The notes under the pieces are model-generated. The model was not told where the DNA came from. It saw only the letters and a list, made by a program, of their open reading frames with translations, and searched no databases. Shown piece after piece: positions 1 to 64,000 of a DNA stretch of 64,000 nucleotides; positions within the stretch are counted from its first letter, which is position 1; each line of letters opens with the position of its first letter. Origin of the DNA: Verrucomicrobiota bacterium (GTDB taxonomy: Bacteria; Verrucomicrobiota; Verrucomicrobiia; Limisphaerales; UBA8199). The stretch lies in the NCBI GenBank assembly GCA_035358715.1, contig DAOPPX010000005.1, positions 25-64,024 on the forward strand. The letters run 5' to 3'. A program made the translations under genes and the position numbers.

Positions 1-47
1 CTTTTCTCACACCTCTATGGGATGCCTGTGATATTCATTTGTGGGTT

Positions 48-1790
48 CTAAATGACCTTTACGGCTGGTTTAGTGTCCTTGTTGGCGGCTTGGAGGCTGG
101 CCAACAACGCGGTGCGGTCGGTCTTCCCGCTGGAGGTCTTGGGCAGCAGATCGCAGAACTCGATTCGCTCGGGCACCATGTACTTGGGCACGTGCCGGGC
201 GCAAAACGCCTCCAACTCCTTCGGGGTTACGTTGCCGTCGCGTGAAAGCACAACGAAGGCGCGAATCCGGTTGCCCAGCAATTCGTCGGGAATTGCCAGC
301 GCCACGGCCTCCTTGACCTGTTCGTGGCGGTAGAGAGCGGTTTCGATTTCTCCCAACTCGATCCGGTAGCCACGGCTCTTGATCATGTGATCGCGGCGGC
401 CGAGGTAAATCCAGTTCTTGCGATCCGGCGCCAAGACAACGATATCACCGGTCCGGAAGGCCGGGTCCGGGAACACCTGGTTCAGCGGGTTCTGAACGAA
501 CGCCTTGGCGGTCTTTTCGCGGTCGCCCCAATAGCCCTGCGCCACGCAGGCGCCCCTGGCCCAAAGTTCCCCCTCCTGCCCAGGCTCGGTAACGAGTGCT
601 CCATCCTTGTCAATGGCGAACACATCAATGTTGCGGCAGGCCCGGCCGATCGGCACCGGCTGTGTGCGTTCCGGAGCGAGGTCCTGAGGTTGGACGTGGT
701 AATACGTGCAGACATTGGTCTCCGTAGGCCCGTACAAATTGTAGTACGAAGGATGGGGAACGATCTCCACCAGCCGCCGCAGGTATTTTAGAGGGAACAC
801 CTCACCAGCAAAGAGCACCGCACGCAGGGCGGAGAAATCGTGCGCGCCGAGTTTGCCATAGTTCACCATGAACGAGAGAATCGACGGGACCAGGTAGGTG
901 ATCGTGATCCGTTCGTCCTGGATCAAATCCGCCATCTGAACAGGCAACGCCGCGAGGTTTTCGCCGACAAGCACAATCGTCGCTCCCGCCTTGATGGTGG
1001 CATAGAGGTCGAACGTTGACAGATCGAAATGCAGTGGCGCATGGCTGGTGACGCGGTCCTTCGCGGTCATCTGAAACTCGGCGCAGGCCCAGTCAACAAA
1101 TGTGAGGATCGTTCGGTGGGAGATCATCACGCCTTTTGGGGCACCAGTCGAACCGGAAGTGTAAAGGATGTAGGCCAGGTCGTTATCAATGCATTCCGGC
1201 AAATACACCTGGGCGCTGTCCTGGCCCAGGACGACGCTCCACGGCGTCACTACGACTTGCGGCGGGAGCTCGCGCGGCGCTTCCGGCGAGTCGTCGGCGA
1301 GCACGACGTGTTCGATGGGGCTGCCTTCGATAAAGAACTCCGCCAACAAGGGGAACTTGGCCGCCGAGGTGAGGACGACTCTAATACCGCAGTCACGCGT
1401 GATGTAAGCAAGGCGCTTGGGAGGGGCGTTCGGATCAAGCGGGACATAGGCCGCGCCGGCCTTCATAATCCCAAACACACCGATCACAGAGGCGTGTGAC
1501 TTGTGGATGTAGAGACCGACACGGTCTCCTCGCTTGACCCCGGCCGAAATCAGCGTGCGCGCGAGCTGATTGGTCAGGCGCTCCAGATGGGCATAGGTAA
1601 GTGCAACGCCATCCATGCGAACGGCATCCCGCTCGGGGTAATGGGCGGCGCTACGGGTGAGGAATTGAGGCAACAGGTATTCCACAAGATTCTCGTTGCA
1701 TGTGATCATCTCTGGCGCGATCTGCTCAATGCTATCTACATTCGTTAGTTGCTGATGCCCGGAGTTGCTCACCTGGCCTGCGTTGGCCAT
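48..1790 (-). CDS. Stand-alone adenylation enzyme (ANL superfamily; DltA/NRPS A-domain-like)
   Basis: The 580-aa ORF carries the A-domain core motifs LAYILYTSGSTGAPKGV, YNLYGPTE, FRTGD, GRRDHMIKSRGYRIELGEIE and PKTSSGKTDR. No C, T or TE domains are present. The ORF-track start overlaps the upstream gene by 59 nt. The ATG at 1709 (MITCNENLVEYL) is an alternative start. Confidence 0.9.
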   Translation of the reverse strand: MANAGQVSNSGHQQLTNVDSIEQIAPEMITCNENLVEYLLPQFLTRSAAHYPERDAVRMDGVALTYAHLERLTNQLARTLISAGVKRGDRVGLYIHKSHASVIGVFGIMKAGAAYVPLDPNAPPKRLAYITRDCGIRVVLTSAAKFPLLAEFFIEGSPIEHVVLADDSPEAPRELPPQVVVTPWSVVLGQDSAQVYLPECIDNDLAYILYTSGSTGAPKGVMISHRTILTFVDWACAEFQMTAKDRVTSHAPLHFDLSTFDLYATIKAGATIVLVGENLAALPVQMADLIQDERITITYLVPSILSFMVNYGKLGAHDFSALRAVLFAGEVFPLKYLRRLVEIVPHPSYYNLYGPTETNVCTYYHVQPQDLAPERTQPVPIGRACRNIDVFAIDKDGALVTEPGQEGELWARGACVAQGYWGDREKTAKAFVQNPLNQVFPDPAFRTGDIVVLAPDRKNWIYLGRRDHMIKSRGYRIELGEIETALYRHEQVKEAVALAIPDELLGNRIRAFVVLSRDGNVTPKELEAFCARHVPKYMVPERIEFCDLLPKTSSGKTDRTALLASLQAANKDTKPAVKVI

Positions 1791-3768
1791 CCACCAACAA
1801 TTCAGCGATATCTACAACCGCAGGGGGTCTCTTCGCTGAGACAGTCGCCACGGCATCGGTCATCATTTTGAGGCAAAACGGGCAGCCCGTGGCGATCACG
1901 CCGGCACCCGTGCTCTCGGCTTCCTTCGCTCTGAGCGTGGAGACACGCTGCGCTGGCGCCTCATCCATCCACATGCGCCCACCACCCGCGCCACAGCAGA
2001 AGGACTTCCTTCCGCTTCGCGGCATCTCTCGCAAAACGGCAGCGCTCCGCGAAAGAACTTGTCGAGGCGCCGAGATCTCGCCGTTCGCGCGGGCCAGGTA
2101 GCATGGATCATGAAAGGTGACGGCAGTGTGAAGGCCAGGAGAGGGCCGCAAACGACCCGCGGCAAGGAGTTCCGCCAGGAATTGAGAGTGATGCTGAACC
2201 TGGTAATGACCGCCGAATTGAGGATACTCGTTCAGCAGAGTGTTGTAGCAGTGCGGACAGGCGGTCACAATCTTCCTGGCGTTGTGCGCATCGAGCGTTC
2301 GGATATTGTGCTGAGCGAGGTCCTGGAAAAGGAACTCGTCGCCAAGCCTGCGGGCCTGATCGCCAGTGCAACGTTCCAACTTGCCGAGAACTGCGTAGTT
2401 GACCCCGGCCGATTCCATCAACTGAACCATGCAGCGCGCCACGTTCTGCGCGCGTGGATCAAATGCAGCCGCGCAACCAACCCAGTAAAGAAACTCGTAC
2501 CCGGGGTTCGATTCGACTGTCGGCACACTCAGGCCATCCGCCCACCCAAGCCGTTCCGCATTAGGCCGGCCATAAGGATTGAACCGATTGGCAACGTGCT
2601 TCATTGAAACGGCAGCAGGGCCGGAGAAAGCTCCTTCGCCGACGAGATTACGTCGCAAATCACTGATGAAATCTACGTGGCCGATAAGCACTGGGCATTC
2701 TTCGACGCAGGCCTGGCACATTGTGCAAGCCCATAAAGACTCCGTTCGGATAGTGTCTCCCGGCAAGGAATCGGCCTCTGGCCCTCCCCACCGGGACATC
2801 GCGGCACGCAGGTCCGCAACCAGGTTCTTTGGTGAAAGTGGTTTGCCGACGCCCCACGCTGGACAGACATCCTGGCAGCGACCACACCCCATGCAGGAAT
2901 CCAGACTCAGCAGTTGCTGGCGGGTAAAATCCGCCAATTGCTTTACCCCCACCTTCCCGGACTTCTCCACGTCCTCCAATTTCAGCGGCGCCAGCACTCC
3001 AACTCCGCGCTGCGGCCGGCTCGCGATATTCACAGGGCCGGTGAGGACGTGCAGGAACCGGGTTGCCGGGATACATGCGAAGAATGCCGCGGCAAGTACC
3101 GTGTGCAACCACCACATGCCCAGGTGCAGAGGAGCGGTTGTGCCAACCTCCAGATTTCGCAAGAATGCAAGCTGAATTGCATCCCCGATCACAGACCAGC
3201 GGGCGATTTCACCTGGGACATGGCTGTAATGAAGGCGGAGAGCTTCCAGAATGAACCCTGTGACGCCCAGCCCGAGCAGTAGGCTTAGCAATGTCAGATC
3301 TCTGAGGTTGTCGTGCCCCAGACTGGCGGGCCTACGGAAGGTGCGACGGAGAAAAGCCAGGACGCACCCGATGCAAAACGCGACGCCGAAGACGTCCATG
3401 GTCAACTCATACACCAAGTAGTACAGCCCGTGATGGAAGTTGACGGGACCCTGGTCGGCGACCGCAAGCAGCGTCGTGCCGATCGTAAGAACCACGAATC
3501 CGCTCGCCAATAGGAGATGCAACGCCGCTCCAAGAGATTTTCGATGGACGCGCTTTTGAGCGACCGCGTAAACTGCCAACCGGCTCAGCCACACGCGCCA
3601 GTCTTTTTCGAATCCGCCCGACCGTCCCTGGCGCCATAGTCTCAGCCGCCCCCAAACCTGCCAACCTAACGCTGCCAGGCTTCCGCAGATCATGATGTAG
3701 AAAACCACGCGCATCCACGGGGCGATGTTGCCGAAGACCTCTCGGGTGGGTGCGATCCCGGTTTCCAT
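1732..3768 (-). CDS. Membrane-anchored Fe-S oxidoreductase, a fusion of an HdrE/DsrM/NarI-like membrane domain with an HdrD/DsrK/GlpC-like domain (EtfD-type candidate)
   Basis: The N-terminal ~250 aa form about 5-6 hydrophobic helices with conserved His residues. Two 4Fe-4S ferredoxin motifs follow (CMGCGRCQDVCP, CTMCQACVEECP). Two CCG-type Cys-rich domains are present (ACPHCYNT; FCCGAGGG...GCPFCLKM). The gene lies immediately upstream of etfA, etfB and the ACAD gene. Confidence 0.85.
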   Translation of the reverse strand: METGIAPTREVFGNIAPWMRVVFYIMICGSLAALGWQVWGRLRLWRQGRSGGFEKDWRVWLSRLAVYAVAQKRVHRKSLGAALHLLLASGFVVLTIGTTLLAVADQGPVNFHHGLYYLVYELTMDVFGVAFCIGCVLAFLRRTFRRPASLGHDNLRDLTLLSLLLGLGVTGFILEALRLHYSHVPGEIARWSVIGDAIQLAFLRNLEVGTTAPLHLGMWWLHTVLAAAFFACIPATRFLHVLTGPVNIASRPQRGVGVLAPLKLEDVEKSGKVGVKQLADFTRQQLLSLDSCMGCGRCQDVCPAWGVGKPLSPKNLVADLRAAMSRWGGPEADSLPGDTIRTESLWACTMCQACVEECPVLIGHVDFISDLRRNLVGEGAFSGPAAVSMKHVANRFNPYGRPNAERLGWADGLSVPTVESNPGYEFLYWVGCAAAFDPRAQNVARCMVQLMESAGVNYAVLGKLERCTGDQARRLGDEFLFQDLAQHNIRTLDAHNARKIVTACPHCYNTLLNEYPQFGGHYQVQHHSQFLAELLAAGRLRPSPGLHTAVTFHDPCYLARANGEISAPRQVLSRSAAVLREMPRSGRKSFCCGAGGGRMWMDEAPAQRVSTLRAKEAESTGAGVIATGCPFCLKMMTDAVATVSAKRPPAVVDIAELLVDGQRRPGEQLRASATNECR

Positions 3769-3774
3769 GACTAC

Positions 3775-4734
3775 TCAGGAGCGAATTGCAGCGATCAGGT
3801 TGGGCACAAGCTCGTGTAAGTCACCAACCAGTCCGTAGTTGGCCATCTGAAATACCGGCGCATCAGGATCGCGGTTAATGGCTACGATCACTTTGGCATC
3901 CATGGTACCCGCCATATGCTGGATTGCGCCTGAAACGCCGACCGCGAAGTACAGTTCCGGTGCAACGGTCTTGCCCGTCTGGCCAACCTGACAATCATTC
4001 GGGACCATGCCGGCATCCACAGCAGCGCGCGTTGCGCCAACGGCCCCTCCCAAGGCATCCGCAAGCCCTCCAATTAACCGCTCGAAGGTCTCCTTGTCCT
4101 TGAGTGGCCTGCCCCCGCTTACAACGACGCTGGCCTCTGTCAGGTCGGGCCTTCCTGAAGGACGCGTATCACGCGACACGAACTGGGTCCCATTCGGAAG
4201 CGCTGCCGGGTCGAAGCTAAACATCTCGATAGGGCTGGGCGCCCCGGTGGGGACTGGAGTCGCGAACGCGGCACCTCGTACCGTCAAAACACGAACGTCA
4301 CCTTCGAGTTTCACAGTGGCCGACACGCTGCCTGCGTTCACCGGGTGTTGAAAGACGGTTTCCCCGTTGACAGTTTCCGAACCGGTAACATCGGAAAGCA
4401 TCGGGGCGTCGAGCAGCGCCGCTGTGCGAGGGAGAACGTCCTTTGTGAAGGTAGATGATGTGCCGAGCAGATTCCTGGCACCGAGCCTTCGCGCCATGGC
4501 TGCGAGAACAGCCGCATACCTGTCGGCGAGTGGTTCGGCCAGAAGCGGGCTATCCGCCAGCAAGACCGCTCTGGCGCCCAGTGCCCTCACGGATTCGGCA
4601 ATTTCGACTACACCATTGCCCAAGACTGCGAGGGCAAAGTGGTCACCCAAACGGCAGGCCAATCTGGCAGCGTTCAGGGAAGATCGCTTTATGGATCCCG
4701 CGCAATGCTCGATCAGTACCAGGCTTTCGATCAT
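3775..4734 (-). CDS. etfA: Electron transfer flavoprotein, alpha subunit
   Basis: The 319-aa protein has the C-terminal ETF-alpha FAD-binding signature (ELYFAVGVSGAIQHMAGTMDAKVIVAINRDPDAPVF). It is adjacent to etfB. Confidence 0.93.
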   Translation of the reverse strand: MIESLVLIEHCAGSIKRSSLNAARLACRLGDHFALAVLGNGVVEIAESVRALGARAVLLADSPLLAEPLADRYAAVLAAMARRLGARNLLGTSSTFTKDVLPRTAALLDAPMLSDVTGSETVNGETVFQHPVNAGSVSATVKLEGDVRVLTVRGAAFATPVPTGAPSPIEMFSFDPAALPNGTQFVSRDTRPSGRPDLTEASVVVSGGRPLKDKETFERLIGGLADALGGAVGATRAAVDAGMVPNDCQVGQTGKTVAPELYFAVGVSGAIQHMAGTMDAKVIVAINRDPDAPVFQMANYGLVGDLHELVPNLIAAIRS

Positions 4735-4767
4735 AGTCGAAGCGAACTGTATTCACCTTTATGCAAA

Positions 4768-5505
4768 TCAGAGGACCTTGTCGTTGTTGCGCAAACAAGC
4801 CACAAGCTGCTCCACTGTCTCCAACCGGACGCCGGCCGCACGCCGCGGTGTGGGTGAGGATTTCAGAACCGTGCTTCGCGACTGCACGTCCACGCCGATT
4901 TGTTCGACCGTAAGGACTTCAAACGGACGACGGCGTGCCTTCATTAGACTCGGCAGCGAAACGTATCGCGGCTCGTTGAGGCGCAGATCCGTCGTTACCA
5001 CCGCCGGCAGATCCACGGTGATAACCTCCAGGCCCGAATCCGTTTCCCGAGTGCAGCGGGCGATCGTGAAGCCGGACACGAATTCGATTTTGGAAACGAA
5101 TGTAGCCTGGGGCCAACTGAGTCTCCCTGCCAGCATTTGGCCGGTTTGGTTTGCGTCGCTGTCCACGGCTTGTTTGCCCATGAGAACCAGGTCAGGCTTT
5201 TCCAGTCGTACTACACCTTCCAGAATGCGCGAAACAGCGTAGGCGTCCAGGTAACGGCTATCATCAACCCGGATTGCGCGATCCAGCCCCATCGCCATGG
5301 CGGTGCGAACTTGCTCCTCGGCGCCTTCGGAACCGATCGTGGCGCCCACCAATTCCTGCGCTTCGCCACGCTCCTTGATTCGAATCGCTTCCTCGACTGC
5401 AATTTCATCAAACGGATTAATGATCCACTTGCGTTCTTCCACCGCGCCCTGGTCCACATACGATCCGGGATCTGCAACACGCTTGAAAGGAACCAGAATC
5501 TTCAT
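4768..5505 (-). CDS. etfB: Electron transfer flavoprotein, beta subunit
   Basis: The N-terminus MKILVPFKRV is typical of EtfB, and homology runs the full length. I chose the internal ATG at 5505. The ORF-track start at 5529 would overlap the ACAD stop. Confidence 0.92.
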   Translation of the reverse strand: MKILVPFKRVADPGSYVDQGAVEERKWIINPFDEIAVEEAIRIKERGEAQELVGATIGSEGAEEQVRTAMAMGLDRAIRVDDSRYLDAYAVSRILEGVVRLEKPDLVLMGKQAVDSDANQTGQMLAGRLSWPQATFVSKIEFVSGFTIARCTRETDSGLEVITVDLPAVVTTDLRLNEPRYVSLPSLMKARRRPFEVLTVEQIGVDVQSRSTVLKSSPTPRRAAGVRLETVEQLVACLRNNDKVL

Positions 5506-5518
5506 CGGCAGAACTGGA

Positions 5519-6664
5519 TTACAGCCCAAGCAGGGAGGCGATCAGATTCTTTTGAATCTCGCTGGTGCCGGAGTAGAGACGGCTGCCCAATGCGTCGCGC
5601 AGCTCACGCTCCATTTCGTAGTCAACCATGTATCCGTATCCTCCGTGAACCTGGATCGCGTCTTCACAGGTCTTTATCCAGCAGTCACTGATGTGAAGCT
5701 TCACCATTGCGGCTTCGAGAAAGCCCGCCTTGCCCTGCGAACGCAACCAGGCGCTGTGGTAGAGGAGTTGGCGCGAGGTTTCCAGGCGCAGTTTCATATC
5801 AACGATCTTGCCAGCGACGTGCTGGAACTTCCCGATGGATTGCCCGGATTGCTTGCGGGTTTTCGCGTAACGGATGCAGGTCTCGAGAATCCGTTGCATC
5901 GCCCCGACGGCACTCGCAAGGATACAGCCGCGTTCCCAGGTCATCGAACGGGAGAACACCAAACTGCCTCCGCCCTCCTGACCAAGCCTATTCTCCACGG
6001 GGACAGGGCAGTCTTCGAGGAACACCTCTGCCATTTGAGCCGTCCGCATACCCATCTTTTCTATCTTACGACCGATAACAAGACCGGGCGTGTTCTTCTC
6101 CACGAGGAAGCCAGTAACGCCATGGGGCCCTTTCGATTTATCAACCGTGGCATAAACTGCAAACAGGTCGGCCACTGGCGCATTGGTGACGAATGTCTTG
6201 CTCCCATTGAGGAGATAATGAGCACCATCCCGCTGGGCGGTGGTAGCCAGGTTGAACGCGTCGGAGCCGAAGTTCGGCTCACTCATTGCATTGGCGCCGA
6301 CGATGGCCCCGCTGGAAAGGCCGGGCAGGTATTTCCGCTTCTGCGAATCGGTTCCCGTTGTGATCAGGGGCATGACCACAGTCCAAAGATGCGCGTTGAT
6401 AGCGAAGATCAAACCGTTGTCCTTGCAAGAGTACCCTAACCGCTCGAGCACACCCGCGGTCATCAACGGATCGCATCCCAACCCCCCGTACTCCGGAGGG
6501 ACTGGCAGCCCCTGAATGCCAAAAACGCCGCACTTCTTCCACGCATCGTGACTAAACTGGCCCGCTCGGTCGGCCTGGATTGCGTCATATGCCAGTTCCC
6601 GAGCGGCAAAACGGTGCACGGCGTCGAGCAACTCCTTTTGCTCCTTGGACCAGGAAAAATCCAT
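5519..6664 (-). CDS. Acyl-CoA dehydrogenase family flavoprotein (substrate unknown)
   Basis: The 381-aa protein has the ACAD fold along its length (GANAMSEPNFGSD, FVTNAP, HGGYGY). The C-terminal motif reads YSGTSEIQ rather than YEGTSEIQ. Confidence 0.92.
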   Translation of the reverse strand: MDFSWSKEQKELLDAVHRFAARELAYDAIQADRAGQFSHDAWKKCGVFGIQGLPVPPEYGGLGCDPLMTAGVLERLGYSCKDNGLIFAINAHLWTVVMPLITTGTDSQKRKYLPGLSSGAIVGANAMSEPNFGSDAFNLATTAQRDGAHYLLNGSKTFVTNAPVADLFAVYATVDKSKGPHGVTGFLVEKNTPGLVIGRKIEKMGMRTAQMAEVFLEDCPVPVENRLGQEGGGSLVFSRSMTWERGCILASAVGAMQRILETCIRYAKTRKQSGQSIGKFQHVAGKIVDMKLRLETSRQLLYHSAWLRSQGKAGFLEAAMVKLHISDCWIKTCEDAIQVHGGYGYMVDYEMERELRDALGSRLYSGTSEIQKNLIASLLGL

Positions 6665-6709
6665 ATTGCTTGATAGATTCTGTCTTGAGACTCGTGATCA
6701 GCCGCCTGC

Positions 6710-8017
6710 CTATACGACGTTCGCGGCCATTTCTTCGTCTGCTATTCCCACCGTTTCCGGGCTCTTGGCAACCTCCTCGGAGGTGATCGCACGGAGCGAG
6801 GCTGTCACCGCCAGGGTAAGATAGATGAAGATGAACGACTGATCGAAATACGCGATCGAGGTGCAGGAAACCGCGTGAACGAAGAGCGCCGCGCCCACAC
6901 ACCATACGAAGAAATGGTCCTGCGGAGGGCGAAGTCGGAGGAGTTGCCCGGCTGCTCGAAACCCCCACCACAGGAAGGACATGAAGAGCAGCATCAGAAG
7001 CAGCCCGCCTCGCACTCCCTGTCCCAGGTAGTGGTTGGTGATATCCGCGTGGTCTTCGCTCCACCCGACCCCGTAGGGCATCCAATCCCTCGTGTAATCA
7101 GTACCTGCGAACCACCACTCATTGATGTGCTCGATGCTTGATTGGATGAGTGCAGCTCGATGGTAGCCGGTGCTGCCGCCTACAAGATCTACCCGGGCCA
7201 CAAGATAATACGCCGGAGCCTTCATCACCAGATCGAGCAGCAGGTAGCCGACAATCGCCGCAACCCATACATGGCGCGTGAAACGGCGCCAACGCCAAAA
7301 TGCCAGCGCGGCGATCCCCGCGAACACGCTCAGGAGGGGCCCGCTGGATGCGCAAGTGACAACCATCAGGAGGCAGGCGGCAAGTCCAACCCGAGCTGCC
7401 AACGGTTCCTTCCTCCAAATCCCAACCAAGAGCGGGGCGCAAACCGCCCCTACTGTGCCGGCGAGGATGGAAACAGCGAACGGACCCTGGGCGCGCAGCC
7501 GGCCATTGCGGATCGTCGGTTCCTCTCCGACCCCGCCCAACACTGCGAACAGATTTCGATGAAGCAGCTTCTCGCTCAGCATTTCGAGCGCGACCGGCAC
7601 CAGCAGGATGGCGATCATTTTGGCAATCCGAATGGCATCGTCGAAAGACTGGCAGAAACACCGGAATAGAAAATAAATCCCGAGGACATTATAGAACATT
7701 CCCAGATGAAACGTCAACGTCTCTCCAGGATCTGGATGGAAGGCGCTGCTCAGGAGGACCCACCCGCCCCAGACCATTACCAGCCAATCCAAGCCGAAAA
7801 GACCACCCGCGGGGCGTTCACCCCGGGCCAAGACGCGCACCAAGCCCGTTAACACGAGGATGCGGATAACCGTGAACCGGAACGGGCCGAGGTCAACTGC
7901 CTGGCCCAGCGTCATGTAGCAGGCGCCGACCAGCAGAGGCAGCGGCGCCCATTTTCGCGGCAAGACCAGCAGCGCCAGCGCGGCTACCACGAGGAATGTT
8001 GCAGCAATCGGATTCAC
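6710..8017 (-). CDS. O-antigen ligase / Wzy-like polytopic membrane protein
   Basis: The 435-aa protein has about 10 or more hydrophobic helices with a large loop (O-antigen-ligase-like pattern). It has a 4-nt overlap with the upstream GT2 gene and sits in an EPS-locus context. Confidence 0.75.
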   Translation of the reverse strand: MNPIAATFLVVAALALLVLPRKWAPLPLLVGACYMTLGQAVDLGPFRFTVIRILVLTGLVRVLARGERPAGGLFGLDWLVMVWGGWVLLSSAFHPDPGETLTFHLGMFYNVLGIYFLFRCFCQSFDDAIRIAKMIAILLVPVALEMLSEKLLHRNLFAVLGGVGEEPTIRNGRLRAQGPFAVSILAGTVGAVCAPLLVGIWRKEPLAARVGLAACLLMVVTCASSGPLLSVFAGIAALAFWRWRRFTRHVWVAAIVGYLLLDLVMKAPAYYLVARVDLVGGSTGYHRAALIQSSIEHINEWWFAGTDYTRDWMPYGVGWSEDHADITNHYLGQGVRGGLLLMLLFMSFLWWGFRAAGQLLRLRPPQDHFFVWCVGAALFVHAVSCTSIAYFDQSFIFIYLTLAVTASLRAITSEEVAKSPETVGIADEEMAANVV

Positions 8018-9015
8018 GAGACAGAGTCAGGCGCCGGGCACTCGACTGCACCCAGTCGAGCCTCAGTTGCGCGGGGCGACTCGGCGACGAATGGGCGTTT
8101 AAGGCCGACGGCCCAGAGAAACACACACCATAACGTGAACAGTCTCTGGCGCGCCCTGGTTCCCTGGCGGACCATACACAACAGGCTTCCGAGCAGCATA
8201 CGAAACACCGCGCTAACCCCGACCACCAGGCGAAACAGCGCGACTCCAATCCACCCGTAGTACTTGCACATGTACTTGGCGATCGAGTCGTTCTTCATGA
8301 GCAGCGAAAAACCGCTGGGGGCCTTCTCGCTGGTGGCGCCGCAAACGTGGAGTATTTCGGCCTCCGCGCAATAGAAGAGCTCCCACCCGAGGAAACGAAT
8401 GGTGCGTGAAAGGTCAACGTCCTCGGCATACATAAAGTAGCGGTCGTCGAACCAGCCAGCCCGGTCCAACGCTTCCTTGCGCACCATCATGAATCCGCCA
8501 TAGAGTTTTCGGACGTAGGCGCTTCGCAGCGGGTCCAGGCGCGGGAGCAATGGACGAAAGAGTCGGCGGCATGCTCGGTTGGCCAGTACCGGCTCGAGTA
8601 GAATCGTAATGGGCGTAGGGTACCACTGCAATCCCTGCTCCTGCACCCCGCCGTCCAGGTACCGCATCTTGCATCCGGCGGCGCCCACATCGGGCTTGGC
8701 CATCATGAGTTGGACCATGCGTTCCAGCGTATCGGGCTTGAGTTCGGTATCTGGGTTCAGGAACAGCACCAGCGGGGTTGTCACCCGGGGCCGCGCCAGG
8801 TTGTTGGCTTTGCCAAAGCCGAGATTAGCACCGGAATTGAAGATGTGGAACTCCGCGAATTGCCGCTGAGCAAGCTCGCGACTGCCGTCGCGGGAGTCGT
8901 TGTCCACAACAATGACTCTGACTTCGAAACTCGTCCGACTTTCACGAATGCTCCGCAGGCAGCGCAGGAGAAACTCGCCGCCGTTCCAGTTTACGATGAC
9001 GATGGTGAGGTCCAT
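8014..9015 (-). CDS. Glycosyltransferase family 2
   Basis: The N-terminus (TIVIVNWNGGEFLLRCLRSI...VIVVDNDSRDGS) is the GT-A/GT2 signature. Confidence 0.9.
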   Translation of the reverse strand: MDLTIVIVNWNGGEFLLRCLRSIRESRTSFEVRVIVVDNDSRDGSRELAQRQFAEFHIFNSGANLGFGKANNLARPRVTTPLVLFLNPDTELKPDTLERMVQLMMAKPDVGAAGCKMRYLDGGVQEQGLQWYPTPITILLEPVLANRACRRLFRPLLPRLDPLRSAYVRKLYGGFMMVRKEALDRAGWFDDRYFMYAEDVDLSRTIRFLGWELFYCAEAEILHVCGATSEKAPSGFSLLMKNDSIAKYMCKYYGWIGVALFRLVVGVSAVFRMLLGSLLCMVRQGTRARQRLFTLWCVFLWAVGLKRPFVAESPRATEARLGAVECPAPDSVS

Positions 9016-9067
9016 CCAGAGCAGAAACTACGAAAGCAGAAAGCGGAGGCGGGCAGCGGGGCGTGTC

Positions 9068-10126
9068 TCAGTGTTTCGGTGTCACGGATTCTCGCACCTT
9101 GGCAACGAGGGAGCGGAGGTGTTCGGCGCCTCTGACGCTGGCGGAGCTGATCGTGTCCGCGCTGAGCGCGAAACGACCAAGGCCGGAGATGTCCTGTCCC
9201 CCAAGGCCCTGCTTAAAGTGATAGACACCCGGGTTTGTCTCCGGGTTGATTCCACCAAGGTCGTACCAGCGGCAGCCGCGTTCTTTCAATCGCTGCATGA
9301 AAGTCCATTGCAGGAGGTAGGAGCCTTTGGTCTTCATTCCCTCGTCGCTGGTGGCGCCCAGGAGGTAAATGCCCCTGTCCCCGGTCACAGCCCCAATCAG
9401 GGCGGTCATTGGGCGGTCCGCTCTGAGGCTCAGTAGAATCAGCATTTTTTGGTTCTCCGCAAGCCGGTCCTGGATGCGACGGAATTCCTCCGGGTCCACG
9501 GTGGTTTCAAATTGTTTGCGAGCCATCATCTCGCGGTAAAGGTCCAGAAACTGGGAAAAGAGGTCGTCACTGGTGCCCTCTACGACGGTGAGGCCGTTGC
9601 GCTCCGCTCCGTTCAACTGGTTCCGCCACTTTTGATCCAGGCGTTTTCGCAGTTGGTCCAGGGGCGGCGACAGGTCCACGCGAAATGTGCGATAGGGCTT
9701 TGCCTCGGCGTCGTTGTTAAACCCGAGTTCCTCCAAAACATGGAGCGTTCGGACCCCCTTGGGGTCCTGTGCGAAGGGACGGGGGACGATGCGCAGAAGC
9801 AGGCGTCGGCGCTCCACATATTCGGCAACAATCGCCCGCAACGCCTCGCGGAAGACAGTCTCATCCCAAACCCCGCCCGCTGGTGTGCAGACGGGGCCCC
9901 AGCGCAGGTAGGCGACGCCCCGGCTGATCAGGGGAAGCCGGACAAGGCGGAACTGGGCAGCGGCAACGGGCCTTTCCCCGGCTTTCAAAACGAAGTGGCT
10001 CAGTTGCTTTTCGCCCCACGAGACCGCTCCGTAAGCCCAGGTTTGATACAGGCTGGCATCGGCGAACTGATCGAGCAGGTTGCTCCACTCGGGTTCGGTG
10101 ATCTTGTCAATTTCGGTAGTAAACAT
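9068..10126 (-). CDS. FemAB-family (GNAT-fold) aminoacyl/peptidyl transferase-like protein, PEP-CTERM-locus type
   Basis: Length (352 aa) and sequence pattern match FemAB-related proteins of exosortase EPS loci (WAYGAVSW, LLGATSDEGMKTKGSYLLQW, YDLGGI). Confidence 0.8.
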   Translation of the reverse strand: MFTTEIDKITEPEWSNLLDQFADASLYQTWAYGAVSWGEKQLSHFVLKAGERPVAAAQFRLVRLPLISRGVAYLRWGPVCTPAGGVWDETVFREALRAIVAEYVERRRLLLRIVPRPFAQDPKGVRTLHVLEELGFNNDAEAKPYRTFRVDLSPPLDQLRKRLDQKWRNQLNGAERNGLTVVEGTSDDLFSQFLDLYREMMARKQFETTVDPEEFRRIQDRLAENQKMLILLSLRADRPMTALIGAVTGDRGIYLLGATSDEGMKTKGSYLLQWTFMQRLKERGCRWYDLGGINPETNPGVYHFKQGLGGQDISGLGRFALSADTISSASVRGAEHLRSLVAKVRESVTPKH

Positions 10127-10127
10127 G

Positions 10128-10172
10128 GCTACTGACTACTGACCACGGACCACAGACCACGGACTACTGACC
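10128..10172. repeat. Heptamer array GAC(C/T)ACN, about 6 units (arm T1)
   Basis: Read directly as gctact gactact gaccacg gaccaca gaccacg gactact gacc. It spans the spacer between the four-helix-bundle gene stop and the FemAB gene start. Confidence 0.8.
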
Positions 10173-10553
10173 GCTGACGATACGGCTGAGCCCGAGGACG
10201 ACGGCGCTGGTGAGGAGAGCCATGACTCTAGTCGGTTTGCCGGACTCGCGTTCCACGGCTTTGATCAGACCGTGGAGACAGGCGAAAGTGGTTTTAGTAT
10301 TACCAGCCAATCGTTGGCTCTCGGCCGGATTCAAGTATCCCAGCCGTTGCGCAAGGCGGATGAAGTATTGCGTCTCGGCCAAGGAACCGCGCGCGATGTA
10401 GAGAAAATGGAGGTAGTCTCGCTTGCTTTCGCGAGATGATCCCTCGGCAATATTGGCCGGGACCGAATAGGCCGCCCGCCGCAACTGACTAGTCAGCCCG
10501 TAGAGCTCTTCCCTTGGAAAAGCGCGCGTGCCTTCGTACACGGTCACCGTCAA
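10164..10553 (-). CDS. Four-helix-bundle protein (23S rRNA intervening-sequence protein / Avd family)
   Basis: Family hallmarks are present: FPREELYGLTSQLRRAAYSVPANIAEG and ARGSLAETQYFI. The ORF-track start is a TTG. In-frame family-like sequence (RDYTKIEAWKLADDL) continues upstream to a stop at 10620-10622 with no ATG or GTG. Confidence 0.85.
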   Translation of the reverse strand: MTVTVYEGTRAFPREELYGLTSQLRRAAYSVPANIAEGSSRESKRDYLHFLYIARGSLAETQYFIRLAQRLGYLNPAESQRLAGNTKTTFACLHGLIKAVERESGKPTRVMALLTSAVVLGLSRIVSGQ

Positions 10554-10658
10554 ATCATCAGCGAGCTTCCAAGCCTCAATCTTCGTGTAGTCACGGACGC
10601 CCGAATGTTCTGTTTGTAGTCAAAGGTCTATTCTCTGATGTCCCACCTCCAAGCAGGA

Positions 10659-10693
10659 GGTCTGTTGTCAGTGGTCCGTTGTCTTGTGGTCTC
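10659..10693. repeat. Inverted copy of the GACNAC heptamer array (arm T2)
   Basis: The plus strand reads ggtctgttgtcagtggtccgttgtcttgtggtctc. Its reverse complement is gagaccacaagacaacggaccactgacaacagacc, again GACNAC heptamers. It overlaps the 3' end of the deacetylase CDS. Confidence 0.75.
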
Positions 10694-11483
10694 TTCTCCC
10701 CAGCCAGCGATAGGCGCCGAGGATCTTAAGGCGGAATTCCAGCGGCGACATGTCGGGGTCCACGCTGGCGCGGCCGATTGGGATGTTTGAAGGTTGAGAA
10801 CTGAGGGTTGAGAGTGGAACAAAGTCGGGCTTGCTGCAAAAGATGTGCGTGTAGCCGGCGGCGCGAGCCTGCTGGTCCAGGGCAGGGGTGCGCGCGCCAA
10901 AGGGGTAGCTGAACTGGTTCACGGGCCGACCAACGATCTCTTCCAACCGGGCTTTAGAGCGCGACAACTCCTCAAAGGCGGCGTGAGAGTCGAGGTCGGG
11001 AAGATTGGCGTGGGTGACTGTGTGCGAGGCGACCTTCACGAGGGGGCCACGCGCGAGCTTGCGCAATTCATCTGCGGTCATAACGCGGTCTTCGCGGACT
11101 GCGGGATGGGCGTGCTTGAGCCAATCGGGCTTCTGACCAAGCCGTCCGGAGGGGATGAAAATGGTCCAAGGGATTTGCCTGGCTTCAAGTTCGGGCGCGG
11201 CGTTCTGCAGAACGCTGATAAAGCCGTCGTCGAAGGTGACGGACACATATCGCGTACCGGCACAGAGGTCGCCTTTCGGGTTCGTAGTTACAGGTCGGGC
11301 AACCTTGAGAATGGTATCAAGCTGGCTCGCGAACAGGGCCCGACTCTGCGCGGGAATGGCGTGGTAATAAAGCACCATGCAGCGGGGCGGCAAGGGCTTG
11401 CCGATCAGCCAAAAGAACGCGTCGTGGAGGATATCCCAGGCGCGGAGAAGAAGGCTGATCGCCAATTTTGCTGAACGCTTCAT
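10668..11483 (-). CDS. Polysaccharide deacetylase (CE4 / NodB homology)
   Basis: The motifs VTFDDGF and ASHTVTHANL are present. I chose the ATG at 11483; the ORF-track start at 11486 is a TTG one codon upstream. Confidence 0.88.
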   Translation of the reverse strand: MKRSAKLAISLLLRAWDILHDAFFWLIGKPLPPRCMVLYYHAIPAQSRALFASQLDTILKVARPVTTNPKGDLCAGTRYVSVTFDDGFISVLQNAAPELEARQIPWTIFIPSGRLGQKPDWLKHAHPAVREDRVMTADELRKLARGPLVKVASHTVTHANLPDLDSHAAFEELSRSKARLEEIVGRPVNQFSYPFGARTPALDQQARAAGYTHIFCSKPDFVPLSTLSSQPSNIPIGRASVDPDMSPLEFRLKILGAYRWLGRRDHKTTDH

Positions 11484-11490
11484 CAAGAAC

Positions 11491-11594
11491 GACCACGGAC
11501 CGCGGACTGCGGACTACAGGACCACGAGACTACAGGACCACGAGACTACGGGACCACGAGACTACGGGACCACGAGACTACGGGACCACATGAC
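11491..11594. repeat. Tandem repeat: 4 heptamers (gaccacg gaccgcg gactgcg gactaca), then 4.7 copies of a 16-nt unit GGACCACGAGACTAC(A/G)
   Basis: Read directly. The 16-nt units start at 11519, 11535, 11551 and 11567, with a partial unit at 11583. The array fills the whole 111-nt spacer between two CDSs. Confidence 0.9.
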
Positions 11595-13400
11595 CTAAGA
11601 GTGCCATTGCTCGAACCAGAGTTTGAGGGTGAGCATTGGGATCAGGAGCCAGATGTCCTGCCCTTGGTAGGCGGCGGTTTCGGGACGTATGTCCCCGGGA
11701 CTCAGGACACGCCGGAAAAAGTCGCTCGCAGCGGCGTTGGGACGCCTCCAGAGATCCTGAAGCTGCTGGCTCTGCGCGACGTAGCGATACCAATCCGGCC
11801 ATGAACCATCGGTCCCAATGGAGTTGGTGCGGCGGCGGAGCTTGCGCCGGGCACGAGACCAATTCCCATGCAGGGTTTCAGAGAGGGAGGAGGCGCCCAC
11901 CGACGCGCCCGTGTTGGCATCAGGCACGCGAGAGAGAGCGCCATTACAGAGACGGCGCACCGCTTTGGTAAAGACGGAACGATTCAATTTCAGGCGCGAC
12001 GGGATCTTCCGGTAGACATCGAGCACCGCGCGGTCAGCCATTGGCAGGTACCAACCGGTGACGCGCTGGGGCACCAGGCGCTGCTGATTGTCGCCTTCGT
12101 AGCAGAGGGGAAAGGTCCGATGGACCTCAACCTGGAAAATGGCAGCGTCCGAGTTCTGGGATTGGTATTGGAGAGGGACGCGGGATTCCAGGCGCTCGCG
12201 AACCTGTTGGGTCAGCAAACCCGGGCGCCGCTGATGGCTGAAGTAGAATTCGTGTTGGAACGGAGCGATTTGCTCCCGACCGCTGAGCCAATGGGTCCTG
12301 CGGTTAAGGGGAAGGCCTTTGAAGAGGTAATCACAATAACAACCCGTCAGGAGGTTATCAGCCCCTTCAGCACGGAGGCGGCGGACGACACCTAAGAAGT
12401 GGTTGTTGGCAAAGGTGCCCATGCCACCGGAGGTCCGGGTACCGGCCTCGGCATTGAGTCCGTAGAATTCGAACTCACGCTGCCAGGGATGGAAAGCGAC
12501 CTGCAAGGCCCGGGCAATGGCCTGGGCCGAAGCCAGCTCGCGGTTTGGCTCGTTGTAGCAGCAGAAGGCAAAGACCAGGTCACGATTCTCCACGCAGGCG
12601 AGGAGAGCGCGCGAGTCGAGACCGCCGCTGAGAGCAACGGCAGTGCGCCCGAGGCGTCGCTGTGTGCGGCGGCGCACGGAAGTGCGAATGGCCTCAGCAA
12701 GCTCGGCGCCAAGATCGTCTTCGTCCTGACCCGGCTGCGACCCCAGGGAGATTTCGAGGTAGCGATAGGTCTGTATCCTGGACCGTGGCTGCGAGGACAG
12801 GTCAATCACAGTGGTGGTGGCGTGCGGGAGGGCGCGGATGCATCGGTAGTAGGTGGATGGAGGTGTAACAGTGCTGGTGAGCAGAAACTCGGTCATCGAG
12901 ACCTCGTCCAGACTCGCCTGCTCGCCAGTCAATACGGCCAGGACATCCGGGTGAGAGCAAAAGATGAACTTCTCGGCAGAGTCCAGCTGGTATGCAGGAA
13001 ATGCCCCAGCCCAATCTGTGACCAAGTGGAACGCGCACGCCAAGGGATCATAAATGAGAACCACACGATTCCCACCGAGTTGTTCGACGGCGGCGAGGCC
13101 GCGCTGGCGATAGATTGCGTATAGGGCTTTGCATGCCAGACCGCCATCGCCCGCCACTTTTTCGCCCCCCAGCCATTCCAAGTCGTCCATCGCCACGCGT
13201 CCGGCAAGAACAATGGTGGTGCCATCAGCCGCGCGGTAAGGCGCCCACAGATCGGCCCTCTCAGTTAGCGTCACGACGACGGAGAACAGGGGATCATCCA
13301 AAACTACTGATCGGCTATGTTCTGTGAATCGCAGCAACTCGGCAGCCCTTGCCGCGTGGCGCGCACTGGCAGGCCTAAAATCGAGATAAAAATCGCCCAT
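11595..13400 (-). CDS. Asparagine synthetase B-family (PP-loop) amidotransferase-like protein lacking the N-terminal catalytic Cys
   Basis: The PP-loop motif ALSGGLDSRAL is present and the length (601 aa) is AsnB-like. The N-terminus is MGDFYLDF, not MCG. Confidence 0.85.
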   Translation of the reverse strand: MGDFYLDFRPASARHAARAAELLRFTEHSRSVVLDDPLFSVVVTLTERADLWAPYRAADGTTIVLAGRVAMDDLEWLGGEKVAGDGGLACKALYAIYRQRGLAAVEQLGGNRVVLIYDPLACAFHLVTDWAGAFPAYQLDSAEKFIFCSHPDVLAVLTGEQASLDEVSMTEFLLTSTVTPPSTYYRCIRALPHATTTVIDLSSQPRSRIQTYRYLEISLGSQPGQDEDDLGAELAEAIRTSVRRRTQRRLGRTAVALSGGLDSRALLACVENRDLVFAFCCYNEPNRELASAQAIARALQVAFHPWQREFEFYGLNAEAGTRTSGGMGTFANNHFLGVVRRLRAEGADNLLTGCYCDYLFKGLPLNRRTHWLSGREQIAPFQHEFYFSHQRRPGLLTQQVRERLESRVPLQYQSQNSDAAIFQVEVHRTFPLCYEGDNQQRLVPQRVTGWYLPMADRAVLDVYRKIPSRLKLNRSVFTKAVRRLCNGALSRVPDANTGASVGASSLSETLHGNWSRARRKLRRRTNSIGTDGSWPDWYRYVAQSQQLQDLWRRPNAAASDFFRRVLSPGDIRPETAAYQGQDIWLLIPMLTLKLWFEQWHS

Positions 13401-13447
13401 TTTCGACGTGGAGTACCGGAGCGCCGGCGTAGTCGGGGGATCAGTGG

Positions 13448-14332
13448 TTAGTGATCAGACGTCCAGAGGCTCTCTCTGCCGAAGAGGCGGTTGAGTTGCT
13501 GGCGACGGAGATAACGGATGAGATTTGGGTCTGGCACCTGCGGAAGACGTTTCAGGTAGCCGGCGAGGAAACCAACCAAAAGGCCCCCGGCAGCCACGCC
13601 GTGAGGGGATTCAAAAGCCCTCTTGAAGCACTTGAGCAGCATGAAAAGGGGATGGTAGCCGGTGATGTAGTTGGCCCGGCCGTTCTTAACCCAGTTCTTC
13701 CACGAACCATCAGCGGACCCGGTGGGTTTGAGTTGGCAGATGCGCAGCTCACGAAAGGAGTAGGTTCTCCAGCCAAGCATGTTGGCTTTCAACTCGTCAA
13801 TGGTATCCCACCCAGGTGCGGGGACGAGTCTGCCGATGGCGGCCCAGGCAGCGCGACGGTAGATTTTTGTGGCGCCGCGCACGTGGAACGCGGGATCGCC
13901 TGGCGAGTCTTCAACCGCAGCTCCGTTGATTTGATGGTAAACCCTGCCACCGCCGATTCCCAAGCGAGGATCCCGAGCGAACCGTTCGAAGCAACCTTCG
14001 AAGTAGTTGGCCGGAAAAGACAAGTCCCCGTCAAGCTTAACCAGGAAATCCCACGCCTCGTTTTCCACCAACCGATAACCTTCATAGAAGGCCTCGACTA
14101 CCCCGCCACCTTGTTTGCGAAATCCGCGGTCAGGGCGGGTCACCGAGCGTATCCATCCATGCTGGCTCCTGGCATGCTCAATAACTTTGGGGGTGCCGTC
14201 CGTCGAACCATCGTCTACGAGCACCCAGAGGGAAGGTCTTACAGTCTGGCTGGTGACGGAAACAACTGTGGCCGGAAGATTTGCCTCCTCATTCCGCACC
14301 GGGGTGACGATGACATAGCTAGCCGGGGCCAT
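13448..14332 (-). CDS. Glycosyltransferase family 2
   Basis: YVIVTPVRNEEANL...VLVDDGSTDGT is the GT2 signature. I chose the internal ATG at 14332. The ORF-track N-terminal extension overlaps the upstream gene and is Arg-rich junk. Confidence 0.88.
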   Translation of the reverse strand: MAPASYVIVTPVRNEEANLPATVVSVTSQTVRPSLWVLVDDGSTDGTPKVIEHARSQHGWIRSVTRPDRGFRKQGGGVVEAFYEGYRLVENEAWDFLVKLDGDLSFPANYFEGCFERFARDPRLGIGGGRVYHQINGAAVEDSPGDPAFHVRGATKIYRRAAWAAIGRLVPAPGWDTIDELKANMLGWRTYSFRELRICQLKPTGSADGSWKNWVKNGRANYITGYHPLFMLLKCFKRAFESPHGVAAGGLLVGFLAGYLKRLPQVPDPNLIRYLRRQQLNRLFGRESLWTSDH

Positions 14333-14340
14333 ACCGAGAC

Positions 14341-15279
14341 CTAGTTCGAAAGCTCCCGGCCCTGGCAGTCGCTGCAGGCAACGCCATCCTTGATTCGATT
14401 GCGAGATGTTAGCTTCTTGAACAGAGCCTGCGGCCCGGCGAGCCAATCGTAATTGCCGTCGAGCTTTGCTTGGAAAAGGGCGAGGTCGTCCAGCGAATTT
14501 GCCGGCAGTCGTTTCAGGCTGAAAGGATCGTCGCCGGCGCAGACACGACCGAGCACCGTGGTGGCACAACAAGCATACCCTGCATCCACCAATAAATCTC
14601 TGAACGCGGCAACAAACGTCTTGGCGCCGCGGGGGAATGCATAGGGGTAGCAGAACGCGGTCACTGGTTCGCCAAGCTGCTGCTCCATTTCGGCCTTGGA
14701 GTCCGAGAGCTCAGACCTGATGCGGGGCCAATCCAGTTCCACGAGTTTGGGGTGGGTAACGGTATGGGAGCCGAAATCGATCCCCGCCTTTCGCATTTCG
14801 CGAACCTCGTTCCAAGACAGGCACTCTGCTCCAGCGGCTGGAGTCCGCCCCCTTAAGGCCGGAGCAAGGGAACCCGGAGCGAAAGCGCGACGCTTGTTGC
14901 CGATGAAAGCCGTGGCCAGGAACACTGCGGCAGTAAATCCGTGCTGCTGCAGGACAGGAAACGCCTCTGTGTAAAAGTTGCAGAAGCCGTCATCAAAGGT
15001 CAGCAAGACCGACCTCTCCGGAAAAGGCGTCCCGGCTCTAAGAAGCTCCAGGAGCCCGGGAAGGCTGAGAGATCTATAGCCATGTTCGGCGAGGAAGCCT
15101 ACATGATCACGGAAGACCCCGGGAGCCGTGTTGGTTCGGTAATAGCCTGAAACTCGAGGCTCGGGTGCGTCACTAATGCTGTGATACATCAGGATCGGCA
15201 GGCGCCCCCTCCTCGCAGTCCCTGTCAACCTGCCAAGTGGACGCTGAACGTGAAGGGTAATGGCCCGATCCCACCGCAT
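14341..15279 (-). CDS. Polysaccharide deacetylase (CE4 / NodB homology)
   Basis: The motifs LLTFDDGFCNFY, GSHTVTHPKL and ILMYHSI are present. Confidence 0.88.
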   Translation of the reverse strand: MRWDRAITLHVQRPLGRLTGTARRGRLPILMYHSISDAPEPRVSGYYRTNTAPGVFRDHVGFLAEHGYRSLSLPGLLELLRAGTPFPERSVLLTFDDGFCNFYTEAFPVLQQHGFTAAVFLATAFIGNKRRAFAPGSLAPALRGRTPAAGAECLSWNEVREMRKAGIDFGSHTVTHPKLVELDWPRIRSELSDSKAEMEQQLGEPVTAFCYPYAFPRGAKTFVAAFRDLLVDAGYACCATTVLGRVCAGDDPFSLKRLPANSLDDLALFQAKLDGNYDWLAGPQALFKKLTSRNRIKDGVACSDCQGRELSN

Positions 15280-15302
15280 CGGAACTGAACAAAGAGGCCG
15301 CC

Positions 15303-17549
15303 TTAGCGAACTTCCAGCATTTGTCCCTTCTCGCTGCTGGGTGCGCCGGAAGTGGCTTGCTTACTCGCGGGTTCCGACGGGGAAGAAAACTCAGCATCTG
15401 CCCTGCCGGTAGCTATCAGCGAATCCACCAGTCGCAGATAGGTGTGCTTGCGGCAATCCCAACTGTTTCGAGCGACGTACTCGGCCCCGTTGGCAACCAA
15501 CTGCTGGCGCAGGGAATCGTCTTGAGCGACTTCGAGTATAGCGTTAGCCAGAGCCTCGTGATCACCCGAGGGGAAGAACTTCACGATGGTGTCGTTGAAG
15601 TAAAAGCGGTCGATCCTGGTGCTGGAGATCACGACTGGGACCCCGACGGACATGAACTCCATGATCTTGGTACTGTAAGCCTCGTCACCGAAGGAGTCCG
15701 CGCGTTTGGGCACGATCCCGAGATCGGCATTGGCCATGATCTCGGCGATCTCCCGCAGCGGGAGCGGTTGGAAGAACAGGACTTTCTGCTCCAGACCCAG
15801 TTCTTTGGCGAGCGCTATCCAGGCGGATTTCATATTGCCATCGCCGTAAATGTGAAACTCGGCGTGGGGGAGTTGGGCGGAGACTTTCTGAAAAGCACGG
15901 ATCGCGACGTCCAGGCCCTGGTGCCACTGCAAGCCCCCTGGAAAGATCACTTGGAATTTGCCGTCCCGGCGGTGGCGCGGAAAGGGACGAAAGACCGTAG
16001 TGTCAACGTTGTTGATGAACACGGAGCACTTGTTCTTCGTCCCTGTGCGCGATGAGTATTTCCCGTGCCAGAGATGGTTGGCGATGATGACATGATGGGC
16101 GAAACGGGCGGACGCGCGCTCCAGCCGCTTCAGCAAGCTGACACCGTAAGATTCCTGCCCCTGGTTGAACTTGCTCGCGTAGAATTCGGGGACGATGTCA
16201 TGAATGTCTAGAATGATCCTGGCGCCAGTCAGCCTTGGATACCATCCTGCGAAGACAAGGAAATCCGGCACGTTGTGGATATGGAGCAAGTCGTAGGGCT
16301 TGCGGGCATGTTGGCGGGTAATCCAGAACGCCGACAAGACCAGAAAGCGCAGCACCGGAATTAGATACGAAAGCCGCCTCTTCTCTGACTTGCCGAAGCG
16401 AGACTGCAGGCGGACCAGGTTGACACGGCCTACCCTTTCGATAGTTGGCGATGTCCGCGAGGCCTGCAGCGCCAGGACATCTACCTGATCCCCACGTTCG
16501 GCCAAAGCTTCGGCATAGCGCGCGACCCGGGCATCGGTTCCGTAGAATGAATGCGTAACCATGCAGATGCGCCGCCCCCTCGAAACACGCGCCGTCTTCT
16601 GCCGCGCAATGAAGGACGCAAGCTCGCCGGGCAACGGCTGCCAGAAGGAATGGCCATAGCGCTGGAGGACATATTCCAGAAAGCGGGTATAGAGGCCCAC
16701 CGGGTAGCTGCGAGGCAGATCCGGATCGCCGTCGAACCGGGCGTAATCCGGATGAACATTGACGAGTGCCATGCCTCCGTGGCGGACGATCCAGTCGAGT
16801 TTCTGGAACCAGATATCGGGGTGGCGCTCGCCCAGGAGGAGAAACAGGGTGGAATCCTGAGGGAGGGTGTATGGAAGTTCGACGTAGCCACGGCCCGTTA
16901 GGGGGGGATGGGCGCCATTGCCTGAACCTTGAGAACCATTGACTGAAGCGGAAACCCAAAATGGGAAAATGGTCTCTTGACCATACGGTTGGGGCTCGAA
17001 AGGGTCTGTGTCGAACGTGGAGGCGTCATAGGCGACGTTCAGGTCGTGGATCCAATCAAGGTTATGCAGCATGAAACCGGAACGAAAACCATTCACGCCC
17101 CAGTCTTTAAGATAGCGGTTGATCTGAACGGCACGCCGGCTGAACTCCCTCCGGGTAAGAAACAACTTGCCGTCATGATACAGGTCGTGAATGCCAACCT
17201 CGAACCCCTTGGATTTTATGTGCTGGCGCAACTCGCGGGGACTCCGATATTGTCCTTCAGGAATCAGGTTAAAGGCGGAACGAAAACCCAATTGGATTTC
17301 GAGCTCCATCAGACGAGTCACCTTGTCCAGACCCGACTGGCCCTCGACGTCGTGGGTAAGGACCAAAGCGAATCGTTTGCCATCCGGCCAACCCGACCAC
17401 CCTTTGGGGGGCATCTCGGACCCTGGCGCAATTGGCCAGGTGGTTTCCACCCGCCGCCGCTTCCGAAGCGCAAACCACCGCCGAATAGCGAACCGGAAAG
17501 ACGACGGTAATAGCGGCTTGATTGAGTAGTATAGGCGGTTACGGAGCAT
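15303..17549 (-). CDS. Bifunctional protein: N-terminal deacetylase-like (CE4-like, tentative) domain fused to a C-terminal GT4 (group 1) glycosyltransferase
   Basis: The N-terminal ~330 aa contain LVLTHDVEG...GIHDLYHDG. The C-terminal ~400 aa have a GT-B/GT4 pattern (ICMVTHSFYG..., FPGGLQWHQGLD, EAYSTKIMEFMSVGVPVVIS). Confidence 0.8.
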   Translation of the reverse strand: MLRNRLYYSIKPLLPSSFRFAIRRWFALRKRRRVETTWPIAPGSEMPPKGWSGWPDGKRFALVLTHDVEGQSGLDKVTRLMELEIQLGFRSAFNLIPEGQYRSPRELRQHIKSKGFEVGIHDLYHDGKLFLTRREFSRRAVQINRYLKDWGVNGFRSGFMLHNLDWIHDLNVAYDASTFDTDPFEPQPYGQETIFPFWVSASVNGSQGSGNGAHPPLTGRGYVELPYTLPQDSTLFLLLGERHPDIWFQKLDWIVRHGGMALVNVHPDYARFDGDPDLPRSYPVGLYTRFLEYVLQRYGHSFWQPLPGELASFIARQKTARVSRGRRICMVTHSFYGTDARVARYAEALAERGDQVDVLALQASRTSPTIERVGRVNLVRLQSRFGKSEKRRLSYLIPVLRFLVLSAFWITRQHARKPYDLLHIHNVPDFLVFAGWYPRLTGARIILDIHDIVPEFYASKFNQGQESYGVSLLKRLERASARFAHHVIIANHLWHGKYSSRTGTKNKCSVFINNVDTTVFRPFPRHRRDGKFQVIFPGGLQWHQGLDVAIRAFQKVSAQLPHAEFHIYGDGNMKSAWIALAKELGLEQKVLFFQPLPLREIAEIMANADLGIVPKRADSFGDEAYSTKIMEFMSVGVPVVISSTRIDRFYFNDTIVKFFPSGDHEALANAILEVAQDDSLRQQLVANGAEYVARNSWDCRKHTYLRLVDSLIATGRADAEFSSPSEPASKQATSGAPSSEKGQMLEVR

Positions 17550-17670
17550 CTTCGAGCTACCAGGTGTCCGCGACGGACATGATCAGAGTCGAAACTGCGA
17601 GGGGCAACAATGTTGAGTGTGAACTCGAGTCATGAACTCCAGGCCCTCGGCTTGAAGCCGGGGCAGGCGC

Positions 17671-19893
17671 TCAGACGTCCTGCTGAAGTCGCTGCGGCAC
17701 GTAACGCCGGTTTTTGTTCAGCACCGCGCTAACGGTCGCTTTGGATTCGGCGAGCATGGCCGCGGCACGCTTTGCAGCGTCACATTGAGTCTTTTCGGAC
17801 TCGAGGACCAGCAGCACCTTATCCATGAAACCCGCAAGCCGGGGGGTAACACTAATCTGGCTAACCGGCGGCATGTCGAAAATGATGTAGTCGTAGTCGC
17901 TGGCCTTGAGCTTGGGCACGAGGCTGCTGAAGCGCCGGGGCAAAACACGCGGCAAGAGACCGCTATTCCCGCCTTCTGCGACGGCGTAAAGATTCTCCTG
18001 CACAAGGGCATTGTCGCGGGTCTCACTGCCAAGCGCGTCAGCGAGACCAAGCCCCGGCTTCCCTTTGAAGAAGGGGTGTGCCGCCCCCTGCCCGGAAGTC
18101 ATATCCACGAGCAACACGTTCCCATCTCCAGTCTCCGATAAACTGGCCGCCAGGCCGGTGGCGATCGTAGTGACCCCAACGCCCTTCGCGCAACCCGTTA
18201 CGGCTATCATCTTGGGTTTGTGGGTGAGATTCCGAACTTCAAAGAATGTCACCAGACGATCGCGCAGGGCTTCATAATAAGTAGCCAGGCCGTTCGCATG
18301 GAACGGCACCACTTCGGATTTCTTGCCTGTTTCCGGCTCCACTCCAGCGTTGCCGCTTTCCAACTGGGCGGCCCCCTGCCCTGGCGGTGCCGGCAACGGA
18401 AGGCGACCGTTTCGACGCATTTTGGGAATGGTCAGGAAGAGCGGCAGATGCAACCGGTTTTCGACTTGGATGGGGCGCCGGACGGTCCGATCAAGGCCGA
18501 GTTCGATCAGAAACGCCAGCGCGAAGCCTGCGACCAGTCCGCCAATGGCGCACAGACTCAGAGTCTGGACCAGTTGCCTCGATTCCCGAAACGCCGGGCT
18601 TGGCGCCTGGGCAACACCAATGTTGGCCATTCTCCCGGCACTCAAAGTCTGGTCAAAACGAGCCTGCTCCAGGCTGGTGGAAAAGTGCCGATACTTGGCT
18701 TCCTCGAGCTCTTTCTTCCTCTGCAGCTCGGTGATCGCTGGTTCGAGCTCGTTAACCGCTTTGGCCTCGGTGGTCAACTGTTCCATCTGCGAGTTGAGGA
18801 CTTTGATCTTCGTTTGCAGCGCCGCGATCGAGATGCGCACACGCTCGACCAGAACCTCAGCGTCCGACGCTGTGGGTTTGGAGGAAGGAAGCTGAAGCTT
18901 CGCCAGTTTCGGATAATCCGTTTCGAGCTTCAGCCGGCTCTTTTCCAGCGCAGCTATCTGCTCGCGAATGCCGCGCACCATCGCATTCTCCTCGGTGTAC
19001 TGGGTAAGCAGCCCCTGCTCCTGCTTGCGAAAAGAATCGAGGCGCGCGGCGACGCCCCGGTACTCCTCTATCTTTTCGAGGGGGACGTCAGCTTCCGGCT
19101 GTGCGGTTGGGGTTTCCGGTTTCTTCGGCAGCAGCTTCAGATGCTCCTCATACACCGCTTGTTGCTGCGCCAACTCAGCCTGGGTGTTGAACAACTCCTG
19201 CCGGACTTGAGCGAGCGCCTCGCTGTATGACTTTCTCGAATCCTCGATCGAGACAACGCCAACGTTGGTCTTCGCTTTTCGCAAATCCTGCTCGGTCTGC
19301 GCCAACTGTGCGCGCAGCGCATCGGTCTGCTGCGTTAACACGTCGTCAAAGCCGCCGATACTCCGGTGGATTTGAACGTGCTTGCGGAGATAGGCCTCAA
19401 TGATCTGCTCCAAAACCGGCTGGACGGTCTCCCGGTTGGGATTCTGAAACGCAATTCGCAAGACGTTGCTGCGGCGGGGAACTTCAACCTTCAGGTTCTT
19501 CTGCAGCGTCGCCGCGGCGAGATACTTGTTGGTGTGGGTAACGCCCGATCCAAGGATCTTCCCCGCGCCAACCGCTTCAACCACCTGAGTCGCCAAGTCG
19601 AGGCTCTGGAGCACCTCAACTTCCGAATTGATGATGTTATCCCCCCGCGGGTCCGGGTTCTTGATCTGGGGGTCGCCGGCAATTCCACTGGGCATGCTCG
19701 ACTCGACCACATAGCGGATGAACAGCTTGGCCTCGGAGACATACAAGGGGGGGATCATGAAATAAACCGCGGCTGCCGCCAGCAGGCCTGCGACGGTAAG
19801 GCATAAGATCTTCCACTTGTGCCGAAAGATGACGTAGTAAATATCCGCCAGGCCCAGCCCGGACGAATGATGCTGCCGATCAGGAGTTTGCAT
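17671..19893 (-). CDS. Polysaccharide co-polymerase (Wzz/GumC-type, coiled-coil periplasmic domain) fused to a BY-kinase-like P-loop domain (Wzc-like)
   Basis: There are two TM segments flanking a long coiled-coil region. The C-terminal domain has Walker A' (LLVDMT) and Walker B (YIIFDMPP) motifs, but Walker A reads GCAKGVGVTT. Confidence 0.85.
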   Translation of the reverse strand: MQTPDRQHHSSGLGLADIYYVIFRHKWKILCLTVAGLLAAAAVYFMIPPLYVSEAKLFIRYVVESSMPSGIAGDPQIKNPDPRGDNIINSEVEVLQSLDLATQVVEAVGAGKILGSGVTHTNKYLAAATLQKNLKVEVPRRSNVLRIAFQNPNRETVQPVLEQIIEAYLRKHVQIHRSIGGFDDVLTQQTDALRAQLAQTEQDLRKAKTNVGVVSIEDSRKSYSEALAQVRQELFNTQAELAQQQAVYEEHLKLLPKKPETPTAQPEADVPLEKIEEYRGVAARLDSFRKQEQGLLTQYTEENAMVRGIREQIAALEKSRLKLETDYPKLAKLQLPSSKPTASDAEVLVERVRISIAALQTKIKVLNSQMEQLTTEAKAVNELEPAITELQRKKELEEAKYRHFSTSLEQARFDQTLSAGRMANIGVAQAPSPAFRESRQLVQTLSLCAIGGLVAGFALAFLIELGLDRTVRRPIQVENRLHLPLFLTIPKMRRNGRLPLPAPPGQGAAQLESGNAGVEPETGKKSEVVPFHANGLATYYEALRDRLVTFFEVRNLTHKPKMIAVTGCAKGVGVTTIATGLAASLSETGDGNVLLVDMTSGQGAAHPFFKGKPGLGLADALGSETRDNALVQENLYAVAEGGNSGLLPRVLPRRFSSLVPKLKASDYDYIIFDMPPVSQISVTPRLAGFMDKVLLVLESEKTQCDAAKRAAAMLAESKATVSAVLNKNRRYVPQRLQQDV

Positions 19894-19973
19894 AGGTTAT
19901 CGTGTGTCCTTTCAAGGGGTCATTGGGCAGAGGTTCTTTCCCAAGCGGCCAGTCGGTCGGGGAAATCAGGGTT

Positions 19974-21119
19974 CTAGGCGACATGACGATATAAGAGGGT
20001 TCCGAGAAACCGCGACAGACTCAAGGGTAAAGCCGCAAAGACCTTGTTGTGCCAGCCCAAGGCCTCATCACGCCCCGGCACAAACGCGCTCTTCCGCAGG
20101 TCATACTTGAAGTAATTGATCGTGCACTCACGCGCACCCCAGCCCAGTTTGAACCGGTGCAACCCCTCGTTGACCGCAGAGGTTCGGCCCAAATGCAGCT
20201 TTCGACAACCTCTGGTGGCGAAATACTTGATGCCTTCCCACATCACCAGATCGTTTCCGCGGAGCTCGAGCGTCCTTTCGTCCGAAGCCCCGAACTTGTA
20301 GATCGCCTGTTGCCCGAGCTGAAAAAAGATGCTGCCCGCGACGCTCCTCGCGCCGGCTTGAGCAAGCACAATAATGCCGCCCCCCCGAGCCAGGATGTGC
20401 TTCTGCACATTCTGGAAGAACCGAAACGGTTGTGGCGGCAACCCGTGTTTACGACGCGTCCTGCAGTGCAGCGCGTAGAATTGACTGATTCCCCTCGCAT
20501 CATTCAGAAACTCAACCCTGACCCCTTCTCTTTCGGCCTTGCGCACAGCGCGCCGCACTGCGGGGCTTAGGGCCGCGAACAGTACCTTCTCATCCTCCAT
20601 CAACGCAAGTTCGTGACCATAAAACCGATGAGACGGCATTGCAGAAGCCAGAAACTGTTGTCCACCCCGCAATTCCAAATACTTCCAACGCCGGTTGCGT
20701 CCGTACACGACTGCTTCATCAAAGAGTTGCTGGAAGGCCGAGAGACTGCCCGCCAGCGGATCGCAGTAATCTGTGAAGGGGAGGGAAATGCCTCTGCGGC
20801 CCGTCAACCAGCTATCAACCTCCATCACCGGCAGCAGCGCATCCAGGGTTTCCCCGGCGCGCACCGCAAAGTAGTGCGGCTCGTACCCGTAGGTCTGCGC
20901 CAGCACCGCCGCCCAGGGCTTTCCATGGAAGAAGGAACAATCGGCGCGTCCGGCAAGTCTGCTATCCCACTCCTCATCCGTAATGGGGCTCAACCGTTGC
21001 ACAGGCTTACCCTGACCCTGCGATGCCCCCCGCGCAGGAGAATCCGCTACAGCGCCCTGCGGCTCGAACCGGAAAACCTGCCGGGCAGGAGAAACAAGTC
21101 GTCCCAAACTCGCACTCAT
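19974..21119 (-). CDS. FemAB-family / GNAT-fold acyltransferase-like protein (second paralog)
   Basis: The 381-aa protein has a FemAB-like pattern (FFHGKPWAAVLAQTYGYEPHYF, GSIFFQLGQQAIYKFGASD, RFKLGWG). Confidence 0.75.
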   Translation of the reverse strand: MSASLGRLVSPARQVFRFEPQGAVADSPARGASQGQGKPVQRLSPITDEEWDSRLAGRADCSFFHGKPWAAVLAQTYGYEPHYFAVRAGETLDALLPVMEVDSWLTGRRGISLPFTDYCDPLAGSLSAFQQLFDEAVVYGRNRRWKYLELRGGQQFLASAMPSHRFYGHELALMEDEKVLFAALSPAVRRAVRKAEREGVRVEFLNDARGISQFYALHCRTRRKHGLPPQPFRFFQNVQKHILARGGGIIVLAQAGARSVAGSIFFQLGQQAIYKFGASDERTLELRGNDLVMWEGIKYFATRGCRKLHLGRTSAVNEGLHRFKLGWGARECTINYFKYDLRKSAFVPGRDEALGWHNKVFAALPLSLSRFLGTLLYRHVA

Positions 21120-21337
21120 TGGCCGGCCTTATCCCAAGCTAGAGCCCCCCTCAGGACGCGAGTAAAGCTCCGCACTTGGTGTTTCGCAGTTGATCTGCGC
21201 CACCTTTCAACCGGCCCCCGGAACCCTCCGGAGGCTTGCTTTCGCCATTTCACGATAACCAATCTGCGGACAAGCCCCTGACGGGCTTGCCCACGGGCCG
21301 CTAAGTCCAGACTCCGCATCTGCGAATTCCAGGCAAA

Positions 21338-22021
21338 CTACGCAACCGCCAACTCCGGCAGCCATTCCGCCACGGAACTGCGGTGAACGTTCAATAGGCG
21401 CCGGTCCACTTCCACGGGCGTCAGGCGCCCAAGCACTTCGAGCAATATCTGCACCCGGCGCTTCGCGGGCCAGGACCGCAGCACGACCGCCTGCATCCCC
21501 AGAAAAGCCCCCCCCGCCACGGTTACTTCATCTCCCGGGAGAGGATCCTTCCTCAAATTCAGAAGTTCCTCGGCCCCAAAACACCTCCGCAAGTCCTCGA
21601 GAACCTCTGCCGGCACCGGCGGAATCCGATCGCCGAAACTCACCAGCCCGCTGATGCCTGGAGTGTGACGAATCTGCCCAATATGATCGTCCAGGGAGCA
21701 ACGCACAAAAACGTAGCCCGGGAATACTGGCTCGGTGATGTGCTTGACTACCCCGCGGATCGTGGTTTGCTCCGAACGCAGTCTTGGGCTGAAAACCTCC
21801 AACCCCAGGTGTTGCCGCAGCCTGGCCGCCGCGATGTGGTCCTGCTTGGGCTTGGTTTTCGCACAATACCACTCCAGCACTGCTGCGGCAGACCCACCAT
21901 CCACGCCAAGCGCCCCGGATGGCGCCCGGGCGCTTGCCGGCATACTGATGCTGTTGAGATTAAGTTCGGCTCTACTCATCATGCCACAGCCAACACTTTT
22001 GGCTGGTAACCATCTTCCCAT
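21338..22021 (-). CDS. NusG-family specialised transcription antiterminator (RfaH/UpxY/TaA-like paralog)
   Basis: An NGN domain (WYCAKTKPKQDHIAAARL...EPVFPGYVFVR) and a KOW-like segment (GDEVTVAGGAFLGMQAVV) are present. It is the second gene of the EPS operon. The start is uncertain; the ATG at 21982 is also possible. Confidence 0.85.
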   Translation of the reverse strand: MGRWLPAKSVGCGMMSRAELNLNSISMPASARAPSGALGVDGGSAAAVLEWYCAKTKPKQDHIAAARLRQHLGLEVFSPRLRSEQTTIRGVVKHITEPVFPGYVFVRCSLDDHIGQIRHTPGISGLVSFGDRIPPVPAEVLEDLRRCFGAEELLNLRKDPLPGDEVTVAGGAFLGMQAVVLRSWPAKRRVQILLEVLGRLTPVEVDRRLLNVHRSSVAEWLPELAVA

Positions 22022-22245
22022 TGTGTCGTTGAGGGGTCAACAGCCCGCGCGGGGAACCTTCACGGACGATGCGACCGTAGATGTACGGAAAACGCAGAAA
22101 GGTGCGGTATCTCCAACAAACTCAACGATATCCGCACCGCAGATTCCTGGCCGCAGCCCGGTCTTGAACCGTGCCGACGAAGCCCATCCCAACCAAGAGT
22201 CAGATGCATAGCAACGGGGTAGCAGCCAGAGTGCCACCCCGCGGC

Positions 22246-23040
22246 TTAGAACCATGTGAGCCGCTCTCGCACGAACACGATGTCAGAGGGCTGCAGGTAG
22301 AACAACTCGCCCCCGCGCCCCTGCAATTGCCGCTTCAGATTCAGATGGTACTGCTCCTCACGCTCGCCCTTGCGCCGGATGACGGTTACGTCCTTGAGAT
22401 TCGCTTTCGAATAATCCACCCCCGCGTCAATCACGGCTTCCAGGACCGTGATGGGGCGATCAAACACAATTCGCCCCGGCCGCGCAACCGCCCCTGTCAC
22501 GAACACAAAGTAAGCCGACGACTCCAAAACAACATTCACCTCTTTGGTAACCAACTGTGGCGCATAGAGTTCGGCCAATGACTTCTCCAGGTCCTTTGGG
22601 CTCAACCCGGCGGCTTTGCATTCGCCAACCAGCGGCAGCGAGAGCTTGCCGTCGCGACGAATCTGTTGAGTCGTGTTCAGGTTCGGCGATCCGGGAAATG
22701 TGATTCGCACCGTATCCCCTTCCCGAAGAGTCAAGGACTCCATTTGCGGGGCTGCGGCCTGCGAACCGTCGGGCGCAACCTCTGTTCCTGGAGCAGCAAC
22801 TTTCGAGAAATCAGCAGATTGCGTCCGCCCCGGCCCCTGGCAACCCGCCAGCAACACAACCATCAGCATGCTCAATCCCGCCGCACACACCCCGCCGAAG
22901 GTTCTGCTCCTCAGAACCGGCCCTCGGCGCGCAGACACCGGAGTCGCCTTTCCCCTTAAGCCGTTGATTTTGCGGAGTTGGAGAGCCGATACTAGCTCGT
23001 AGAGTTCTTTCATAGGAGGTTCCACCTTTCTAGGGATCAT
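22246..23040 (-). CDS. wza: Polysaccharide export outer-membrane lipoprotein (Wza / Poly_export + SLBB)
   Basis: A lipobox is present (LLAGC). The Poly_export motif region is GDTVRITFPGSPNLNTTQQIRRDGKLSLPLVGECKAAGLSP, and an SLBB-like segment is FVTGAVARPGRI. Confidence 0.88.
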   Translation of the reverse strand: MIPRKVEPPMKELYELVSALQLRKINGLRGKATPVSARRGPVLRSRTFGGVCAAGLSMLMVVLLAGCQGPGRTQSADFSKVAAPGTEVAPDGSQAAAPQMESLTLREGDTVRITFPGSPNLNTTQQIRRDGKLSLPLVGECKAAGLSPKDLEKSLAELYAPQLVTKEVNVVLESSAYFVFVTGAVARPGRIVFDRPITVLEAVIDAGVDYSKANLKDVTVIRRKGEREEQYHLNLKRQLQGRGGELFYLQPSDIVFVRERLTWF

Positions 23041-23685
23041 GACGTGTATGGATGTTATTCACTTCTTCAATCTCACCACTCAGCTTCGAGCATACCGCGC
23101 CACCGCAAGAACACAAGCGAAACCTGCGTTTGCTGCTTCGGCGCCAGGGGCGCATCGGCCTCGATAATCCGTTGGACGCGCTGCGCATGACCAATGACCC
23201 ATCAGCCCATTGCCAGGTGAAATGCGCGATTCCACAGGCCACGGATCGCTCTTCCGAGCAAGTAGGGAGCCACTCCCCAGCACACGCCGATGGGTCTCAA
23301 GAACCGCCCGCCGCACGATTCCGCGTGTCGCGCGGAATCCACGGAATCCCAATGTCTTCGCCTCAATCTCGGATGGCATCCCGGCCGACCCTCCATTGTG
23401 TACCTGTGCCTCAGTACGGGACAGCAGGCGGAATCGAGACACTGCAGAGTCAGCCTGCTGGAAGGCGGCGGCAGTCCAGAGATGCCCCCGGCACCCCGCC
23501 TCCTGATTCTCCCCGTTCCACTTCTCGCGCTTCATTGCATCCTTGCTCGACTTAACGTCATGGACGCTACGCTTTCAGCACTACGGTTGCGCCTTTGCCT
23601 GTTCTCCAGGACACACTCCGGTTTCTCAATCCACCAAGCCCGCTCCCAACACCTCACCAACCCCACACCCTGAACCACCACCGCC

Positions 23686-24300
23686 ATGGACACCAGAGCC
23701 CGCGACCTCGCCGCCGTCTTCAAAAAAGCCTCAAAAGACGGCGTCCTCGAAAAACCCTTCCGTGAGGTTGTCGAAAAGCACCTGATCGAACTCGCCAACG
23801 CCGAGGGCATCGAAATGGCCCCACACACCGAAGTCACCCTCGGCACCTCCGGCCGCGCGGACACCATCTACAACCGCTTCATCGTCGAGTGGAAATAGCC
23901 GGCACTGCTCAGCCAGACCAACAACACCACCGCCAACTCCAAAGCCATCGCCCAACTCAAGGGCTACGTCGAAACCTTCTGGTTCCGAAATCGCCAGGCC
24001 CCCGGTCGCGTGGCGGGCTGCTGTACTGACGGACGCTACTTCATCTTCGCCACCAAGCCCGGCCACGACTGGAACGTCAAAGACCCCGTCCCCGTCAACG
24101 AACAGACCTGCCGCAGGTTCCTGGACTACTTCTTTGCCCTCAGTTCGGACATCGCCCTGCTCCCGGAGTATCTGGCCGAGGACTTCTCCGCCGACAACGT
24201 CCGCACCCAGCGTACCGTCAAGGCCCTCTACCAAGCACACCCCACCTGTGGTTCCGGCACCTTCCTCATGATGGCCATCAACGCCATCCGCGCCAAGCCT
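23686..24300 (+). pseudogene. Decayed restriction-modification enzyme gene (PD-ExK-like N-terminus plus N6-adenine MTase motif I), interrupted and 3'-truncated
   Basis: ORFs 23686-23898 and 24010-24408 share one reading frame, separated by a single in-frame TAG at 23896-23898. The sequence contains GRADTIYNRFIVEWK(*)PALLSQ...AIAQLKGY (D...ExK pattern) and HPTCGSGTFL (MTase motif I). No downstream MTase motifs follow, because the convergent hydrolase gene begins at 24335. Confidence 0.55.
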
Positions 24301-24334
24301 CCGGCCCTCGGGCCGGGCTGGCCACCTCGCAGTC

Positions 24335-27300
24335 CTACTCGACCACTTCGGCCTGCAAGCGGACCGGCCCCAGCAGGCCCGAGGGAATCAGCGGCGCATC
24401 TTTGGTAAAGTACTTGGTCGTCGAAAACGTCAGGCGCCGAGGCTCGGGCCGCGGCTGGTTTTTGAGCAGCCAGTCGGGCCAGGCCGGGATTTTGCCCAGG
24501 CGCCAACTGCCGTCCGGGGTGCAATCGTCGGGGTATTGTTCGTCGCCGATCATGCGGTTGGGCCAGAGGTTGGTCACCCGGACTTCCAGCTTGTTGGCTC
24601 CGGGCCGCAGCGCCGCGCGCACGTCCACCTGGAACGGCGGCTTCCACAGCACACCCAGGTGCTTGCCGTTGAGGGTAAACTCGGCGATCTCGCGCACGTC
24701 ACCGAGGTCAAGGTACATGGCCGAGCCTGGATCGCGGAGCGCGGCCTGGTCCACGGTAAAGGACTTTCGGTAAACGGCGGTGCCGGAGTAGAACTTGATC
24801 CCTTCCTCGCTGCGCCTGGTCCAATCCTCCAGCGTTTGGAAGGAGGCCTTCTCCGGGCCGCCCCACTTCGGATCGAACGCGACTTCCCAGGGTCCCGAAA
24901 TCTCCATCACCTGCTTGAACGCAGGGAAGTTCTTCCGCCTCCTCTCCCCGGCCCTCTCCTCCCGAGGAGGAGAGGGAGAAGCGGCTTGCGCAGTTGAGCT
25001 GTCCTTCTCCGTCTTGCGGAACACCACGAACATGGAGCCGGCCGGGTCGAAGCGCAGCGGAACGATCGTGCGGACTCCTTCCTGGCGGTATTCGGGCAGC
25101 GCGCGAATGGTTCCGTCGGCCGGGTCCCATAATTCGGGGACCATTCCTGTTGCGCGGAAGGCGCATTGGGCCTCGACGGGCCGATATTGCGCGCTGGCTA
25201 TGAAGTACACCTCGGCGCCATTGATGCGGCGGTGTATCCAGTTTATGCCGTCGGTGGGCATCTGCTTTTGCTGCGCCGGGCCGGGTCCTTTGCCTTCGGC
25301 CCCGACCGACTGTGCCGGGCGGTTCGGGCCAAAGCTCGGTGGAATGGCCGCGGCGGGGTCGTAGGGTTGATTCAGTGTGAAGCCGAAATCCTCGGCTCCG
25401 GCCAGGTCCTTGAGCACCTGATCGAGAGGCCGGCCCCAGATGACGCGGCCAGCGCCCAGCACGTGTTGTTGGACTGCGTTGCCGTCGCAGTCGCCCCAAA
25501 GCTCGGCGGCCATTTCTTTCACTTGAGTGTCGCAGGCGGGGTAGTTCATCAGGCTCGGCGAGCGGCGCGGCGGAGGTCCGACCACGACGGCGCCGGCCTT
25601 GACCAGGTCGCGCACCCTGGCGAGCAACTCCGGCGTCATGGCCTGGTAGTTGGGCAGTTGCATGACCCGGTAGCTCATCCCCGAGGGCAACACCAGCCTC
25701 CCGTTCTTCACGCTCAGGCTCTCGATGGTCAGCTTGTCCGAGATGTAGTCGTAATTGTAACCCGCCGGAGCGGCGTCGTATTGGGCTGGCAGCGTTTCCA
25801 TCATTGGGCTGCCGCCGTAGTTCTCGCCGTCGGGCAGGAGCCGGCAGAAGTCGGCGACAAAGTGGCCCTGCTGCAAGAGGCTCTGGCAGCGGGCCAGGTA
25901 ATCCATGTAGGCTTTGCCCTGCTTCCACCAGGTCTGCGTCCGGTCAACGTGGAAGCCGTAGGGACCGAAGGTCATGCCCGGCCACTTGTCCACCCATGGA
26001 TTGAGGGCGGTGCGGTGGAAGATGAAGCGGTTGACGCCCTGGCAGAGGCCCCAGTCGGTCATATTCTTGACCGAGTAGGGGTGCTCGGTGAACGGGTCGT
26101 TCTCACCGCTCGAGGTCAGGCTCTCGGCGCCCAGGAAGGGTTTGCCCAGCCCGTGAACCATCGAGGAGACGATCCGGGCGGAGTTAAGGTGCCAGGCATT
26201 CCAGCGCATGATCCAGAACTCGGCCATTGGCATGTCGGCCTCCGCGCCATAGGTCAGGGGATTGATGCCGCGTGAACTGGGGCCATAGGCCTCGATCGAG
26301 AGTTTGAGGCCGCGGGCGTTGGCGAGCTTGCGCAAGGCGCCGGCGTAGTTGGCGTCGAGCAACTCCGATTGCGTGCGTTTGGCGTCGCGCAGGAACCGCG
26401 CGGTTTGCTCCGCATCGCCGAGCCCCGGCCCGCCGGCCAGGGTGATCAGCCAGGGGATGATGTCGTAACCGCGGCGTTGCTTGAACTCCTGGGCCATGCG
26501 CGGGGTCCAGTCCTGCCAATGGACCTCCCAACTGTCAATATGCGTGTAGGTGAGCACCTTGCCCGCGGCCGGGCCGACGTCGTCAGCCAACATGCCGATC
26601 AGCGCGTCGAAGTGGCGCTTGATGGCCTCGGCGCTGAACTTGTCGCACTCCAGCCCCTTGCCGGCCTCCGGCGCGGGACGGTTCTCTACTCCGGTCGAGA
26701 CATGCCCGATGCGCATGACCACCCACTCGCCGGCCGGGGCGTCCCAGCTAAGCTTGCCGGTCGCGTCCATCTTCTCGCTCAGGTCGAGGATCGAGTCCGG
26801 AGCGATGGCGGTGCCTTTCCGGATGGCCGGGTAGGCCAGCACCCTGAGGTCGCGATAGTATTTTGCCGCGGCCAGGGCGGCCGGGCTGAGATTGGCGGGC
26901 GCGGGTGCGGGGGGTCTCTTGGCCTTCTTACGCGCCCTGGCGGACTTTGCGGCCGGTTGCTTCTTGCCCTCGGCAGGCGCGACCTGCGCCGGCTCCGCGC
27001 CGGCTAACTTGGGCTGAGGGAGCTTCCCCTCGAAACGGGCGGGCCCCTTGACCGTCGTGCTGCTGCCGACAACTTTCTGCATGGAATGCTCCGGGGTATT
27101 CCAGGGACCGCCGCTGCCGCACCAGCCGGCGTCGTTGTTCATGTTGACCTCGATGCCGAGGCGCCCGGCCTCAGCGACGGCGAACTTAAAGAGCTCGCGC
27201 CATTCGGGGCTGCCGAAGGGATACGGGCCATTCGGAGCCATCGTTCTGAGGTTGGCAACCTCCATGATCAGCACGCCCTTGATGCCGGACTGCGCCAGCG

Positions 27301-27526
27301 CCTCCAGGTCCGCCGTGATCCCGGCTTTGGTGATGTTGCCGTTGATCCAAAACCAGTAGGTCCACGGGGCGGCCTCGGGCGGCGGGTTGCGGAAACCATC
27401 CTCCAGTTTGTCCGCATACGCGGGCGCGACCAACGCGGCGGCCCCAAGCAGCAACAGAACCACGCTTGCCAGCCAGGTTCTCTTCATCCCAGCTTCCTTT
27501 GAAGATAAGAACGTCATGAGCTTCAT
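24335..27526 (-). CDS. Large secreted glycoside hydrolase (GH106-like rhamnosidase-type architecture; family assignment tentative)
   Basis: The 1063-aa protein has a signal peptide and the N-terminal motif FRNPPPEAAPWTYWFWINGNITKAGITADLEAL. A C-terminal galactose-binding-like domain is present (YSGTAVYRKSFTV...LEVRVTNLWPNRMIGDE). Confidence 0.75.
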   Translation of the reverse strand: MKLMTFLSSKEAGMKRTWLASVVLLLLGAAALVAPAYADKLEDGFRNPPPEAAPWTYWFWINGNITKAGITADLEALAQSGIKGVLIMEVANLRTMAPNGPYPFGSPEWRELFKFAVAEAGRLGIEVNMNNDAGWCGSGGPWNTPEHSMQKVVGSSTTVKGPARFEGKLPQPKLAGAEPAQVAPAEGKKQPAAKSARARKKAKRPPAPAPANLSPAALAAAKYYRDLRVLAYPAIRKGTAIAPDSILDLSEKMDATGKLSWDAPAGEWVVMRIGHVSTGVENRPAPEAGKGLECDKFSAEAIKRHFDALIGMLADDVGPAAGKVLTYTHIDSWEVHWQDWTPRMAQEFKQRRGYDIIPWLITLAGGPGLGDAEQTARFLRDAKRTQSELLDANYAGALRKLANARGLKLSIEAYGPSSRGINPLTYGAEADMPMAEFWIMRWNAWHLNSARIVSSMVHGLGKPFLGAESLTSSGENDPFTEHPYSVKNMTDWGLCQGVNRFIFHRTALNPWVDKWPGMTFGPYGFHVDRTQTWWKQGKAYMDYLARCQSLLQQGHFVADFCRLLPDGENYGGSPMMETLPAQYDAAPAGYNYDYISDKLTIESLSVKNGRLVLPSGMSYRVMQLPNYQAMTPELLARVRDLVKAGAVVVGPPPRRSPSLMNYPACDTQVKEMAAELWGDCDGNAVQQHVLGAGRVIWGRPLDQVLKDLAGAEDFGFTLNQPYDPAAAIPPSFGPNRPAQSVGAEGKGPGPAQQKQMPTDGINWIHRRINGAEVYFIASAQYRPVEAQCAFRATGMVPELWDPADGTIRALPEYRQEGVRTIVPLRFDPAGSMFVVFRKTEKDSSTAQAASPSPPREERAGERRRKNFPAFKQVMEISGPWEVAFDPKWGGPEKASFQTLEDWTRRSEEGIKFYSGTAVYRKSFTVDQAALRDPGSAMYLDLGDVREIAEFTLNGKHLGVLWKPPFQVDVRAALRPGANKLEVRVTNLWPNRMIGDEQYPDDCTPDGSWRLGKIPAWPDWLLKNQPRPEPRRLTFSTTKYFTKDAPLIPSGLLGPVRLQAEVVE

Positions 27527-27573
27527 GTGCGCCAGAATATTGGACGAGCACCCGAAGTCCGCAAGCCCTCAGC

Positions 27574-27745
27574 TTCCCCACAGCACCCCGCTGACTCCTC
27601 CGTTGCTCCTCCGTTGCTCCTCCGTTCCACCTCCGACCGCCGGTCGGAGGAGGAACGGAGGAGGAACGGAGGAGCAACGGAGGAAGGATGGGGAGGCTAC
27701 GGTGGCAGCCGTCTGCCACTGCGGCAATGGTCCATGCCTGCCAAA
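27574..27745. repeat. Dispersed repeat family B, copy 1: long hairpin built from CTCCTCCGTT-type units, plus a conserved 3' tail
   Basis: The left arm is tcctccgttgctcctccgttgctcctccgttccacctccgaccg, and the right arm is its near-complement. It is homologous to 39913-40118, including the tail ...ctgcc(a/g)ctgcgg(c/t)aat...tgcca. Confidence 0.85.
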
Positions 27746-27750
27746 GAGAG

Positions 27751-29184
27751 TCAGCGGGGCCAGGTTCCTCGCACGTCCAGCACCACCACGGTGGCTGTCG
27801 GGTCGGGAGCGGCCGGGGGCACGTTGATGATCAGCTCATGCCCGGTGTCCTCGATGCCTAACTTCCGGCCCTCGGCAAGGAGCCGGGCCATCAGCGGTTT
27901 GTCGGGAAGGCCGGGCACGACCAGCCTGCCATCCCGGGGCCAATCGAAAACGTGCAAATACAGGCGGGTTTTCTTGTCGGAAAGTCTCTTTTGTGTGCAG
28001 CGGCCCCAGGTGAGCTTTCCGAAGGGACTTGCCGTGGTGCCATAGATGGATTCCCCGTTTGCTTTCATCCACCTGCCGATCGCCCGCATGGATGTGACGC
28101 TTTCCTCGGGCACGGTGCCGTCAGCTTTGGGACCGATGTTGAGCAGGTAGTTTCCGCCCTTGCTGGCGATATCCACCAGGTTGCGAATCAGGGTCTGCTC
28201 GGATTTCCAGGCATGGTCGTGTTTGCTGTAGCCCCAGGTGGTATTGAGGGTCATGCAGGTTTCCCAGTCCACGCCCGGCATGCCGGTATCGGGGATATGC
28301 TGTTCGGGGGTGATAAAGTCACCGTATTTGGGGTCGAGCTGCGGCAGGTAACCCTGGGTGCCCATGCTGGCCCAGCCGGCTTCGCGGCTGCGGTAGAGCC
28401 GGTTGTTCATGATGACCTTCGGGCGTTTGGACCGCACCAGTTGCATGAGTTCGGTGGCGCGCCATGCCTCGTCCCCCTGGAAATCCTGGGAGCTGTAATC
28501 CCACCAAAAGATGTCCACCGGGTAGTTGGAAGCCAGTTCATTGACCTGCTGCCGCAAGTAAGCCAGGTAACTGGCATGGTCCCGCTGACCGTTGGGATAC
28601 GGCTGCCCCTTGAGCGGATGAGGAAGCTGCTGCGACAGGGCGTATGCGTATTGGTCGTGGTGCCAGTCAATCACCGAATGGTAGAACCCCACCCGCAACC
28701 CCTCGGCGCGGGTTGCTTTGACGATTTCCCCCACCAGGTCCCGACCCAGCACGGCCCCGGCATTGAAGTCGCCGGCCCTGGAATTGTGCAGGGCAAAGCC
28801 TTCGTGGTGTTTGGTGGTGAAAACGAGGTAGCGGCAGCCCGCCTGTTTGGCCAGGCGCGCCCATTCGCGGGCAAAGCCGGCCCGCGGTTGAAACAGCGGC
28901 AGGGCGGCTTTGGCGTAGGTGTCCGTATCGGCTTTGACCCGGTCCTGAATCCACTCCATGCCTCCGCTGGTGCCGACCGCTTTGCCCTCCCAGGTTCCCG
29001 CCAGGCCCGAATAGAGCCCCCAATGGACAAACATGCCAAAGCGCGCCTCGCGCCACCATGCCATGCGGGCGTCTCGTTGAGCAGGCGTTTCGGTGGTCCC
29101 GGCCTGGCTCATCGAGGCCGGAGCTGCGGTGGCTAAACATGCGGCCAGCAAGGGCAGAACGGAAAGGCAACAATTGGCTTTCAT
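27751..29184 (-). CDS. Alpha-L-fucosidase (GH29), secreted
   Basis: The GH29 hallmarks WWREARFGMFVHWGLYS and TKHHEGFALHNS are present, with a signal peptide (MKANCCLSVLPLLAACLATAAPA). I chose the internal ATG at 29184. The ORF-track extension runs through repeat family A. Confidence 0.92.
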   Translation of the reverse strand: MKANCCLSVLPLLAACLATAAPASMSQAGTTETPAQRDARMAWWREARFGMFVHWGLYSGLAGTWEGKAVGTSGGMEWIQDRVKADTDTYAKAALPLFQPRAGFAREWARLAKQAGCRYLVFTTKHHEGFALHNSRAGDFNAGAVLGRDLVGEIVKATRAEGLRVGFYHSVIDWHHDQYAYALSQQLPHPLKGQPYPNGQRDHASYLAYLRQQVNELASNYPVDIFWWDYSSQDFQGDEAWRATELMQLVRSKRPKVIMNNRLYRSREAGWASMGTQGYLPQLDPKYGDFITPEQHIPDTGMPGVDWETCMTLNTTWGYSKHDHAWKSEQTLIRNLVDIASKGGNYLLNIGPKADGTVPEESVTSMRAIGRWMKANGESIYGTTASPFGKLTWGRCTQKRLSDKKTRLYLHVFDWPRDGRLVVPGLPDKPLMARLLAEGRKLGIEDTGHELIINVPPAAPDPTATVVVLDVRGTWPR

Positions 29185-29305
29185 AGGAATCGGTATTGCA
29201 TCTGCATCACGTCCCAACATATACAGAATTGCATGGGCAACCTCACGGATTATTCCTGCGTTTGTGCGCTTCCAAATGGACTTCGCACAGGGGCCCGGGA
29301 GAGGG

Positions 29306-29430
29306 CTAGTGCTTGGTTGCACCAATAGCCGACACATGGGTCGCCGCGTGAGGGCACGCGGCCTACAAACCTGCTGTAGGCCGCGTGCCCTCACGCGGCG
29401 ATATCGCTTATCTCTGCAATCAAGCACCAG
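29306..29430. repeat. Dispersed repeat family A, full palindromic copy (~125 nt)
   Basis: The core is a perfect 25-bp stem (29342-29366 pairs with 29376-29400, cgccgcgtgagggcacgcggcctac) with a 9-nt loop. The outer arms are ctagtgcttggttgcacc... and ...gcaatcaagcaccag. One arm recurs at 39848-39912. Confidence 0.85.
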
Positions 29431-29514
29431 GTCTTCACCGGATGCTGTTATCGCGCGCCTTCATGCATACGCGCTGCGGTCGAGCAGGCAAGTCCGCACC
29501 CCCCTTGACGCGAC

Positions 29515-31005
29515 TCAGCGGCGAACGCGCTCTGGGGCGGTTTGAGCCTTGCCGGTTTCCGTAGCAGCAAGATCGTGGGGCGTATTCGCCTCCCACCCGC
29601 CGCCGAGCGCCTTATAGAGCGCAACCAGGTTCAAGGTTACGGCAACCTCACTCCGCACCAAAGCGTCCTGGGACACGTAAAGCGCGCGCTGCGCGTCGAG
29701 GAGGTTGAGGTAGTTGCCGAGTCCCTTGACGTAGAGCTGATCGGCGAGTTCCGCCGCCTCCTGGTTGGCTATCACCGCCCGCTCCAGCAACCGGCGATGC
29801 TCCTGCTCTTTGGCATAGGCCACTAACGCGTTCTCGACGTCCTCCAATGACATCAGGACGATCTGCTCATATGTCAGCGACGCTTGATCCTGGACGGCGG
29901 CCTGGGCCCGGATGCCGGCGCGGACCCGTCCGGCGTCGAACACCCGCCACTGCACGGTCGGGCCAATGGACCACATGCGGCTGCCCGGAGAAAAGAAATC
30001 GCCAGTGCTGACGCTCGCCAGGCCGGCCGACCCGGTGAGAAAGAACTTCGGGAACAGCTCCGCTTTCACCTGGCCGACGCGGGCTGTCTCGGCGGCGAGG
30101 CGGCGCTCCGCCCACCGCACATCGGGTCGGCGGAGGAGCAGGTCGGAGGGCAATCCAACCGGAACCTCGGGCGGCGGCGCCGGAACGGGGGCCGTGGCAG
30201 CCAGTTCTTCTCGCAAGGCATCGGGGGGCTGGGCAAGGAGAACGCCAAGCCGATGAATCGCAGACTCCATGGCGGTTTCAATTCCGGGCACCTGCGCCTG
30301 AATGGTCGCCAGCAGGGCAAGCGCGCGCTGCAGGTCCAGCTCCGCGGAGGCGCCATGCTCCACGCGGCTCCGCATAATGCTCACGGTCTCCGTCTGCGCT
30401 TTGATCTGGTTCTGGAGGATGGCCAGTTCCCGCTGCGCGCCCCGGGTCAGCACGTAATTCCGCGCCACCTCGGAGAGCACCGTCACCAGCACATCACGGC
30501 GGCCATACTCCACGGCGGCCAACTCGGCGGAAGCCGCCTGGACCGCGCGCCGTTTTCCGCCGAACAGATCTATCTCCCACGCCGCATCGAATCCTGCCTG
30601 GTAAACATGGTTCTCGAAGGGGACGCTGGAAGGCACGTCGAGCGAGCCGATGATCGGCTGGTTCTCGCTTTGCTTCTGCCGCGCGTAGGAGCCGCTGGCG
30701 TTGACTGTCGGCCAATGGGCTGCGCCGGCGAGATCCTGCTGCGCGCGGGCCTGGCGGACGCGGGCCCCGGCGATCCGGAGGTCGAGGTTGGTGTGGACTG
30801 CCCGCGCGATGAGCAAATCCAGCGCGGGATCGTTGAAACTCTTCCACCATTCGTGGACCTGCTCGCCCGGGCTGGTGGCGCCGCCGCTGAGCGGCCCGCC
30901 CCATTGGGCGGGCATGTTGACGGCCGGCTGCTGGTAGTTGGGTCCAACGGTGCATCCCGCGACCAGGACCGCCAACGCAGCGGGGACCAGGATCTTCGTT
31001 TTCAT
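29515..31005 (-). CDS. Efflux transporter outer-membrane factor lipoprotein, NodT family
   Basis: A lipobox is present (LVAGCTVGPNY), and the length and repeat structure are typical of an OMF. I chose the internal ATG at 31005. Confidence 0.9.
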   Translation of the reverse strand: MKTKILVPAALAVLVAGCTVGPNYQQPAVNMPAQWGGPLSGGATSPGEQVHEWWKSFNDPALDLLIARAVHTNLDLRIAGARVRQARAQQDLAGAAHWPTVNASGSYARQKQSENQPIIGSLDVPSSVPFENHVYQAGFDAAWEIDLFGGKRRAVQAASAELAAVEYGRRDVLVTVLSEVARNYVLTRGAQRELAILQNQIKAQTETVSIMRSRVEHGASAELDLQRALALLATIQAQVPGIETAMESAIHRLGVLLAQPPDALREELAATAPVPAPPPEVPVGLPSDLLLRRPDVRWAERRLAAETARVGQVKAELFPKFFLTGSAGLASVSTGDFFSPGSRMWSIGPTVQWRVFDAGRVRAGIRAQAAVQDQASLTYEQIVLMSLEDVENALVAYAKEQEHRRLLERAVIANQEAAELADQLYVKGLGNYLNLLDAQRALYVSQDALVRSEVAVTLNLVALYKALGGGWEANTPHDLAATETGKAQTAPERVRR

Positions 31006-31049
31006 AGGAGCTTCTCCGAAAGGCAGTGATTGTTCATGGCAATTGGGGG

Positions 31050-32156
31050 TCACGCCAGGCGCCTGCGAAAAAACCAACTCGCCGCGCCCAGTGTTCCGAT
31101 GGCAATGATCAGGAGCGGATACAGGCTCTGAAGCAGCGCCACGTGGCCAAGGTCTTTAAGAAACAGGCCCTTCACTATCACGATGAAATGGCGCATGGGG
31201 TTGATCCAGTCAGCGTAGCGCAGCCACGCCGGCATATTATCAATTGGCGTGGCGTAGCCCGACAGCAGGACGGCAGGCATCAGGAAGCTGAAAACCCCCA
31301 GGAATGCCTGCTGCTGCGTTGCGCAGACTGACGAAATGAGCAGCCCGAACCCAGCCAGCGCCAGGCTGTAGAAGATCATGCTGCCGTAAAGCGGCAGAAA
31401 CGACCCCGCAAACGGGATGCGATAGACAAAGATGGCGCCCAGCAGGACAACGGTCCCCTGCGCGATGCCCACCAGGATGGCCGGGATGATCTTGCCGACC
31501 ATGATCATCCCCGGGGTCAGCGGCGAGACGAGGAGCTGGTCCAGCGTCCCCTGCTCGCGCTCGCGCGCAACCGAGAGCGCCGTGACAATGAGCGCGTTGA
31601 TGGACGTTATGATCGCGACCAGGGAGGGCAGAATATGCCACTTGTAATCGAGGTTGGGATTGAACCAGTGGCGCACCACCAGCGCTGACGGCGGGGTCTT
31701 GCGTTGCGACGCCAGCCTCTCGCTGGTGTAGTCAGCAACGATCTGCTGCACGTAGCTGAGGGCGATTTGACCGCTGTTAGAGCGGCGGCCATCCAGAAGG
31801 GCCTGCATTTTCGGAGAGCGGCCCGCGGCGGCATCGCGCGAGAAGTCCGGCGGGAACCGCAGAACGATCAACGCCTGCTGGTTGTCTATGGCGCGGCGCA
31901 CATCGGCTTCGCTGTGGAGGCTCAGCAGCCGGGTGAAGGCCTGGGCTTGTGCGAAACGCTGCATCAACTCCCTCGACTCCCGGCCGGAGTCCTCATTAAA
32001 CACCGCAAGCGTGTTGTTCTTTACCTCGAGGGTGGCTGCGAAGGGGAACACCGCCAGTTGCAGCAAGACCGGCACGATCAGAATCATGCGGCTCTGCCGG
32101 TCCTGCAGCAGCGTCTCCAGCTCCTTGATCACGAGGGTGAGGATGCGCCAAAGCAT
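31050..32156 (-). CDS. ABC-2 type transporter permease (YbhR-like)
   Basis: The 368 aa from MLWRILTLVIKELETLLQDRQS form 6 TM segments in the ABC-2 pattern. The ORF-track N-terminal extension overlaps the upstream gene. Confidence 0.88.
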   Translation of the reverse strand: MLWRILTLVIKELETLLQDRQSRMILIVPVLLQLAVFPFAATLEVKNNTLAVFNEDSGRESRELMQRFAQAQAFTRLLSLHSEADVRRAIDNQQALIVLRFPPDFSRDAAAGRSPKMQALLDGRRSNSGQIALSYVQQIVADYTSERLASQRKTPPSALVVRHWFNPNLDYKWHILPSLVAIITSINALIVTALSVAREREQGTLDQLLVSPLTPGMIMVGKIIPAILVGIAQGTVVLLGAIFVYRIPFAGSFLPLYGSMIFYSLALAGFGLLISSVCATQQQAFLGVFSFLMPAVLLSGYATPIDNMPAWLRYADWINPMRHFIVIVKGLFLKDLGHVALLQSLYPLLIIAIGTLGAASWFFRRRLA

Positions 32157-32158
32157 AA

Positions 32159-33289
32159 TCACTCCACACGGCGGCGGGTTTTCAGCGCGGTCAAGCCGAT
32201 AAAGACGGCCCCCGCGGCTGCCAGAAACAGCGAGCTGCTCAACAAGACCGGCCAGATGTTGCCTGCCTGGAAAAGCGTCTGCATGGCGGTGACAAAATAC
32301 CTCGCCGGCACCAGGCAGGTGATGGCTTGCATGACGGCGGGCATGCTGCGGATCTCGAAAAGGAACCCCGACAGCATGACAGCGGGCAGGAAGGCCGCGC
32401 TGAGCGCGGCCTGGGCGGCGTTGAACTGGTTGCGCAGAGTGGTGGAGAGCAGCAGCCCCAATCCCAGGCTGCTGGCCAGAAACAGCGAGCCGATCCCCCA
32501 CAGCACAAGCAGAGACCCGCGAAACGGCACGTCCATGATGAAGACCGCCACCCCCACGCACAGAAACAGCGAGACAATCCCCAGCGCGTAGTAGGGCAGC
32601 ACCTTGCTCAGGAGCAATTCAGCCCTTGTGACCGGCGAGGCCAGCAGCGCTTCCATCGTGCCGCGTTCCCATTCGCGTGCCACGACCAGCGAGGTCAGCA
32701 ACGCCCCAATGACCGTCATGATGATGGTGATCGAGCCCGGGATCAGAAAGTTCCGGCTCTGAGCGGCCGGGTTGAACCAGAAGCGCGGCTCGAGGTTGAT
32801 GCGGGCCGGCGGAGTCTCCCCGCGCTCGGAAGCGCGCTGCTGCATCCACCCGTTCCACGCGCCGGCCACGTAGCTCTGCACGAAGTTTGCGGTGTTGGGC
32901 TCTGACCCATCGGCCACCACCAGCAGCGGCGCGGTGGCGCCCGGCCGTTTCAGCTTCTCGGCGAAATCCACCGGCACGACGACAAAGCCCCGCACCCGGC
33001 CGTCGGTGAGGTCCTGCTCGATTTCCGCTCGCGCGCCGGCCGTGCGGACCGCAAAGTATGGCGAGCCTTGGAGACTGTCCGCGAAACGGCGGGCCTCCGG
33101 GCTCTTGTCTTCCAGCACCAGGCCAAGGTCCACGACCGTCGAGTCGAGATTCATGCCGTAGCCGAAAATGAACAGCATCACCACCGGCAGCACGAAGGCG
33201 ATGAGATTGCTGCTGGGGTCGCGCAGAATCTGCCAGGCCTCTTTCCGGCACAGGGCGCGCAAGCGGCGGAAGGAAAAGGCGGCATTCAT
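32159..33289 (-). CDS. ABC-2 type transporter permease (YbhS-like)
   Basis: The 376-aa protein is a paralog of the downstream permease (LRDPSSNLIAFVLPVVMLFIFGYG). Confidence 0.88.
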   Translation of the reverse strand: MNAAFSFRRLRALCRKEAWQILRDPSSNLIAFVLPVVMLFIFGYGMNLDSTVVDLGLVLEDKSPEARRFADSLQGSPYFAVRTAGARAEIEQDLTDGRVRGFVVVPVDFAEKLKRPGATAPLLVVADGSEPNTANFVQSYVAGAWNGWMQQRASERGETPPARINLEPRFWFNPAAQSRNFLIPGSITIIMTVIGALLTSLVVAREWERGTMEALLASPVTRAELLLSKVLPYYALGIVSLFLCVGVAVFIMDVPFRGSLLVLWGIGSLFLASSLGLGLLLSTTLRNQFNAAQAALSAAFLPAVMLSGFLFEIRSMPAVMQAITCLVPARYFVTAMQTLFQAGNIWPVLLSSSLFLAAAGAVFIGLTALKTRRRVE

Positions 33290-35016
33290 GCCGGCACCTC
33301 CGAAACTTGCTGTCGCACCAGGGAAATGAAGGCGTCTTCCATCGTAAGGTCGGAGCCGCCGCCGTTGGCGGCTTGCTCCTTGAGCTGGTCGGGCGAGCCG
33401 GCGGCGATGATCCTGCCGCGAAAGACCAGCGCGATGCGGTCGCAGTACTCGGCTTCATCCATGAAATGCGTCGTCACCATTACGGTCACGCCCTTTTCCA
33501 CCACGCCGTTGATATGCGTCCAGAACTCGCGGCGGGTCACGGGGTCAACGCCGGAGGTGGGCTCGTCCAGAAAGAGAATCGAAGGCTCGTGCATGATGGC
33601 GCAGGCCAGGGCAAGCCGCTGCTTGAACCCCAGCGGCAGCGTGTCCGGCGTGCTCCCGAGAAACGGCGCCAGCTTGAAGACCTCCACCATTTCAGCCATC
33701 GCGCTCCTCTGCCGGGTACCGCGCAAACCGTAGGCGCCGGAAAAGAACTTCAGGTTCTGTTCGATGGTGAGATTGCCGTAGAGCGAGAACTTCTGCGCCA
33801 TGTAGCCGAGCCGCTGGCGGGCCTCGCTGGCGCTCCTCTTGAGGTCAATGCCCATCACCCGCGCCGTGCCGGAGGTGGGCGTGAGCAATCCGCACATCAT
33901 GCGGAAGGTCGTGGACTTGCCGGCGCCGTTCGGGCCGAGCAGGCCGAAGATCTCGCCACGCTTCACGGCAAAGTCCACGTGGTCGGTGGCGGTGAAGGCG
34001 CCAAAGCGTTTCGTTAAGGCGACGGCTTCAACCACCGTTTCGTGGCCGTCGGGCATCGGCCGGAGGTGCTGCGCCAGGACCGAGTCGCCGCCCGGGCCGC
34101 CCCCGAGCGCCTCGATAAACGCATCCTCGAACCGGGGCGCGACCGGGACCAGCCGCGCTTCGTCGCCAGCATCCAGCTCCTCGAGGCTGGGGCGGGCTGC
34201 TCCCTGGCGCAGCACCAGCCGCACCGCCCGGCCCTGGATCACGCCATCCATCACTTCCGGCCGGCGCAGCGCGCGCGCCAGCAACTGCCGGCGGTTGCCG
34301 GTGATCTTCTGGATTTGCAGGCTGCGATCCTGCAGCCGTTGGGTGAGATCCGACGGCTTCCCGGCAAATATCAGCCGCCCCGCGTTCATCAGCAGCACCT
34401 CCGCGCACAGCTCGGCTTCATCCAGATATGCCGTGCTCCAAACCACCGCCATGCCCTGGGCCGCAAGCTCGCGGACCATCTTCCACAATTCACGGCGCGA
34501 GATCGGGTCCACTCCCACGCTCGGCTCATCGAGCAGCAACAACCCCGGGTGCCCCAGCAGCGCGCACGCCAGGCCAAGCTTCTGCTTCATGCCGCCCGAC
34601 AGCCTGCCGGCCAATCGCGCGGTGAACCGCGCCAGGTCGGTGAACTCCAGCAGGCGCTTGAATGTGGCGGCGCGCTCTTCACCAACCACCCCCCGCAGGT
34701 CGGCGTGCAGCTCCAGGTTCTCCCGCACCGACAGATCTTCGTACAGGCCGAACTTCTGCGGCATGTAGCCAATGCATCCACGCACCTTCCCGGCGTCGAG
34801 AATCGGGTCGTTTCCACCCACGCTAATCGCGCCGGAAGTCGGCGGCAGCAGCCCGGCCATCAGCCGGATGAGGGTCGTCTTGCCTGCCCCGTCAGGCCCG
34901 ACCAACCCGGTGATCTGGCCGGCCCGCACCACCGCCGAGACCCCCTCCAGAGCAGGCTTCTCCGCGCCCGGAAAGGCTCTCCGGACAGCGTCCAGGATCA
35001 CCAGCGCGTCGCTCAT
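33286..35016 (-). CDS. ABC transporter ATP-binding protein with duplicated ATPase domains (YbhF-like)
   Basis: There are two Walker A motifs (GPDGAGKTT, GPNGAGKST) and two signature/Walker B sets (LSGGMKQKL...LLLDEP; LPLGFKQRL...LFLDEP). Confidence 0.92.
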   Translation of the reverse strand: MSDALVILDAVRRAFPGAEKPALEGVSAVVRAGQITGLVGPDGAGKTTLIRLMAGLLPPTSGAISVGGNDPILDAGKVRGCIGYMPQKFGLYEDLSVRENLELHADLRGVVGEERAATFKRLLEFTDLARFTARLAGRLSGGMKQKLGLACALLGHPGLLLLDEPSVGVDPISRRELWKMVRELAAQGMAVVWSTAYLDEAELCAEVLLMNAGRLIFAGKPSDLTQRLQDRSLQIQKITGNRRQLLARALRRPEVMDGVIQGRAVRLVLRQGAARPSLEELDAGDEARLVPVAPRFEDAFIEALGGGPGGDSVLAQHLRPMPDGHETVVEAVALTKRFGAFTATDHVDFAVKRGEIFGLLGPNGAGKSTTFRMMCGLLTPTSGTARVMGIDLKRSASEARQRLGYMAQKFSLYGNLTIEQNLKFFSGAYGLRGTRQRSAMAEMVEVFKLAPFLGSTPDTLPLGFKQRLALACAIMHEPSILFLDEPTSGVDPVTRREFWTHINGVVEKGVTVMVTTHFMDEAEYCDRIALVFRGRIIAAGSPDQLKEQAANGGGSDLTMEDAFISLVRQQVSEVPA

Positions 35017-35146
35017 GCTGCATTGCCGGCGATCGAGGACAAACAGGCGCCGGGACCAAACCACTCCCGGAGCCTTGCATGCCCCGGGCGGGTCCTGGCG
35101 CCGCTGCCCTTGCGTCGCCGTCCCGCCGGTTTGCTCCTCGCCGCTT

Positions 35147-36136
35147 TCATAGCCGCCCGGTGCCGGGGACAGCGACAGTCACCGGCATGCCTTGGCGCAG
35201 TCCTTCGTCAGGACTCTCCACAACAATGCGCAACCGGTAAACGAGCGCTGTCCGCAGTTCCGCGGTCTCCACGGTCTTCGGAGTGAACTCGGCGCGGGGT
35301 GATATGTAGCCAACCCGACCGGTGTAAGGCTTGTCAGGGCGCGAATCGGTGTGGACTTGAACCTTCATGCCCGGATGAATACGGCCAAGGTCGGGTTCCC
35401 GCACGTAGGCGCGAACCCAAACCGGGCTCACCAGCGAGACTGTAAAGACCGCGGTGCCGGCCGCCAGGACGGCGCCCGCCTCCTGGGCCCGTGTCAGAAT
35501 CACGCCGTCCGACGGCGCCGTTAAGACCGTGTCCTTCAACTGAAGCCCGGCCGCAGCCAGCCCTGCTTCGGCTTGGGCGAGATCGGCCCTGGCCTGGGCA
35601 ATGTCCTCAGCGCGAAACCCCGCTTCGAGCAGCGCCAGGTTGTCGCGCGCGGACTTCAATCGCGCCGCCGCCTCGTCGTAACTGGCCGCGGCGTTGTCGC
35701 GGTCCTGTATCGCCACGGCCTTGACGGCCAGCAGCTCTTCCGACCGTTTCAACAACCGCTCAGCATTGATGGCCGTGGCCTCGCGCTCGCGCACCAGCGA
35801 CCGGGCCTGTGCAATCTCCTCCGGGCGGTTTCCTGTTTCACGCAGCTTCAGGCGCGCTCGCAGCGATTCAACCTGCGCCTGGGCGCTGGCCACCAGGTTG
35901 CTGTAAGGTTCCGCGTCCAGGCTGGCGATCACCTCGCCCGCCTTCACCGCGTCCCCTTCGTCGTAAACCAGCCTCCCCAGCTTGCCCGGAACGCGGAAAC
36001 CGAGCGTCACCTCGCGAATATCCACATTCCCGTAGAGCGTCAGCCCCGTCTTCGTTCCATGGTGATGATTGCGATACAACCACACGGCGCCGCCAACGCA
36101 CAGCAGCACGACTATGACAGCGATTATCCTCTTCAC
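35147..36136 (-). CDS. HlyD-family membrane fusion protein (YbhG-like)
   Basis: The protein has an N-terminal TM segment, a coiled-coil hairpin region and beta-barrel C-terminal motifs. It has a 4-nt overlap with the tetR gene. Confidence 0.9.
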   Translation of the reverse strand: MKRIIAVIVVLLCVGGAVWLYRNHHHGTKTGLTLYGNVDIREVTLGFRVPGKLGRLVYDEGDAVKAGEVIASLDAEPYSNLVASAQAQVESLRARLKLRETGNRPEEIAQARSLVREREATAINAERLLKRSEELLAVKAVAIQDRDNAAASYDEAAARLKSARDNLALLEAGFRAEDIAQARADLAQAEAGLAAAGLQLKDTVLTAPSDGVILTRAQEAGAVLAAGTAVFTVSLVSPVWVRAYVREPDLGRIHPGMKVQVHTDSRPDKPYTGRVGYISPRAEFTPKTVETAELRTALVYRLRIVVESPDEGLRQGMPVTVAVPGTGRL

Positions 36137-36699
36137 AGTTGCCCCTCCTTTATGATCCGCTCCAGCAGCCGCCGAAGTGCCGCCAGGTCCTTCTGTGACG
36201 GTTGCAGGATGCCGAAGACCTTCCAGAACTTGAGCCCGTCCAGGGCCGCCAGCAACAGCCAGGCACGATCCGCCGGCAGCCCGTCATTCAGCATTCCCTG
36301 ATGCACTCCCTTGAAGAACCGCTGCATCGGCTCCAGCATCTTCGGATTGCTGGAGATGGCCCCCAGCAACGGGCCAGCCACCCTTTGAAGCCGGGGAAAC
36401 AGCGAGCCCTCCCTGTCCAGCATTAACCCCAGCAACGTGCGGGCGTGTCGCCCCGGGCCGGGGGGCTCGCCGGCCAAACCAAAGGCGAATCGCTCCTGAA
36501 CGAGTGACGCTATCCGCGAAACCATGCCCAGCACGACTGCCTCCTTCGAGGAGAAGTGATACAGCAGCCCCCCCTTGCTGACCTTGGCCCGCGCCGCAAC
36601 CGCCTCCAGTGTCAGCGCGCTGACACCTTGCTCTATCACGACGGCCTCCGCTGCATCCAGCAGCCGCTCCCGGGTGTTCCCTGACGGTTTTTGTTTCAT
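36133..36699 (-). CDS. TetR/AcrR-family transcriptional regulator (CecR/YbiH-like)
   Basis: The N-terminal HTH is TRERLLDAAEAVVIEQGVSALTLEAVAARAKVSKGGLLYHF. It is the first gene of the efflux operon. I chose the internal ATG at 36699. Confidence 0.9.
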   Translation of the reverse strand: MKQKPSGNTRERLLDAAEAVVIEQGVSALTLEAVAARAKVSKGGLLYHFSSKEAVVLGMVSRIASLVQERFAFGLAGEPPGPGRHARTLLGLMLDREGSLFPRLQRVAGPLLGAISSNPKMLEPMQRFFKGVHQGMLNDGLPADRAWLLLAALDGLKFWKVFGILQPSQKDLAALRRLLERIIKEGQL

Positions 36700-36707
36700 A
36701 CTGGAAA

Positions 36708-36733
36708 GACTACACCGTCTGGACGGTATAGTC
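36708..36733. promoter_or_regulatory. Candidate TetR operator: 12-bp inverted repeat GACTACACCGTC-TG-GACGGTATAGTC
   Basis: Read directly, with 11 of 12 positions complementary. It lies 9-34 nt upstream of the tetR start codon. Confidence 0.5.
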
Positions 36734-36892
36734 AACGTCGGCAAATGAACCCGCAATCATAGAAGCCCGCCGGCGGCAGCCCCAAACGAGAATGGGCTGA
36801 TCGGGGCAAACCAGATTTGGAGTTGCCGGGCGGCGGGGTTTGGATTAAGGTTGGACAATACAACACCCCAAACCACAACCAAGACGCACTCT

Positions 36893-37423
36893 ATGAAGAA
36901 GCTCCTGTTCGCCACCCTCGCCGCCTTTGGGCTGGCCGCTGCCGCGCCCGCCGCTGATCTGTCCGGTTATGTGGAGGGCGGCGACAAGAACAAGGAGCGG
37001 CTCAAAAGCCTCCAGGGCAGCGCCGCCCCGCCGGAGCTGGCAGTGGAAGGCTGGATGAACGGGAAGGCGGTGAACTTGAAGAACCTGAAGGGCAAGATCG
37101 TGGTGCTCGACTTCTGGGCCACATGGTGCGGCCCCTGCATCGCCAGCATCCCCCACAACAACAAGCTGGCCGGGAAATACCAGGACAAGGCGGTGTTCAT
37201 CGGGGTCTGCCAGATGAAAGGCGCCGCGAAAATGGAGGCACTGGCCAGGGAAAAGGGCATTCAATACCCCATCTGCAAGGACGCCGAAGGCAAGACCGTC
37301 GCCGCCTACAAGGTGGACAGCTTCCCCGATTATTACATCATTGATCAGAAGGGCGTGCTGCGCGTGGCCGACTGCCAGAACTCGAAGGTCGAGGAGGTCA
37401 TTGAGAAGCTGCTGGCCGAATGA
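36893..37423 (+). CDS. TlpA-family thiol:disulfide oxidoreductase (redoxin), secreted
   Basis: A signal peptide is present (MKKLLFATLAAFGLAAAAPA). The active site is WATWCGPC, within a thioredoxin fold pattern. Confidence 0.9.
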   Translation: MKKLLFATLAAFGLAAAAPAADLSGYVEGGDKNKERLKSLQGSAAPPELAVEGWMNGKAVNLKNLKGKIVVLDFWATWCGPCIASIPHNNKLAGKYQDKAVFIGVCQMKGAAKMEALAREKGIQYPICKDAEGKTVAAYKVDSFPDYYIIDQKGVLRVADCQNSKVEEVIEKLLAE

Positions 37424-37484
37424 CCGGTCCCGGCATCTGAAAGGCATCGGGCCCTGGAAGGTTCAGTGCAAACCGATGCTATAG

Positions 37485-38039
37485 GTGGTTGGACAAGAAA
37501 CGTGCAGTACGAGCCAGCGTCAGGCTGCGTTAGCGGGTTGTGGTGAATTTGTGCGGACTGGAGAGCCATTATTAGCGGCTGGATTGCTTAGCGCGATGCT
37601 TGCAGCAGCGCTCTGCCAGTTTGTCATGATTGGGCTCATCGGGATGGGGCTTTTCGTCGTGGCTCTCGTCTTGCTGGCGGCTGCGGGGATCGCCGCCGGT
37701 GCTGGCGGCAAGGTGGCGTCAGGACAGGGCCTTGGTGGGCTGACGGTGTATGGGATCGGGGTGTCGCTGCTGCTATGGTTCGCCATTTATGCATCCTCTT
37801 TGGCCTACGACCACGCGGTGGGTTCAAGTGCCGGAAGAGCGAAACCCTCCGGGTGGGATTGGATTGGCCTGGGGGTAATCTCCCTGTTGCCGGCACTCCT
37901 AATTGGGCTGGGACTCAAGTTGCGTGCCCGGTGGCAGGCGTGCCGCTGTGTGGCCTGGGGCGCGGCGGTGTTTTGTGTCATGCCGGCGGCGGTCGGCGTC
38001 TTCTGGGTATTGGCCCCGATTCTGCCGCTAACCACGTAG
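37485..38039 (+). CDS. Hypothetical integral membrane protein
   Basis: There are about 4-5 hydrophobic helices and no recognisable motif. The start is uncertain: the GTG at 37485 is the maximal ORF, and the first ATG is at 37596. Confidence 0.5.
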   Translation: MVGQETCSTSQRQAALAGCGEFVRTGEPLLAAGLLSAMLAAALCQFVMIGLIGMGLFVVALVLLAAAGIAAGAGGKVASGQGLGGLTVYGIGVSLLLWFAIYASSLAYDHAVGSSAGRAKPSGWDWIGLGVISLLPALLIGLGLKLRARWQACRCVAWGAAVFCVMPAAVGVFWVLAPILPLTT

Positions 38040-38316
38040 CCCATGGGGCTCAGCCTGAGGTTACGGAATTTCTCCGCCACCAAGCCGTCAGCAGCAACGG
38101 TTCAGATTCACCTCCCCCTCCCGGCGCTCTGTACAGGCACGCAAGAAGGAGCTTCCTGCTCTCAACGGGCCAAGCCCCTTGGGCCGCTCCAGCCACTCAT
38201 CCGGCAGAGCCGCCGCCCATTCTCAATCCCGCATTCCGAACCGTGTGACAAATACTTTACACTTGTTTTGCGCGGCTTTGACATCTCCCGCTCATTTGCA
38301 TAGCAAAGATGGAGGC

Positions 38317-39636
38317 ATGAGATTCTGGTTCAAGCAGTTCGCACCGCTCGCGGTCGCTCTGGCTGGCGCCCGGTTCTGCCTCGCGGAAGGCCAGGCACCG
38401 ATGACGGCCCCCGAGGCCGCCTTCGCCATCTACACCGTAGCGGAGCCGGTGGACCGCAGACTGCTTGCGCGCGGAAGTGGCGAGTGCTCCAAAATCGCCC
38501 TGTCACCCGCGCCTGTGATCTCCAACGCGGACATACTGAACTACGACCTGGCGACGCACACGCTGCGGCTGGCACCGGAGGCGCGGGCGCGCCTGCCGCG
38601 CCCGCCAGTGCCTGGCACCCCATTCGTGGTGACCGCCGAGGGCAAGCCGATCTACCTGGGGGTGTTCGTGACGAGTGTTTCCTCGATGTCCTTTGCCGTG
38701 CCCAGTATCGTGCTGGATGCGCGCTTTCGCACGAACCAAGGCCCAAATGCACTCGTGATTGACCGCGCCTACCCGGCGGCGGATTTCGGCGTCGGGCCGG
38801 ATCCGCGGGGCGATCCGCGCATCCGTCGGGCCCTGGAGAAGCGCGTTTCGCTGGCGCGGGAGGTGCCTGCGGACGAATCGCTCGCCGCCTTGCGCGCCAT
38901 CCTCCCGCAGGATTGGACCCTGCGGCATTATCTGGACGCCCAACCCTATGGCTTCGAGGCATCCTTCATTCGCGGGGCAGGTTTCACTTTCACCGGGCCA
39001 AGCCGGGTCAAAGGGCCAAAAGGCGAACTGACTCAAGAAGGCTTCAAACTCGTGCTCATGCCGGAGGAGTTTCTCGGCCATCCGCGCCTCCCCACGGCCA
39101 CCGATCCCGGCCCGGCAGCAAGCCCCAGCCGGTTCCTCGGCTGGACCACGGAGCGAACGGTCTGGCGGAAGGTCTATTGCGACAGCCGCACCGAGACGCC
39201 CACCTGGCCGGGATGGGAACCGGCGGTCAAGCGCGCGGTCGGCATCCCACTCCACCCCGTCAGCATCTGCATGAGCACGCATTCCCAATCGCTCACGGTC
39301 ACCACCAACTACGTCGTCCTCGTCACCCGGGTCGACGGCCGCAAGGCGGCGGTGCAGTTCACGCGTTTCGGCGTCAAGACGGCAACCTACCGCTGGCGCT
39401 GCCGCGCCGCCGACTCGCAAACCGTCCAAACCGGCACGGGCGAGGTGTATGAGAAGGAGCCTTACGACGAATCGCCTGAGGCGCTGGCCCTGCCCAGGCA
39501 CGACTGCAACGTGCGCGCCGGGGACGTGCGCCTCGCCTGGTCCTGCGGTGGGACGAGCCAGGGCTACCTCTATTTCTACCCGTCGCGCGAGCGGGTCCGG
39601 ATTCAGGCCGCGGAGGCGTTCGAGCGACTGCCCTGA
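38317..39636 (+). CDS. Hypothetical secreted protein
   Basis: A signal peptide is present (MRFWFKQFAPLAVALAGARFCLAEG), and the protein is 439 aa from the ATG at 38317. I recognise no family. The antisense ORF 38503-39681 has junk-like composition. Confidence 0.65.
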   Translation: MRFWFKQFAPLAVALAGARFCLAEGQAPMTAPEAAFAIYTVAEPVDRRLLARGSGECSKIALSPAPVISNADILNYDLATHTLRLAPEARARLPRPPVPGTPFVVTAEGKPIYLGVFVTSVSSMSFAVPSIVLDARFRTNQGPNALVIDRAYPAADFGVGPDPRGDPRIRRALEKRVSLAREVPADESLAALRAILPQDWTLRHYLDAQPYGFEASFIRGAGFTFTGPSRVKGPKGELTQEGFKLVLMPEEFLGHPRLPTATDPGPAASPSRFLGWTTERTVWRKVYCDSRTETPTWPGWEPAVKRAVGIPLHPVSICMSTHSQSLTVTTNYVVLVTRVDGRKAAVQFTRFGVKTATYRWRCRAADSQTVQTGTGEVYEKEPYDESPEALALPRHDCNVRAGDVRLAWSCGGTSQGYLYFYPSRERVRIQAAEAFERLP

Positions 39637-39847
39637 AAGACCGCTTACGGTTCGGTGGTGCCAGCACCTGAATACCTCCACTGCGAGGCGCAGAATCGCA
39701 TCCTTGAGAATGTCAGGTTTTCATGGCATGGCATCTCCTATTGTCAGGCCAGCCCGCCCGCTCCTGCTATCGCCCCAGGCTTGGTGAGACCAAAAACCAA
39801 TTCTCTCTCACCCGCGCAGCACTCAGTACAGACGGGCGCGCAATAAG

Positions 39848-39912
39848 CAGGTTCGGCCACATGCCCTCACGCGGCGACCCATGTATCGGTTATTTGCGCA
39901 ACCAAGCACTAG
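39848..39912. repeat. Repeat family A, single-arm copy
   Basis: gcaggttcggccacatgccctcacgcggcgacccatgtatcggttatttgcgcaaccaagcactag aligns with the reverse complement of 29306-29372. Confidence 0.8.
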
Positions 39913-40118
39913 TTCCCCCAGCACCATACCCCCTCCTTGGGTGGTCGCACCCCGCTGACTCCTCCGTCCTTCCTCCGTTGCTCCTCCGTTCCACCTCCGT
40001 TCCACCTCCGACCGGCGGTGGGAGGTGGAACGGAGGAGCAACGGAGGAAGGACGGAGGAGCGACGGGGTTGCTATGGTTGCAACTGCCTGCCGCTGCGGT
40101 AATTGCAGCTTTTTGCCA
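39913..40118. repeat. Repeat family B, copy 2 (hairpin stem of about 48 bp, 39950-40068, plus tail)
   Basis: The left arm ccccgctgactcctccgtccttcctccgttgctcctccgttccacctcc pairs with the right arm ggaggtggaacggaggagcaacggaggaaggacggaggagcgacgggg. It is homologous to 27574-27745. Confidence 0.85.
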
Positions 40119-40300
40119 GGCCGGGAGCTCCTGGCACAGAGGGATTAACGCGGGTTGTTCCTGCCGCCAATCGCACCCTTGCGACAGAACACGCGAGATT
40201 CCCGAAGAAAACAGCCCTGTGGTGGCATCCGGAAGATTCCCCACAGCCTCGGAGTCCGTGCGGCGGGCCAGGAGGTTCGAGCCTGGTCAGGTGTCATAGC

Positions 40301-40377
40301 TGGCGCGTCCGGCAGGACTTGAACCTGCAACCTTCTGATCCGAAGTCAGAAGCTCTATCCAATTGAGCTACGGACGC
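40301..40377 (-). tRNA. tRNA-Arg (anticodon UCG), CCA encoded
   Basis: Folded by hand into a cloverleaf: acceptor GCGTCCG/CGGACGC, D stem GCTC/GAGC, anticodon stem TCTGA/TCAGA with loop CTTCGGA, T stem GCAGG/CCTGC with loop TTCAAGT, then discriminator G and CCA. Confidence 0.93.
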
Positions 40378-40586
40378 TCAGCGCTCCCGAAGCGCTTGCA
40401 GACGGCTCGGCGCCTTTGGCTGCGGTGTTGCGCGCGGCCCGGCTTCTGGTCTTGCACCTCGCCGCGAAGCGGACAGGCCACACGGCGCGCACACCAGACA
40501 AACCCTGGACCACAGAGCGAAGTATCGCACGAAACCAGCCCGCAGCACAAGCGAATCGGGGGCGCGGTCGCGCGCGGGGGAACAGG

Positions 40587-41630
40587 CTAAATCGCGCGGA
40601 CCAACGCCTCGATGTGGCGAATCCCCAACCGGGCCTCGACCTCAACGCGGCCCGGGGGAAGCTGACGACCGTTGGACCGACGCCATTGCCCGAGGTCCTC
40701 AACCTTCGACAGCTCCGCCCCCGGTGCAACCGGCTCCCGCGCAAAGAAAAGCCGGTGGAGAATGGAAGACTCCGGCACCTGCCGGTTGCGGAGCAGCCCG
40801 AGCCCGATCTCCCGGGCGGCGTCGTTCGCAATGACCTTCAACACGCGCAGCTTCGGTGTGGGCCGTTTGGCCGGGATGGATTCCTCATCAAATTGCCGCG
40901 CCTCAGCGGCGGTCAACGCCAAGCCCGCCTCCAGATGGGCGGCCGGCTTTGGCCAGCGCCTCAGACAGGCGATAGCGGTGGCTTGGAAGCTGGCCTCCGG
41001 CGCATAGTGCCGGCGCACGCGGCCCACAGCGGCAAAGTCCAGCCGGCCGGTGGAAAGCACCTCCGCCGAGAACACGGGGGCGAACAAAGTCTCGCAGAAC
41101 CCAATGTCAGCCGCGATCAAGTCCATCAGCCGCTCGACGGCCGAGTGCTCGGAGGATGACCGGTGCACGGGTTGCGCTTCGCTGGGCACGTTGAGCGTCA
41201 GCAGATGGGCAATCTCATGCCAGCGGCTGAACCAGCGCCGGCTGACTTTGCGTCCGCAACAGTCAATCACCGCCACATACTGCGGGCCCGCGCCGGACCT
41301 CGCCCGGCGACAACGAATCAGCGCCGCAAAGGTCTGCTCATCGAACAAAGTCGGCAGGCTCGCGAAGACGACATCGCCGGCGCCGACGTGTTGCCGCACG
41401 ATGGCCTCCAGTTCGCCCGCGTGCCGGAACTCCTGGAACTCCAGGCCGAGCCGGGCGCACACCAACCTCTCCAAATCCTGGATCGAACAGATGTCCCCGG
41501 CCCGGCGCATCCATCCTTCCACCAGCGACCGGCAAAAGCCGATGATCGCCTCGACCGGGCGGCGGGGATCGCCAGCCCCAAGGCCCCGGGCGAGTTCGAC
41601 GACGCGCAGATCCTGATCCAGGCAGTTCAT
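40587..41630 (-). CDS. ImmA/IrrE-family (COG2856) zinc metallopeptidase domain protein
   Basis: The HExxH motif lies in the context WFSRWHEIAHLL. The 347-aa protein has an ATGA start/stop overlap with the upstream XRE gene. Confidence 0.8.
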   Translation of the reverse strand: MNCLDQDLRVVELARGLGAGDPRRPVEAIIGFCRSLVEGWMRRAGDICSIQDLERLVCARLGLEFQEFRHAGELEAIVRQHVGAGDVVFASLPTLFDEQTFAALIRCRRARSGAGPQYVAVIDCCGRKVSRRWFSRWHEIAHLLTLNVPSEAQPVHRSSSEHSAVERLMDLIAADIGFCETLFAPVFSAEVLSTGRLDFAAVGRVRRHYAPEASFQATAIACLRRWPKPAAHLEAGLALTAAEARQFDEESIPAKRPTPKLRVLKVIANDAAREIGLGLLRNRQVPESSILHRLFFAREPVAPGAELSKVEDLGQWRRSNGRQLPPGRVEVEARLGIRHIEALVRAI

Positions 41631-42031
41631 TTGACGTACTCCTTCACCGCTTCATAGAAGCGCTTCCAGTCCACCTTCTCCAGGTTGTCCGATTTGGACC
41701 GGGAACGGTGCGCGATGATCTGCCGCTGGAGATCCAGCAGCAGCAGCGTTTGGCCGAAGGTGAGGTTGGCGGACCTGGCAAACTGCGACAGCGAGGCCGG
41801 AACATGCACCTCGCCCTTCTCCGGCTCCGGCAGCTTGCTTTTCATCAGGTGGTCCATGCTGACCCCCAGGGCGGTGGCGATGGCCAGCAGGCTGTCGGCC
41901 CCCACGCTTCGCTTCCCGGCTTCCAGATCGCTCAGGAAACCCTTGCTCAGGCCGCATTCCCTGGCGAGCTGCTCCTGCGTCCAGTCCAGCTCCGCGCGCC
42001 GCGCTTTGATTCGTTCTCCGACCGGGTTCAT
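41627..42031 (-). CDS. XRE-family HTH transcriptional regulator with a ~65-aa C-terminal extension
   Basis: The N-terminal HTH_3 pattern is IKARRAELDWTQEQLARECGLSKGFLSDLEAGKRSVGADSLLAIATALGVSMDHL. The protein is 134 aa. Confidence 0.88.
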   Translation of the reverse strand: MNPVGERIKARRAELDWTQEQLARECGLSKGFLSDLEAGKRSVGADSLLAIATALGVSMDHLMKSKLPEPEKGEVHVPASLSQFARSANLTFGQTLLLLDLQRQIIAHRSRSKSDNLEKVDWKRFYEAVKEYVK

Positions 42032-42089
42032 ATCTGTCAGCCCGGGAGAATAGCGCCCGGACGCCGCCGCGCAAGCCCGGACTCGCCTA

Positions 42090-42110
42090 TTGTGAATATC
42101 TTTTTCACAA
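42090..42110. promoter_or_regulatory. Candidate XRE operator: TTGTGAA-N7-TTCACAA perfect inverted repeat in the AT-rich divergent promoter region
   Basis: Read directly. It is flanked by a direct repeat CCTATTG (42086 and 42114). A TTGACT (42118-42123) plus TATATT/TATTTA (42139-42146) sigma70-like pair faces dnaB. Confidence 0.45.
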
Positions 42111-42209
42111 CCACCTATTGACTACTTGCATAGCGAACTATATTTACTTGGCGAACATTGGCCCCGTCCCGTCAAATCGGGCGGAAGGCCGGAAAACCAT
42201 GCTTGAGAT

Positions 42210-43733
42210 ATGAGCCAACACGGAAATACCGACCTGTTTGGTCAAGCGGCGCGGAAAGCGCCGGCGCGCGCGGCTGCCCCGGGCGCGGTTTGCGACCGCC
42301 TGCCCCCCCATTCTCCCGAAGCCGAGCAAGGGGTGCTGGGATGCATCCTGCTTTCGCCAGTGGAGTGCCTCCCGGCCTTTGTCGAGGCGTTCAAAGGCGG
42401 CGCCGAGGCCTTCTACGACCCGCGGCACCGGTGCATCTACGAGGCAATGGTCAAAGCGGCCGAGCAGAATCCGGCCTTTGACATGATCCTGCTCATCCAG
42501 CGCCTCAAGGACCTGGGGCATCTCGAGGGCGTCGGGGGGCTGGCCTACGTATCGAGCCTGGCCGACACCGTGCCCTCGGCGGCGAACCTGCCCTTCTACC
42601 TCGGGATACTCAAAGACAAGCTCCTCCTGCGGCAGGTGCTGCAGGTGTGCGGCGAAGCCTGCCAATGGGCGCACGAGAGCCCGAGCGATGTGGCCGGCCT
42701 GCTCGACAAGGTCGAGCGCAACGTGCTCCTCATCAACCAGGCGCGGGTCGGCGCCACCGAGTTGCGAATGCCCCAGGTCATCCGTCAGGCCCAGGAACGG
42801 ATTGAGGAACTGCACGAAAAGCAGGGAGAACTCACCGGGATCGGCTCCGGCTACCGCAGCCTGGACCGGAAGACCAACGGCTTCCATGCCGGCGAGATGA
42901 TCGTGATCGCCGCCCGCCCGAGCGTCGGCAAGACGACTTTCGCCCTGAACATCGCCGAAAACGTGGCGCTGGAGCGGAACCTGCCCGTCGGCGTGTTCAG
43001 CCTCGAGATGTCGGCCGAACAACTCGGGCTCCGCCTTCTCTGTTCCCAGGCCCGGTTGGACCTGGGCCGCGTGCGCGACGGGTTTCTCCTCGGGGGCGAC
43101 TTGAAGCGGTTGGCGGTGGTATCGAGCCGCCTGGCCAAGGCGCCCATCTATATAGATGAGACCGGCGGCCTGACGATCATGGAGATTCGCGCCAAAGCGC
43201 GGCGCATGAAACAGCAATACAACATCGCCCTGTTTGTCATTGATTACCTCCAGCTCTGCCATTCCGAATCAGTCCGCGTGGACAACCGGCAGCAGGAAAT
43301 CGCCGATATTTCCCATGGCATCAAGGAGATGGCCAAGGAACTCAAGGTGCCGGTCATCGTCCTGAGCCAGATGAACCGCGACTACGAGCGCGATAATGAC
43401 AAGAAAAGGCGCAAGCCGCGCCTTTCCGATCTGAGAGAATCCGGGGCGATCGAGCAGGACGCCGACTTTGTCGGCTTGCTCTACAAACCCAAGGAAGACG
43501 ACGAGGAGGCGGCAGAGCCGGCTTCCCAGGACGGCAGCCCGATCCAGGTAAACCTGCTCATCGCCAAGCACCGGAATGGCCCCACGGGCGAAGTCCGGCT
43601 CACCTTCTTCAAGGCCTACACGCGCTTCGAAAGCGCGGCGCCCATTGACGATGCCGACGTCCCCAGCCCGAGCCACGGCGCGCCGGGCGCTGTCCACCCC
43701 CTTGCCCCGCGGGCCAAAGTGCTGGCGCAATAG
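42210..43733 (+). CDS. dnaB: Replicative DNA helicase DnaB
   Basis: The N-terminal motif is PPHSPEAEQGVLGCILL. Walker A is ARPSVGKTTFALN, and IAKHRNGPTG is present. The 507-aa protein has a short acidic insertion and a C-terminal tail. Confidence 0.93.
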   Translation: MSQHGNTDLFGQAARKAPARAAAPGAVCDRLPPHSPEAEQGVLGCILLSPVECLPAFVEAFKGGAEAFYDPRHRCIYEAMVKAAEQNPAFDMILLIQRLKDLGHLEGVGGLAYVSSLADTVPSAANLPFYLGILKDKLLLRQVLQVCGEACQWAHESPSDVAGLLDKVERNVLLINQARVGATELRMPQVIRQAQERIEELHEKQGELTGIGSGYRSLDRKTNGFHAGEMIVIAARPSVGKTTFALNIAENVALERNLPVGVFSLEMSAEQLGLRLLCSQARLDLGRVRDGFLLGGDLKRLAVVSSRLAKAPIYIDETGGLTIMEIRAKARRMKQQYNIALFVIDYLQLCHSESVRVDNRQQEIADISHGIKEMAKELKVPVIVLSQMNRDYERDNDKKRRKPRLSDLRESGAIEQDADFVGLLYKPKEDDEEAAEPASQDGSPIQVNLLIAKHRNGPTGEVRLTFFKAYTRFESAAPIDDADVPSPSHGAPGAVHPLAPRAKVLAQ

Positions 43734-43872
43734 CCATTGGCCGGCTCAGACCGTGCGGACGGTGTAAGCGGGCGAGACGCCCACACTCAGGGGCGCTGGC
43801 ACATGGTGGCGCGCAGGGGCTAATCGGGCTCGCGCCCCGGGGCGCTCTCGCGGCACACAGCCGCCAACGGAC

Positions 43873-44781
43873 TCAAGGCGCCTTGCTTGCCGAGCGCTCC
43901 AGGTATGCGGTTGCGTCGCCCGAGCCGCTCCTGGCGGCCCGGCGCATCCACTCCATGCCCAGCTTCTCGTCCCTCTCGGTGCCTTTGCCCTCCAGGTAAG
44001 CCTTGGCCAGCAAGTACTGCATGTAGGGATTGCTGTCCGTGGCCCGGGCGCGCAAGACTTCAAACTCCTGCCGGGCCGACGGCTCCGCCAGCTCCCGGCC
44101 CAGCGCGTCGGCCCGTTGCCGGCAGGCAGCCACGACGCGATTCAGCGCGGCGGTTTCTTCCGCGCTGAGCGAGGCGTTCTCGAAGGCGTCAACCGTCTTG
44201 AACCTTGCGCCCGACGCATAGGACTTCGTGCCTTCTTTGATCAGCAAGGCATTCGTGCCGGTGGCGCCGGCGGTCGCGCGGCCAAAGTTCATCACGAAGA
44301 GCGTGGCGGCATCGTCCTGAATCAGCGCGTCGCCGTTGGTAAAGGACTGGAGCACGGTGTAGGCGGGGACAAAATGCAGCGGCCGGTCCAGGGTCGGCGT
44401 GAGCGCCTGATTCGTGGTGGAAAGCGGCAGCAACAGCTTGCTTTGCCAGGCTTCGCCGAGGCCGCTTCCGGCGATGAGCTTCGCGGCGAGCGCATGCCTC
44501 GCAGCGTGATTGGTGAGCGCCACATACCTTGACCGCTCCGCCTTCATAGCCTCCAACTGCCGGTCCTGGGCCTCGGTCCGGGCCTGGAAATAGAGCGCGC
44601 CGTGGTAGCTGAACCACCACTCCGGGCCATAGACACGGGCCAGGCACTCGACGAAGTGCTTCTGCTCGGCCAGCAACGGGTCAGCCGGGTCGAGGGCTGA
44701 GGCAGAGCCGTCGGCGGCGTGGGCCCGCATCCCGAGGCACAACACCAGGCAACTGATGAAAGCCGGCACTCGTTTTTTCAT
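43873..44781 (-). CDS. Secreted hypothetical protein with a C-terminal Sel1-like repeat
   Basis: A signal peptide is present (MKKRVPAFISCLVLCLGMRAHA). The C-terminus YLLAKAYLEGKGTERDEKLGMEWMRRAARSG is Sel1/TPR-like. Confidence 0.7.
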   Translation of the reverse strand: MKKRVPAFISCLVLCLGMRAHAADGSASALDPADPLLAEQKHFVECLARVYGPEWWFSYHGALYFQARTEAQDRQLEAMKAERSRYVALTNHAARHALAAKLIAGSGLGEAWQSKLLLPLSTTNQALTPTLDRPLHFVPAYTVLQSFTNGDALIQDDAATLFVMNFGRATAGATGTNALLIKEGTKSYASGARFKTVDAFENASLSAEETAALNRVVAACRQRADALGRELAEPSARQEFEVLRARATDSNPYMQYLLAKAYLEGKGTERDEKLGMEWMRRAARSGSGDATAYLERSASKAP

Positions 44782-45032
44782 CCCGGCACTAAGGTAGCCG
44801 CAGGACTCGCCGCGTCAACGATGTCCGCCACGTGCGAACCAGGCCGGCGCTCCCGGCCCCGGCGCCCACATGAAGGAGCGCGGACATTTTTGTCCGCCCA
44901 TCTCGCCTGCAATCCGGCAGGCGTACGGATTTGTCCGCGCCCCTTCCCGGGCCTCCTGCATACACGCCGGCCGTCGGTGGCGCGCGGGATTGGCATTGCC
45001 TTTGGCGGCAGACCGGACTTAATTGTGCGCGT

Positions 45033-45917
45033 ATGAATCTAAAACAACTTCTCTCACTGGGCTTGGGCTGCACAGTTGCCGGCCTGGCCGCCCCGCTGTC
45101 GCTGCGCGCCGAAACCACGATCCCCGACGCCTGCAAGACCGGCGGGTTTGCCATCGGCTGCCAGGCCTACACGTTCAACCGGTTCACGGTCTTTGAAGCC
45201 ATCGAAAAGACCGCCCAGGCCGGCGGCAAGGTTATTGAGTTCTACCCCGGCCAGAAGCTCAGCCGCGAGGAGCCAAACGTCACCTGGGACCACAACGCCT
45301 CCCCCGAGACCATCCGGAAGGTCAAGGACAAGCTTGCCGCCGCCAAGGTCACTGCCGTCAACTACGGCGTGGTCGGCATTCCCAAAGACGAAGCCGAGGC
45401 CCGCAAGATATTCGCGTTTGCCCGGACGCTGGGGCTGTATGCCGTCACCACCGAATCCGTCGAGGCGATTGACACCATCGAGAAGCTGGTCAAGGAATAC
45501 GACATCAAGGTCGGCTTCCACAACCACCCGAAGCGGGCCGACGACCCCGGTTACCGCATGTGGGATCCGAACTACGTCGTGTCGTTGGTCAAAAACCGGG
45601 ACGCGCGCATCGGGGCCAGCGCCGACAGCGGCCACTGGGTCCGCTCGAACCTGAACCCGGTGGATTGCCTGCGCGTTCTCAAGGGGCGGATTGTCAGCAG
45701 CCATCTGAAAGACTTGAACGAGATGGGCCCCGGCGCGCACGACATGCCGTTTGGCACCGGGGTTTCCGATATCCCCGGGCTCTTGAACGAGTTGAAGGCC
45801 CAGGGCTTCGCCGGCAACATCGCCATCGAATACGAATATCACTGGGACAACTCGACTCCTGAAGTCGGCCAGTGCATCGGCTTCGTCCGCGGCTACGGCG
45901 CGGCGCGGAAGTGGTAA
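45033..45917 (+). CDS. Sugar phosphate isomerase/epimerase (xylose-isomerase-like TIM barrel), secreted
   Basis: The protein has a signal peptide, then IGCQAYTFNRFTVFEAIEKTAQAGG...HNHP...SHLKD, a pattern typical of AP-endonuclease-2/TIM-barrel family proteins. Confidence 0.85.
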   Translation: MNLKQLLSLGLGCTVAGLAAPLSLRAETTIPDACKTGGFAIGCQAYTFNRFTVFEAIEKTAQAGGKVIEFYPGQKLSREEPNVTWDHNASPETIRKVKDKLAAAKVTAVNYGVVGIPKDEAEARKIFAFARTLGLYAVTTESVEAIDTIEKLVKEYDIKVGFHNHPKRADDPGYRMWDPNYVVSLVKNRDARIGASADSGHWVRSNLNPVDCLRVLKGRIVSSHLKDLNEMGPGAHDMPFGTGVSDIPGLLNELKAQGFAGNIAIEYEYHWDNSTPEVGQCIGFVRGYGAARKW

Positions 45918-46064
45918 TCCGCGTCCTGTAAGGCGGCGCCCCTGTTTCGACCGGGGCGGGGCGCGCCAGCCAGCCAGGAGCAACTGTCGAGAGCAGGAGA
46001 TTTGAGGAGCCTTCTCCGGGTCCCCTGCCTGCTCGCCGCACCCATCTCTTCTCAGATCTGCAAC

Positions 46065-46079
46065 TGGCACGAATGCTGC
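46065..46079 (+). promoter_or_regulatory. Possible sigma54 -24/-12 element TGGCACG-N4-CTGC
   Basis: tggcacgaatgctgc has the correct GG-to-GC spacing (12 nt) and one mismatch to TGGCACG-N4-TTGC. It lies about 80 nt upstream of the candidate sRNA element A. Confidence 0.3.
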
Positions 46080-46159
46080 GGCAAGATAAACAGTATTCTT
46101 TGGCAGACGCAGCGCGGGATTTGCCCTGCCCTGTTCGTGATCAGCGACTGAGAACTCGA

Positions 46160-46306
46160 ACTGTAAGTTGAACGATTAAGAGGAACCAGAAGCTGAGGTT
46201 GTGGCCGGCATGCCTTTAATGGACGTCGAAAGCAGCCCGCTTGTTCCAAATGTTGCAACCAGGTTCCGCAGAATAGTCGCACACGGCAACGGCGGGGTTT
46301 TTTTTG
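46160..46306 (+). ncRNA. Candidate small RNA / structured element, copy A (paralog of 57594-57740)
   Basis: Blocks conserved between the copies are GGTTGTGGCCG(G/A)CA(T/G)GCCTTTA(A/C)TGGA(C/A)GTCGAAAGCA and CACACGGCA(AC/CT)GGCGGGGTT, followed by a T-run (8 T). It is intergenic and lies 52 nt upstream of tRNA-His. Confidence 0.35.
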
Positions 46307-46358
46307 ATGTCAGCGGGCTTGACGCCAACCGTGCGGAAACCTACGTTAGTGGCCGGTT

Positions 46359-46437
46359 GGTGGCCGTAGCTCAGCCTGGTTAGAGCCCCAGATTGTGGAT
46401 CTGGCTGTCGCGGGTTCAAATCCCGTCGGCCACCCCA
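46359..46437 (+). tRNA. tRNA-His (anticodon GUG) with encoded G-1 and CCA
   Basis: Folded by hand: G-1, acceptor GTGGCCG/CGGCCAC, D stem GCTC/GAGC, anticodon stem CCAGA/TCTGG with loop TTGTGGA, T stem GCGGG/CCCGT with loop TTCAAAT, then discriminator C and CCA. Confidence 0.93.
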
Positions 46438-46607
46438 AACCCCCGCCCCTGCAACCTTCAACTGTCTGCAATACCGGCCCCAACTGCTCCAGCCATGTCA
46501 CAAATGCCTCCTGGGGCATGCCTGCCTTGACGCCCGAGCCGAACCGGCGGCCCCGGCTCTGCCCCGCACCATAACGCCAAAGCGCAACTCCCGCCTGCCT
46601 TCTACAT

Positions 46608-46664
46608 AGCTCCCACATGGCTCCCACATGGCTTAATAGAAAATCTATTAAGCCATGTGGGAGC
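46608..46664. repeat. Perfect 22-bp-stem / 3-nt-loop palindrome (46618-46664), preceded by a direct repeat of GCTCCCACATG
   Basis: ggctcccacatggcttaataga-aaa-tctattaagccatgtgggagcc was read directly. The centre is AT-rich within a GC-rich context. Confidence 0.9.
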
Positions 46665-46930
46665 CAGGTGGCATGGGGGCAGGTCGGGGCGCGGCCCCTG
46701 CCGGGTGATAGGGGCGAAACGCTCCCGGGAGGGCTGGGGACGGTTCCGGCCGGGCTTGGCGACTTGCGCCAGGGGCGGTTTTACACCGGGGGAAAGAGCC
46801 CGACACGCGTATCCGCACAAGTGCGGATTGACGGTATTGGCAGGCGGTTTCAGAGTGTAAGCATGCACACTGAGTGCGGTTCTTGGCGCGGACGCGATGC
46901 GCGATCACGCGCCCAAAGGCGCACAGGCGG

Positions 46931-47596
46931 ATGCTGAAAATGAATAGACTAACCGTTCCCCTGCGGCGAAGCGCCGCTGCCCCTGTTATGTTTCGAGATA
47001 TCCCTTCGTTCCTTCTGGCCTTGTCCAGCCTGACTGCGAGCGCGTTGCTTGCCGCTTACCCGCCGGTGGTCCACGCCGCCGATGGCTTGCCCGTCAAAGA
47101 GTCCGGCGCTCGGCTGTCCCAGGTTCAGACAGCATACGGCGAACCGCAGGGCCGTCAGATGCGTCGCTACCAGGCCTTCGCCCGCAACGCGGAACTGCCG
47201 CAGATTATGGTTAGAGACCAGACCACGATCGAGGTTGGTGAGATCCTCAAGGTTGATGCCTCTCGGCTGGCTAAACTCTCGATCCGCGAGGTGGAATCGC
47301 TGGCTGGCCAGTTCGGGGTCCCGGCGGCCCTCATCACCAGGCTGGCGCAGCGCGTTTCCCCGACTCCACCCCCCGACGCTGCGCAGTTTGCCCGCGAACT
47401 CCGCACGGCGGTGATTGACCACAGATTCCTCCAAGGCGAGTGGGGCCGATATCATCCGGGCGTCGAAGGCCAGCCGACCAGGGCCGCCGCCCTTGAGGCC
47501 CTGCAAGCCGGCGACATTCCCAAAGCCTGGGCCCTGTACGACAGCTTAAGCAGGCCACAGCCGCCCGGAAATCTTCGAGTTGTCACGGTGCCGTAA
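46931..47596 (+). CDS. Hypothetical secreted protein
   Basis: A signal-like N-terminus is present (MLKMNRLTVPLRR...FLLALSSLTASALLAAYPPVVHA). I recognise no family. Confidence 0.6.
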   Translation: MLKMNRLTVPLRRSAAAPVMFRDIPSFLLALSSLTASALLAAYPPVVHAADGLPVKESGARLSQVQTAYGEPQGRQMRRYQAFARNAELPQIMVRDQTTIEVGEILKVDASRLAKLSIREVESLAGQFGVPAALITRLAQRVSPTPPPDAAQFARELRTAVIDHRFLQGEWGRYHPGVEGQPTRAAALEALQAGDIPKAWALYDSLSRPQPPGNLRVVTVP

Positions 47597-47683
47597 GCCG
47601 CCGACTGCGGCTGACACACCGGGGCGGCTCGTGGGGCTGTTTCCGGAACGGAGGGGTAAGGTTCTGGGCAGGACGCACCGGGC

Positions 47684-48148
47684 TCACACCTCGCCCTGGA
47701 AGCCCTGCTGCCTCAACGCTTCGAACAGCACCAGCGCCACACAGTTCGACAGGTTCAACGACCGGGCCCGCGCATGGAACATCGGGATGCGCAGCCAGTG
47801 ATCGGGGCTTTCGTGCAGGAGCTTCTTGGGCAGGCCGGCCGTTTCGCGGCCAAAGACAAGATAATCCTCAGGCGCGAAGCTGGCTTGGGTGTAAAGCCGC
47901 GGGCCGTTCGATTCCACAAGCCAGAGGCGCGCGCCTTTGGGGAGCGCCTGCCGGAATGCCGTCCAGTCCGGCCAGCGATGCCACCGGACGTGCTGCCAGT
48001 AATCCATGCCGGCGCGCCGGAGGTGCGCGTCGTCCAGCTTGAACCCGAACGGTTCGACCAGGTGCAGCGTGCTCCTGGTGGCGGCACATAGCCGCGCCAC
48101 ATTGCCCGTGTTAGGCGGGATTTCCGGTTCGAGCAGAACCACGTGCAT
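47684..48148 (-). CDS. trmL: tRNA (cytidine/uridine-2'-O-)-methyltransferase TrmL (SpoU/TrmH family)
   Basis: MHVVLLEPEIPPNTGNVARLCAAT... is present, the protein is 154 aa, and the C-terminal SPOUT knot motifs are present. Confidence 0.9.
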   Translation of the reverse strand: MHVVLLEPEIPPNTGNVARLCAATRSTLHLVEPFGFKLDDAHLRRAGMDYWQHVRWHRWPDWTAFRQALPKGARLWLVESNGPRLYTQASFAPEDYLVFGRETAGLPKKLLHESPDHWLRIPMFHARARSLNLSNCVALVLFEALRQQGFQGEV

Positions 48149-48151
48149 ATT

Positions 48152-48997
48152 CTACGCCCCGGGCGGGCGGGCGGGGTCGCGCCCACTTGCCCGCCTCGAG
48201 GAGCGGAGCCTTGCTTGCCTGCCGTCCCCTTTGACCCGTTTCCGGCGATAGTGCACTTTCCACAACACCAGCCCGTGGGCCGGCGCGGTCATGCCTGCGA
48301 CGCGGCGATCCCGCCGGGCAAGCATCCGCCGCACTTCATCGGCCGGGAATTTGCCCAGGCCCACCTGCACCAGCGTCCCCGCAATGCCGCGGCACATCTT
48401 GTAGAGAAACCCATCCCCCTCGATGATAAAGGTCAGCAGCGGCCCCTTCTTCCTGAGCCGGCAGCGCGTCAGCGTGCGGACGGTGGACTCCCTGGCGTAG
48501 CCCGGGTTGGCGGCGAAGGATTGGAAATCATGTTTCCCCACCAACCCTGGCGCGGCGGCCCGCATTGCGCGCAAGTCGAGCGGACGCGGCACATGCCACG
48601 CTGTGTGCCGGACCAGGGGATTCATCGCCGGGTGGTTCCATACGAAGTAGCGATACTCCTTGCCCGCGGCGTCGAACCGCGCGTGAAATCGCTGTGGAGC
48701 GCGGGCGGCGGACAGCACGCGAACGTCCTCCGGCAGCCAGGCGTTGATCGCCAGGGCGAGCTTGCGCGCGGACATCCGGCACTCGGCGCGCGGCGCTTCA
48801 AAGTGCGCCACCATGCCCAGTGCATGCACGCCCGTGTCGGTGCGGCTGGAGCCGTGCACGCGGGGCCGGCTGGGGAAAAGCTTCGCCAGCGCCGCCTCCA
48901 CCTTCTCCTGCACGCCGGTGCCGATCTTCTGCACCTGCCAGCCTTCGTAGGCGGTGCCGTCGTAGGCGATGGTCAGTTTGAACTTCAACGATTCCAT
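48152..48997 (-). CDS. truA: tRNA pseudouridine(38-40) synthase TruA
   Basis: KLTIAYDGTAYEGWQVQ and the catalytic motif RTDTGVHA are present. Confidence 0.92.
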   Translation of the reverse strand: MESLKFKLTIAYDGTAYEGWQVQKIGTGVQEKVEAALAKLFPSRPRVHGSSRTDTGVHALGMVAHFEAPRAECRMSARKLALAINAWLPEDVRVLSAARAPQRFHARFDAAGKEYRYFVWNHPAMNPLVRHTAWHVPRPLDLRAMRAAAPGLVGKHDFQSFAANPGYARESTVRTLTRCRLRKKGPLLTFIIEGDGFLYKMCRGIAGTLVQVGLGKFPADEVRRMLARRDRRVAGMTAPAHGLVLWKVHYRRKRVKGDGRQARLRSSRRASGRDPARPPGA

Positions 48998-49075
48998 AGG
49001 GTGGGGCGTGGGGCGCGGGGCGTGATGCGTGTCAACTGGCGGCGGCGGCGCGCAACACGGAACACGCGCGAGTCA

Positions 49076-49489
49076 TTACGTTGCCAGACCGTCCAGGTAG
49101 CTTTGCAAGAGGATCGCGGCTGCCATCTTGTCCACCTTCTCCTTGCGTTTGTCCCGCCGGACGTTGCCCTGGATGAGGAGGCGATTGGCCTGCACCGAGG
49201 TAAGCCGCTCATCCCAGGTCCGTATCGGCACGGTGACGTTGCTCTTCAGCGCGGCGATGAATTCCTGCACCTTCTGTGCGGCTGGGCCGTGGCTGCCGTC
49301 CATGTTCCGCGGCAGGCCGACGAGGATCAGCTCCACCTCCTTTGCTTCCAGCAGTTGCTGAAGCCGCGCCAGGAAGTCAGCGAACGGTTCCGCAGGAATG
49401 AACTCCAGCGGCTGGGCGATCATCTTGAGCTCATCGCTGACGGCGATGCCTATCCGCCGGCTGCCGTGGTCTATCGCAAGAATGCGCAT
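49076..49489 (-). CDS. ruvX: Putative pre-16S rRNA nuclease / Holliday junction resolvase-like YqgF (RuvX)
   Basis: MRILAIDHGSRRIGIAVSD is present, giving 137 aa from the ATG at 49489. Confidence 0.9.
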   Translation of the reverse strand: MRILAIDHGSRRIGIAVSDELKMIAQPLEFIPAEPFADFLARLQQLLEAKEVELILVGLPRNMDGSHGPAAQKVQEFIAALKSNVTVPIRTWDERLTSVQANRLLIQGNVRRDKRKEKVDKMAAAILLQSYLDGLAT

Positions 49490-49558
49490 GCGGCCATCTT
49501 GCCGCAAACGGGCGCCCAGGCCACTAACAAAAACCGGCCTGCGCGACCCTCCGGGCCG

Positions 49559-50845
<1,287 letters not shown>

Positions 50846-50991
50846 GGGGGGTATTCTCAGAAGCGCCCGCCCAACGGTCGAGGGCAAAAGCGCGTCCGGA
50901 CGTTCAGATCGGCCATTTTGCGCATTGTTTTATGCGGGGGCGCTGTTTTATGCTGGTGCTGTGGCAAGGGCCGCCCGCCGCCACTTTGGAC

Positions 50992-52365
50992 ATGACTCCG
51001 ACATTGCTGATAGTAGATGACGAGAAGACGACGCGCGAGGGATTGCGCGCGGCGCTCGAGCATCGCTACGACGTGTACCTGGCCGAGGACGCCAAGGCGG
51101 CGATGGAGTTGCTGGAGTCCGACCACTTCGATGTGCTGCTGACCGATTTCCGGCTGCCGACCGAGGACGGGATGAAGCTGATTGCGCGGGCCAAGTCGCT
51201 GTCCAAGCCGCCAATCTGCATCCTGATGACCGCCTACGGATCTGAGGAACTGGCCGTCGAAGCGATGAAGCACGGGGCCGACGATTACATCGCCAAGGGG
51301 CGGCTGCAGATTGACGAGCTGGAGATGCGGATCACCAACGCGTTGCGCCGGCAGGTGCTCGAGGCGGAAAACGTGGCCCTGCGCCAGCAGCTCGACACCA
51401 AGTTCGGTTTGCAGAACCTGATAGGCGAATCACCGGCCATGAGAGAGGTGTTCGAGGTGGTGCAACAGGTGGCGCCGACGCGGGCGACGGTGCTGTTGCT
51501 GGGCGAGAGCGGGACGGGCAAGGAGATGGTCGCCAAGGCAATTCATCAGCTCAGCCCCCGCGCCCAGCAGCCCATGGTGGCGGTGCATTGCGCGGCGCTT
51601 TCGCCGACGCTGCTGGAGAGCGAGCTATTCGGCCACGAGAAAGGCGCCTTCACGGGCGCGTATGAACGGCGCCTTGGCCGCTTCGAGCAGGCGCAGGGCG
51701 GCACGCTGTTTCTGGACGAGATCGGCGAGATTGACGCTACCATCCAGGTCAAGCTGCTGCGCTTCCTGGGCGAACGGACGTTCGAGCGGGTCGGCTCGAA
51801 CAAGACGCTGAGCGCCGATGTGCGGCTGGTGGCCGCGACAAACCAGAACCTCGAAGCGCAGGTCAAGGCGGGCGCGTTTCGCGAGGACCTCTACTTCCGC
51901 CTGCGGGTGGTGGAACTCCGGCTGCCGCCTTTGCGCGAACGGTTGGAAGACATCCCCTTGCTGGCGCGGGCGTTTCAGAGCGAGCTCAGCCGGGAGAACG
52001 GGAAGCCGCTCAAGGGCTTCACCGCCGAGGCTTTTGACGCGCTGATGCGGCACCAATGGCCGGGGAATGTGCGTGAACTGCGCACCGCCATCGAGCACGC
52101 CGTGATCCTGTGCCGGGGCGAGAAGATCACCCTGCGCGATTTGCCGGCGGCGCTGCGCGAGGTGGTCAACCAGGCGCCGGATGAAAAGGACGTCAGACGG
52201 CTGGTCGCGCGCAATGGTCTGACGGCCAAAGAGGTCGAGCGGGAGCTCATCATTCACACCTTGAAAGCAACCAATGGGAACCGTACACTGGCCGCCAAGA
52301 GACTGGGTATGAGCAGGCGAAACTTCCATCGTAAGTTGCATCTGCACCACCTCGAGGAAATCTGA
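50992..52365 (+). CDS. Sigma54-dependent response regulator (NtrC family: REC + AAA+ + Fis-type HTH)
   Basis: The receiver is LLIVDDE...LLTDFRLP. Walker A is GESGTGKE, the GAFTGA motif (EKGAFTGA) is present, and the C-terminal HTH is NRTLAAKRLGMSRRNFHRKL. Confidence 0.92.
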   Translation: MTPTLLIVDDEKTTREGLRAALEHRYDVYLAEDAKAAMELLESDHFDVLLTDFRLPTEDGMKLIARAKSLSKPPICILMTAYGSEELAVEAMKHGADDYIAKGRLQIDELEMRITNALRRQVLEAENVALRQQLDTKFGLQNLIGESPAMREVFEVVQQVAPTRATVLLLGESGTGKEMVAKAIHQLSPRAQQPMVAVHCAALSPTLLESELFGHEKGAFTGAYERRLGRFEQAQGGTLFLDEIGEIDATIQVKLLRFLGERTFERVGSNKTLSADVRLVAATNQNLEAQVKAGAFREDLYFRLRVVELRLPPLRERLEDIPLLARAFQSELSRENGKPLKGFTAEAFDALMRHQWPGNVRELRTAIEHAVILCRGEKITLRDLPAALREVVNQAPDEKDVRRLVARNGLTAKEVERELIIHTLKATNGNRTLAAKRLGMSRRNFHRKLHLHHLEEI

Positions 52366-52367
52366 AT

Positions 52368-54206
52368 ATGCCATTACTGCAGGACTTATTGCACAAGCTG
52401 GAGGTGGGGGCCGGCATGCGGTATCTGCGCATGGGGCTTGTCCTCATGGCGGTGGTGTTGCTGGCGGTGATTTACAACTGGCGTGGTTACAAGAACATGG
52501 CCACACAGGAAGCGATGGACTCGGCGCAACTGGCTCGCAACATTGCCGAGGGAAAGGGTTATACCACTCTGTTCATTCGTCCCTTCAGCATGTACTTGGT
52601 CAAACAGCGCAGCCTGGAGAAGGGGGAAATGCCAAGACTCGGCGAAGTCGCCGACCTGACCCGGATCAAGGAAACGCACCCGGATCTGGCCAACCCGCCG
52701 GGCTACCCGGTAGTGCTGGCGGGACTATTGAAGGTGCTGCAACCGGATTACGCCGTTTCAACCACCAAACCTTTCTGGAGCGACAACAGGCGGTTCTGGC
52801 GCTACAAACCCGACTTCGTCATCACCCTGTTCAACCAGTGCTTGTTCCTGGCGGCCATACCGCTGGTGTTTTTTCTGGCTCGACGCCTGTTTGATCCCGG
52901 GGTGGCCTGGCTTTCGGCTGGCCTGCTGCTGGGCACGGAACTGTTTTGGCGGTTCAGCGTCTCAGGGTTATCCACGATGCTGCTGCTGCTCATCTTCCTC
53001 GGGCTGGTCTGGTGCATCGTTCTGCTCGAACACGAGGTGCGCACCCCGAAATGGGGACCTCTCGGCGTATTCGTCCTGGCCGGCCTGACAGGCGCGATGG
53101 TCGGGGCCGGCGGGTTGACGCGCTACGCGTTCGGCTGGTTGATCCTTCCCGTCATGGTATTCCTGATTCTGTTTGGCGGACAGCGGCGGATTGCGCTGGC
53201 CCTGGCCGCTTTGGCGGTGTTTGCGGCCGTCATGACACCGTGGGTGATCCGGAATTATGAGGTCAGCGGCGCCCCCTTCGGCACCGCCACCTACTCGGTG
53301 GTGGAAACCACCCTTCTATACCCCGAAAACCGTCTCCAGCGCTCCCTGGAGCCGGACTTCAGCCGCCTCTACTTGATGGCCTTCTGGCTCAAAATCAGCT
53401 ACAACCTCCGCCAGATCGTCGCCAACGATCTGCCCCGGCTCGGTGGCAGTTGGATCACGGGCTTCTTTCTGGTCGGACTGCTCGTCGGTTTTCGCAACCC
53501 CGCAGTCAGGCGCTTGCGTTACTTCCTGTTGGGGTGCCTGGCGGTGCTGTGCCTGGCGCAGGGATTGGGTCGAACCGCGCTTTCCGAAGAGTCACCCGAG
53601 ATTAACTCCGAGAACCTGCTCGTGCTGGTCGCGCCCTTGGTGTTGGTCTATGGCGTCAGTCTGTTCTTCCTGCTGCTTGAGCAGGTACGTTTGCCGTTCC
53701 ACCAAATGCGCTATCTGGTTATCGCCATCTTCAGCCTGGTGGCTTGCCTGCCGATGCTTTTCGTGTTTCTGCCTCCCAAGACCAATCCCGTCGCTTACCC
53801 GCCCTATTACCCGCCCGCCATCCAGACGATCGCCGGCTGGCTGAAAGAAGAGGAACTGGCGATGAGCGATATCCCCTGGGCGATGGCGTGGTACGGCCAG
53901 CGGCAATGTGTCTGGCTGACATTGAACTGCACCGCTGAAGCGAAGACCTCGAGCACCGGGGAGAGCTTCTTCGCCATTAACGACTATCACAAACAAATCA
54001 ATGCCCTTTACCTGACCCCGCGGACCATGGACGCTCGTTTCCTGACCCAATGGATTCGCGCGGGCGAGCAGAGCTGGGGCAATTTCATCCTGGAGAGCAT
54101 GTTGAAGAAGAAGGTCCCGGCGTATTTCCCGCTCAGCGAATCGCAATCCGGCTGGCTGCCCGAACAACTGGTGCTGACTGACTGGCAGCGCTGGCGCAAG
54201 CCTTAG
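52368..54206 (+). CDS. GT-C fold membrane glycosyltransferase (ArnT/PMT, GT39/83-like)
   Basis: The 612-aa polytopic membrane protein has the N-terminal loop motif QEAMDSAQLARNIAEGKGYTT, resembling the DE..A..A..I..G motif of ArnT/PMT enzymes. It starts 3 nt after the regulator stop. Confidence 0.7.
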   Translation: MPLLQDLLHKLEVGAGMRYLRMGLVLMAVVLLAVIYNWRGYKNMATQEAMDSAQLARNIAEGKGYTTLFIRPFSMYLVKQRSLEKGEMPRLGEVADLTRIKETHPDLANPPGYPVVLAGLLKVLQPDYAVSTTKPFWSDNRRFWRYKPDFVITLFNQCLFLAAIPLVFFLARRLFDPGVAWLSAGLLLGTELFWRFSVSGLSTMLLLLIFLGLVWCIVLLEHEVRTPKWGPLGVFVLAGLTGAMVGAGGLTRYAFGWLILPVMVFLILFGGQRRIALALAALAVFAAVMTPWVIRNYEVSGAPFGTATYSVVETTLLYPENRLQRSLEPDFSRLYLMAFWLKISYNLRQIVANDLPRLGGSWITGFFLVGLLVGFRNPAVRRLRYFLLGCLAVLCLAQGLGRTALSEESPEINSENLLVLVAPLVLVYGVSLFFLLLEQVRLPFHQMRYLVIAIFSLVACLPMLFVFLPPKTNPVAYPPYYPPAIQTIAGWLKEEELAMSDIPWAMAWYGQRQCVWLTLNCTAEAKTSSTGESFFAINDYHKQINALYLTPRTMDARFLTQWIRAGEQSWGNFILESMLKKKVPAYFPLSESQSGWLPEQLVLTDWQRWRKP

Positions 54207-54267
54207 CGGCCCCTCCCGCGTTCCTGGCGCGGTTGACAGCCCCCGGACAAGCCTTGATTATAGGCGC

Positions 54268-54693
54268 ATGAGCGAGATCATCTATCCCCGGAGTCCCCGC
54301 GAAGTGATGTGCGGCTGGATGCACCTGCCGCGGTTCATTGACAAGACCCGGCTCCACCTGGCAGGCAAGCTGCACCCCGACTACCAGCCCAATTACTGCA
54401 AAGGCTTTGACGCCCTGTGGCTGGAGAGCGCCGGCGTCCAAGCCCAGCAGTTCATCGAGGTGGTGCGCAACAGCATCACGGATGGCGAGGTCTGCGACTG
54501 GGTGCGCAAGAACGTGCAGAAGCCGGAGCCCATCAAAGCCGCCCACCGCGAGCGGATGCTTAATTATCCAAGGAAGGACGATGCGGAAATGCAGGCGCGC
54601 CTGAAGATGCGCAAAGAACAGGCGGGACTCGGCCACCGCGACGACATCCAGTCCTTTGTGGACTTCATTGACGCTGACGAGAAGCGGATTTGA
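54268..54693 (+). CDS. Small conserved hypothetical protein (DUF5069-like, tentative)
   Basis: The 141-aa protein has the N-terminus YPRSPREVMCGWMHLPRFIDKTRLHLAGKLHPDY. The family assignment is from memory only. Confidence 0.6.
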   Translation: MSEIIYPRSPREVMCGWMHLPRFIDKTRLHLAGKLHPDYQPNYCKGFDALWLESAGVQAQQFIEVVRNSITDGEVCDWVRKNVQKPEPIKAAHRERMLNYPRKDDAEMQARLKMRKEQAGLGHRDDIQSFVDFIDADEKRI

Positions 54694-54786
54694 GCGCAAC
54701 GCCGGCTTGGGCGGCTGTTCTCGCGCTCACAAGACAACATCACAAGCCCGCAGCAGAAGGGAGTCAAGGTCCAGCCGCCGGGCTGG

Positions 54787-54963
54787 TTAGCCGGTTGCTT
54801 TGTGTTCCATCCAGAACGGCGCCGTGGCGAACCAGACGAGCGCGGCGACCAGCAACCAAAGCTGGGCCGCCGGCAGCTCGATTCGGTCGGCAAAGAAAAG
54901 CACCGCCGGCAACAGGGTCGCCGCCAGCGCCACGTAGGAGATGATCTGCGCGATGCGTTTCAT
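54787..54963 (-). CDS. Small (58 aa) two-helix membrane protein, not in the ORF track (below 60 aa)
   Basis: Hand translation gives MKRIAQIISYVALAATLLPAVLFFADRIELPAAQLWLLVAALVWFATAPFWMEHKATG. The ATG lies 3 nt after the stop of the upstream permease gene. Confidence 0.55.
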   Translation of the reverse strand: MKRIAQIISYVALAATLLPAVLFFADRIELPAAQLWLLVAALVWFATAPFWMEHKATG

Positions 54964-54966
54964 GGC

Positions 54967-56367
54967 TTAAGCAGGCACAGGCCGCCCGGCGCGGCCCTGG
55001 AGCAACTTGCTCAACACGACGTAGAGCAATGACGTGACGAACCAGCCCGGCAGACCGACGAAGAAGATTTGGGTGCGGCCCGTCAGCACCAGCCCGGTGC
55101 AAACGCCCATCGTCAGCAGCCACGCCAGGCCAGCCGCCCAGTTGAACGAGATGCCGCGGGCGGTGGCAAAGTTGGAGCGCAGCCCGAGTTTTGGCAGCAC
55201 CCAGAAGTCCATGAAGATCACCGCCCCCATCGGCATGAGGATCATCCCCCAGAGCGCTACAAAATCCAGCAGGCGCATCGTCACGATGGGAAATATGGCA
55301 GTGACACTGGCAATGAGACCGGTGACCAGCGTCACCTTGAACCGGGAAGACTGAGGAATGAGCGATTGGAACGCGAGGCCGGCCCGGTAGAGCGTCGGGT
55401 TGGCGGTCGTCCAGCCGGCGCCGATTACGGCCAGCAGTCCAGCCACGCCGCACGCGCGATGCGCCAGCGGGCCGGGCAGAACGGCGGTGTTGCCCGGGTC
55501 CTGATGGAGCTGGACGGCGTAAAGCACAGAGGCGGCAATCCACGCCATGAAATGGCCGATGTACATCCCTGCCGCCGAGGTCAGGCCATACCAGGATTTC
55601 TTCGCATATCGCAGAACGGAGAGATCGGCCATGCCGATGTGCCACGCCATGTTGCAGAACCAGGCGAAGAACATCACGTGCCAGAAGGTGAACTTGACCT
55701 GCCCCGGCTGGGGCTCGCCGCCGATCCAGATCACCGTGCTGGCGATACGCCAGAAGTCTCCCGCCGAATGCAGCCCCATCTGGCGCAGGCCAATGATGCC
55801 AAAGACCACAAACATCAGCACCATCCACGGCGCCGCGATATTGGCGAAACGGGACACAAACCGGTAGCCATAAGCCGCGACGGCCGAGAACAGCACGCCC
55901 GTAATCAGCACGGCGACCACCCAGCCAACGCCAGTCGGCAAGGTGTCGGTCAACTGCGGCATCGGAAACTTGAAGTAGACCCCGAGCGCCGTGGCGGAGA
56001 CTGTTATCATCGCCCCCGCCAGGACGGTAAACATCACCCCGTTGGCCAGGCTGTAGAGCGTCACCAGGCGCCGGCCGCAAATCTGCTCAAGCTGATAATA
56101 GAGCGTCAGCCGCGCGCGGGTGGCGATGGGCGCAGTGAGGAACGTCCAGCTCAATACCGCCAGCAGGTTGCCGGCCAGCAGCCCAAAAACGAAGTTGAAG
56201 GCGCTCACGCCGGAGGCCAAAAACAGCGGGCCGATCATCAACTCCGTTCCGGCCACGTGCTCCCCCGCAAACTGCCCGATGTAGTTCTTCAGCCCGAGCA
56301 GGGCCTTCTGCGGCACCGGCTCCCGCTCATATTCGTTCACCGGATCGTGATGTGCGCCTTCAGTCAT
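54967..56367 (-). CDS. Polytopic permease, NCS1 / purine-cytosine permease-like (tentative)
   Basis: The 466-aa protein has about 12 TM helices. The N-terminus is EREPVPQKALLGLKNYIGQFAGEHVAGTELMIGPLF. Confidence 0.7.
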   Translation of the reverse strand: MTEGAHHDPVNEYEREPVPQKALLGLKNYIGQFAGEHVAGTELMIGPLFLASGVSAFNFVFGLLAGNLLAVLSWTFLTAPIATRARLTLYYQLEQICGRRLVTLYSLANGVMFTVLAGAMITVSATALGVYFKFPMPQLTDTLPTGVGWVVAVLITGVLFSAVAAYGYRFVSRFANIAAPWMVLMFVVFGIIGLRQMGLHSAGDFWRIASTVIWIGGEPQPGQVKFTFWHVMFFAWFCNMAWHIGMADLSVLRYAKKSWYGLTSAAGMYIGHFMAWIAASVLYAVQLHQDPGNTAVLPGPLAHRACGVAGLLAVIGAGWTTANPTLYRAGLAFQSLIPQSSRFKVTLVTGLIASVTAIFPIVTMRLLDFVALWGMILMPMGAVIFMDFWVLPKLGLRSNFATARGISFNWAAGLAWLLTMGVCTGLVLTGRTQIFFVGLPGWFVTSLLYVVLSKLLQGRAGRPVPA

Positions 56368-56447
56368 TGAGCCAACCAGGTCGCGCCCAGTATGGCCATC
56401 TCAGGCGGCTTGCGCACTGAAAAAAGTTCCAACACTCTGAAGCTGTT

Positions 56448-57386
56448 ATGATCCTCTGCATTGGAACAACGCCCGCGGCGCAACGGGTGATGGTCTTTCG
56501 GCGGCTCACGCTCGACGCGGTGAATCGCGCCGTGACGACCCTCGACGGTCCGGCGGGCAAATCGGTCAATGTCGCCAAGACACTCAAGGCGCTGGGAGAA
56601 CAACCGCTCGCCGTCGGGTTCCTCGGCGGCGACCGCGGGGACGAGGTGCGCGCCTTGCTCACCGCGCAGGGCATCGAGGTGGACTTCGTCGAGGTGCCCG
56701 CGCGCACGCGGCAGTGCGTCACCCTCCTCGACCAGACCGCCGGCACCATTACTGAACTGGTCGAAGAAGGCCAGCCGGTGGCGGCGGCGGATTACGAATC
56801 GCTCCTGGGCGTCATCCGGCGCCGCGCCAGCGGTTCCCGCGCCGTCGTGATGTCCGGCAGCATCACCCCGGGCGGGCCCGCGGATTTCTACTTTCACGGC
56901 ACCCAAATCGCACGAGAAGCCGGGGCACTGGCGGCGGTGGACGCGCAAGGCTCCGCCCTCGCCGAGGCGCTCAAGGCCGGGCCCGATCTCGTGAAGCCCA
57001 ACCGGTCGGAACTGGCAGCGACACTTGGGCGCGAACTCAAGGACGAAGCCGCTATCATCTCCGCCATGCACGCGCTGCGCGAGCGCGGCGCGCGGCGCGT
57101 AGTGGTCACAGCCGGCCAAGGACCCACGCTGGCGTACGATGGCCGGAACGGCTGGAGAATCCAGGCCCCGCGGATTGACGCGACGAACTCGACCGGCTCG
57201 GGCGATGCCTTTACGGCCGGGCTGGTCTGGCGGTTGGCGCGCGGGGACGACCTCGGCGAGGCCTGCCGCTGGGGTGCGGCCGCCGGCACCGCCAATGCCC
57301 TGACGCTGATGGCCGGCGAAGTCAACCGCAACGACGTCGAACGCCTCGCGCCGCAAGTGACCGTGGAACCATTGCGGGGCAGCTAG
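56448..57386 (+). CDS. PfkB-family sugar kinase (1-phosphofructokinase / tagatose-6-P kinase subfamily)
   Basis: MILCIGTTPAAQRVM, KPNRSEL and the C-terminal GSGDAFTAG motif are present. Confidence 0.88.
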   Translation: MILCIGTTPAAQRVMVFRRLTLDAVNRAVTTLDGPAGKSVNVAKTLKALGEQPLAVGFLGGDRGDEVRALLTAQGIEVDFVEVPARTRQCVTLLDQTAGTITELVEEGQPVAAADYESLLGVIRRRASGSRAVVMSGSITPGGPADFYFHGTQIAREAGALAAVDAQGSALAEALKAGPDLVKPNRSELAATLGRELKDEAAIISAMHALRERGARRVVVTAGQGPTLAYDGRNGWRIQAPRIDATNSTGSGDAFTAGLVWRLARGDDLGEACRWGAAAGTANALTLMAGEVNRNDVERLAPQVTVEPLRGS

Positions 57387-57593
57387 CCTCAGAAGGCCAG
57401 CCTTCGCCGCGGAGAGGCTTGCGGCGACGCAAATTCCGCGGCGCAATTTTCCTGCTTGCATAATGCGGCGGATGAGGCGAGGTTGCCTCCAGATGGGCGC
57501 GCTTGGAAAAGCGCCAGGGCGGCGAGAGTTCTTTGGAACGCAGGCGATAGCAGACTTTACCCTGCCTATGCTCGTGATTAGAAGCTATGTCCT

Positions 57594-57740
57594 TGAACCG
57601 TAGTTAATAAGTCATGGGGCTTTAACCGTGGTTGTGGCCGACAGGCCTTTACTGGAAGTCGAAAGCAATCCGGCGAGTCCCTCCTGTTTCTAATAAGTTC
57701 AAAGGAACTGTTACACACGGCACTGGCGGGGTTCTTTTTT
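57594..57740 (+). ncRNA. Candidate small RNA / structured element, copy B (paralog of 46160-46306)
   Basis: It has the same conserved 5' and 3' blocks as copy A and ends GGCGGGGTTCTTTTTT. It lies 208 nt downstream of the pfkB-family gene and 57 nt upstream of the rarA start. Confidence 0.35.
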
Positions 57741-57797
57741 GGGGGCAAGGGAGTTTTTCTTTTGGGCAACGCGAACTCGGGCTGTTATGGTGATTGC

Positions 57798-59183
57798 ATG
57801 TCGCGGGATGACCTGTTTTCCACCCCACCCGGGCCGCCATCGGCGGATGCGGGCGCCGGAGAGCCAAGCCCCTCCCGGCATCAGCCGCTGGCCGCGCGCA
57901 TGCGACCACGCAACCTGGGTGAGTTCGTCGGCCAATCCCCCATCCTCGGGCCGGGCCAATTGCTGCGCCGCGCCATCGAGGCCGACCGCATCCAGTCGCT
58001 GATCTTCTATGGTCCGCCGGGCACCGGCAAGACCTCCCTGGCGCAGATCATCGCCCGCCAGACCCGCAGCAAGTTCGAGCGGCTGAGCGGGGTCGAATCC
58101 AACGTTGCCGATATGCGCCGCGTGCTCGCACAGGCCGCCAACCGGCTCGAAAACAAGCGTCAATCCACGATCCTGTTCATTGACGAAATCCACCGCTTCA
58201 ACAAAGCGCAGCAAGACGTCCTGCTGCCGGACGTCGAGACCGGCGTGGTGCGCCTGATCGGCGCGACCACGCACAACCCCTTCTTCTTCGTCAACTCCCC
58301 CCTGGTCTCCCGCTCGCAGATCTTCGAGCTGCGGCCGTTGGCCGAGGACGATCTCCATCTGCTGCTCCAGCGGGCGCTGGCGGACCAGGAGCGCGGGCTG
58401 GGCTATCTCAAGGTCCGGGCGGATGAAGTGGCGCTGCGCCACCTGGCGAGGCTGTCCGATGGCGACGCGCGCAAGGCGCTAAACGCTCTGGAAATCGCCG
58501 TCCTGACCACCTCGCCGGCTCCCGACGGAGTGATCCACCTCGACCTCACGGTGGCGGAGCAGAGCATTCAGAAGAAGGCAGTCGTTTACGATGACGAAGA
58601 CGCCCACTACGACACGATCTCCGCCTTCATTAAATCCATGCGCGGGAGCGACCCGGACGCCACGCTCTACTGGCTGGCGAAGATGATTCACGCGGGCGAA
58701 GACCCGCGCTTTATTGCGCGGCGGATCGTGATCCACGCCGCCGAAGACGTCGGGCTGGCGGACCCGATGGCGCTGGTGCTGGCCAACGCCGCGTTTCAAG
58801 CGGCGGAGTTCATCGGCTGGCCGGAGGCGCGGATTCCGCTGGCGGAGGCGGCTATCTACATTGCCACGGCCAACAAGAGCAACAGCACCGTCATGGCCAT
58901 TGACGCGGCGATGAAAGATGTCGAATCCGGCCGCACGCTGGCGGTCCCCGAGCATTTGCGCGATGCCAGCTACCGGGGCGCCAGGCGGCTGGGCCACGGC
59001 AAGGGTTACCAGTACGCCCACGATCATCCGGGGCATTTCGTGGCCCAGGATTACCTCGGGGCGCTCAAGCGCTACTACGAGCCTACCGAGCAAGGGGTGG
59101 AGAGGAAGATCAAGGAGCGCCTGGACCAGTGGCGGGCGCTGACGGCCAAGGCGCAAATCCCCAAACCGAAATCCGAAGGATAG
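57798..59183 (+). CDS. rarA: Replication-associated recombination protein A (MgsA/RarA AAA+ ATPase)
   Basis: GPPGTGKTSLAQIIA, LFIDEIHRFNK and the C-terminal YQYAHD motif are present. Confidence 0.93.
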   Translation: MSRDDLFSTPPGPPSADAGAGEPSPSRHQPLAARMRPRNLGEFVGQSPILGPGQLLRRAIEADRIQSLIFYGPPGTGKTSLAQIIARQTRSKFERLSGVESNVADMRRVLAQAANRLENKRQSTILFIDEIHRFNKAQQDVLLPDVETGVVRLIGATTHNPFFFVNSPLVSRSQIFELRPLAEDDLHLLLQRALADQERGLGYLKVRADEVALRHLARLSDGDARKALNALEIAVLTTSPAPDGVIHLDLTVAEQSIQKKAVVYDDEDAHYDTISAFIKSMRGSDPDATLYWLAKMIHAGEDPRFIARRIVIHAAEDVGLADPMALVLANAAFQAAEFIGWPEARIPLAEAAIYIATANKSNSTVMAIDAAMKDVESGRTLAVPEHLRDASYRGARRLGHGKGYQYAHDHPGHFVAQDYLGALKRYYEPTEQGVERKIKERLDQWRALTAKAQIPKPKSEG

Positions 59184-59188
59184 ACAGC

Positions 59189-59827
59189 ATGGCGGCAAAC
59201 CAGGCGCATACGATTCGAGAGGCGAAACGAGCCTTGCGAACACGCGTTCGCGCCGAACTCGCGCGGCTGAGCCCGGCGGAACGCGCTGCCGAGTCGGCCC
59301 GGGCGTGCGCCCGCCTGGCGGCGCAGCCGCTGTGGCAAGCGGCGCAATGGGTGCTGCTCTTCGCGCCCCTGCCGCAAGAACTGGACGTGTGGCCACTGGT
59401 GACCGAGGCGCTCTCCGCCGGCAAGAACGTCGCCCTGCCCCGCTTCGTGGCCGAGACACAGACCTACGAGGCCTGCTCGATTCACAATGCCGAATCGGAC
59501 GTGCGCGTGGGCCACTTCGGCATTCGCGAGCCGAACCACCACTGCGTCCGGCTTGCCGCGCGCCGGCTGGACTTGATTCTGGTTCCGGGGGTGGCCTTTG
59601 ACCTGCGCGGCGCGCGGTTAGGCCAGGGCAAGGGCTACTACGACCGCTTGCTGAGGGAGTGGCGCGGAACGACCTGCGGGGTGGGGTTTGATCAGCAACT
59701 GGCAGACGAAGTTCCTCTCGAACCGCATGACGTGGTCCTGAACCGCCTCCTCACGCCAACCCGCTGGGTCGAGTTGCCGCCGGACGCTTTACGCCCGCGC
59801 CAACCCGGGGATTACCGGGGATACTGA
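59189..59827 (+). CDS. 5-formyltetrahydrofolate cyclo-ligase
   Basis: LDLILVPGVAFDLRGARLGQGKGYYDRLL is the family signature. I chose the ATG at 59189, after the rarA stop. Confidence 0.88.
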   Translation: MAANQAHTIREAKRALRTRVRAELARLSPAERAAESARACARLAAQPLWQAAQWVLLFAPLPQELDVWPLVTEALSAGKNVALPRFVAETQTYEACSIHNAESDVRVGHFGIREPNHHCVRLAARRLDLILVPGVAFDLRGARLGQGKGYYDRLLREWRGTTCGVGFDQQLADEVPLEPHDVVLNRLLTPTRWVELPPDALRPRQPGDYRGY

Positions 59828-59985
59828 TTGAACATGCCGCCCGGCAGGCCGGTTTCCCAGCCTTGCGGCCGATTCCAGGGCGTCTCTGACGCGTTTTCCG
59901 ACTCGGTGGTGGCGCAGCCGCCGCCAGCCACCGCCGCCACGACCACCAGCAGCAGAAACACCCAGCGCAAACTGGAATCAACCAT
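59812..59985 (-). CDS. Small (57 aa) lipoprotein
   Basis: MVDSSLRWVFLLLVVVAAVAGGGCATTESE... has a signal peptide plus lipobox (AGGGC). The ATG lies 2 nt after the upstream gene stop. Confidence 0.55.
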   Translation of the reverse strand: MVDSSLRWVFLLLVVVAAVAGGGCATTESENASETPWNRPQGWETGLPGGMFNQYPR

Positions 59986-59987
59986 CC

Positions 59988-60755
59988 TCACGAAGCGGGG
60001 TGGGCGGGAATAACGATGTCGCCCTCCATAACCTGTCCGAGTTCCCAACCGGGCATGACGTTGGCGATGCAGCGGTCCTTTTGCACGCTGCGCACGACCA
60101 CCTTGGCGACGAGCCGGCCATTGCGGTTTACCAGCAACTCGCCGCGCTCCAGGACGCCCTGGTCCTCGCCCACGTTGAGCACCACGAAATTCCACTTCGG
60201 ATCCGCCACCAGCACTTTGCCCTTCAGGGCCGCCGGCAGCGCCACGAAGAAGTTCGGGTCGCGGTACACGGAAAGCTCCGTGTCGAGCTTCTTGATCTTC
60301 TGGTTCAGGATCTTGTTCTCGGCTTCCGCCACTTGCAGGTTATCCTGGAGAGTCTTGAACTGTTTGTTCATGGCCAGGATCTGCTGGGGCGTGACGCCGG
60401 TCACCTTGTAGGACGCCAATTCCGCCTGGGCATCGTTTCGCTCCTGGCGGGTCTTGTTCAGATCCTCGGTCAGCTTGTCGGCGCGCTTGGTTTGAGCGAG
60501 CAGATCAGCTTCCGCCTTGTCCCTGGCAGCCACCGTCGTCTCCAACTCTTCCTTGGTGTCCTTCAGCTCTTTGGTGCGGGTGTCCAGATCCTTCTTGGTA
60601 ACCTTGTACTTGCCCTCAAATTCCAGGTGAAGCGCGGTCTCCCGGGCGAGGTCTGCCTGCAAAACAGTAATCTTCTCTTTGACCTTCAAGAAGTTCAGAA
60701 CGCCCACCGCCAACCCGGCGAGTATGGCCACGATTAAGCTGATTCGAATCAACAT
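59988..60755 (-). CDS. Hypothetical membrane-anchored coiled-coil protein
   Basis: The protein has an N-terminal TM segment (MLIRISLIVAILAGLAVGVLNF), a charged coiled coil of about 140 aa, and a beta-rich C-terminal domain. Confidence 0.7.
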   Translation of the reverse strand: MLIRISLIVAILAGLAVGVLNFLKVKEKITVLQADLARETALHLEFEGKYKVTKKDLDTRTKELKDTKEELETTVAARDKAEADLLAQTKRADKLTEDLNKTRQERNDAQAELASYKVTGVTPQQILAMNKQFKTLQDNLQVAEAENKILNQKIKKLDTELSVYRDPNFFVALPAALKGKVLVADPKWNFVVLNVGEDQGVLERGELLVNRNGRLVAKVVVRSVQKDRCIANVMPGWELGQVMEGDIVIPAHPAS

Positions 60756-60847
60756 GCTGCGGTGCTTGATTTAGTTATCGGGGCGAAATTAGGCGTTTCA
60801 GTCCGGCATGTCAACGCCCAAATCGGCCCAAAAACAAGCGGTCAATG

Positions 60848-61336
60848 TTACTCGTTTCGCTTCAAAACAACCAGCCAGGCGGTCGAATTCGGAGAGTTGC
60901 CCCCCAGAACCAGCATGTCCCCTTTCGGGAGGGCCTGTCTCCGCTTCATCACCTCTTTGCCCTTGCCGACGAGCAGGACTTCCACCTCGGACGTGCCGAG
61001 CTTGCTGAGCTTCACCTGGCATTTGTCGCTCAACGTGACCTCCCTGGTCGCGCCTTGCGCCACCTCGAAGTCCACCCGCTTGACCTCGTACCAATTGGCC
61101 CATTTGAGCGGCAGGGATTTGAGCTTCTGGCGGATGCCAGGATTGACCGGCTGATACCTCTTGCCTTCCGGCGGTTTGCTGTCATCGGTGCCCCAGAGCA
61201 GGAATGCCTGCAGTTTCATGTCGGCCGCCTGCGCGCCGGACCCGGCGCCGGCCAGCAGCGCCAGCGCCAGTGGCAACCAAACGAGAGTGATCGCTGTCTT
61301 GAGTCTTGCTCTCATCAATGGCTCGATTGTACCCAT
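60848..61336 (-). CDS. Hypothetical secreted protein
   Basis: A signal peptide is present (…LVWLPLALALLAGAGSGAQAAD). I recognise no family. It lies downstream of the anti-sigma gene. Confidence 0.65.
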   Translation of the reverse strand: MGTIEPLMRARLKTAITLVWLPLALALLAGAGSGAQAADMKLQAFLLWGTDDSKPPEGKRYQPVNPGIRQKLKSLPLKWANWYEVKRVDFEVAQGATREVTLSDKCQVKLSKLGTSEVEVLLVGKGKEVMKRRQALPKGDMLVLGGNSPNSTAWLVVLKRNE

Positions 61337-61354
61337 CCTGGCGCTCTCCGCAAC

Positions 61355-61825
61355 CTACTTGTCGGCGGGATAAGAAAACCACACCAGCGTTGTGCCGGCC
61401 GAATAATCGCGGTAGGTGAACGCGCCGGCGTCGGCCAGAGCGAACTCCACCTCCGTCGCTGCCGACTGGCCGGCTGGCCGGGGGAGCATCAGCCCGGCGA
61501 TAACCAGCAGGGCAACCGCCGAAGCGGGAACAAGGAACCGGCGAAACCCGGCCAGCCACGATTCCCGCGGGGCGGGTGCCGGCGCCGCGGCCTCCCGGCG
61601 CGCAATTTCGCGCTCGATCTTCGACCAGAAGAACTCGCGCGTCTCGGGCAGCCGAATGTCCGCCTCGAAACCAGCGAGGGCGCTGCTGGTATTGCGCAAT
61701 TCCTCGGCCAGCGTCGCGGCGGCGCGGTCCCGGGCGGCCCAGTCGGCCACCTCGCGCGACTCGGCTTCGGCCAGCTCGCCGTCCAGCCAGGCCTGCAATT
61801 TCAACTGTGCATCATGATCCATCAC
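61355..61825 (-). CDS. Anti-sigma factor (single-pass)
   Basis: The N-terminus LQAWLDGELAEAESREV is typical of the anti-sigma N-domain, and there is a central TM segment. The start is either the GTG at 61825 or the ATG at 61822, and both overlap the sigma gene stop. Confidence 0.8.
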   Translation of the reverse strand: MMDHDAQLKLQAWLDGELAEAESREVADWAARDRAAATLAEELRNTSSALAGFEADIRLPETREFFWSKIEREIARREAAAPAPAPRESWLAGFRRFLVPASAVALLVIAGLMLPRPAGQSAATEVEFALADAGAFTYRDYSAGTTLVWFSYPADK

Positions 61826-62454
61826 TTCGAATCCGGTTCCCTCAAATCGGCCAGCAGAGCGGCCAGCTTCCGGCGCGCGTAAAACAGCCGCGACATGACT
61901 GTGCCAATCGAGCAGCCCATGGTGCGGGCAATCTCTTTATATTCCATGTCTTCAAATTCATTCAGCACCAGCACCGTGCGATGCTCGTGCGACAACTGGC
62001 CCAGTGCCCGGTCTATCCGCTGGCGTAGCTCGGCGCGCTCCAGCCCGGCGGTCGGGTTGGCGGTCACCACCGGCATCTGCCGCTCGACGCCGCCCGACTC
62101 TTCGTCGAGAGCCTCGATGGACTCGACCCGCTGCCGCTTTTGCCGGCGCAGCTCGTCCAGGCAGAGGTTGATGACGATCCGCGTCAGCCAGGTGCCGAAG
62201 CTCGAGTCGCCCTGGAACTGGCGCAGCCGCTGCCAGCCCTTCACCCACGCCTCTTGAGAAAGATCCAGCGCTTCCTGTTCATTGCGCATCATGCTGTAGG
62301 CGCGCGCGTAAATCTTGTCGCGGTGCCGCGCGACCAATTCCTCAAACGCCGCCATGTCGCCCCGCTGCGCCGCGTGCGTCAGCGTTCGATCATCGGCAGA
62401 GGAATGATCTTTGACGGCCATGAATTCGACGGCAGGGAAACTCCCCTTATTCAA
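61822..62454 (-). CDS. ECF-subfamily RNA polymerase sigma-70 factor
   Basis: Region 2 (FEELVARHRDKIYARAYSMMRNEQEALDLSQEAWVKGW) and the region 4 HTH (EYKEIARTMGCSIGTVMSRLFYARRKL) are both present. Confidence 0.92.
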   Translation of the reverse strand: MNKGSFPAVEFMAVKDHSSADDRTLTHAAQRGDMAAFEELVARHRDKIYARAYSMMRNEQEALDLSQEAWVKGWQRLRQFQGDSSFGTWLTRIVINLCLDELRRQKRQRVESIEALDEESGGVERQMPVVTANPTAGLERAELRQRIDRALGQLSHEHRTVLVLNEFEDMEYKEIARTMGCSIGTVMSRLFYARRKLAALLADLREPDSK

Positions 62455-62460
62455 CCCGGG

Positions 62461-63123
62461 CTACAATTTCCCCTTGGTGGTGGGCAGCCGCCCGGCCATC
62501 CGCGGATCCCGCCGGCAGGCCGCATCCACGGCCTTGGCGAAGGCCTTGAACAGGGCCTCGGCGATGTGGTGCGGCTCCTCGCCGTAGAGCAGCTCCAGGT
62601 GCAGGTTGCAGCGGGCTTCGTTGGTGAAGCCCTGAAAGAACTCGCGGGCGAGGCCGAACCGGAACGCGCTGGACATGTCTTGTTTTCTCTCCGCCTTGCT
62701 GACGCGCCTGTAGGCAAGGGCGTTCATTCCCCGCCAGACCAGGCAAGGCCGCCCGCCGAAGTCAACCACGCACCGCGCAAGGCATTCATCCATCGGTATA
62801 TACGCCTCGCCGGTAAAAGGGTTGCGCGGGTCAAAACCGGCCCCATAGCGGCGAATGCCCTTCTTATCCCCCAATGCCCGGGCAAACGCCTGACCCAGCG
62901 CGATGCCGCAGTCCTCCACGGTATGATGCGCATCCACCTCCAGGTCCCCCTGGCAGCACAGCTTCAAGTCCACCACCGCGTGCCTGGCAAACAAGGTCAG
63001 CATGTGGTCGAAGAAGGGTATGCCCGTTTGGATGGAGGACTGGCCGGTCCCGTCAATGTTCAGCGCGATCGCAATCCGGGTCTCTTTGGTTGCGCGGCGG
63101 ATGTCTGCCCGTCGGGATTTCAT
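62461..63123 (-). CDS. hisB: Imidazoleglycerol-phosphate dehydratase
   Basis: ATKETRIAIALNIDGTG, GIPFFDHML, DAHHTVED and EEPHHIAEALFKAF are present. I chose the ATG at 63123. The ORF-track extension upstream is junk-like. Confidence 0.93.
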   Translation of the reverse strand: MKSRRADIRRATKETRIAIALNIDGTGQSSIQTGIPFFDHMLTLFARHAVVDLKLCCQGDLEVDAHHTVEDCGIALGQAFARALGDKKGIRRYGAGFDPRNPFTGEAYIPMDECLARCVVDFGGRPCLVWRGMNALAYRRVSKAERKQDMSSAFRFGLAREFFQGFTNEARCNLHLELLYGEEPHHIAEALFKAFAKAVDAACRRDPRMAGRLPTTKGKL

Positions 63124-63316
63124 CTTGGGACCATTTAACCAAATGCCCCCCGCCAACACAAAGCCCAAACCGCCATCGCGGCCGCTCCAGCGCCGCCAAA
63201 GGCGGAGAGGGCGTTGCGAAGCGGCGCGGTGTTTCTCATCGGCCCGCTCGATCAGTTGGCGGGCGGCGCTGTTCGCCTCGCCCGCAACCGGAGCCGGGCC
63301 GGCCACAGGCGCCGGC

Positions 63317-64000
63317 TCAGGCGACCTGCAGCTCGCGGACGACGAACGGGGCGAACTCCTCGTGGAGATGCGGCGGGATGCGGGCCTTGAAGCGGGCGGT
63401 CTTGCCGTTGTAGTTCCGTTCGACCACCTGCCCGACCTCATGCAGGCGCGCAATGACGCCCGACTGCTCGTGCGGCACGGAAAGCTCCATGAACTCTCGG
63501 ATAGGACGCAACTGGCTGCCCAACTCGGCCAGCAGGGCTGGAATCCCCTCGCCGGTGGCGGCGGAGATGGCTACCGCGCGCGGATGCCGCTCCAGGGAGC
63601 CCGCCAGCGTATCCAGGCGGCCGTTGAGCTGGTCAATCTTGTTGAACACCATCAAGGTCGGCTTGCCATCGGCGCCGATTTCCCTCAGCACCACGTCCAC
63701 AGCCTGGATCTGCGCTTCGGCATCCGGGTGGCTGGCGTCCACGACATGCAACAGCAGGTCCGCCTGAACCACTTCCTCGAGGGTCGCCTTGAAGGCCTCC
63801 ACCAGCCCGTGCGGCAGCTTGCGGATGAACCCGACCGTGTCCGTCACCAGCACGTTCTGGTTCGTCGGCAGGCGCAGCCGTCGAGTGGTGGGGTCGAGCG
63901 TCGCGAAGAGCTTGTCCTCGGTCATCACCGCCGCGCCGGTCAGGGTGTTGAGCAGGGTGGACTTGCCCGCATTGGTGTAGCCCACAATCGAGGCCAGCGC
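63317..64000 (-). CDS. hflX: GTPase HflX (C-terminal part; the 5' end lies beyond the window)
   Basis: The frame stays open to the window edge and reads ...ALASIVGYTNAGKSTLLNTLTGA (G1), DTVGF (G3) and NKID (G4). Confidence 0.9.
   Translation of the reverse strand, partial: ALASIVGYTNAGKSTLLNTLTGAAVMTEDKLFATLDPTTRRLRLPTNQNVLVTDTVGFIRKLPHGLVEAFKATLEEVVQADLLLHVVDASHPDAEAQIQAVDVVLREIGADGKPTLMVFNKIDQLNGRLDTLAGSLERHPRAVAISAATGEGIPALLAELGSQLRPIREFMELSVPHEQSGVIARLHEVGQVVERNYNGKTARFKARIPPHLHEEFAPFVVRELQVA

Follow-up and report, generated by a model that had tools for sequence, protein, structure and literature searches.

As shown in Table 1, the window, which is the whole stretch of 64,000 nucleotides analysed from a Verrucomicrobiota bacterium, holds at its left end five genes encoding an adenylation (A) enzyme, the membrane protein EtfD, EtfA, EtfB and an ACAD-family flavoenzyme. 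The preliminary description of this DNA had placed five co-oriented, tightly spaced genes behind Wzy-like, GT2 and FemAB genes, and the coordinates and strand of the open reading frames confirm this, all five standing at the positions given earlier on the minus strand. The module forms the distal end of the EPS operon; 45 nt separate the Wzy-like gene from ACAD, 13 nt ACAD from EtfB (start taken as ATG 5505), 33 nt EtfB from EtfA, and 6 nt EtfA from EtfD, while EtfD and A either overlap or lie 22 nt apart, according to the A start codon chosen. The operon contains Wza-like, RfaH/NusG-like, Wzc-like, GT4, AsnB-like and Wzy-like genes and two genes each for FemAB, GT2 and deacetylase; the RfaH/NusG paralogue heads the Wza/Wzc/GT/deacetylase set, further upstream of the FemAB gene at 9068-10126. 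Its GC content is 58-60%, compared with 62-67% in the remainder of the window, and no terminator-like or promoter-like site above chance was found between the module and the EPS genes.

Table 1. Features of the module, its flanks and the EPS operon in the window.
Feature	Position	Strand	Evidence or remark
Junction with IS element (DDE_Tnp_1/DUF4372 transposase)	1..47	-	Contig continuation in other assemblies
Stand-alone proline-type adenylation enzyme, PltF/PigI-like (predicted)	48..1790	-	AMP-binding and AMP-binding_C; alternative start ATG 1709
Exchangeable cassette: ACAD body, etfB, etfA, etfD	1685..6550	-	Relative to sister locus L013
EtfD-type membrane ETF:menaquinone oxidoreductase (predicted)	1732..3768	-	Pfam CCG (two), Fer4, Nitrate_red_gam
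EtfA, ETF alpha subunit, FAD-binding	3775..4734	-	Pfam ETF and ETF_alpha
EtfB, ETF beta subunit	4768..5529	-	Pfam ETF; likely start ATG 5505 from start-codon context
Prolyl-S-carrier-protein dehydrogenase, ACAD family, AnaB/PigA/Bmp3 clade (predicted)	5519..6664	-	All three ACAD domains
Wzy-like gene	6710-8017	-	Wzy_C match 23.1 bits, below cut-off 31.7
GT2	8014-9015	-
FemAB	9068-10126	-
Wzx/Wzy-type EPS operon, co-oriented, ended by the module	6710..23040	-	Pfam and NCBIfam matches

The A enzyme passes the amino acid adenylation domain model TIGR01733 with 369 bits against a cut-off of 317, and its best single-domain match in the PDB is PltF (6o6e, 321 bits). Its specificity code, read off the alignment, is DLFYLALVCK, compared with DLLYLALVCK in PltF and DLFYIAWVCK in PigI; exactly DLFYLALVCK or DLLYLALVCK occurs in 19 of the 21 ACAD-adjacent A domains of relatives, and the remaining two are one position off the PltF code. 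With this PltF-type code the enzyme is predicted to be proline-specific, which agrees with the earlier view of a stand-alone A domain activating an amino or acyl substrate, on the amino side, and supplies the specificity code that the preliminary description had proposed to extract. Other assignments were rejected: the enzyme falls below every acyl-CoA ligase cut-off (for instance, NF004837, 320 vs 476) and below those of DltA (TIGR01734 equivalog, 269 vs 560 bits) and of the XrtA/PEP-CTERM ligase (TIGR03098, 353.8 vs 592.35 bits), so that the earlier allusion to exosortase-type ligases does not hold for this protein. The locus is similar to XrtA/PEP-CTERM EPS loci, with their TIGR03098 ligase and acyl carrier protein, in combining an EPS operon with an adenylating enzyme, FemAB-family proteins and an AsnB-like protein; it differs from them in the A enzyme score (354 vs 592), in FemAB and AsnB-like proteins that stay below the PEP-CTERM-specific cut-offs, and in that no exosortase is found in the window.

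Among NCBIfam models the ACAD scores highest with PigA (431 bits), then with RedW (407 bits) and AcrC (312 bits); the first two scores lie under the equivalog cut-offs (NF053553, 500; NF045652, 650). In the PDB it matches AnaB (4irn) with 462 bits, Bmp3 (6cxt) with 347 and PigA (5zw0) with 310, and generic ACADs with at most 276. Glu244 in its TWERG motif is invariant and aligned with the Glu of AnaB and Bmp3; the role of the catalytic Glu in such ACADs is stated in PMC10849742. Several homologues carry the JGI annotation 'L-prolyl-PCP dehydrogenase', and in an NJ tree AnaB is sister to the entire clade of window-type ACADs. These rankings place the ACAD in the clade that oxidises prolyl-S-carrier protein (AnaB, Bmp3, PigA), and the tree sets it apart as a subfamily of its own with AnaB as sister; the PltE/RedW type proposed earlier and the phylogenetic placement then called for are in accord with both.

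The place of AnaB, by far the closest characterised homologue and the sister of the whole clade, also bears on how far the oxidation would proceed. The enzyme may halt at a two-electron oxidation like AnaB, so that the transferred group would be 1-pyrroline-5-carboxyl (dehydroprolyl) and not pyrrole-2-carboxyl, and the lower scores of the pyrrole-forming Bmp3 and PigA point the same way; however, halogenase genes in some members of the clade argue for an aromatic pyrrole substrate there, and we regard the two-electron outcome as possible but appreciably short of an even chance. We know of no feature of the sequence that tells two-electron from four-electron chemistry, and the sequence is therefore silent on this point.

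Thiotemplated proline oxidation is carried out by enzyme trios such as PltF-PltL-PltE (pyoluteorin), RedM-RedO-RedW and PigI-PigG-PigA (prodiginines), Bmp1/Bmp3 and AnaC-AnaD-AnaB (anatoxin-a). The module is like these in its stand-alone proline A enzyme, with a code one position off that of PltF; in its flavoenzyme, which shares ACAD fold, clade and catalytic Glu with theirs; and in the small dedicated carrier protein that relatives of the module encode alongside. Unlike the trios, it stands in a polysaccharide operon and not in a PKS/NRPS cluster, its carrier protein is missing in this genome, and its ACAD stops short of the curated PigA and RedW equivalog cut-offs. A further difference is that the window ACAD has an EtfAB and EtfD of its own encoded with it, whereas the titles cited by PMC10849742 call AnaB and Bmp3 oxidases.

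EtfB matches the Paracoccus (1efp_B, 214 bits) and human (1efv_B, 200 bits) proteins, compared with 73-107 bits for bifurcating Etfs, and keeps the PRYxxLP recognition-loop sequence; similarly, EtfA matches human 1efv_A with 226 bits and Paracoccus 1efp_A with 214, and bifurcating Etfs with at most 147. EtfAB is thus a canonical group 1, non-bifurcating ETF. EtfD comprises a membrane domain with haem b that resembles NarI, a 4Fe-4S dicluster giving two cubane sites, and a pair of CCG domains; it aligns with M. smegmatis EtfD (9ojn) over both the membrane and the soluble parts (356 bits, E 3e-105). The ligands were traced by comparing this alignment with the residue list in PMC13083937, leaving out the haem contacts Arg137 and Arg150: both haem His, Arg306, the two quinone-stacking Phe and all Cys of clusters D1-D4 are kept, as are the EtfD-specific Thr539 (linear 3Fe-4S D1) and His583 (non-cubane D2) and likewise the ligands of the cubane clusters D3/D4. 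On this alignment the membrane Fe-S protein, earlier described as HdrE/HdrD-like and of the EtfD type, is a true homologue of mycobacterial EtfD, in agreement with that description. It has been reported that the mycobacterial FadE-EtfBA-EtfD path (Rv0338c/EtfD; PDB 9ojn) carries electrons from ACAD through ETF and EtfD to menaquinone (PMC8593149, PMC13083937). The module has the same electron logic, the same EtfD architecture with the traced ligands, and a canonical ETF; unlike the mycobacterial path, it is predicted to serve biosynthetic tailoring on a carrier-protein thioester and not bulk beta-oxidation, its genes all stand in one operon, and its EtfD is without the disordered C-terminal tail of about 265 aa.

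The order ACAD-EtfB-EtfA-EtfD is found at about 60 of 80 genome loci, in Verrucomicrobiota, Planctomycetota and Gemmatimonadaceae. In the closest relatives (L010, L011, L012 and L116), ACAD-EtfB-EtfA-EtfD-A is followed by a carrier-protein gene (PCP) and two hexapeptide acyltransferase genes (Hex), with GTs, a Wzx flippase and a pyruvyl transferase as neighbours; the neighbourhood comparison proposed earlier thus recovers the whole set and adds PCP-Hex-Hex to it. Other loci (L008, L016, L099, L102, L103) carry ACAD-A-PCP without ETF, then Hex genes except in L016. PCP stands directly past A in L008, L010, L011, L012, L016, L098-L103 and L116, and before A in L073, L075, L080 and L084-L090. The two Hex genes, right after the carrier protein, encode paralogous Vat/CatB-like, LbetaH sugar-type acyltransferases, and a search started from them recovers PCP, A and ACAD again. 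Most Chthoniobacterales loci have ACAD-EtfBA-EtfD alone, with housekeeping-type neighbours and no A or PCP within 10 kb; a related proline-type A gene lies at a separate locus beside a flippase, PMT_2 and a sulfotransferase, and the two were not seen together in one genome. In Udaeobacter-type relatives, one to three Trp_halogenase-family genes and KASIII genes stand beside ACAD-EtfBA-EtfD.

At the DNA level the sister locus L013 matches the window with 95-100% identity as far down as about 6550 and once more from about 1681 on, but with only 61-79% over the ACAD body; it lacks window 1685-5518, and its A gene begins 15 nt past the ACAD stop. Since this near-identical locus, at about 98% identity, has an ACAD-only allele, ACAD, ETF and EtfD have been exchanged as a single cassette. 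This exchange and the gene order in about 60 of the 80 loci suggest that electrons pass from ACAD to ETF, EtfD and menaquinone. The dedicated electron path of the preliminary description stands in part: EtfAB is canonical and EtfD a real homologue, but ETF and EtfD are optional, near-identical or related loci being ACAD-only, and because ETF-less versions exist, the coupling is not obligatory.

An ordinary catabolic unit for beta-oxidation or amino-acid degradation, with a fatty-acyl-CoA ligase and merely adjoining the EPS genes, could be suspected from the shared mycobacterial beta-oxidation electron path (PMC8593149, PMC13083937) and the housekeeping-type neighbours in most Chthoniobacterales. 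This is very improbable: the ACAD matches a prolyl-ACP dehydrogenase with 462 bits and no acyl-CoA dehydrogenase with more than 276, the A enzyme has a proline code, satisfies the model for amino-acid adenylation and stays below all acyl-CoA ligase cut-offs, no thiolase, hydratase or hydroxyacyl-CoA dehydrogenase is found nearby in any locus type, and the cassette replaces the ACAD-only allele at exactly the same site of the same EPS operon. Co-occurrence with beta-oxidation genes had been named beforehand as what would speak against the EPS link, and in the neighbour survey of the closest relatives the module accompanies polysaccharide genes instead.

Beyond the A gene, the contig is continued in two assemblies (L001, L005), where a gene for a 413-aa transposase starts 84 nt past the A stop codon. 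The same distance holds in every assembly reaching that far, and six assemblies from different samples share the A/IS junction at 100% identity; the terminal inverted repeats of the IS element are imperfect (score 39, where shuffled sequences reach at most 32), and a WecA-type gene follows the element. In relatives, the PCP gene begins 8-35 nt past the A stop codon, and the IS element occupies the site where the carrier-protein gene stands there. Six-frame tblastn and profile-HMM searches of the 64-kb window and the post-IS sequence turned up neither a carrier protein nor a hexapeptide acyltransferase, and a metagenome scan of the same samples found no contig with either. The earlier remark that the window shows neither a carrier protein nor a transferase is backed by these searches; the suggestion made with it that one may lie left of position 1 fits the relatives, where both stand directly past A, but here that place is taken by the IS element and then the WecA-type gene. 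As neither gene follows beyond the IS element, the branch is probably incomplete in this genome, and as neither appears in the window, the post-IS sequence or the same-sample metagenomes, its function here is doubtful. The module is most likely truncated, or reliant on partners encoded elsewhere.

There is nearly an even chance that the module is a remnant here, with IS-mediated loss of the carrier-protein and acyltransferase genes, enzymes made without a substrate carrier and the polymer left unmodified. The constant 84-nt spacing in place of the PCP gene, the fruitless searches and the WecA-type gene all favour such a loss, but none of the five ORFs is broken or shortened, the identical junction in six assemblies indicates a stable arrangement in a successful population, and the missing genes could adjoin another IS copy elsewhere, several copies being suggested by the contigs that break at the IS element. 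Loss of this kind bears on activity in this genome and not on the identity of the module.

The five genes probably constitute the core of a thiotemplated proline-oxidation branch within a Wzx/Wzy EPS operon, truncated here or with its partners elsewhere. Against this reading count the missing carrier protein and acyltransferases, the ACAD scores under the PigA and RedW cut-offs, the Chthoniobacterales loci in which no A or PCP gene is near, the ETF-less versions and the naming of AnaB and Bmp3 as oxidases. In the proposed mechanism, the A enzyme would adenylate L-proline and load it onto a small carrier protein, and the ACAD would take two or four electrons to give a pyrroline-carboxyl or pyrrole-2-carboxyl thioester. 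The reduced FAD of the ACAD would be re-oxidised by ETF and not by O2, and the Fe-S chain and haem b of EtfD would deliver the electrons to menaquinone; with this outlet, proline oxidation would be independent of O2 and form no H2O2. In relatives, the two hexapeptide acyltransferases would move the oxidised prolyl group to a sugar or nucleotide-sugar of the polymer, and in other phyla this role apparently falls to a DltB-like MBOAT-SGNH fusion that acts outside the cytoplasm.

The carrier-bound pyrrole or dehydroproline might instead be destined for a diffusible secondary metabolite, as with pyoluteorin, prodiginines and anatoxin, the EPS position being incidental. The characterised homologues are all in natural-product pathways (PMC10849742), and the Trp_halogenase-family and KASIII genes of Udaeobacter-type relatives would suit such a product. 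We consider it unlikely, as no PKS, NRPS condensation domain, halogenase or thioesterase is found near the module in the window or the nearest relatives, the neighbours are GTs, Wzx, Wzy, pyruvyl transferase and deacetylases, the delivery enzymes are LbetaH sugar-type acyltransferases or the DltB-like MBOAT-SGNH fusion, and the Wzy-like gene lies 45 nt from the module in the same orientation. Glycan tailoring by attachment of the product to the polymer is an inference, as is the respiratory coupling.

In clorobiocin and coumermycin biosynthesis, CloN3-CloN4-CloN5 and the acyltransferases CloN2/CloN7 put pyrrole-2-carboxyl on the deoxysugar noviose. The proposed branch is similar in that carrier-loaded proline is oxidised by an ACAD and the pyrrolyl group passed to a sugar hydroxyl by dedicated acyltransferases; the CloN system differs in its acceptor, a small-molecule antibiotic, in its transferase folds and in having no ETF/EtfD. 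The role of CloN3 is mentioned in PMC10849742. Literature searches found no chemistry linking proline-derived acyl groups to any polysaccharide, and the gene set of the intact relatives suggests that surface sugars are decorated with a proline-derived group in a way not yet described. In thiotemplated proline oxidation, the respiratory EtfAB/EtfD and the polysaccharide setting would be what is new.

We propose more tentatively, and at somewhat less than an even chance, that this decoration of surface glycans is widespread in Verrucomicrobiota, Planctomycetota, Acidobacteriota and some Alphaproteobacteria, with carrier-bound proline converted to pyrrole-2-carbonyl or dehydroprolyl, electrons passed via ETF/EtfD to the quinone pool, and the acyl group set on the polymer by the Hex pair or the MBOAT-SGNH protein. 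If true, this would be the first time that a tailoring dehydrogenase dependent on a carrier protein is seen to have a respiratory outlet of its own, and the first time that a polysaccharide is seen to bear a heteroaromatic substituent derived from proline.

The Dlt system (DltA-DltC-DltB-DltD) brings about the D-alanylation of teichoic acids. The proposed branch likewise would use a stand-alone A enzyme and a small carrier protein for decorating a cell-surface polymer; unlike in Dlt, the amino acid would be proline, oxidised on the carrier first, the sub-type of the window uses cytoplasmic hexapeptide acyltransferases, and the DltA cut-off is missed (269 vs 560). No MBOAT occurs in the window; the likeness to Dlt extends to a DltB-fold MBOAT fused to an SGNH domain only in the Planctomycetota, Bryobacterales and Microvirga relatives, where this fusion is encoded with PCP-A-ACAD. 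A model of the fusion protein (pLDDT 83) has DltB as its best fold match and a C-terminal SGNH domain.

As shown in the table, the first 24 kb of the window form a single block of co-oriented minus-strand genes, an exopolysaccharide (EPS) operon that ends in five genes encoding an ACAD, EtfB, EtfA, the membrane Fe-S protein EtfD and a stand-alone adenylation enzyme (A). The intergenic gaps from the Wzy-like gene through EtfD are 45, 13, 33 and 6 nt, and the EtfD and A genes overlap, or are 22 nt apart if A starts at 1709; the five tightly spaced genes that the preliminary description had placed behind Wzy-like, GT2 and FemAB genes are thus borne out in their ORFs, domains and gaps. A scan of the region returned promoter- and terminator-like sites at chance-level counts and none in the 6664-6710 junction, so separate transcription of the module is without support; the promoter-like site inside the Wzy-like gene belongs to a regional total at chance level. 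An operon-specific antiterminator of the RfaH/NusG type would favour read-through across the 22-kb block, module included. The GC content is 58-60% in the EPS block (1-24000) versus 62-67% in 24000-64000, and the lower value fits a variable, horizontally exchanged polysaccharide locus.

Coordinates of the features discussed. Operon genes, named from Pfam and NCBIfam matches, stand first in transcription order; L-numbers are loci compared with the window.
Feature	Locus	Coordinates	Strand	Remark
Wza-like exporter	window	22246-23040	-	
RfaH/NusG paralogue	window	21338-22021	-	head of EPS operon
FemAB	window	19974-21119	-	
Wzc-like	window	17671-19893	-	
GT4	window	15303-17549	-	
Deacetylase	window	14341-15279	-	
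GT2	window	13448-14572	-	
AsnB-like	window	11595-13400	-	
Deacetylase	window	10668-11486	-	
Four-helix-bundle protein	window	10164-10553	-	23S_rRNA_IVP / TIGR02436 family; between deacetylase and FemAB, co-oriented
FemAB	window	9068-10126	-	
GT2	window	8014-9015	-	
Wzy-like	window	6710-8017	-	Wzy_C match below cut-off
ACAD	window	5519-6664	-	
EtfB	window	4768-5529	-	probable start 5505
EtfA	window	3775-4734	-	
EtfD	window	1732-3768	-	NarI-like membrane domain, 4Fe-4S dicluster, two CCG domains
Adenylation enzyme (A)	window	48-1790	-	alternative start 1709
Promoter-like site	window	7717-7688	-	11/12 consensus bases; inside Wzy-like gene
Insertion sequence (IS)	window; L005; L001	1-47; 2847-4333; 11744-13214		directly past A gene
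GH106 alpha-L-rhamnosidase, alpha-L-fucosidase, OEP / ABC-2 permease / ABC ATPase / HlyD-type efflux set	window	24335-36136		beside EPS block
tRNA-Arg(TCG)	window	40301-40377	-	
tRNA-His(GTG)	window	46360-46437	+	
6S RNA	window	57556-57736	+	72 bits, above gathering score
Large membrane protein c22	L075	13-2352		
Large membrane protein c22	L084, L086, L087, L089			
Large membrane protein c22	L090	1164-3878		
PP-binding, proline-type A, ACAD trio	L090 (NZ_QOIO01000079.1)	4081-7194		Microvirga aerophila DSM 21344
AT3-SGNH acyltransferase	L090	12079-14094		

The A enzyme passes the TIGR01733 amino-acid adenylation model, and its closest single-domain structural relative is PltF, an L-proline-[carrier protein] ligase. 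Readings as a DltA or as an exosortase-type ligase failed the respective cut-offs, as did a fatty-acyl type of acyl-CoA ligase in every such model; the grouping with fatty-acyl-CoA ligases that the preliminary description had named as evidence against its proposal is therefore not observed. Extraction of the ten-position specificity code from the alignment, which had also been proposed there, gave a proline-type code, DLFYLALVCK, compared with DLLYLALVCK in PltF and DLFYIAWVCK in PigI; among ACAD-adjacent A domains, 19 of 21 carry either the window or the PltF version, and the other two are one position off the PltF code.

The window ACAD finds its best NCBIfam matches in PigA (431 bits), RedW (407) and then AcrC (312), with the equivalog cut-offs of both PigA and RedW unmet. 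Against solved structures, the prolyl-ACP dehydrogenase AnaB (4irn) scores 462 bits, followed by 6cxt with 347 and PigA (5zw0) with 310, and generic ACADs reach at most 276, a ranking that places the window enzyme among the prolyl-carrier dehydrogenases. PMC10849742 identifies 6cxt as Bmp3 and reports that pyrrolidine dehydrogenation requires a catalytic glutamate. The TWERG-motif Glu shows no variation among the homologues and is aligned with the Glu of AnaB and Bmp3. Close homologues number in the hundreds (65-83% identity, mostly Verrucomicrobiota), some of them labelled 'L-prolyl-PCP dehydrogenase' by JGI. A neighbour-joining (NJ) tree unites all these ACADs in a single clade, with AnaB as sister and Bmp3 outside. 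ETF-less ACADs fall into three subclades, and the window ACAD groups with those of its ETF-bearing relatives L010-L012, beside L013, L008 and L016, which are without ETF. All ETF-linked ACADs retain R18 and Y349, residues that are often replaced in ETF-less ones; in a phylogenetically confounded set this is a weak signal.

EtfA and EtfB find their nearest matches in Paracoccus and human ETF (200-226 bits); because bifurcating Etfs score about half of this, the pair is assigned to the ordinary electron-shuttling type and a bifurcating Etf is ruled out on scores. EtfB retains the loop sequence PRYxxLP of the ACAD-docking recognition loop. The membrane Fe-S protein matches Mycobacterium smegmatis EtfD (9ojn) with E = 3e-105, membrane and soluble parts both being covered. 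Residues described in the structure paper (PMC13083937) were traced onto this alignment, the haem contacts Arg137 and Arg150 lying outside the tracing. The conserved sites are both haem b His, Arg306 and two menaquinone-stacking Phe; all eight Cys that ligate the pair of cubane clusters; four Cys and Thr539 of the linear 3Fe-4S cluster; and, for the non-cubane cluster, five Cys and His583. The window protein has no counterpart of the disordered stretch of ~265 residues at the C-terminus of mycobacterial EtfD. By these matches the protein is an EtfD: of the HdrE/HdrD-like oxidoreductase first described, the EtfD type stands, and a heterodisulfide reductase is rejected.

Of the 80 loci drawn from one genome per species, about 60 show the order ACAD-EtfB-EtfA-EtfD. 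L013 (CAZHEW010000004.1), a near-identical sister locus, matches the DNA of the window's EPS genes at 95-100% identity until ~115 nt into ACAD, and does so again from the start of A; between these points, which correspond to window 1685-6550 and are flanked by ~98% identity, the body of its ACAD is only 61-79% identical in DNA (74% in amino acids), the 3.8-kb etfB-etfA-etfD segment is missing, and A follows ACAD directly. The recombination breakpoints lie within ACAD, ~115 nt from its start, and at the 5' end of A. By this comparison, ACAD allele and electron path were exchanged together, as one cassette, in an otherwise unchanged operon. Such joint exchange speaks for a functional unit, and it also shows that the pathway can do without the ETF path.

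The wider survey comprised 80 loci (one genome per species), three direct look-ups and 27 loci from a metagenome scan seeded with hexapeptide acyltransferases (Hex), and tblastn screening with clustering of neighbour genes yielded six recurring arrangements. Type I (the window, L010, L011, L012 and L116) is ACAD-EtfB-EtfA-EtfD-A-PCP-Hex-Hex, PCP being a carrier protein, with GTs, Wzx, pyruvyl transferase and PGA_cap as neighbours; the window copy is without PCP-Hex-Hex. By family, Hex is a left-handed beta-helix acyltransferase of the Vat/CatB-like kind. The neighbourhood conservation suggested as a check is therefore found, the A-ACAD-EtfAB-EtfD set recurring with PCP and two Hex in the Wzx-bearing glycan loci of the four relatives. 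Type II (L008, L016, L099, L102, L103) is ACAD-A-PCP, followed by Hex except in L016, with Wzx and without ETF. Type III (Phycisphaerae, Pirellulales) is a large membrane protein-PCP-A-ACAD-EtfB-EtfA-EtfD; type IV (Bryobacterales, Lacunisphaera, Microvirga aerophila) has the same membrane protein with PCP-A-ACAD and no ETF. Type V, seen in Udaeobacter and its relatives, has ACAD-EtfBA-EtfD next to a divergently oriented A gene, together with GT4, phosphodiesterase, DegT aminotransferase and epimerase genes, and type VI (most Chthoniobacterales) is ACAD-EtfBA-EtfD alone.

Absence of a carrier protein and a transferase from the window, noted in the preliminary description, is confirmed: tblastn queries, two PCPs and four Hex proteins, had no match in the 64-kb window and the post-IS sequence, and profile HMMs (35 PCPs, 55 Hex) run on six frames of both returned nothing better than E = 4.3 and 5.6. 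The suggestion that these genes may lie left of position 1 does not hold. The identical A gene is present on contigs of six other assemblies, most of which stop shortly past it; L001 and L005, the same contig in other assemblies, continue into a gene for a 413-aa DDE_Tnp_1/DUF4372 transposase that starts 84 nt past the A stop codon, and in L005 ~370 nt of non-coding sequence come next, before a WecA/MraY-family gene begins. Imperfect terminal inverted repeats, seen in a gapped alignment, enclose an IS of ~1.49 kb; the breaking-off of most assemblies within this element suggests that the genome has several copies. The sequence ATGAATATCAC, 9 nt past the A stop codon, could be a stump of the PCP gene, as its bases look like the PCP start in relatives, or could belong to the terminal repeat of the IS, as they fall within the imperfect inverted repeats. 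None of the 27 metagenomic loci recovered with the Hex alignment came from the window's samples. Being incomplete, the window copy serves less well as a model locus; at the level of the family, the finding keeps its interest and can be tested.

The sequence shows the enzyme identities, the proline code, the EtfD cofactor sites, the conserved gene order, the cassette exchange and the PCP/Hex absence. In the proposed mechanism, proline would be loaded on the carrier protein and oxidised there by two electrons (AnaB-like) or four (pyrrole), the electrons would pass from ACAD through ETF and EtfD to menaquinone instead of O2, and the Hex pair would move the acyl group to a polymer sugar. The ETF route would plausibly be of advantage in that turnover would need no O2 and yield no H2O2. 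The delivery logic is similar to that of the Dlt system and of clorobiocin, in which a pyrrolyl group is transferred to noviose. EC 1.3.8.14 (L-prolyl-PCP dehydrogenase) already lists ETF as formal acceptor, which tempers the novelty of the arrangement, and to our knowledge the natural electron acceptor of the AnaB/Bmp3 clade is not settled. AnaB and Bmp3 are described as oxidases in titles cited in PMC10849742. The chemistry would be the same as in thiotemplated pyrrole trios (PMC10849742), and the electron path the same as that of mycobacterial EtfD (PMC8593149, PMC13083937). Our literature search found no link of prolyl-carrier dehydrogenases to ETF or of pyrrole-2-carboxylate to polysaccharides, and no description of a carrier-dependent tailoring dehydrogenase that has a dedicated ETF and EtfD and is embedded in glycan loci of several phyla. 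A dedicated ETF and EtfD wire, inherited with the ACAD as a cassette, would offer a testable answer on the electron acceptor for one large clade; menaquinone wiring would allow proline-to-pyrrole chemistry without O2, and EtfD would be extended from mycobacterial beta-oxidation, to which it has so far been tied, to a biosynthetic role. From the conserved A-PCP-ACAD-acyltransferase block in Wzx/Wzy loci, a new acyl substituent is predicted for the surface polysaccharides of abundant, poorly studied phyla of soil and water.

Types III and IV share the large membrane protein c22, a ~900-aa family beside PCP-A-ACAD in Planctomycetota, Bryobacterales, Lacunisphaera and Microvirga, with no match in Pfam, NCBIfam or PDB sequences. 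An AlphaFold model built from 28 homologues (pLDDT 83, pTM 0.77) finds DltB as its best fold match (TM 0.62-0.64 on target), followed by other MBOATs, and its C-terminal domain resembles GDSL/SGNH esterases. On this model, c22 is identified as a DltB-like MBOAT fused to an SGNH domain, and types III and IV are accordingly Dlt-like systems with an added dehydrogenase, a counterpart that predicts such a substituent too. Microvirga aerophila DSM 21344, a cultured alphaproteobacterium whose ACAD is 64% identical to that of the window, is a possible experimental system in which the Dlt-like form is directly testable; its locus also contains an AT3-SGNH acyltransferase.

Type V loci often carry Trp_halogenase-family and KASIII genes. 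One to three Trp_halogenase-family flavoenzymes are encoded near ACAD-EtfBA-EtfD in Udaeobacter-type and some other loci (L019, L020, L021, L024, L028, L062 and L072), and L021 and L024 have a KASIII pair besides; this hints at halogenated pyrrole products in the organisms concerned. For type VI, related proline-type A genes occur apart, on their own in glycan-type loci (L118, L119) with a Wzx-like flippase, PMT_2 glycosyltransferase and sulfotransferases, the type VI cassettes and these A genes being known from separate loci and not from one shared genome. In most Chthoniobacterales (L007/L041, L031-L070), a conserved 190-aa protein with no family assigned is encoded just before ACAD-EtfBA-EtfD.
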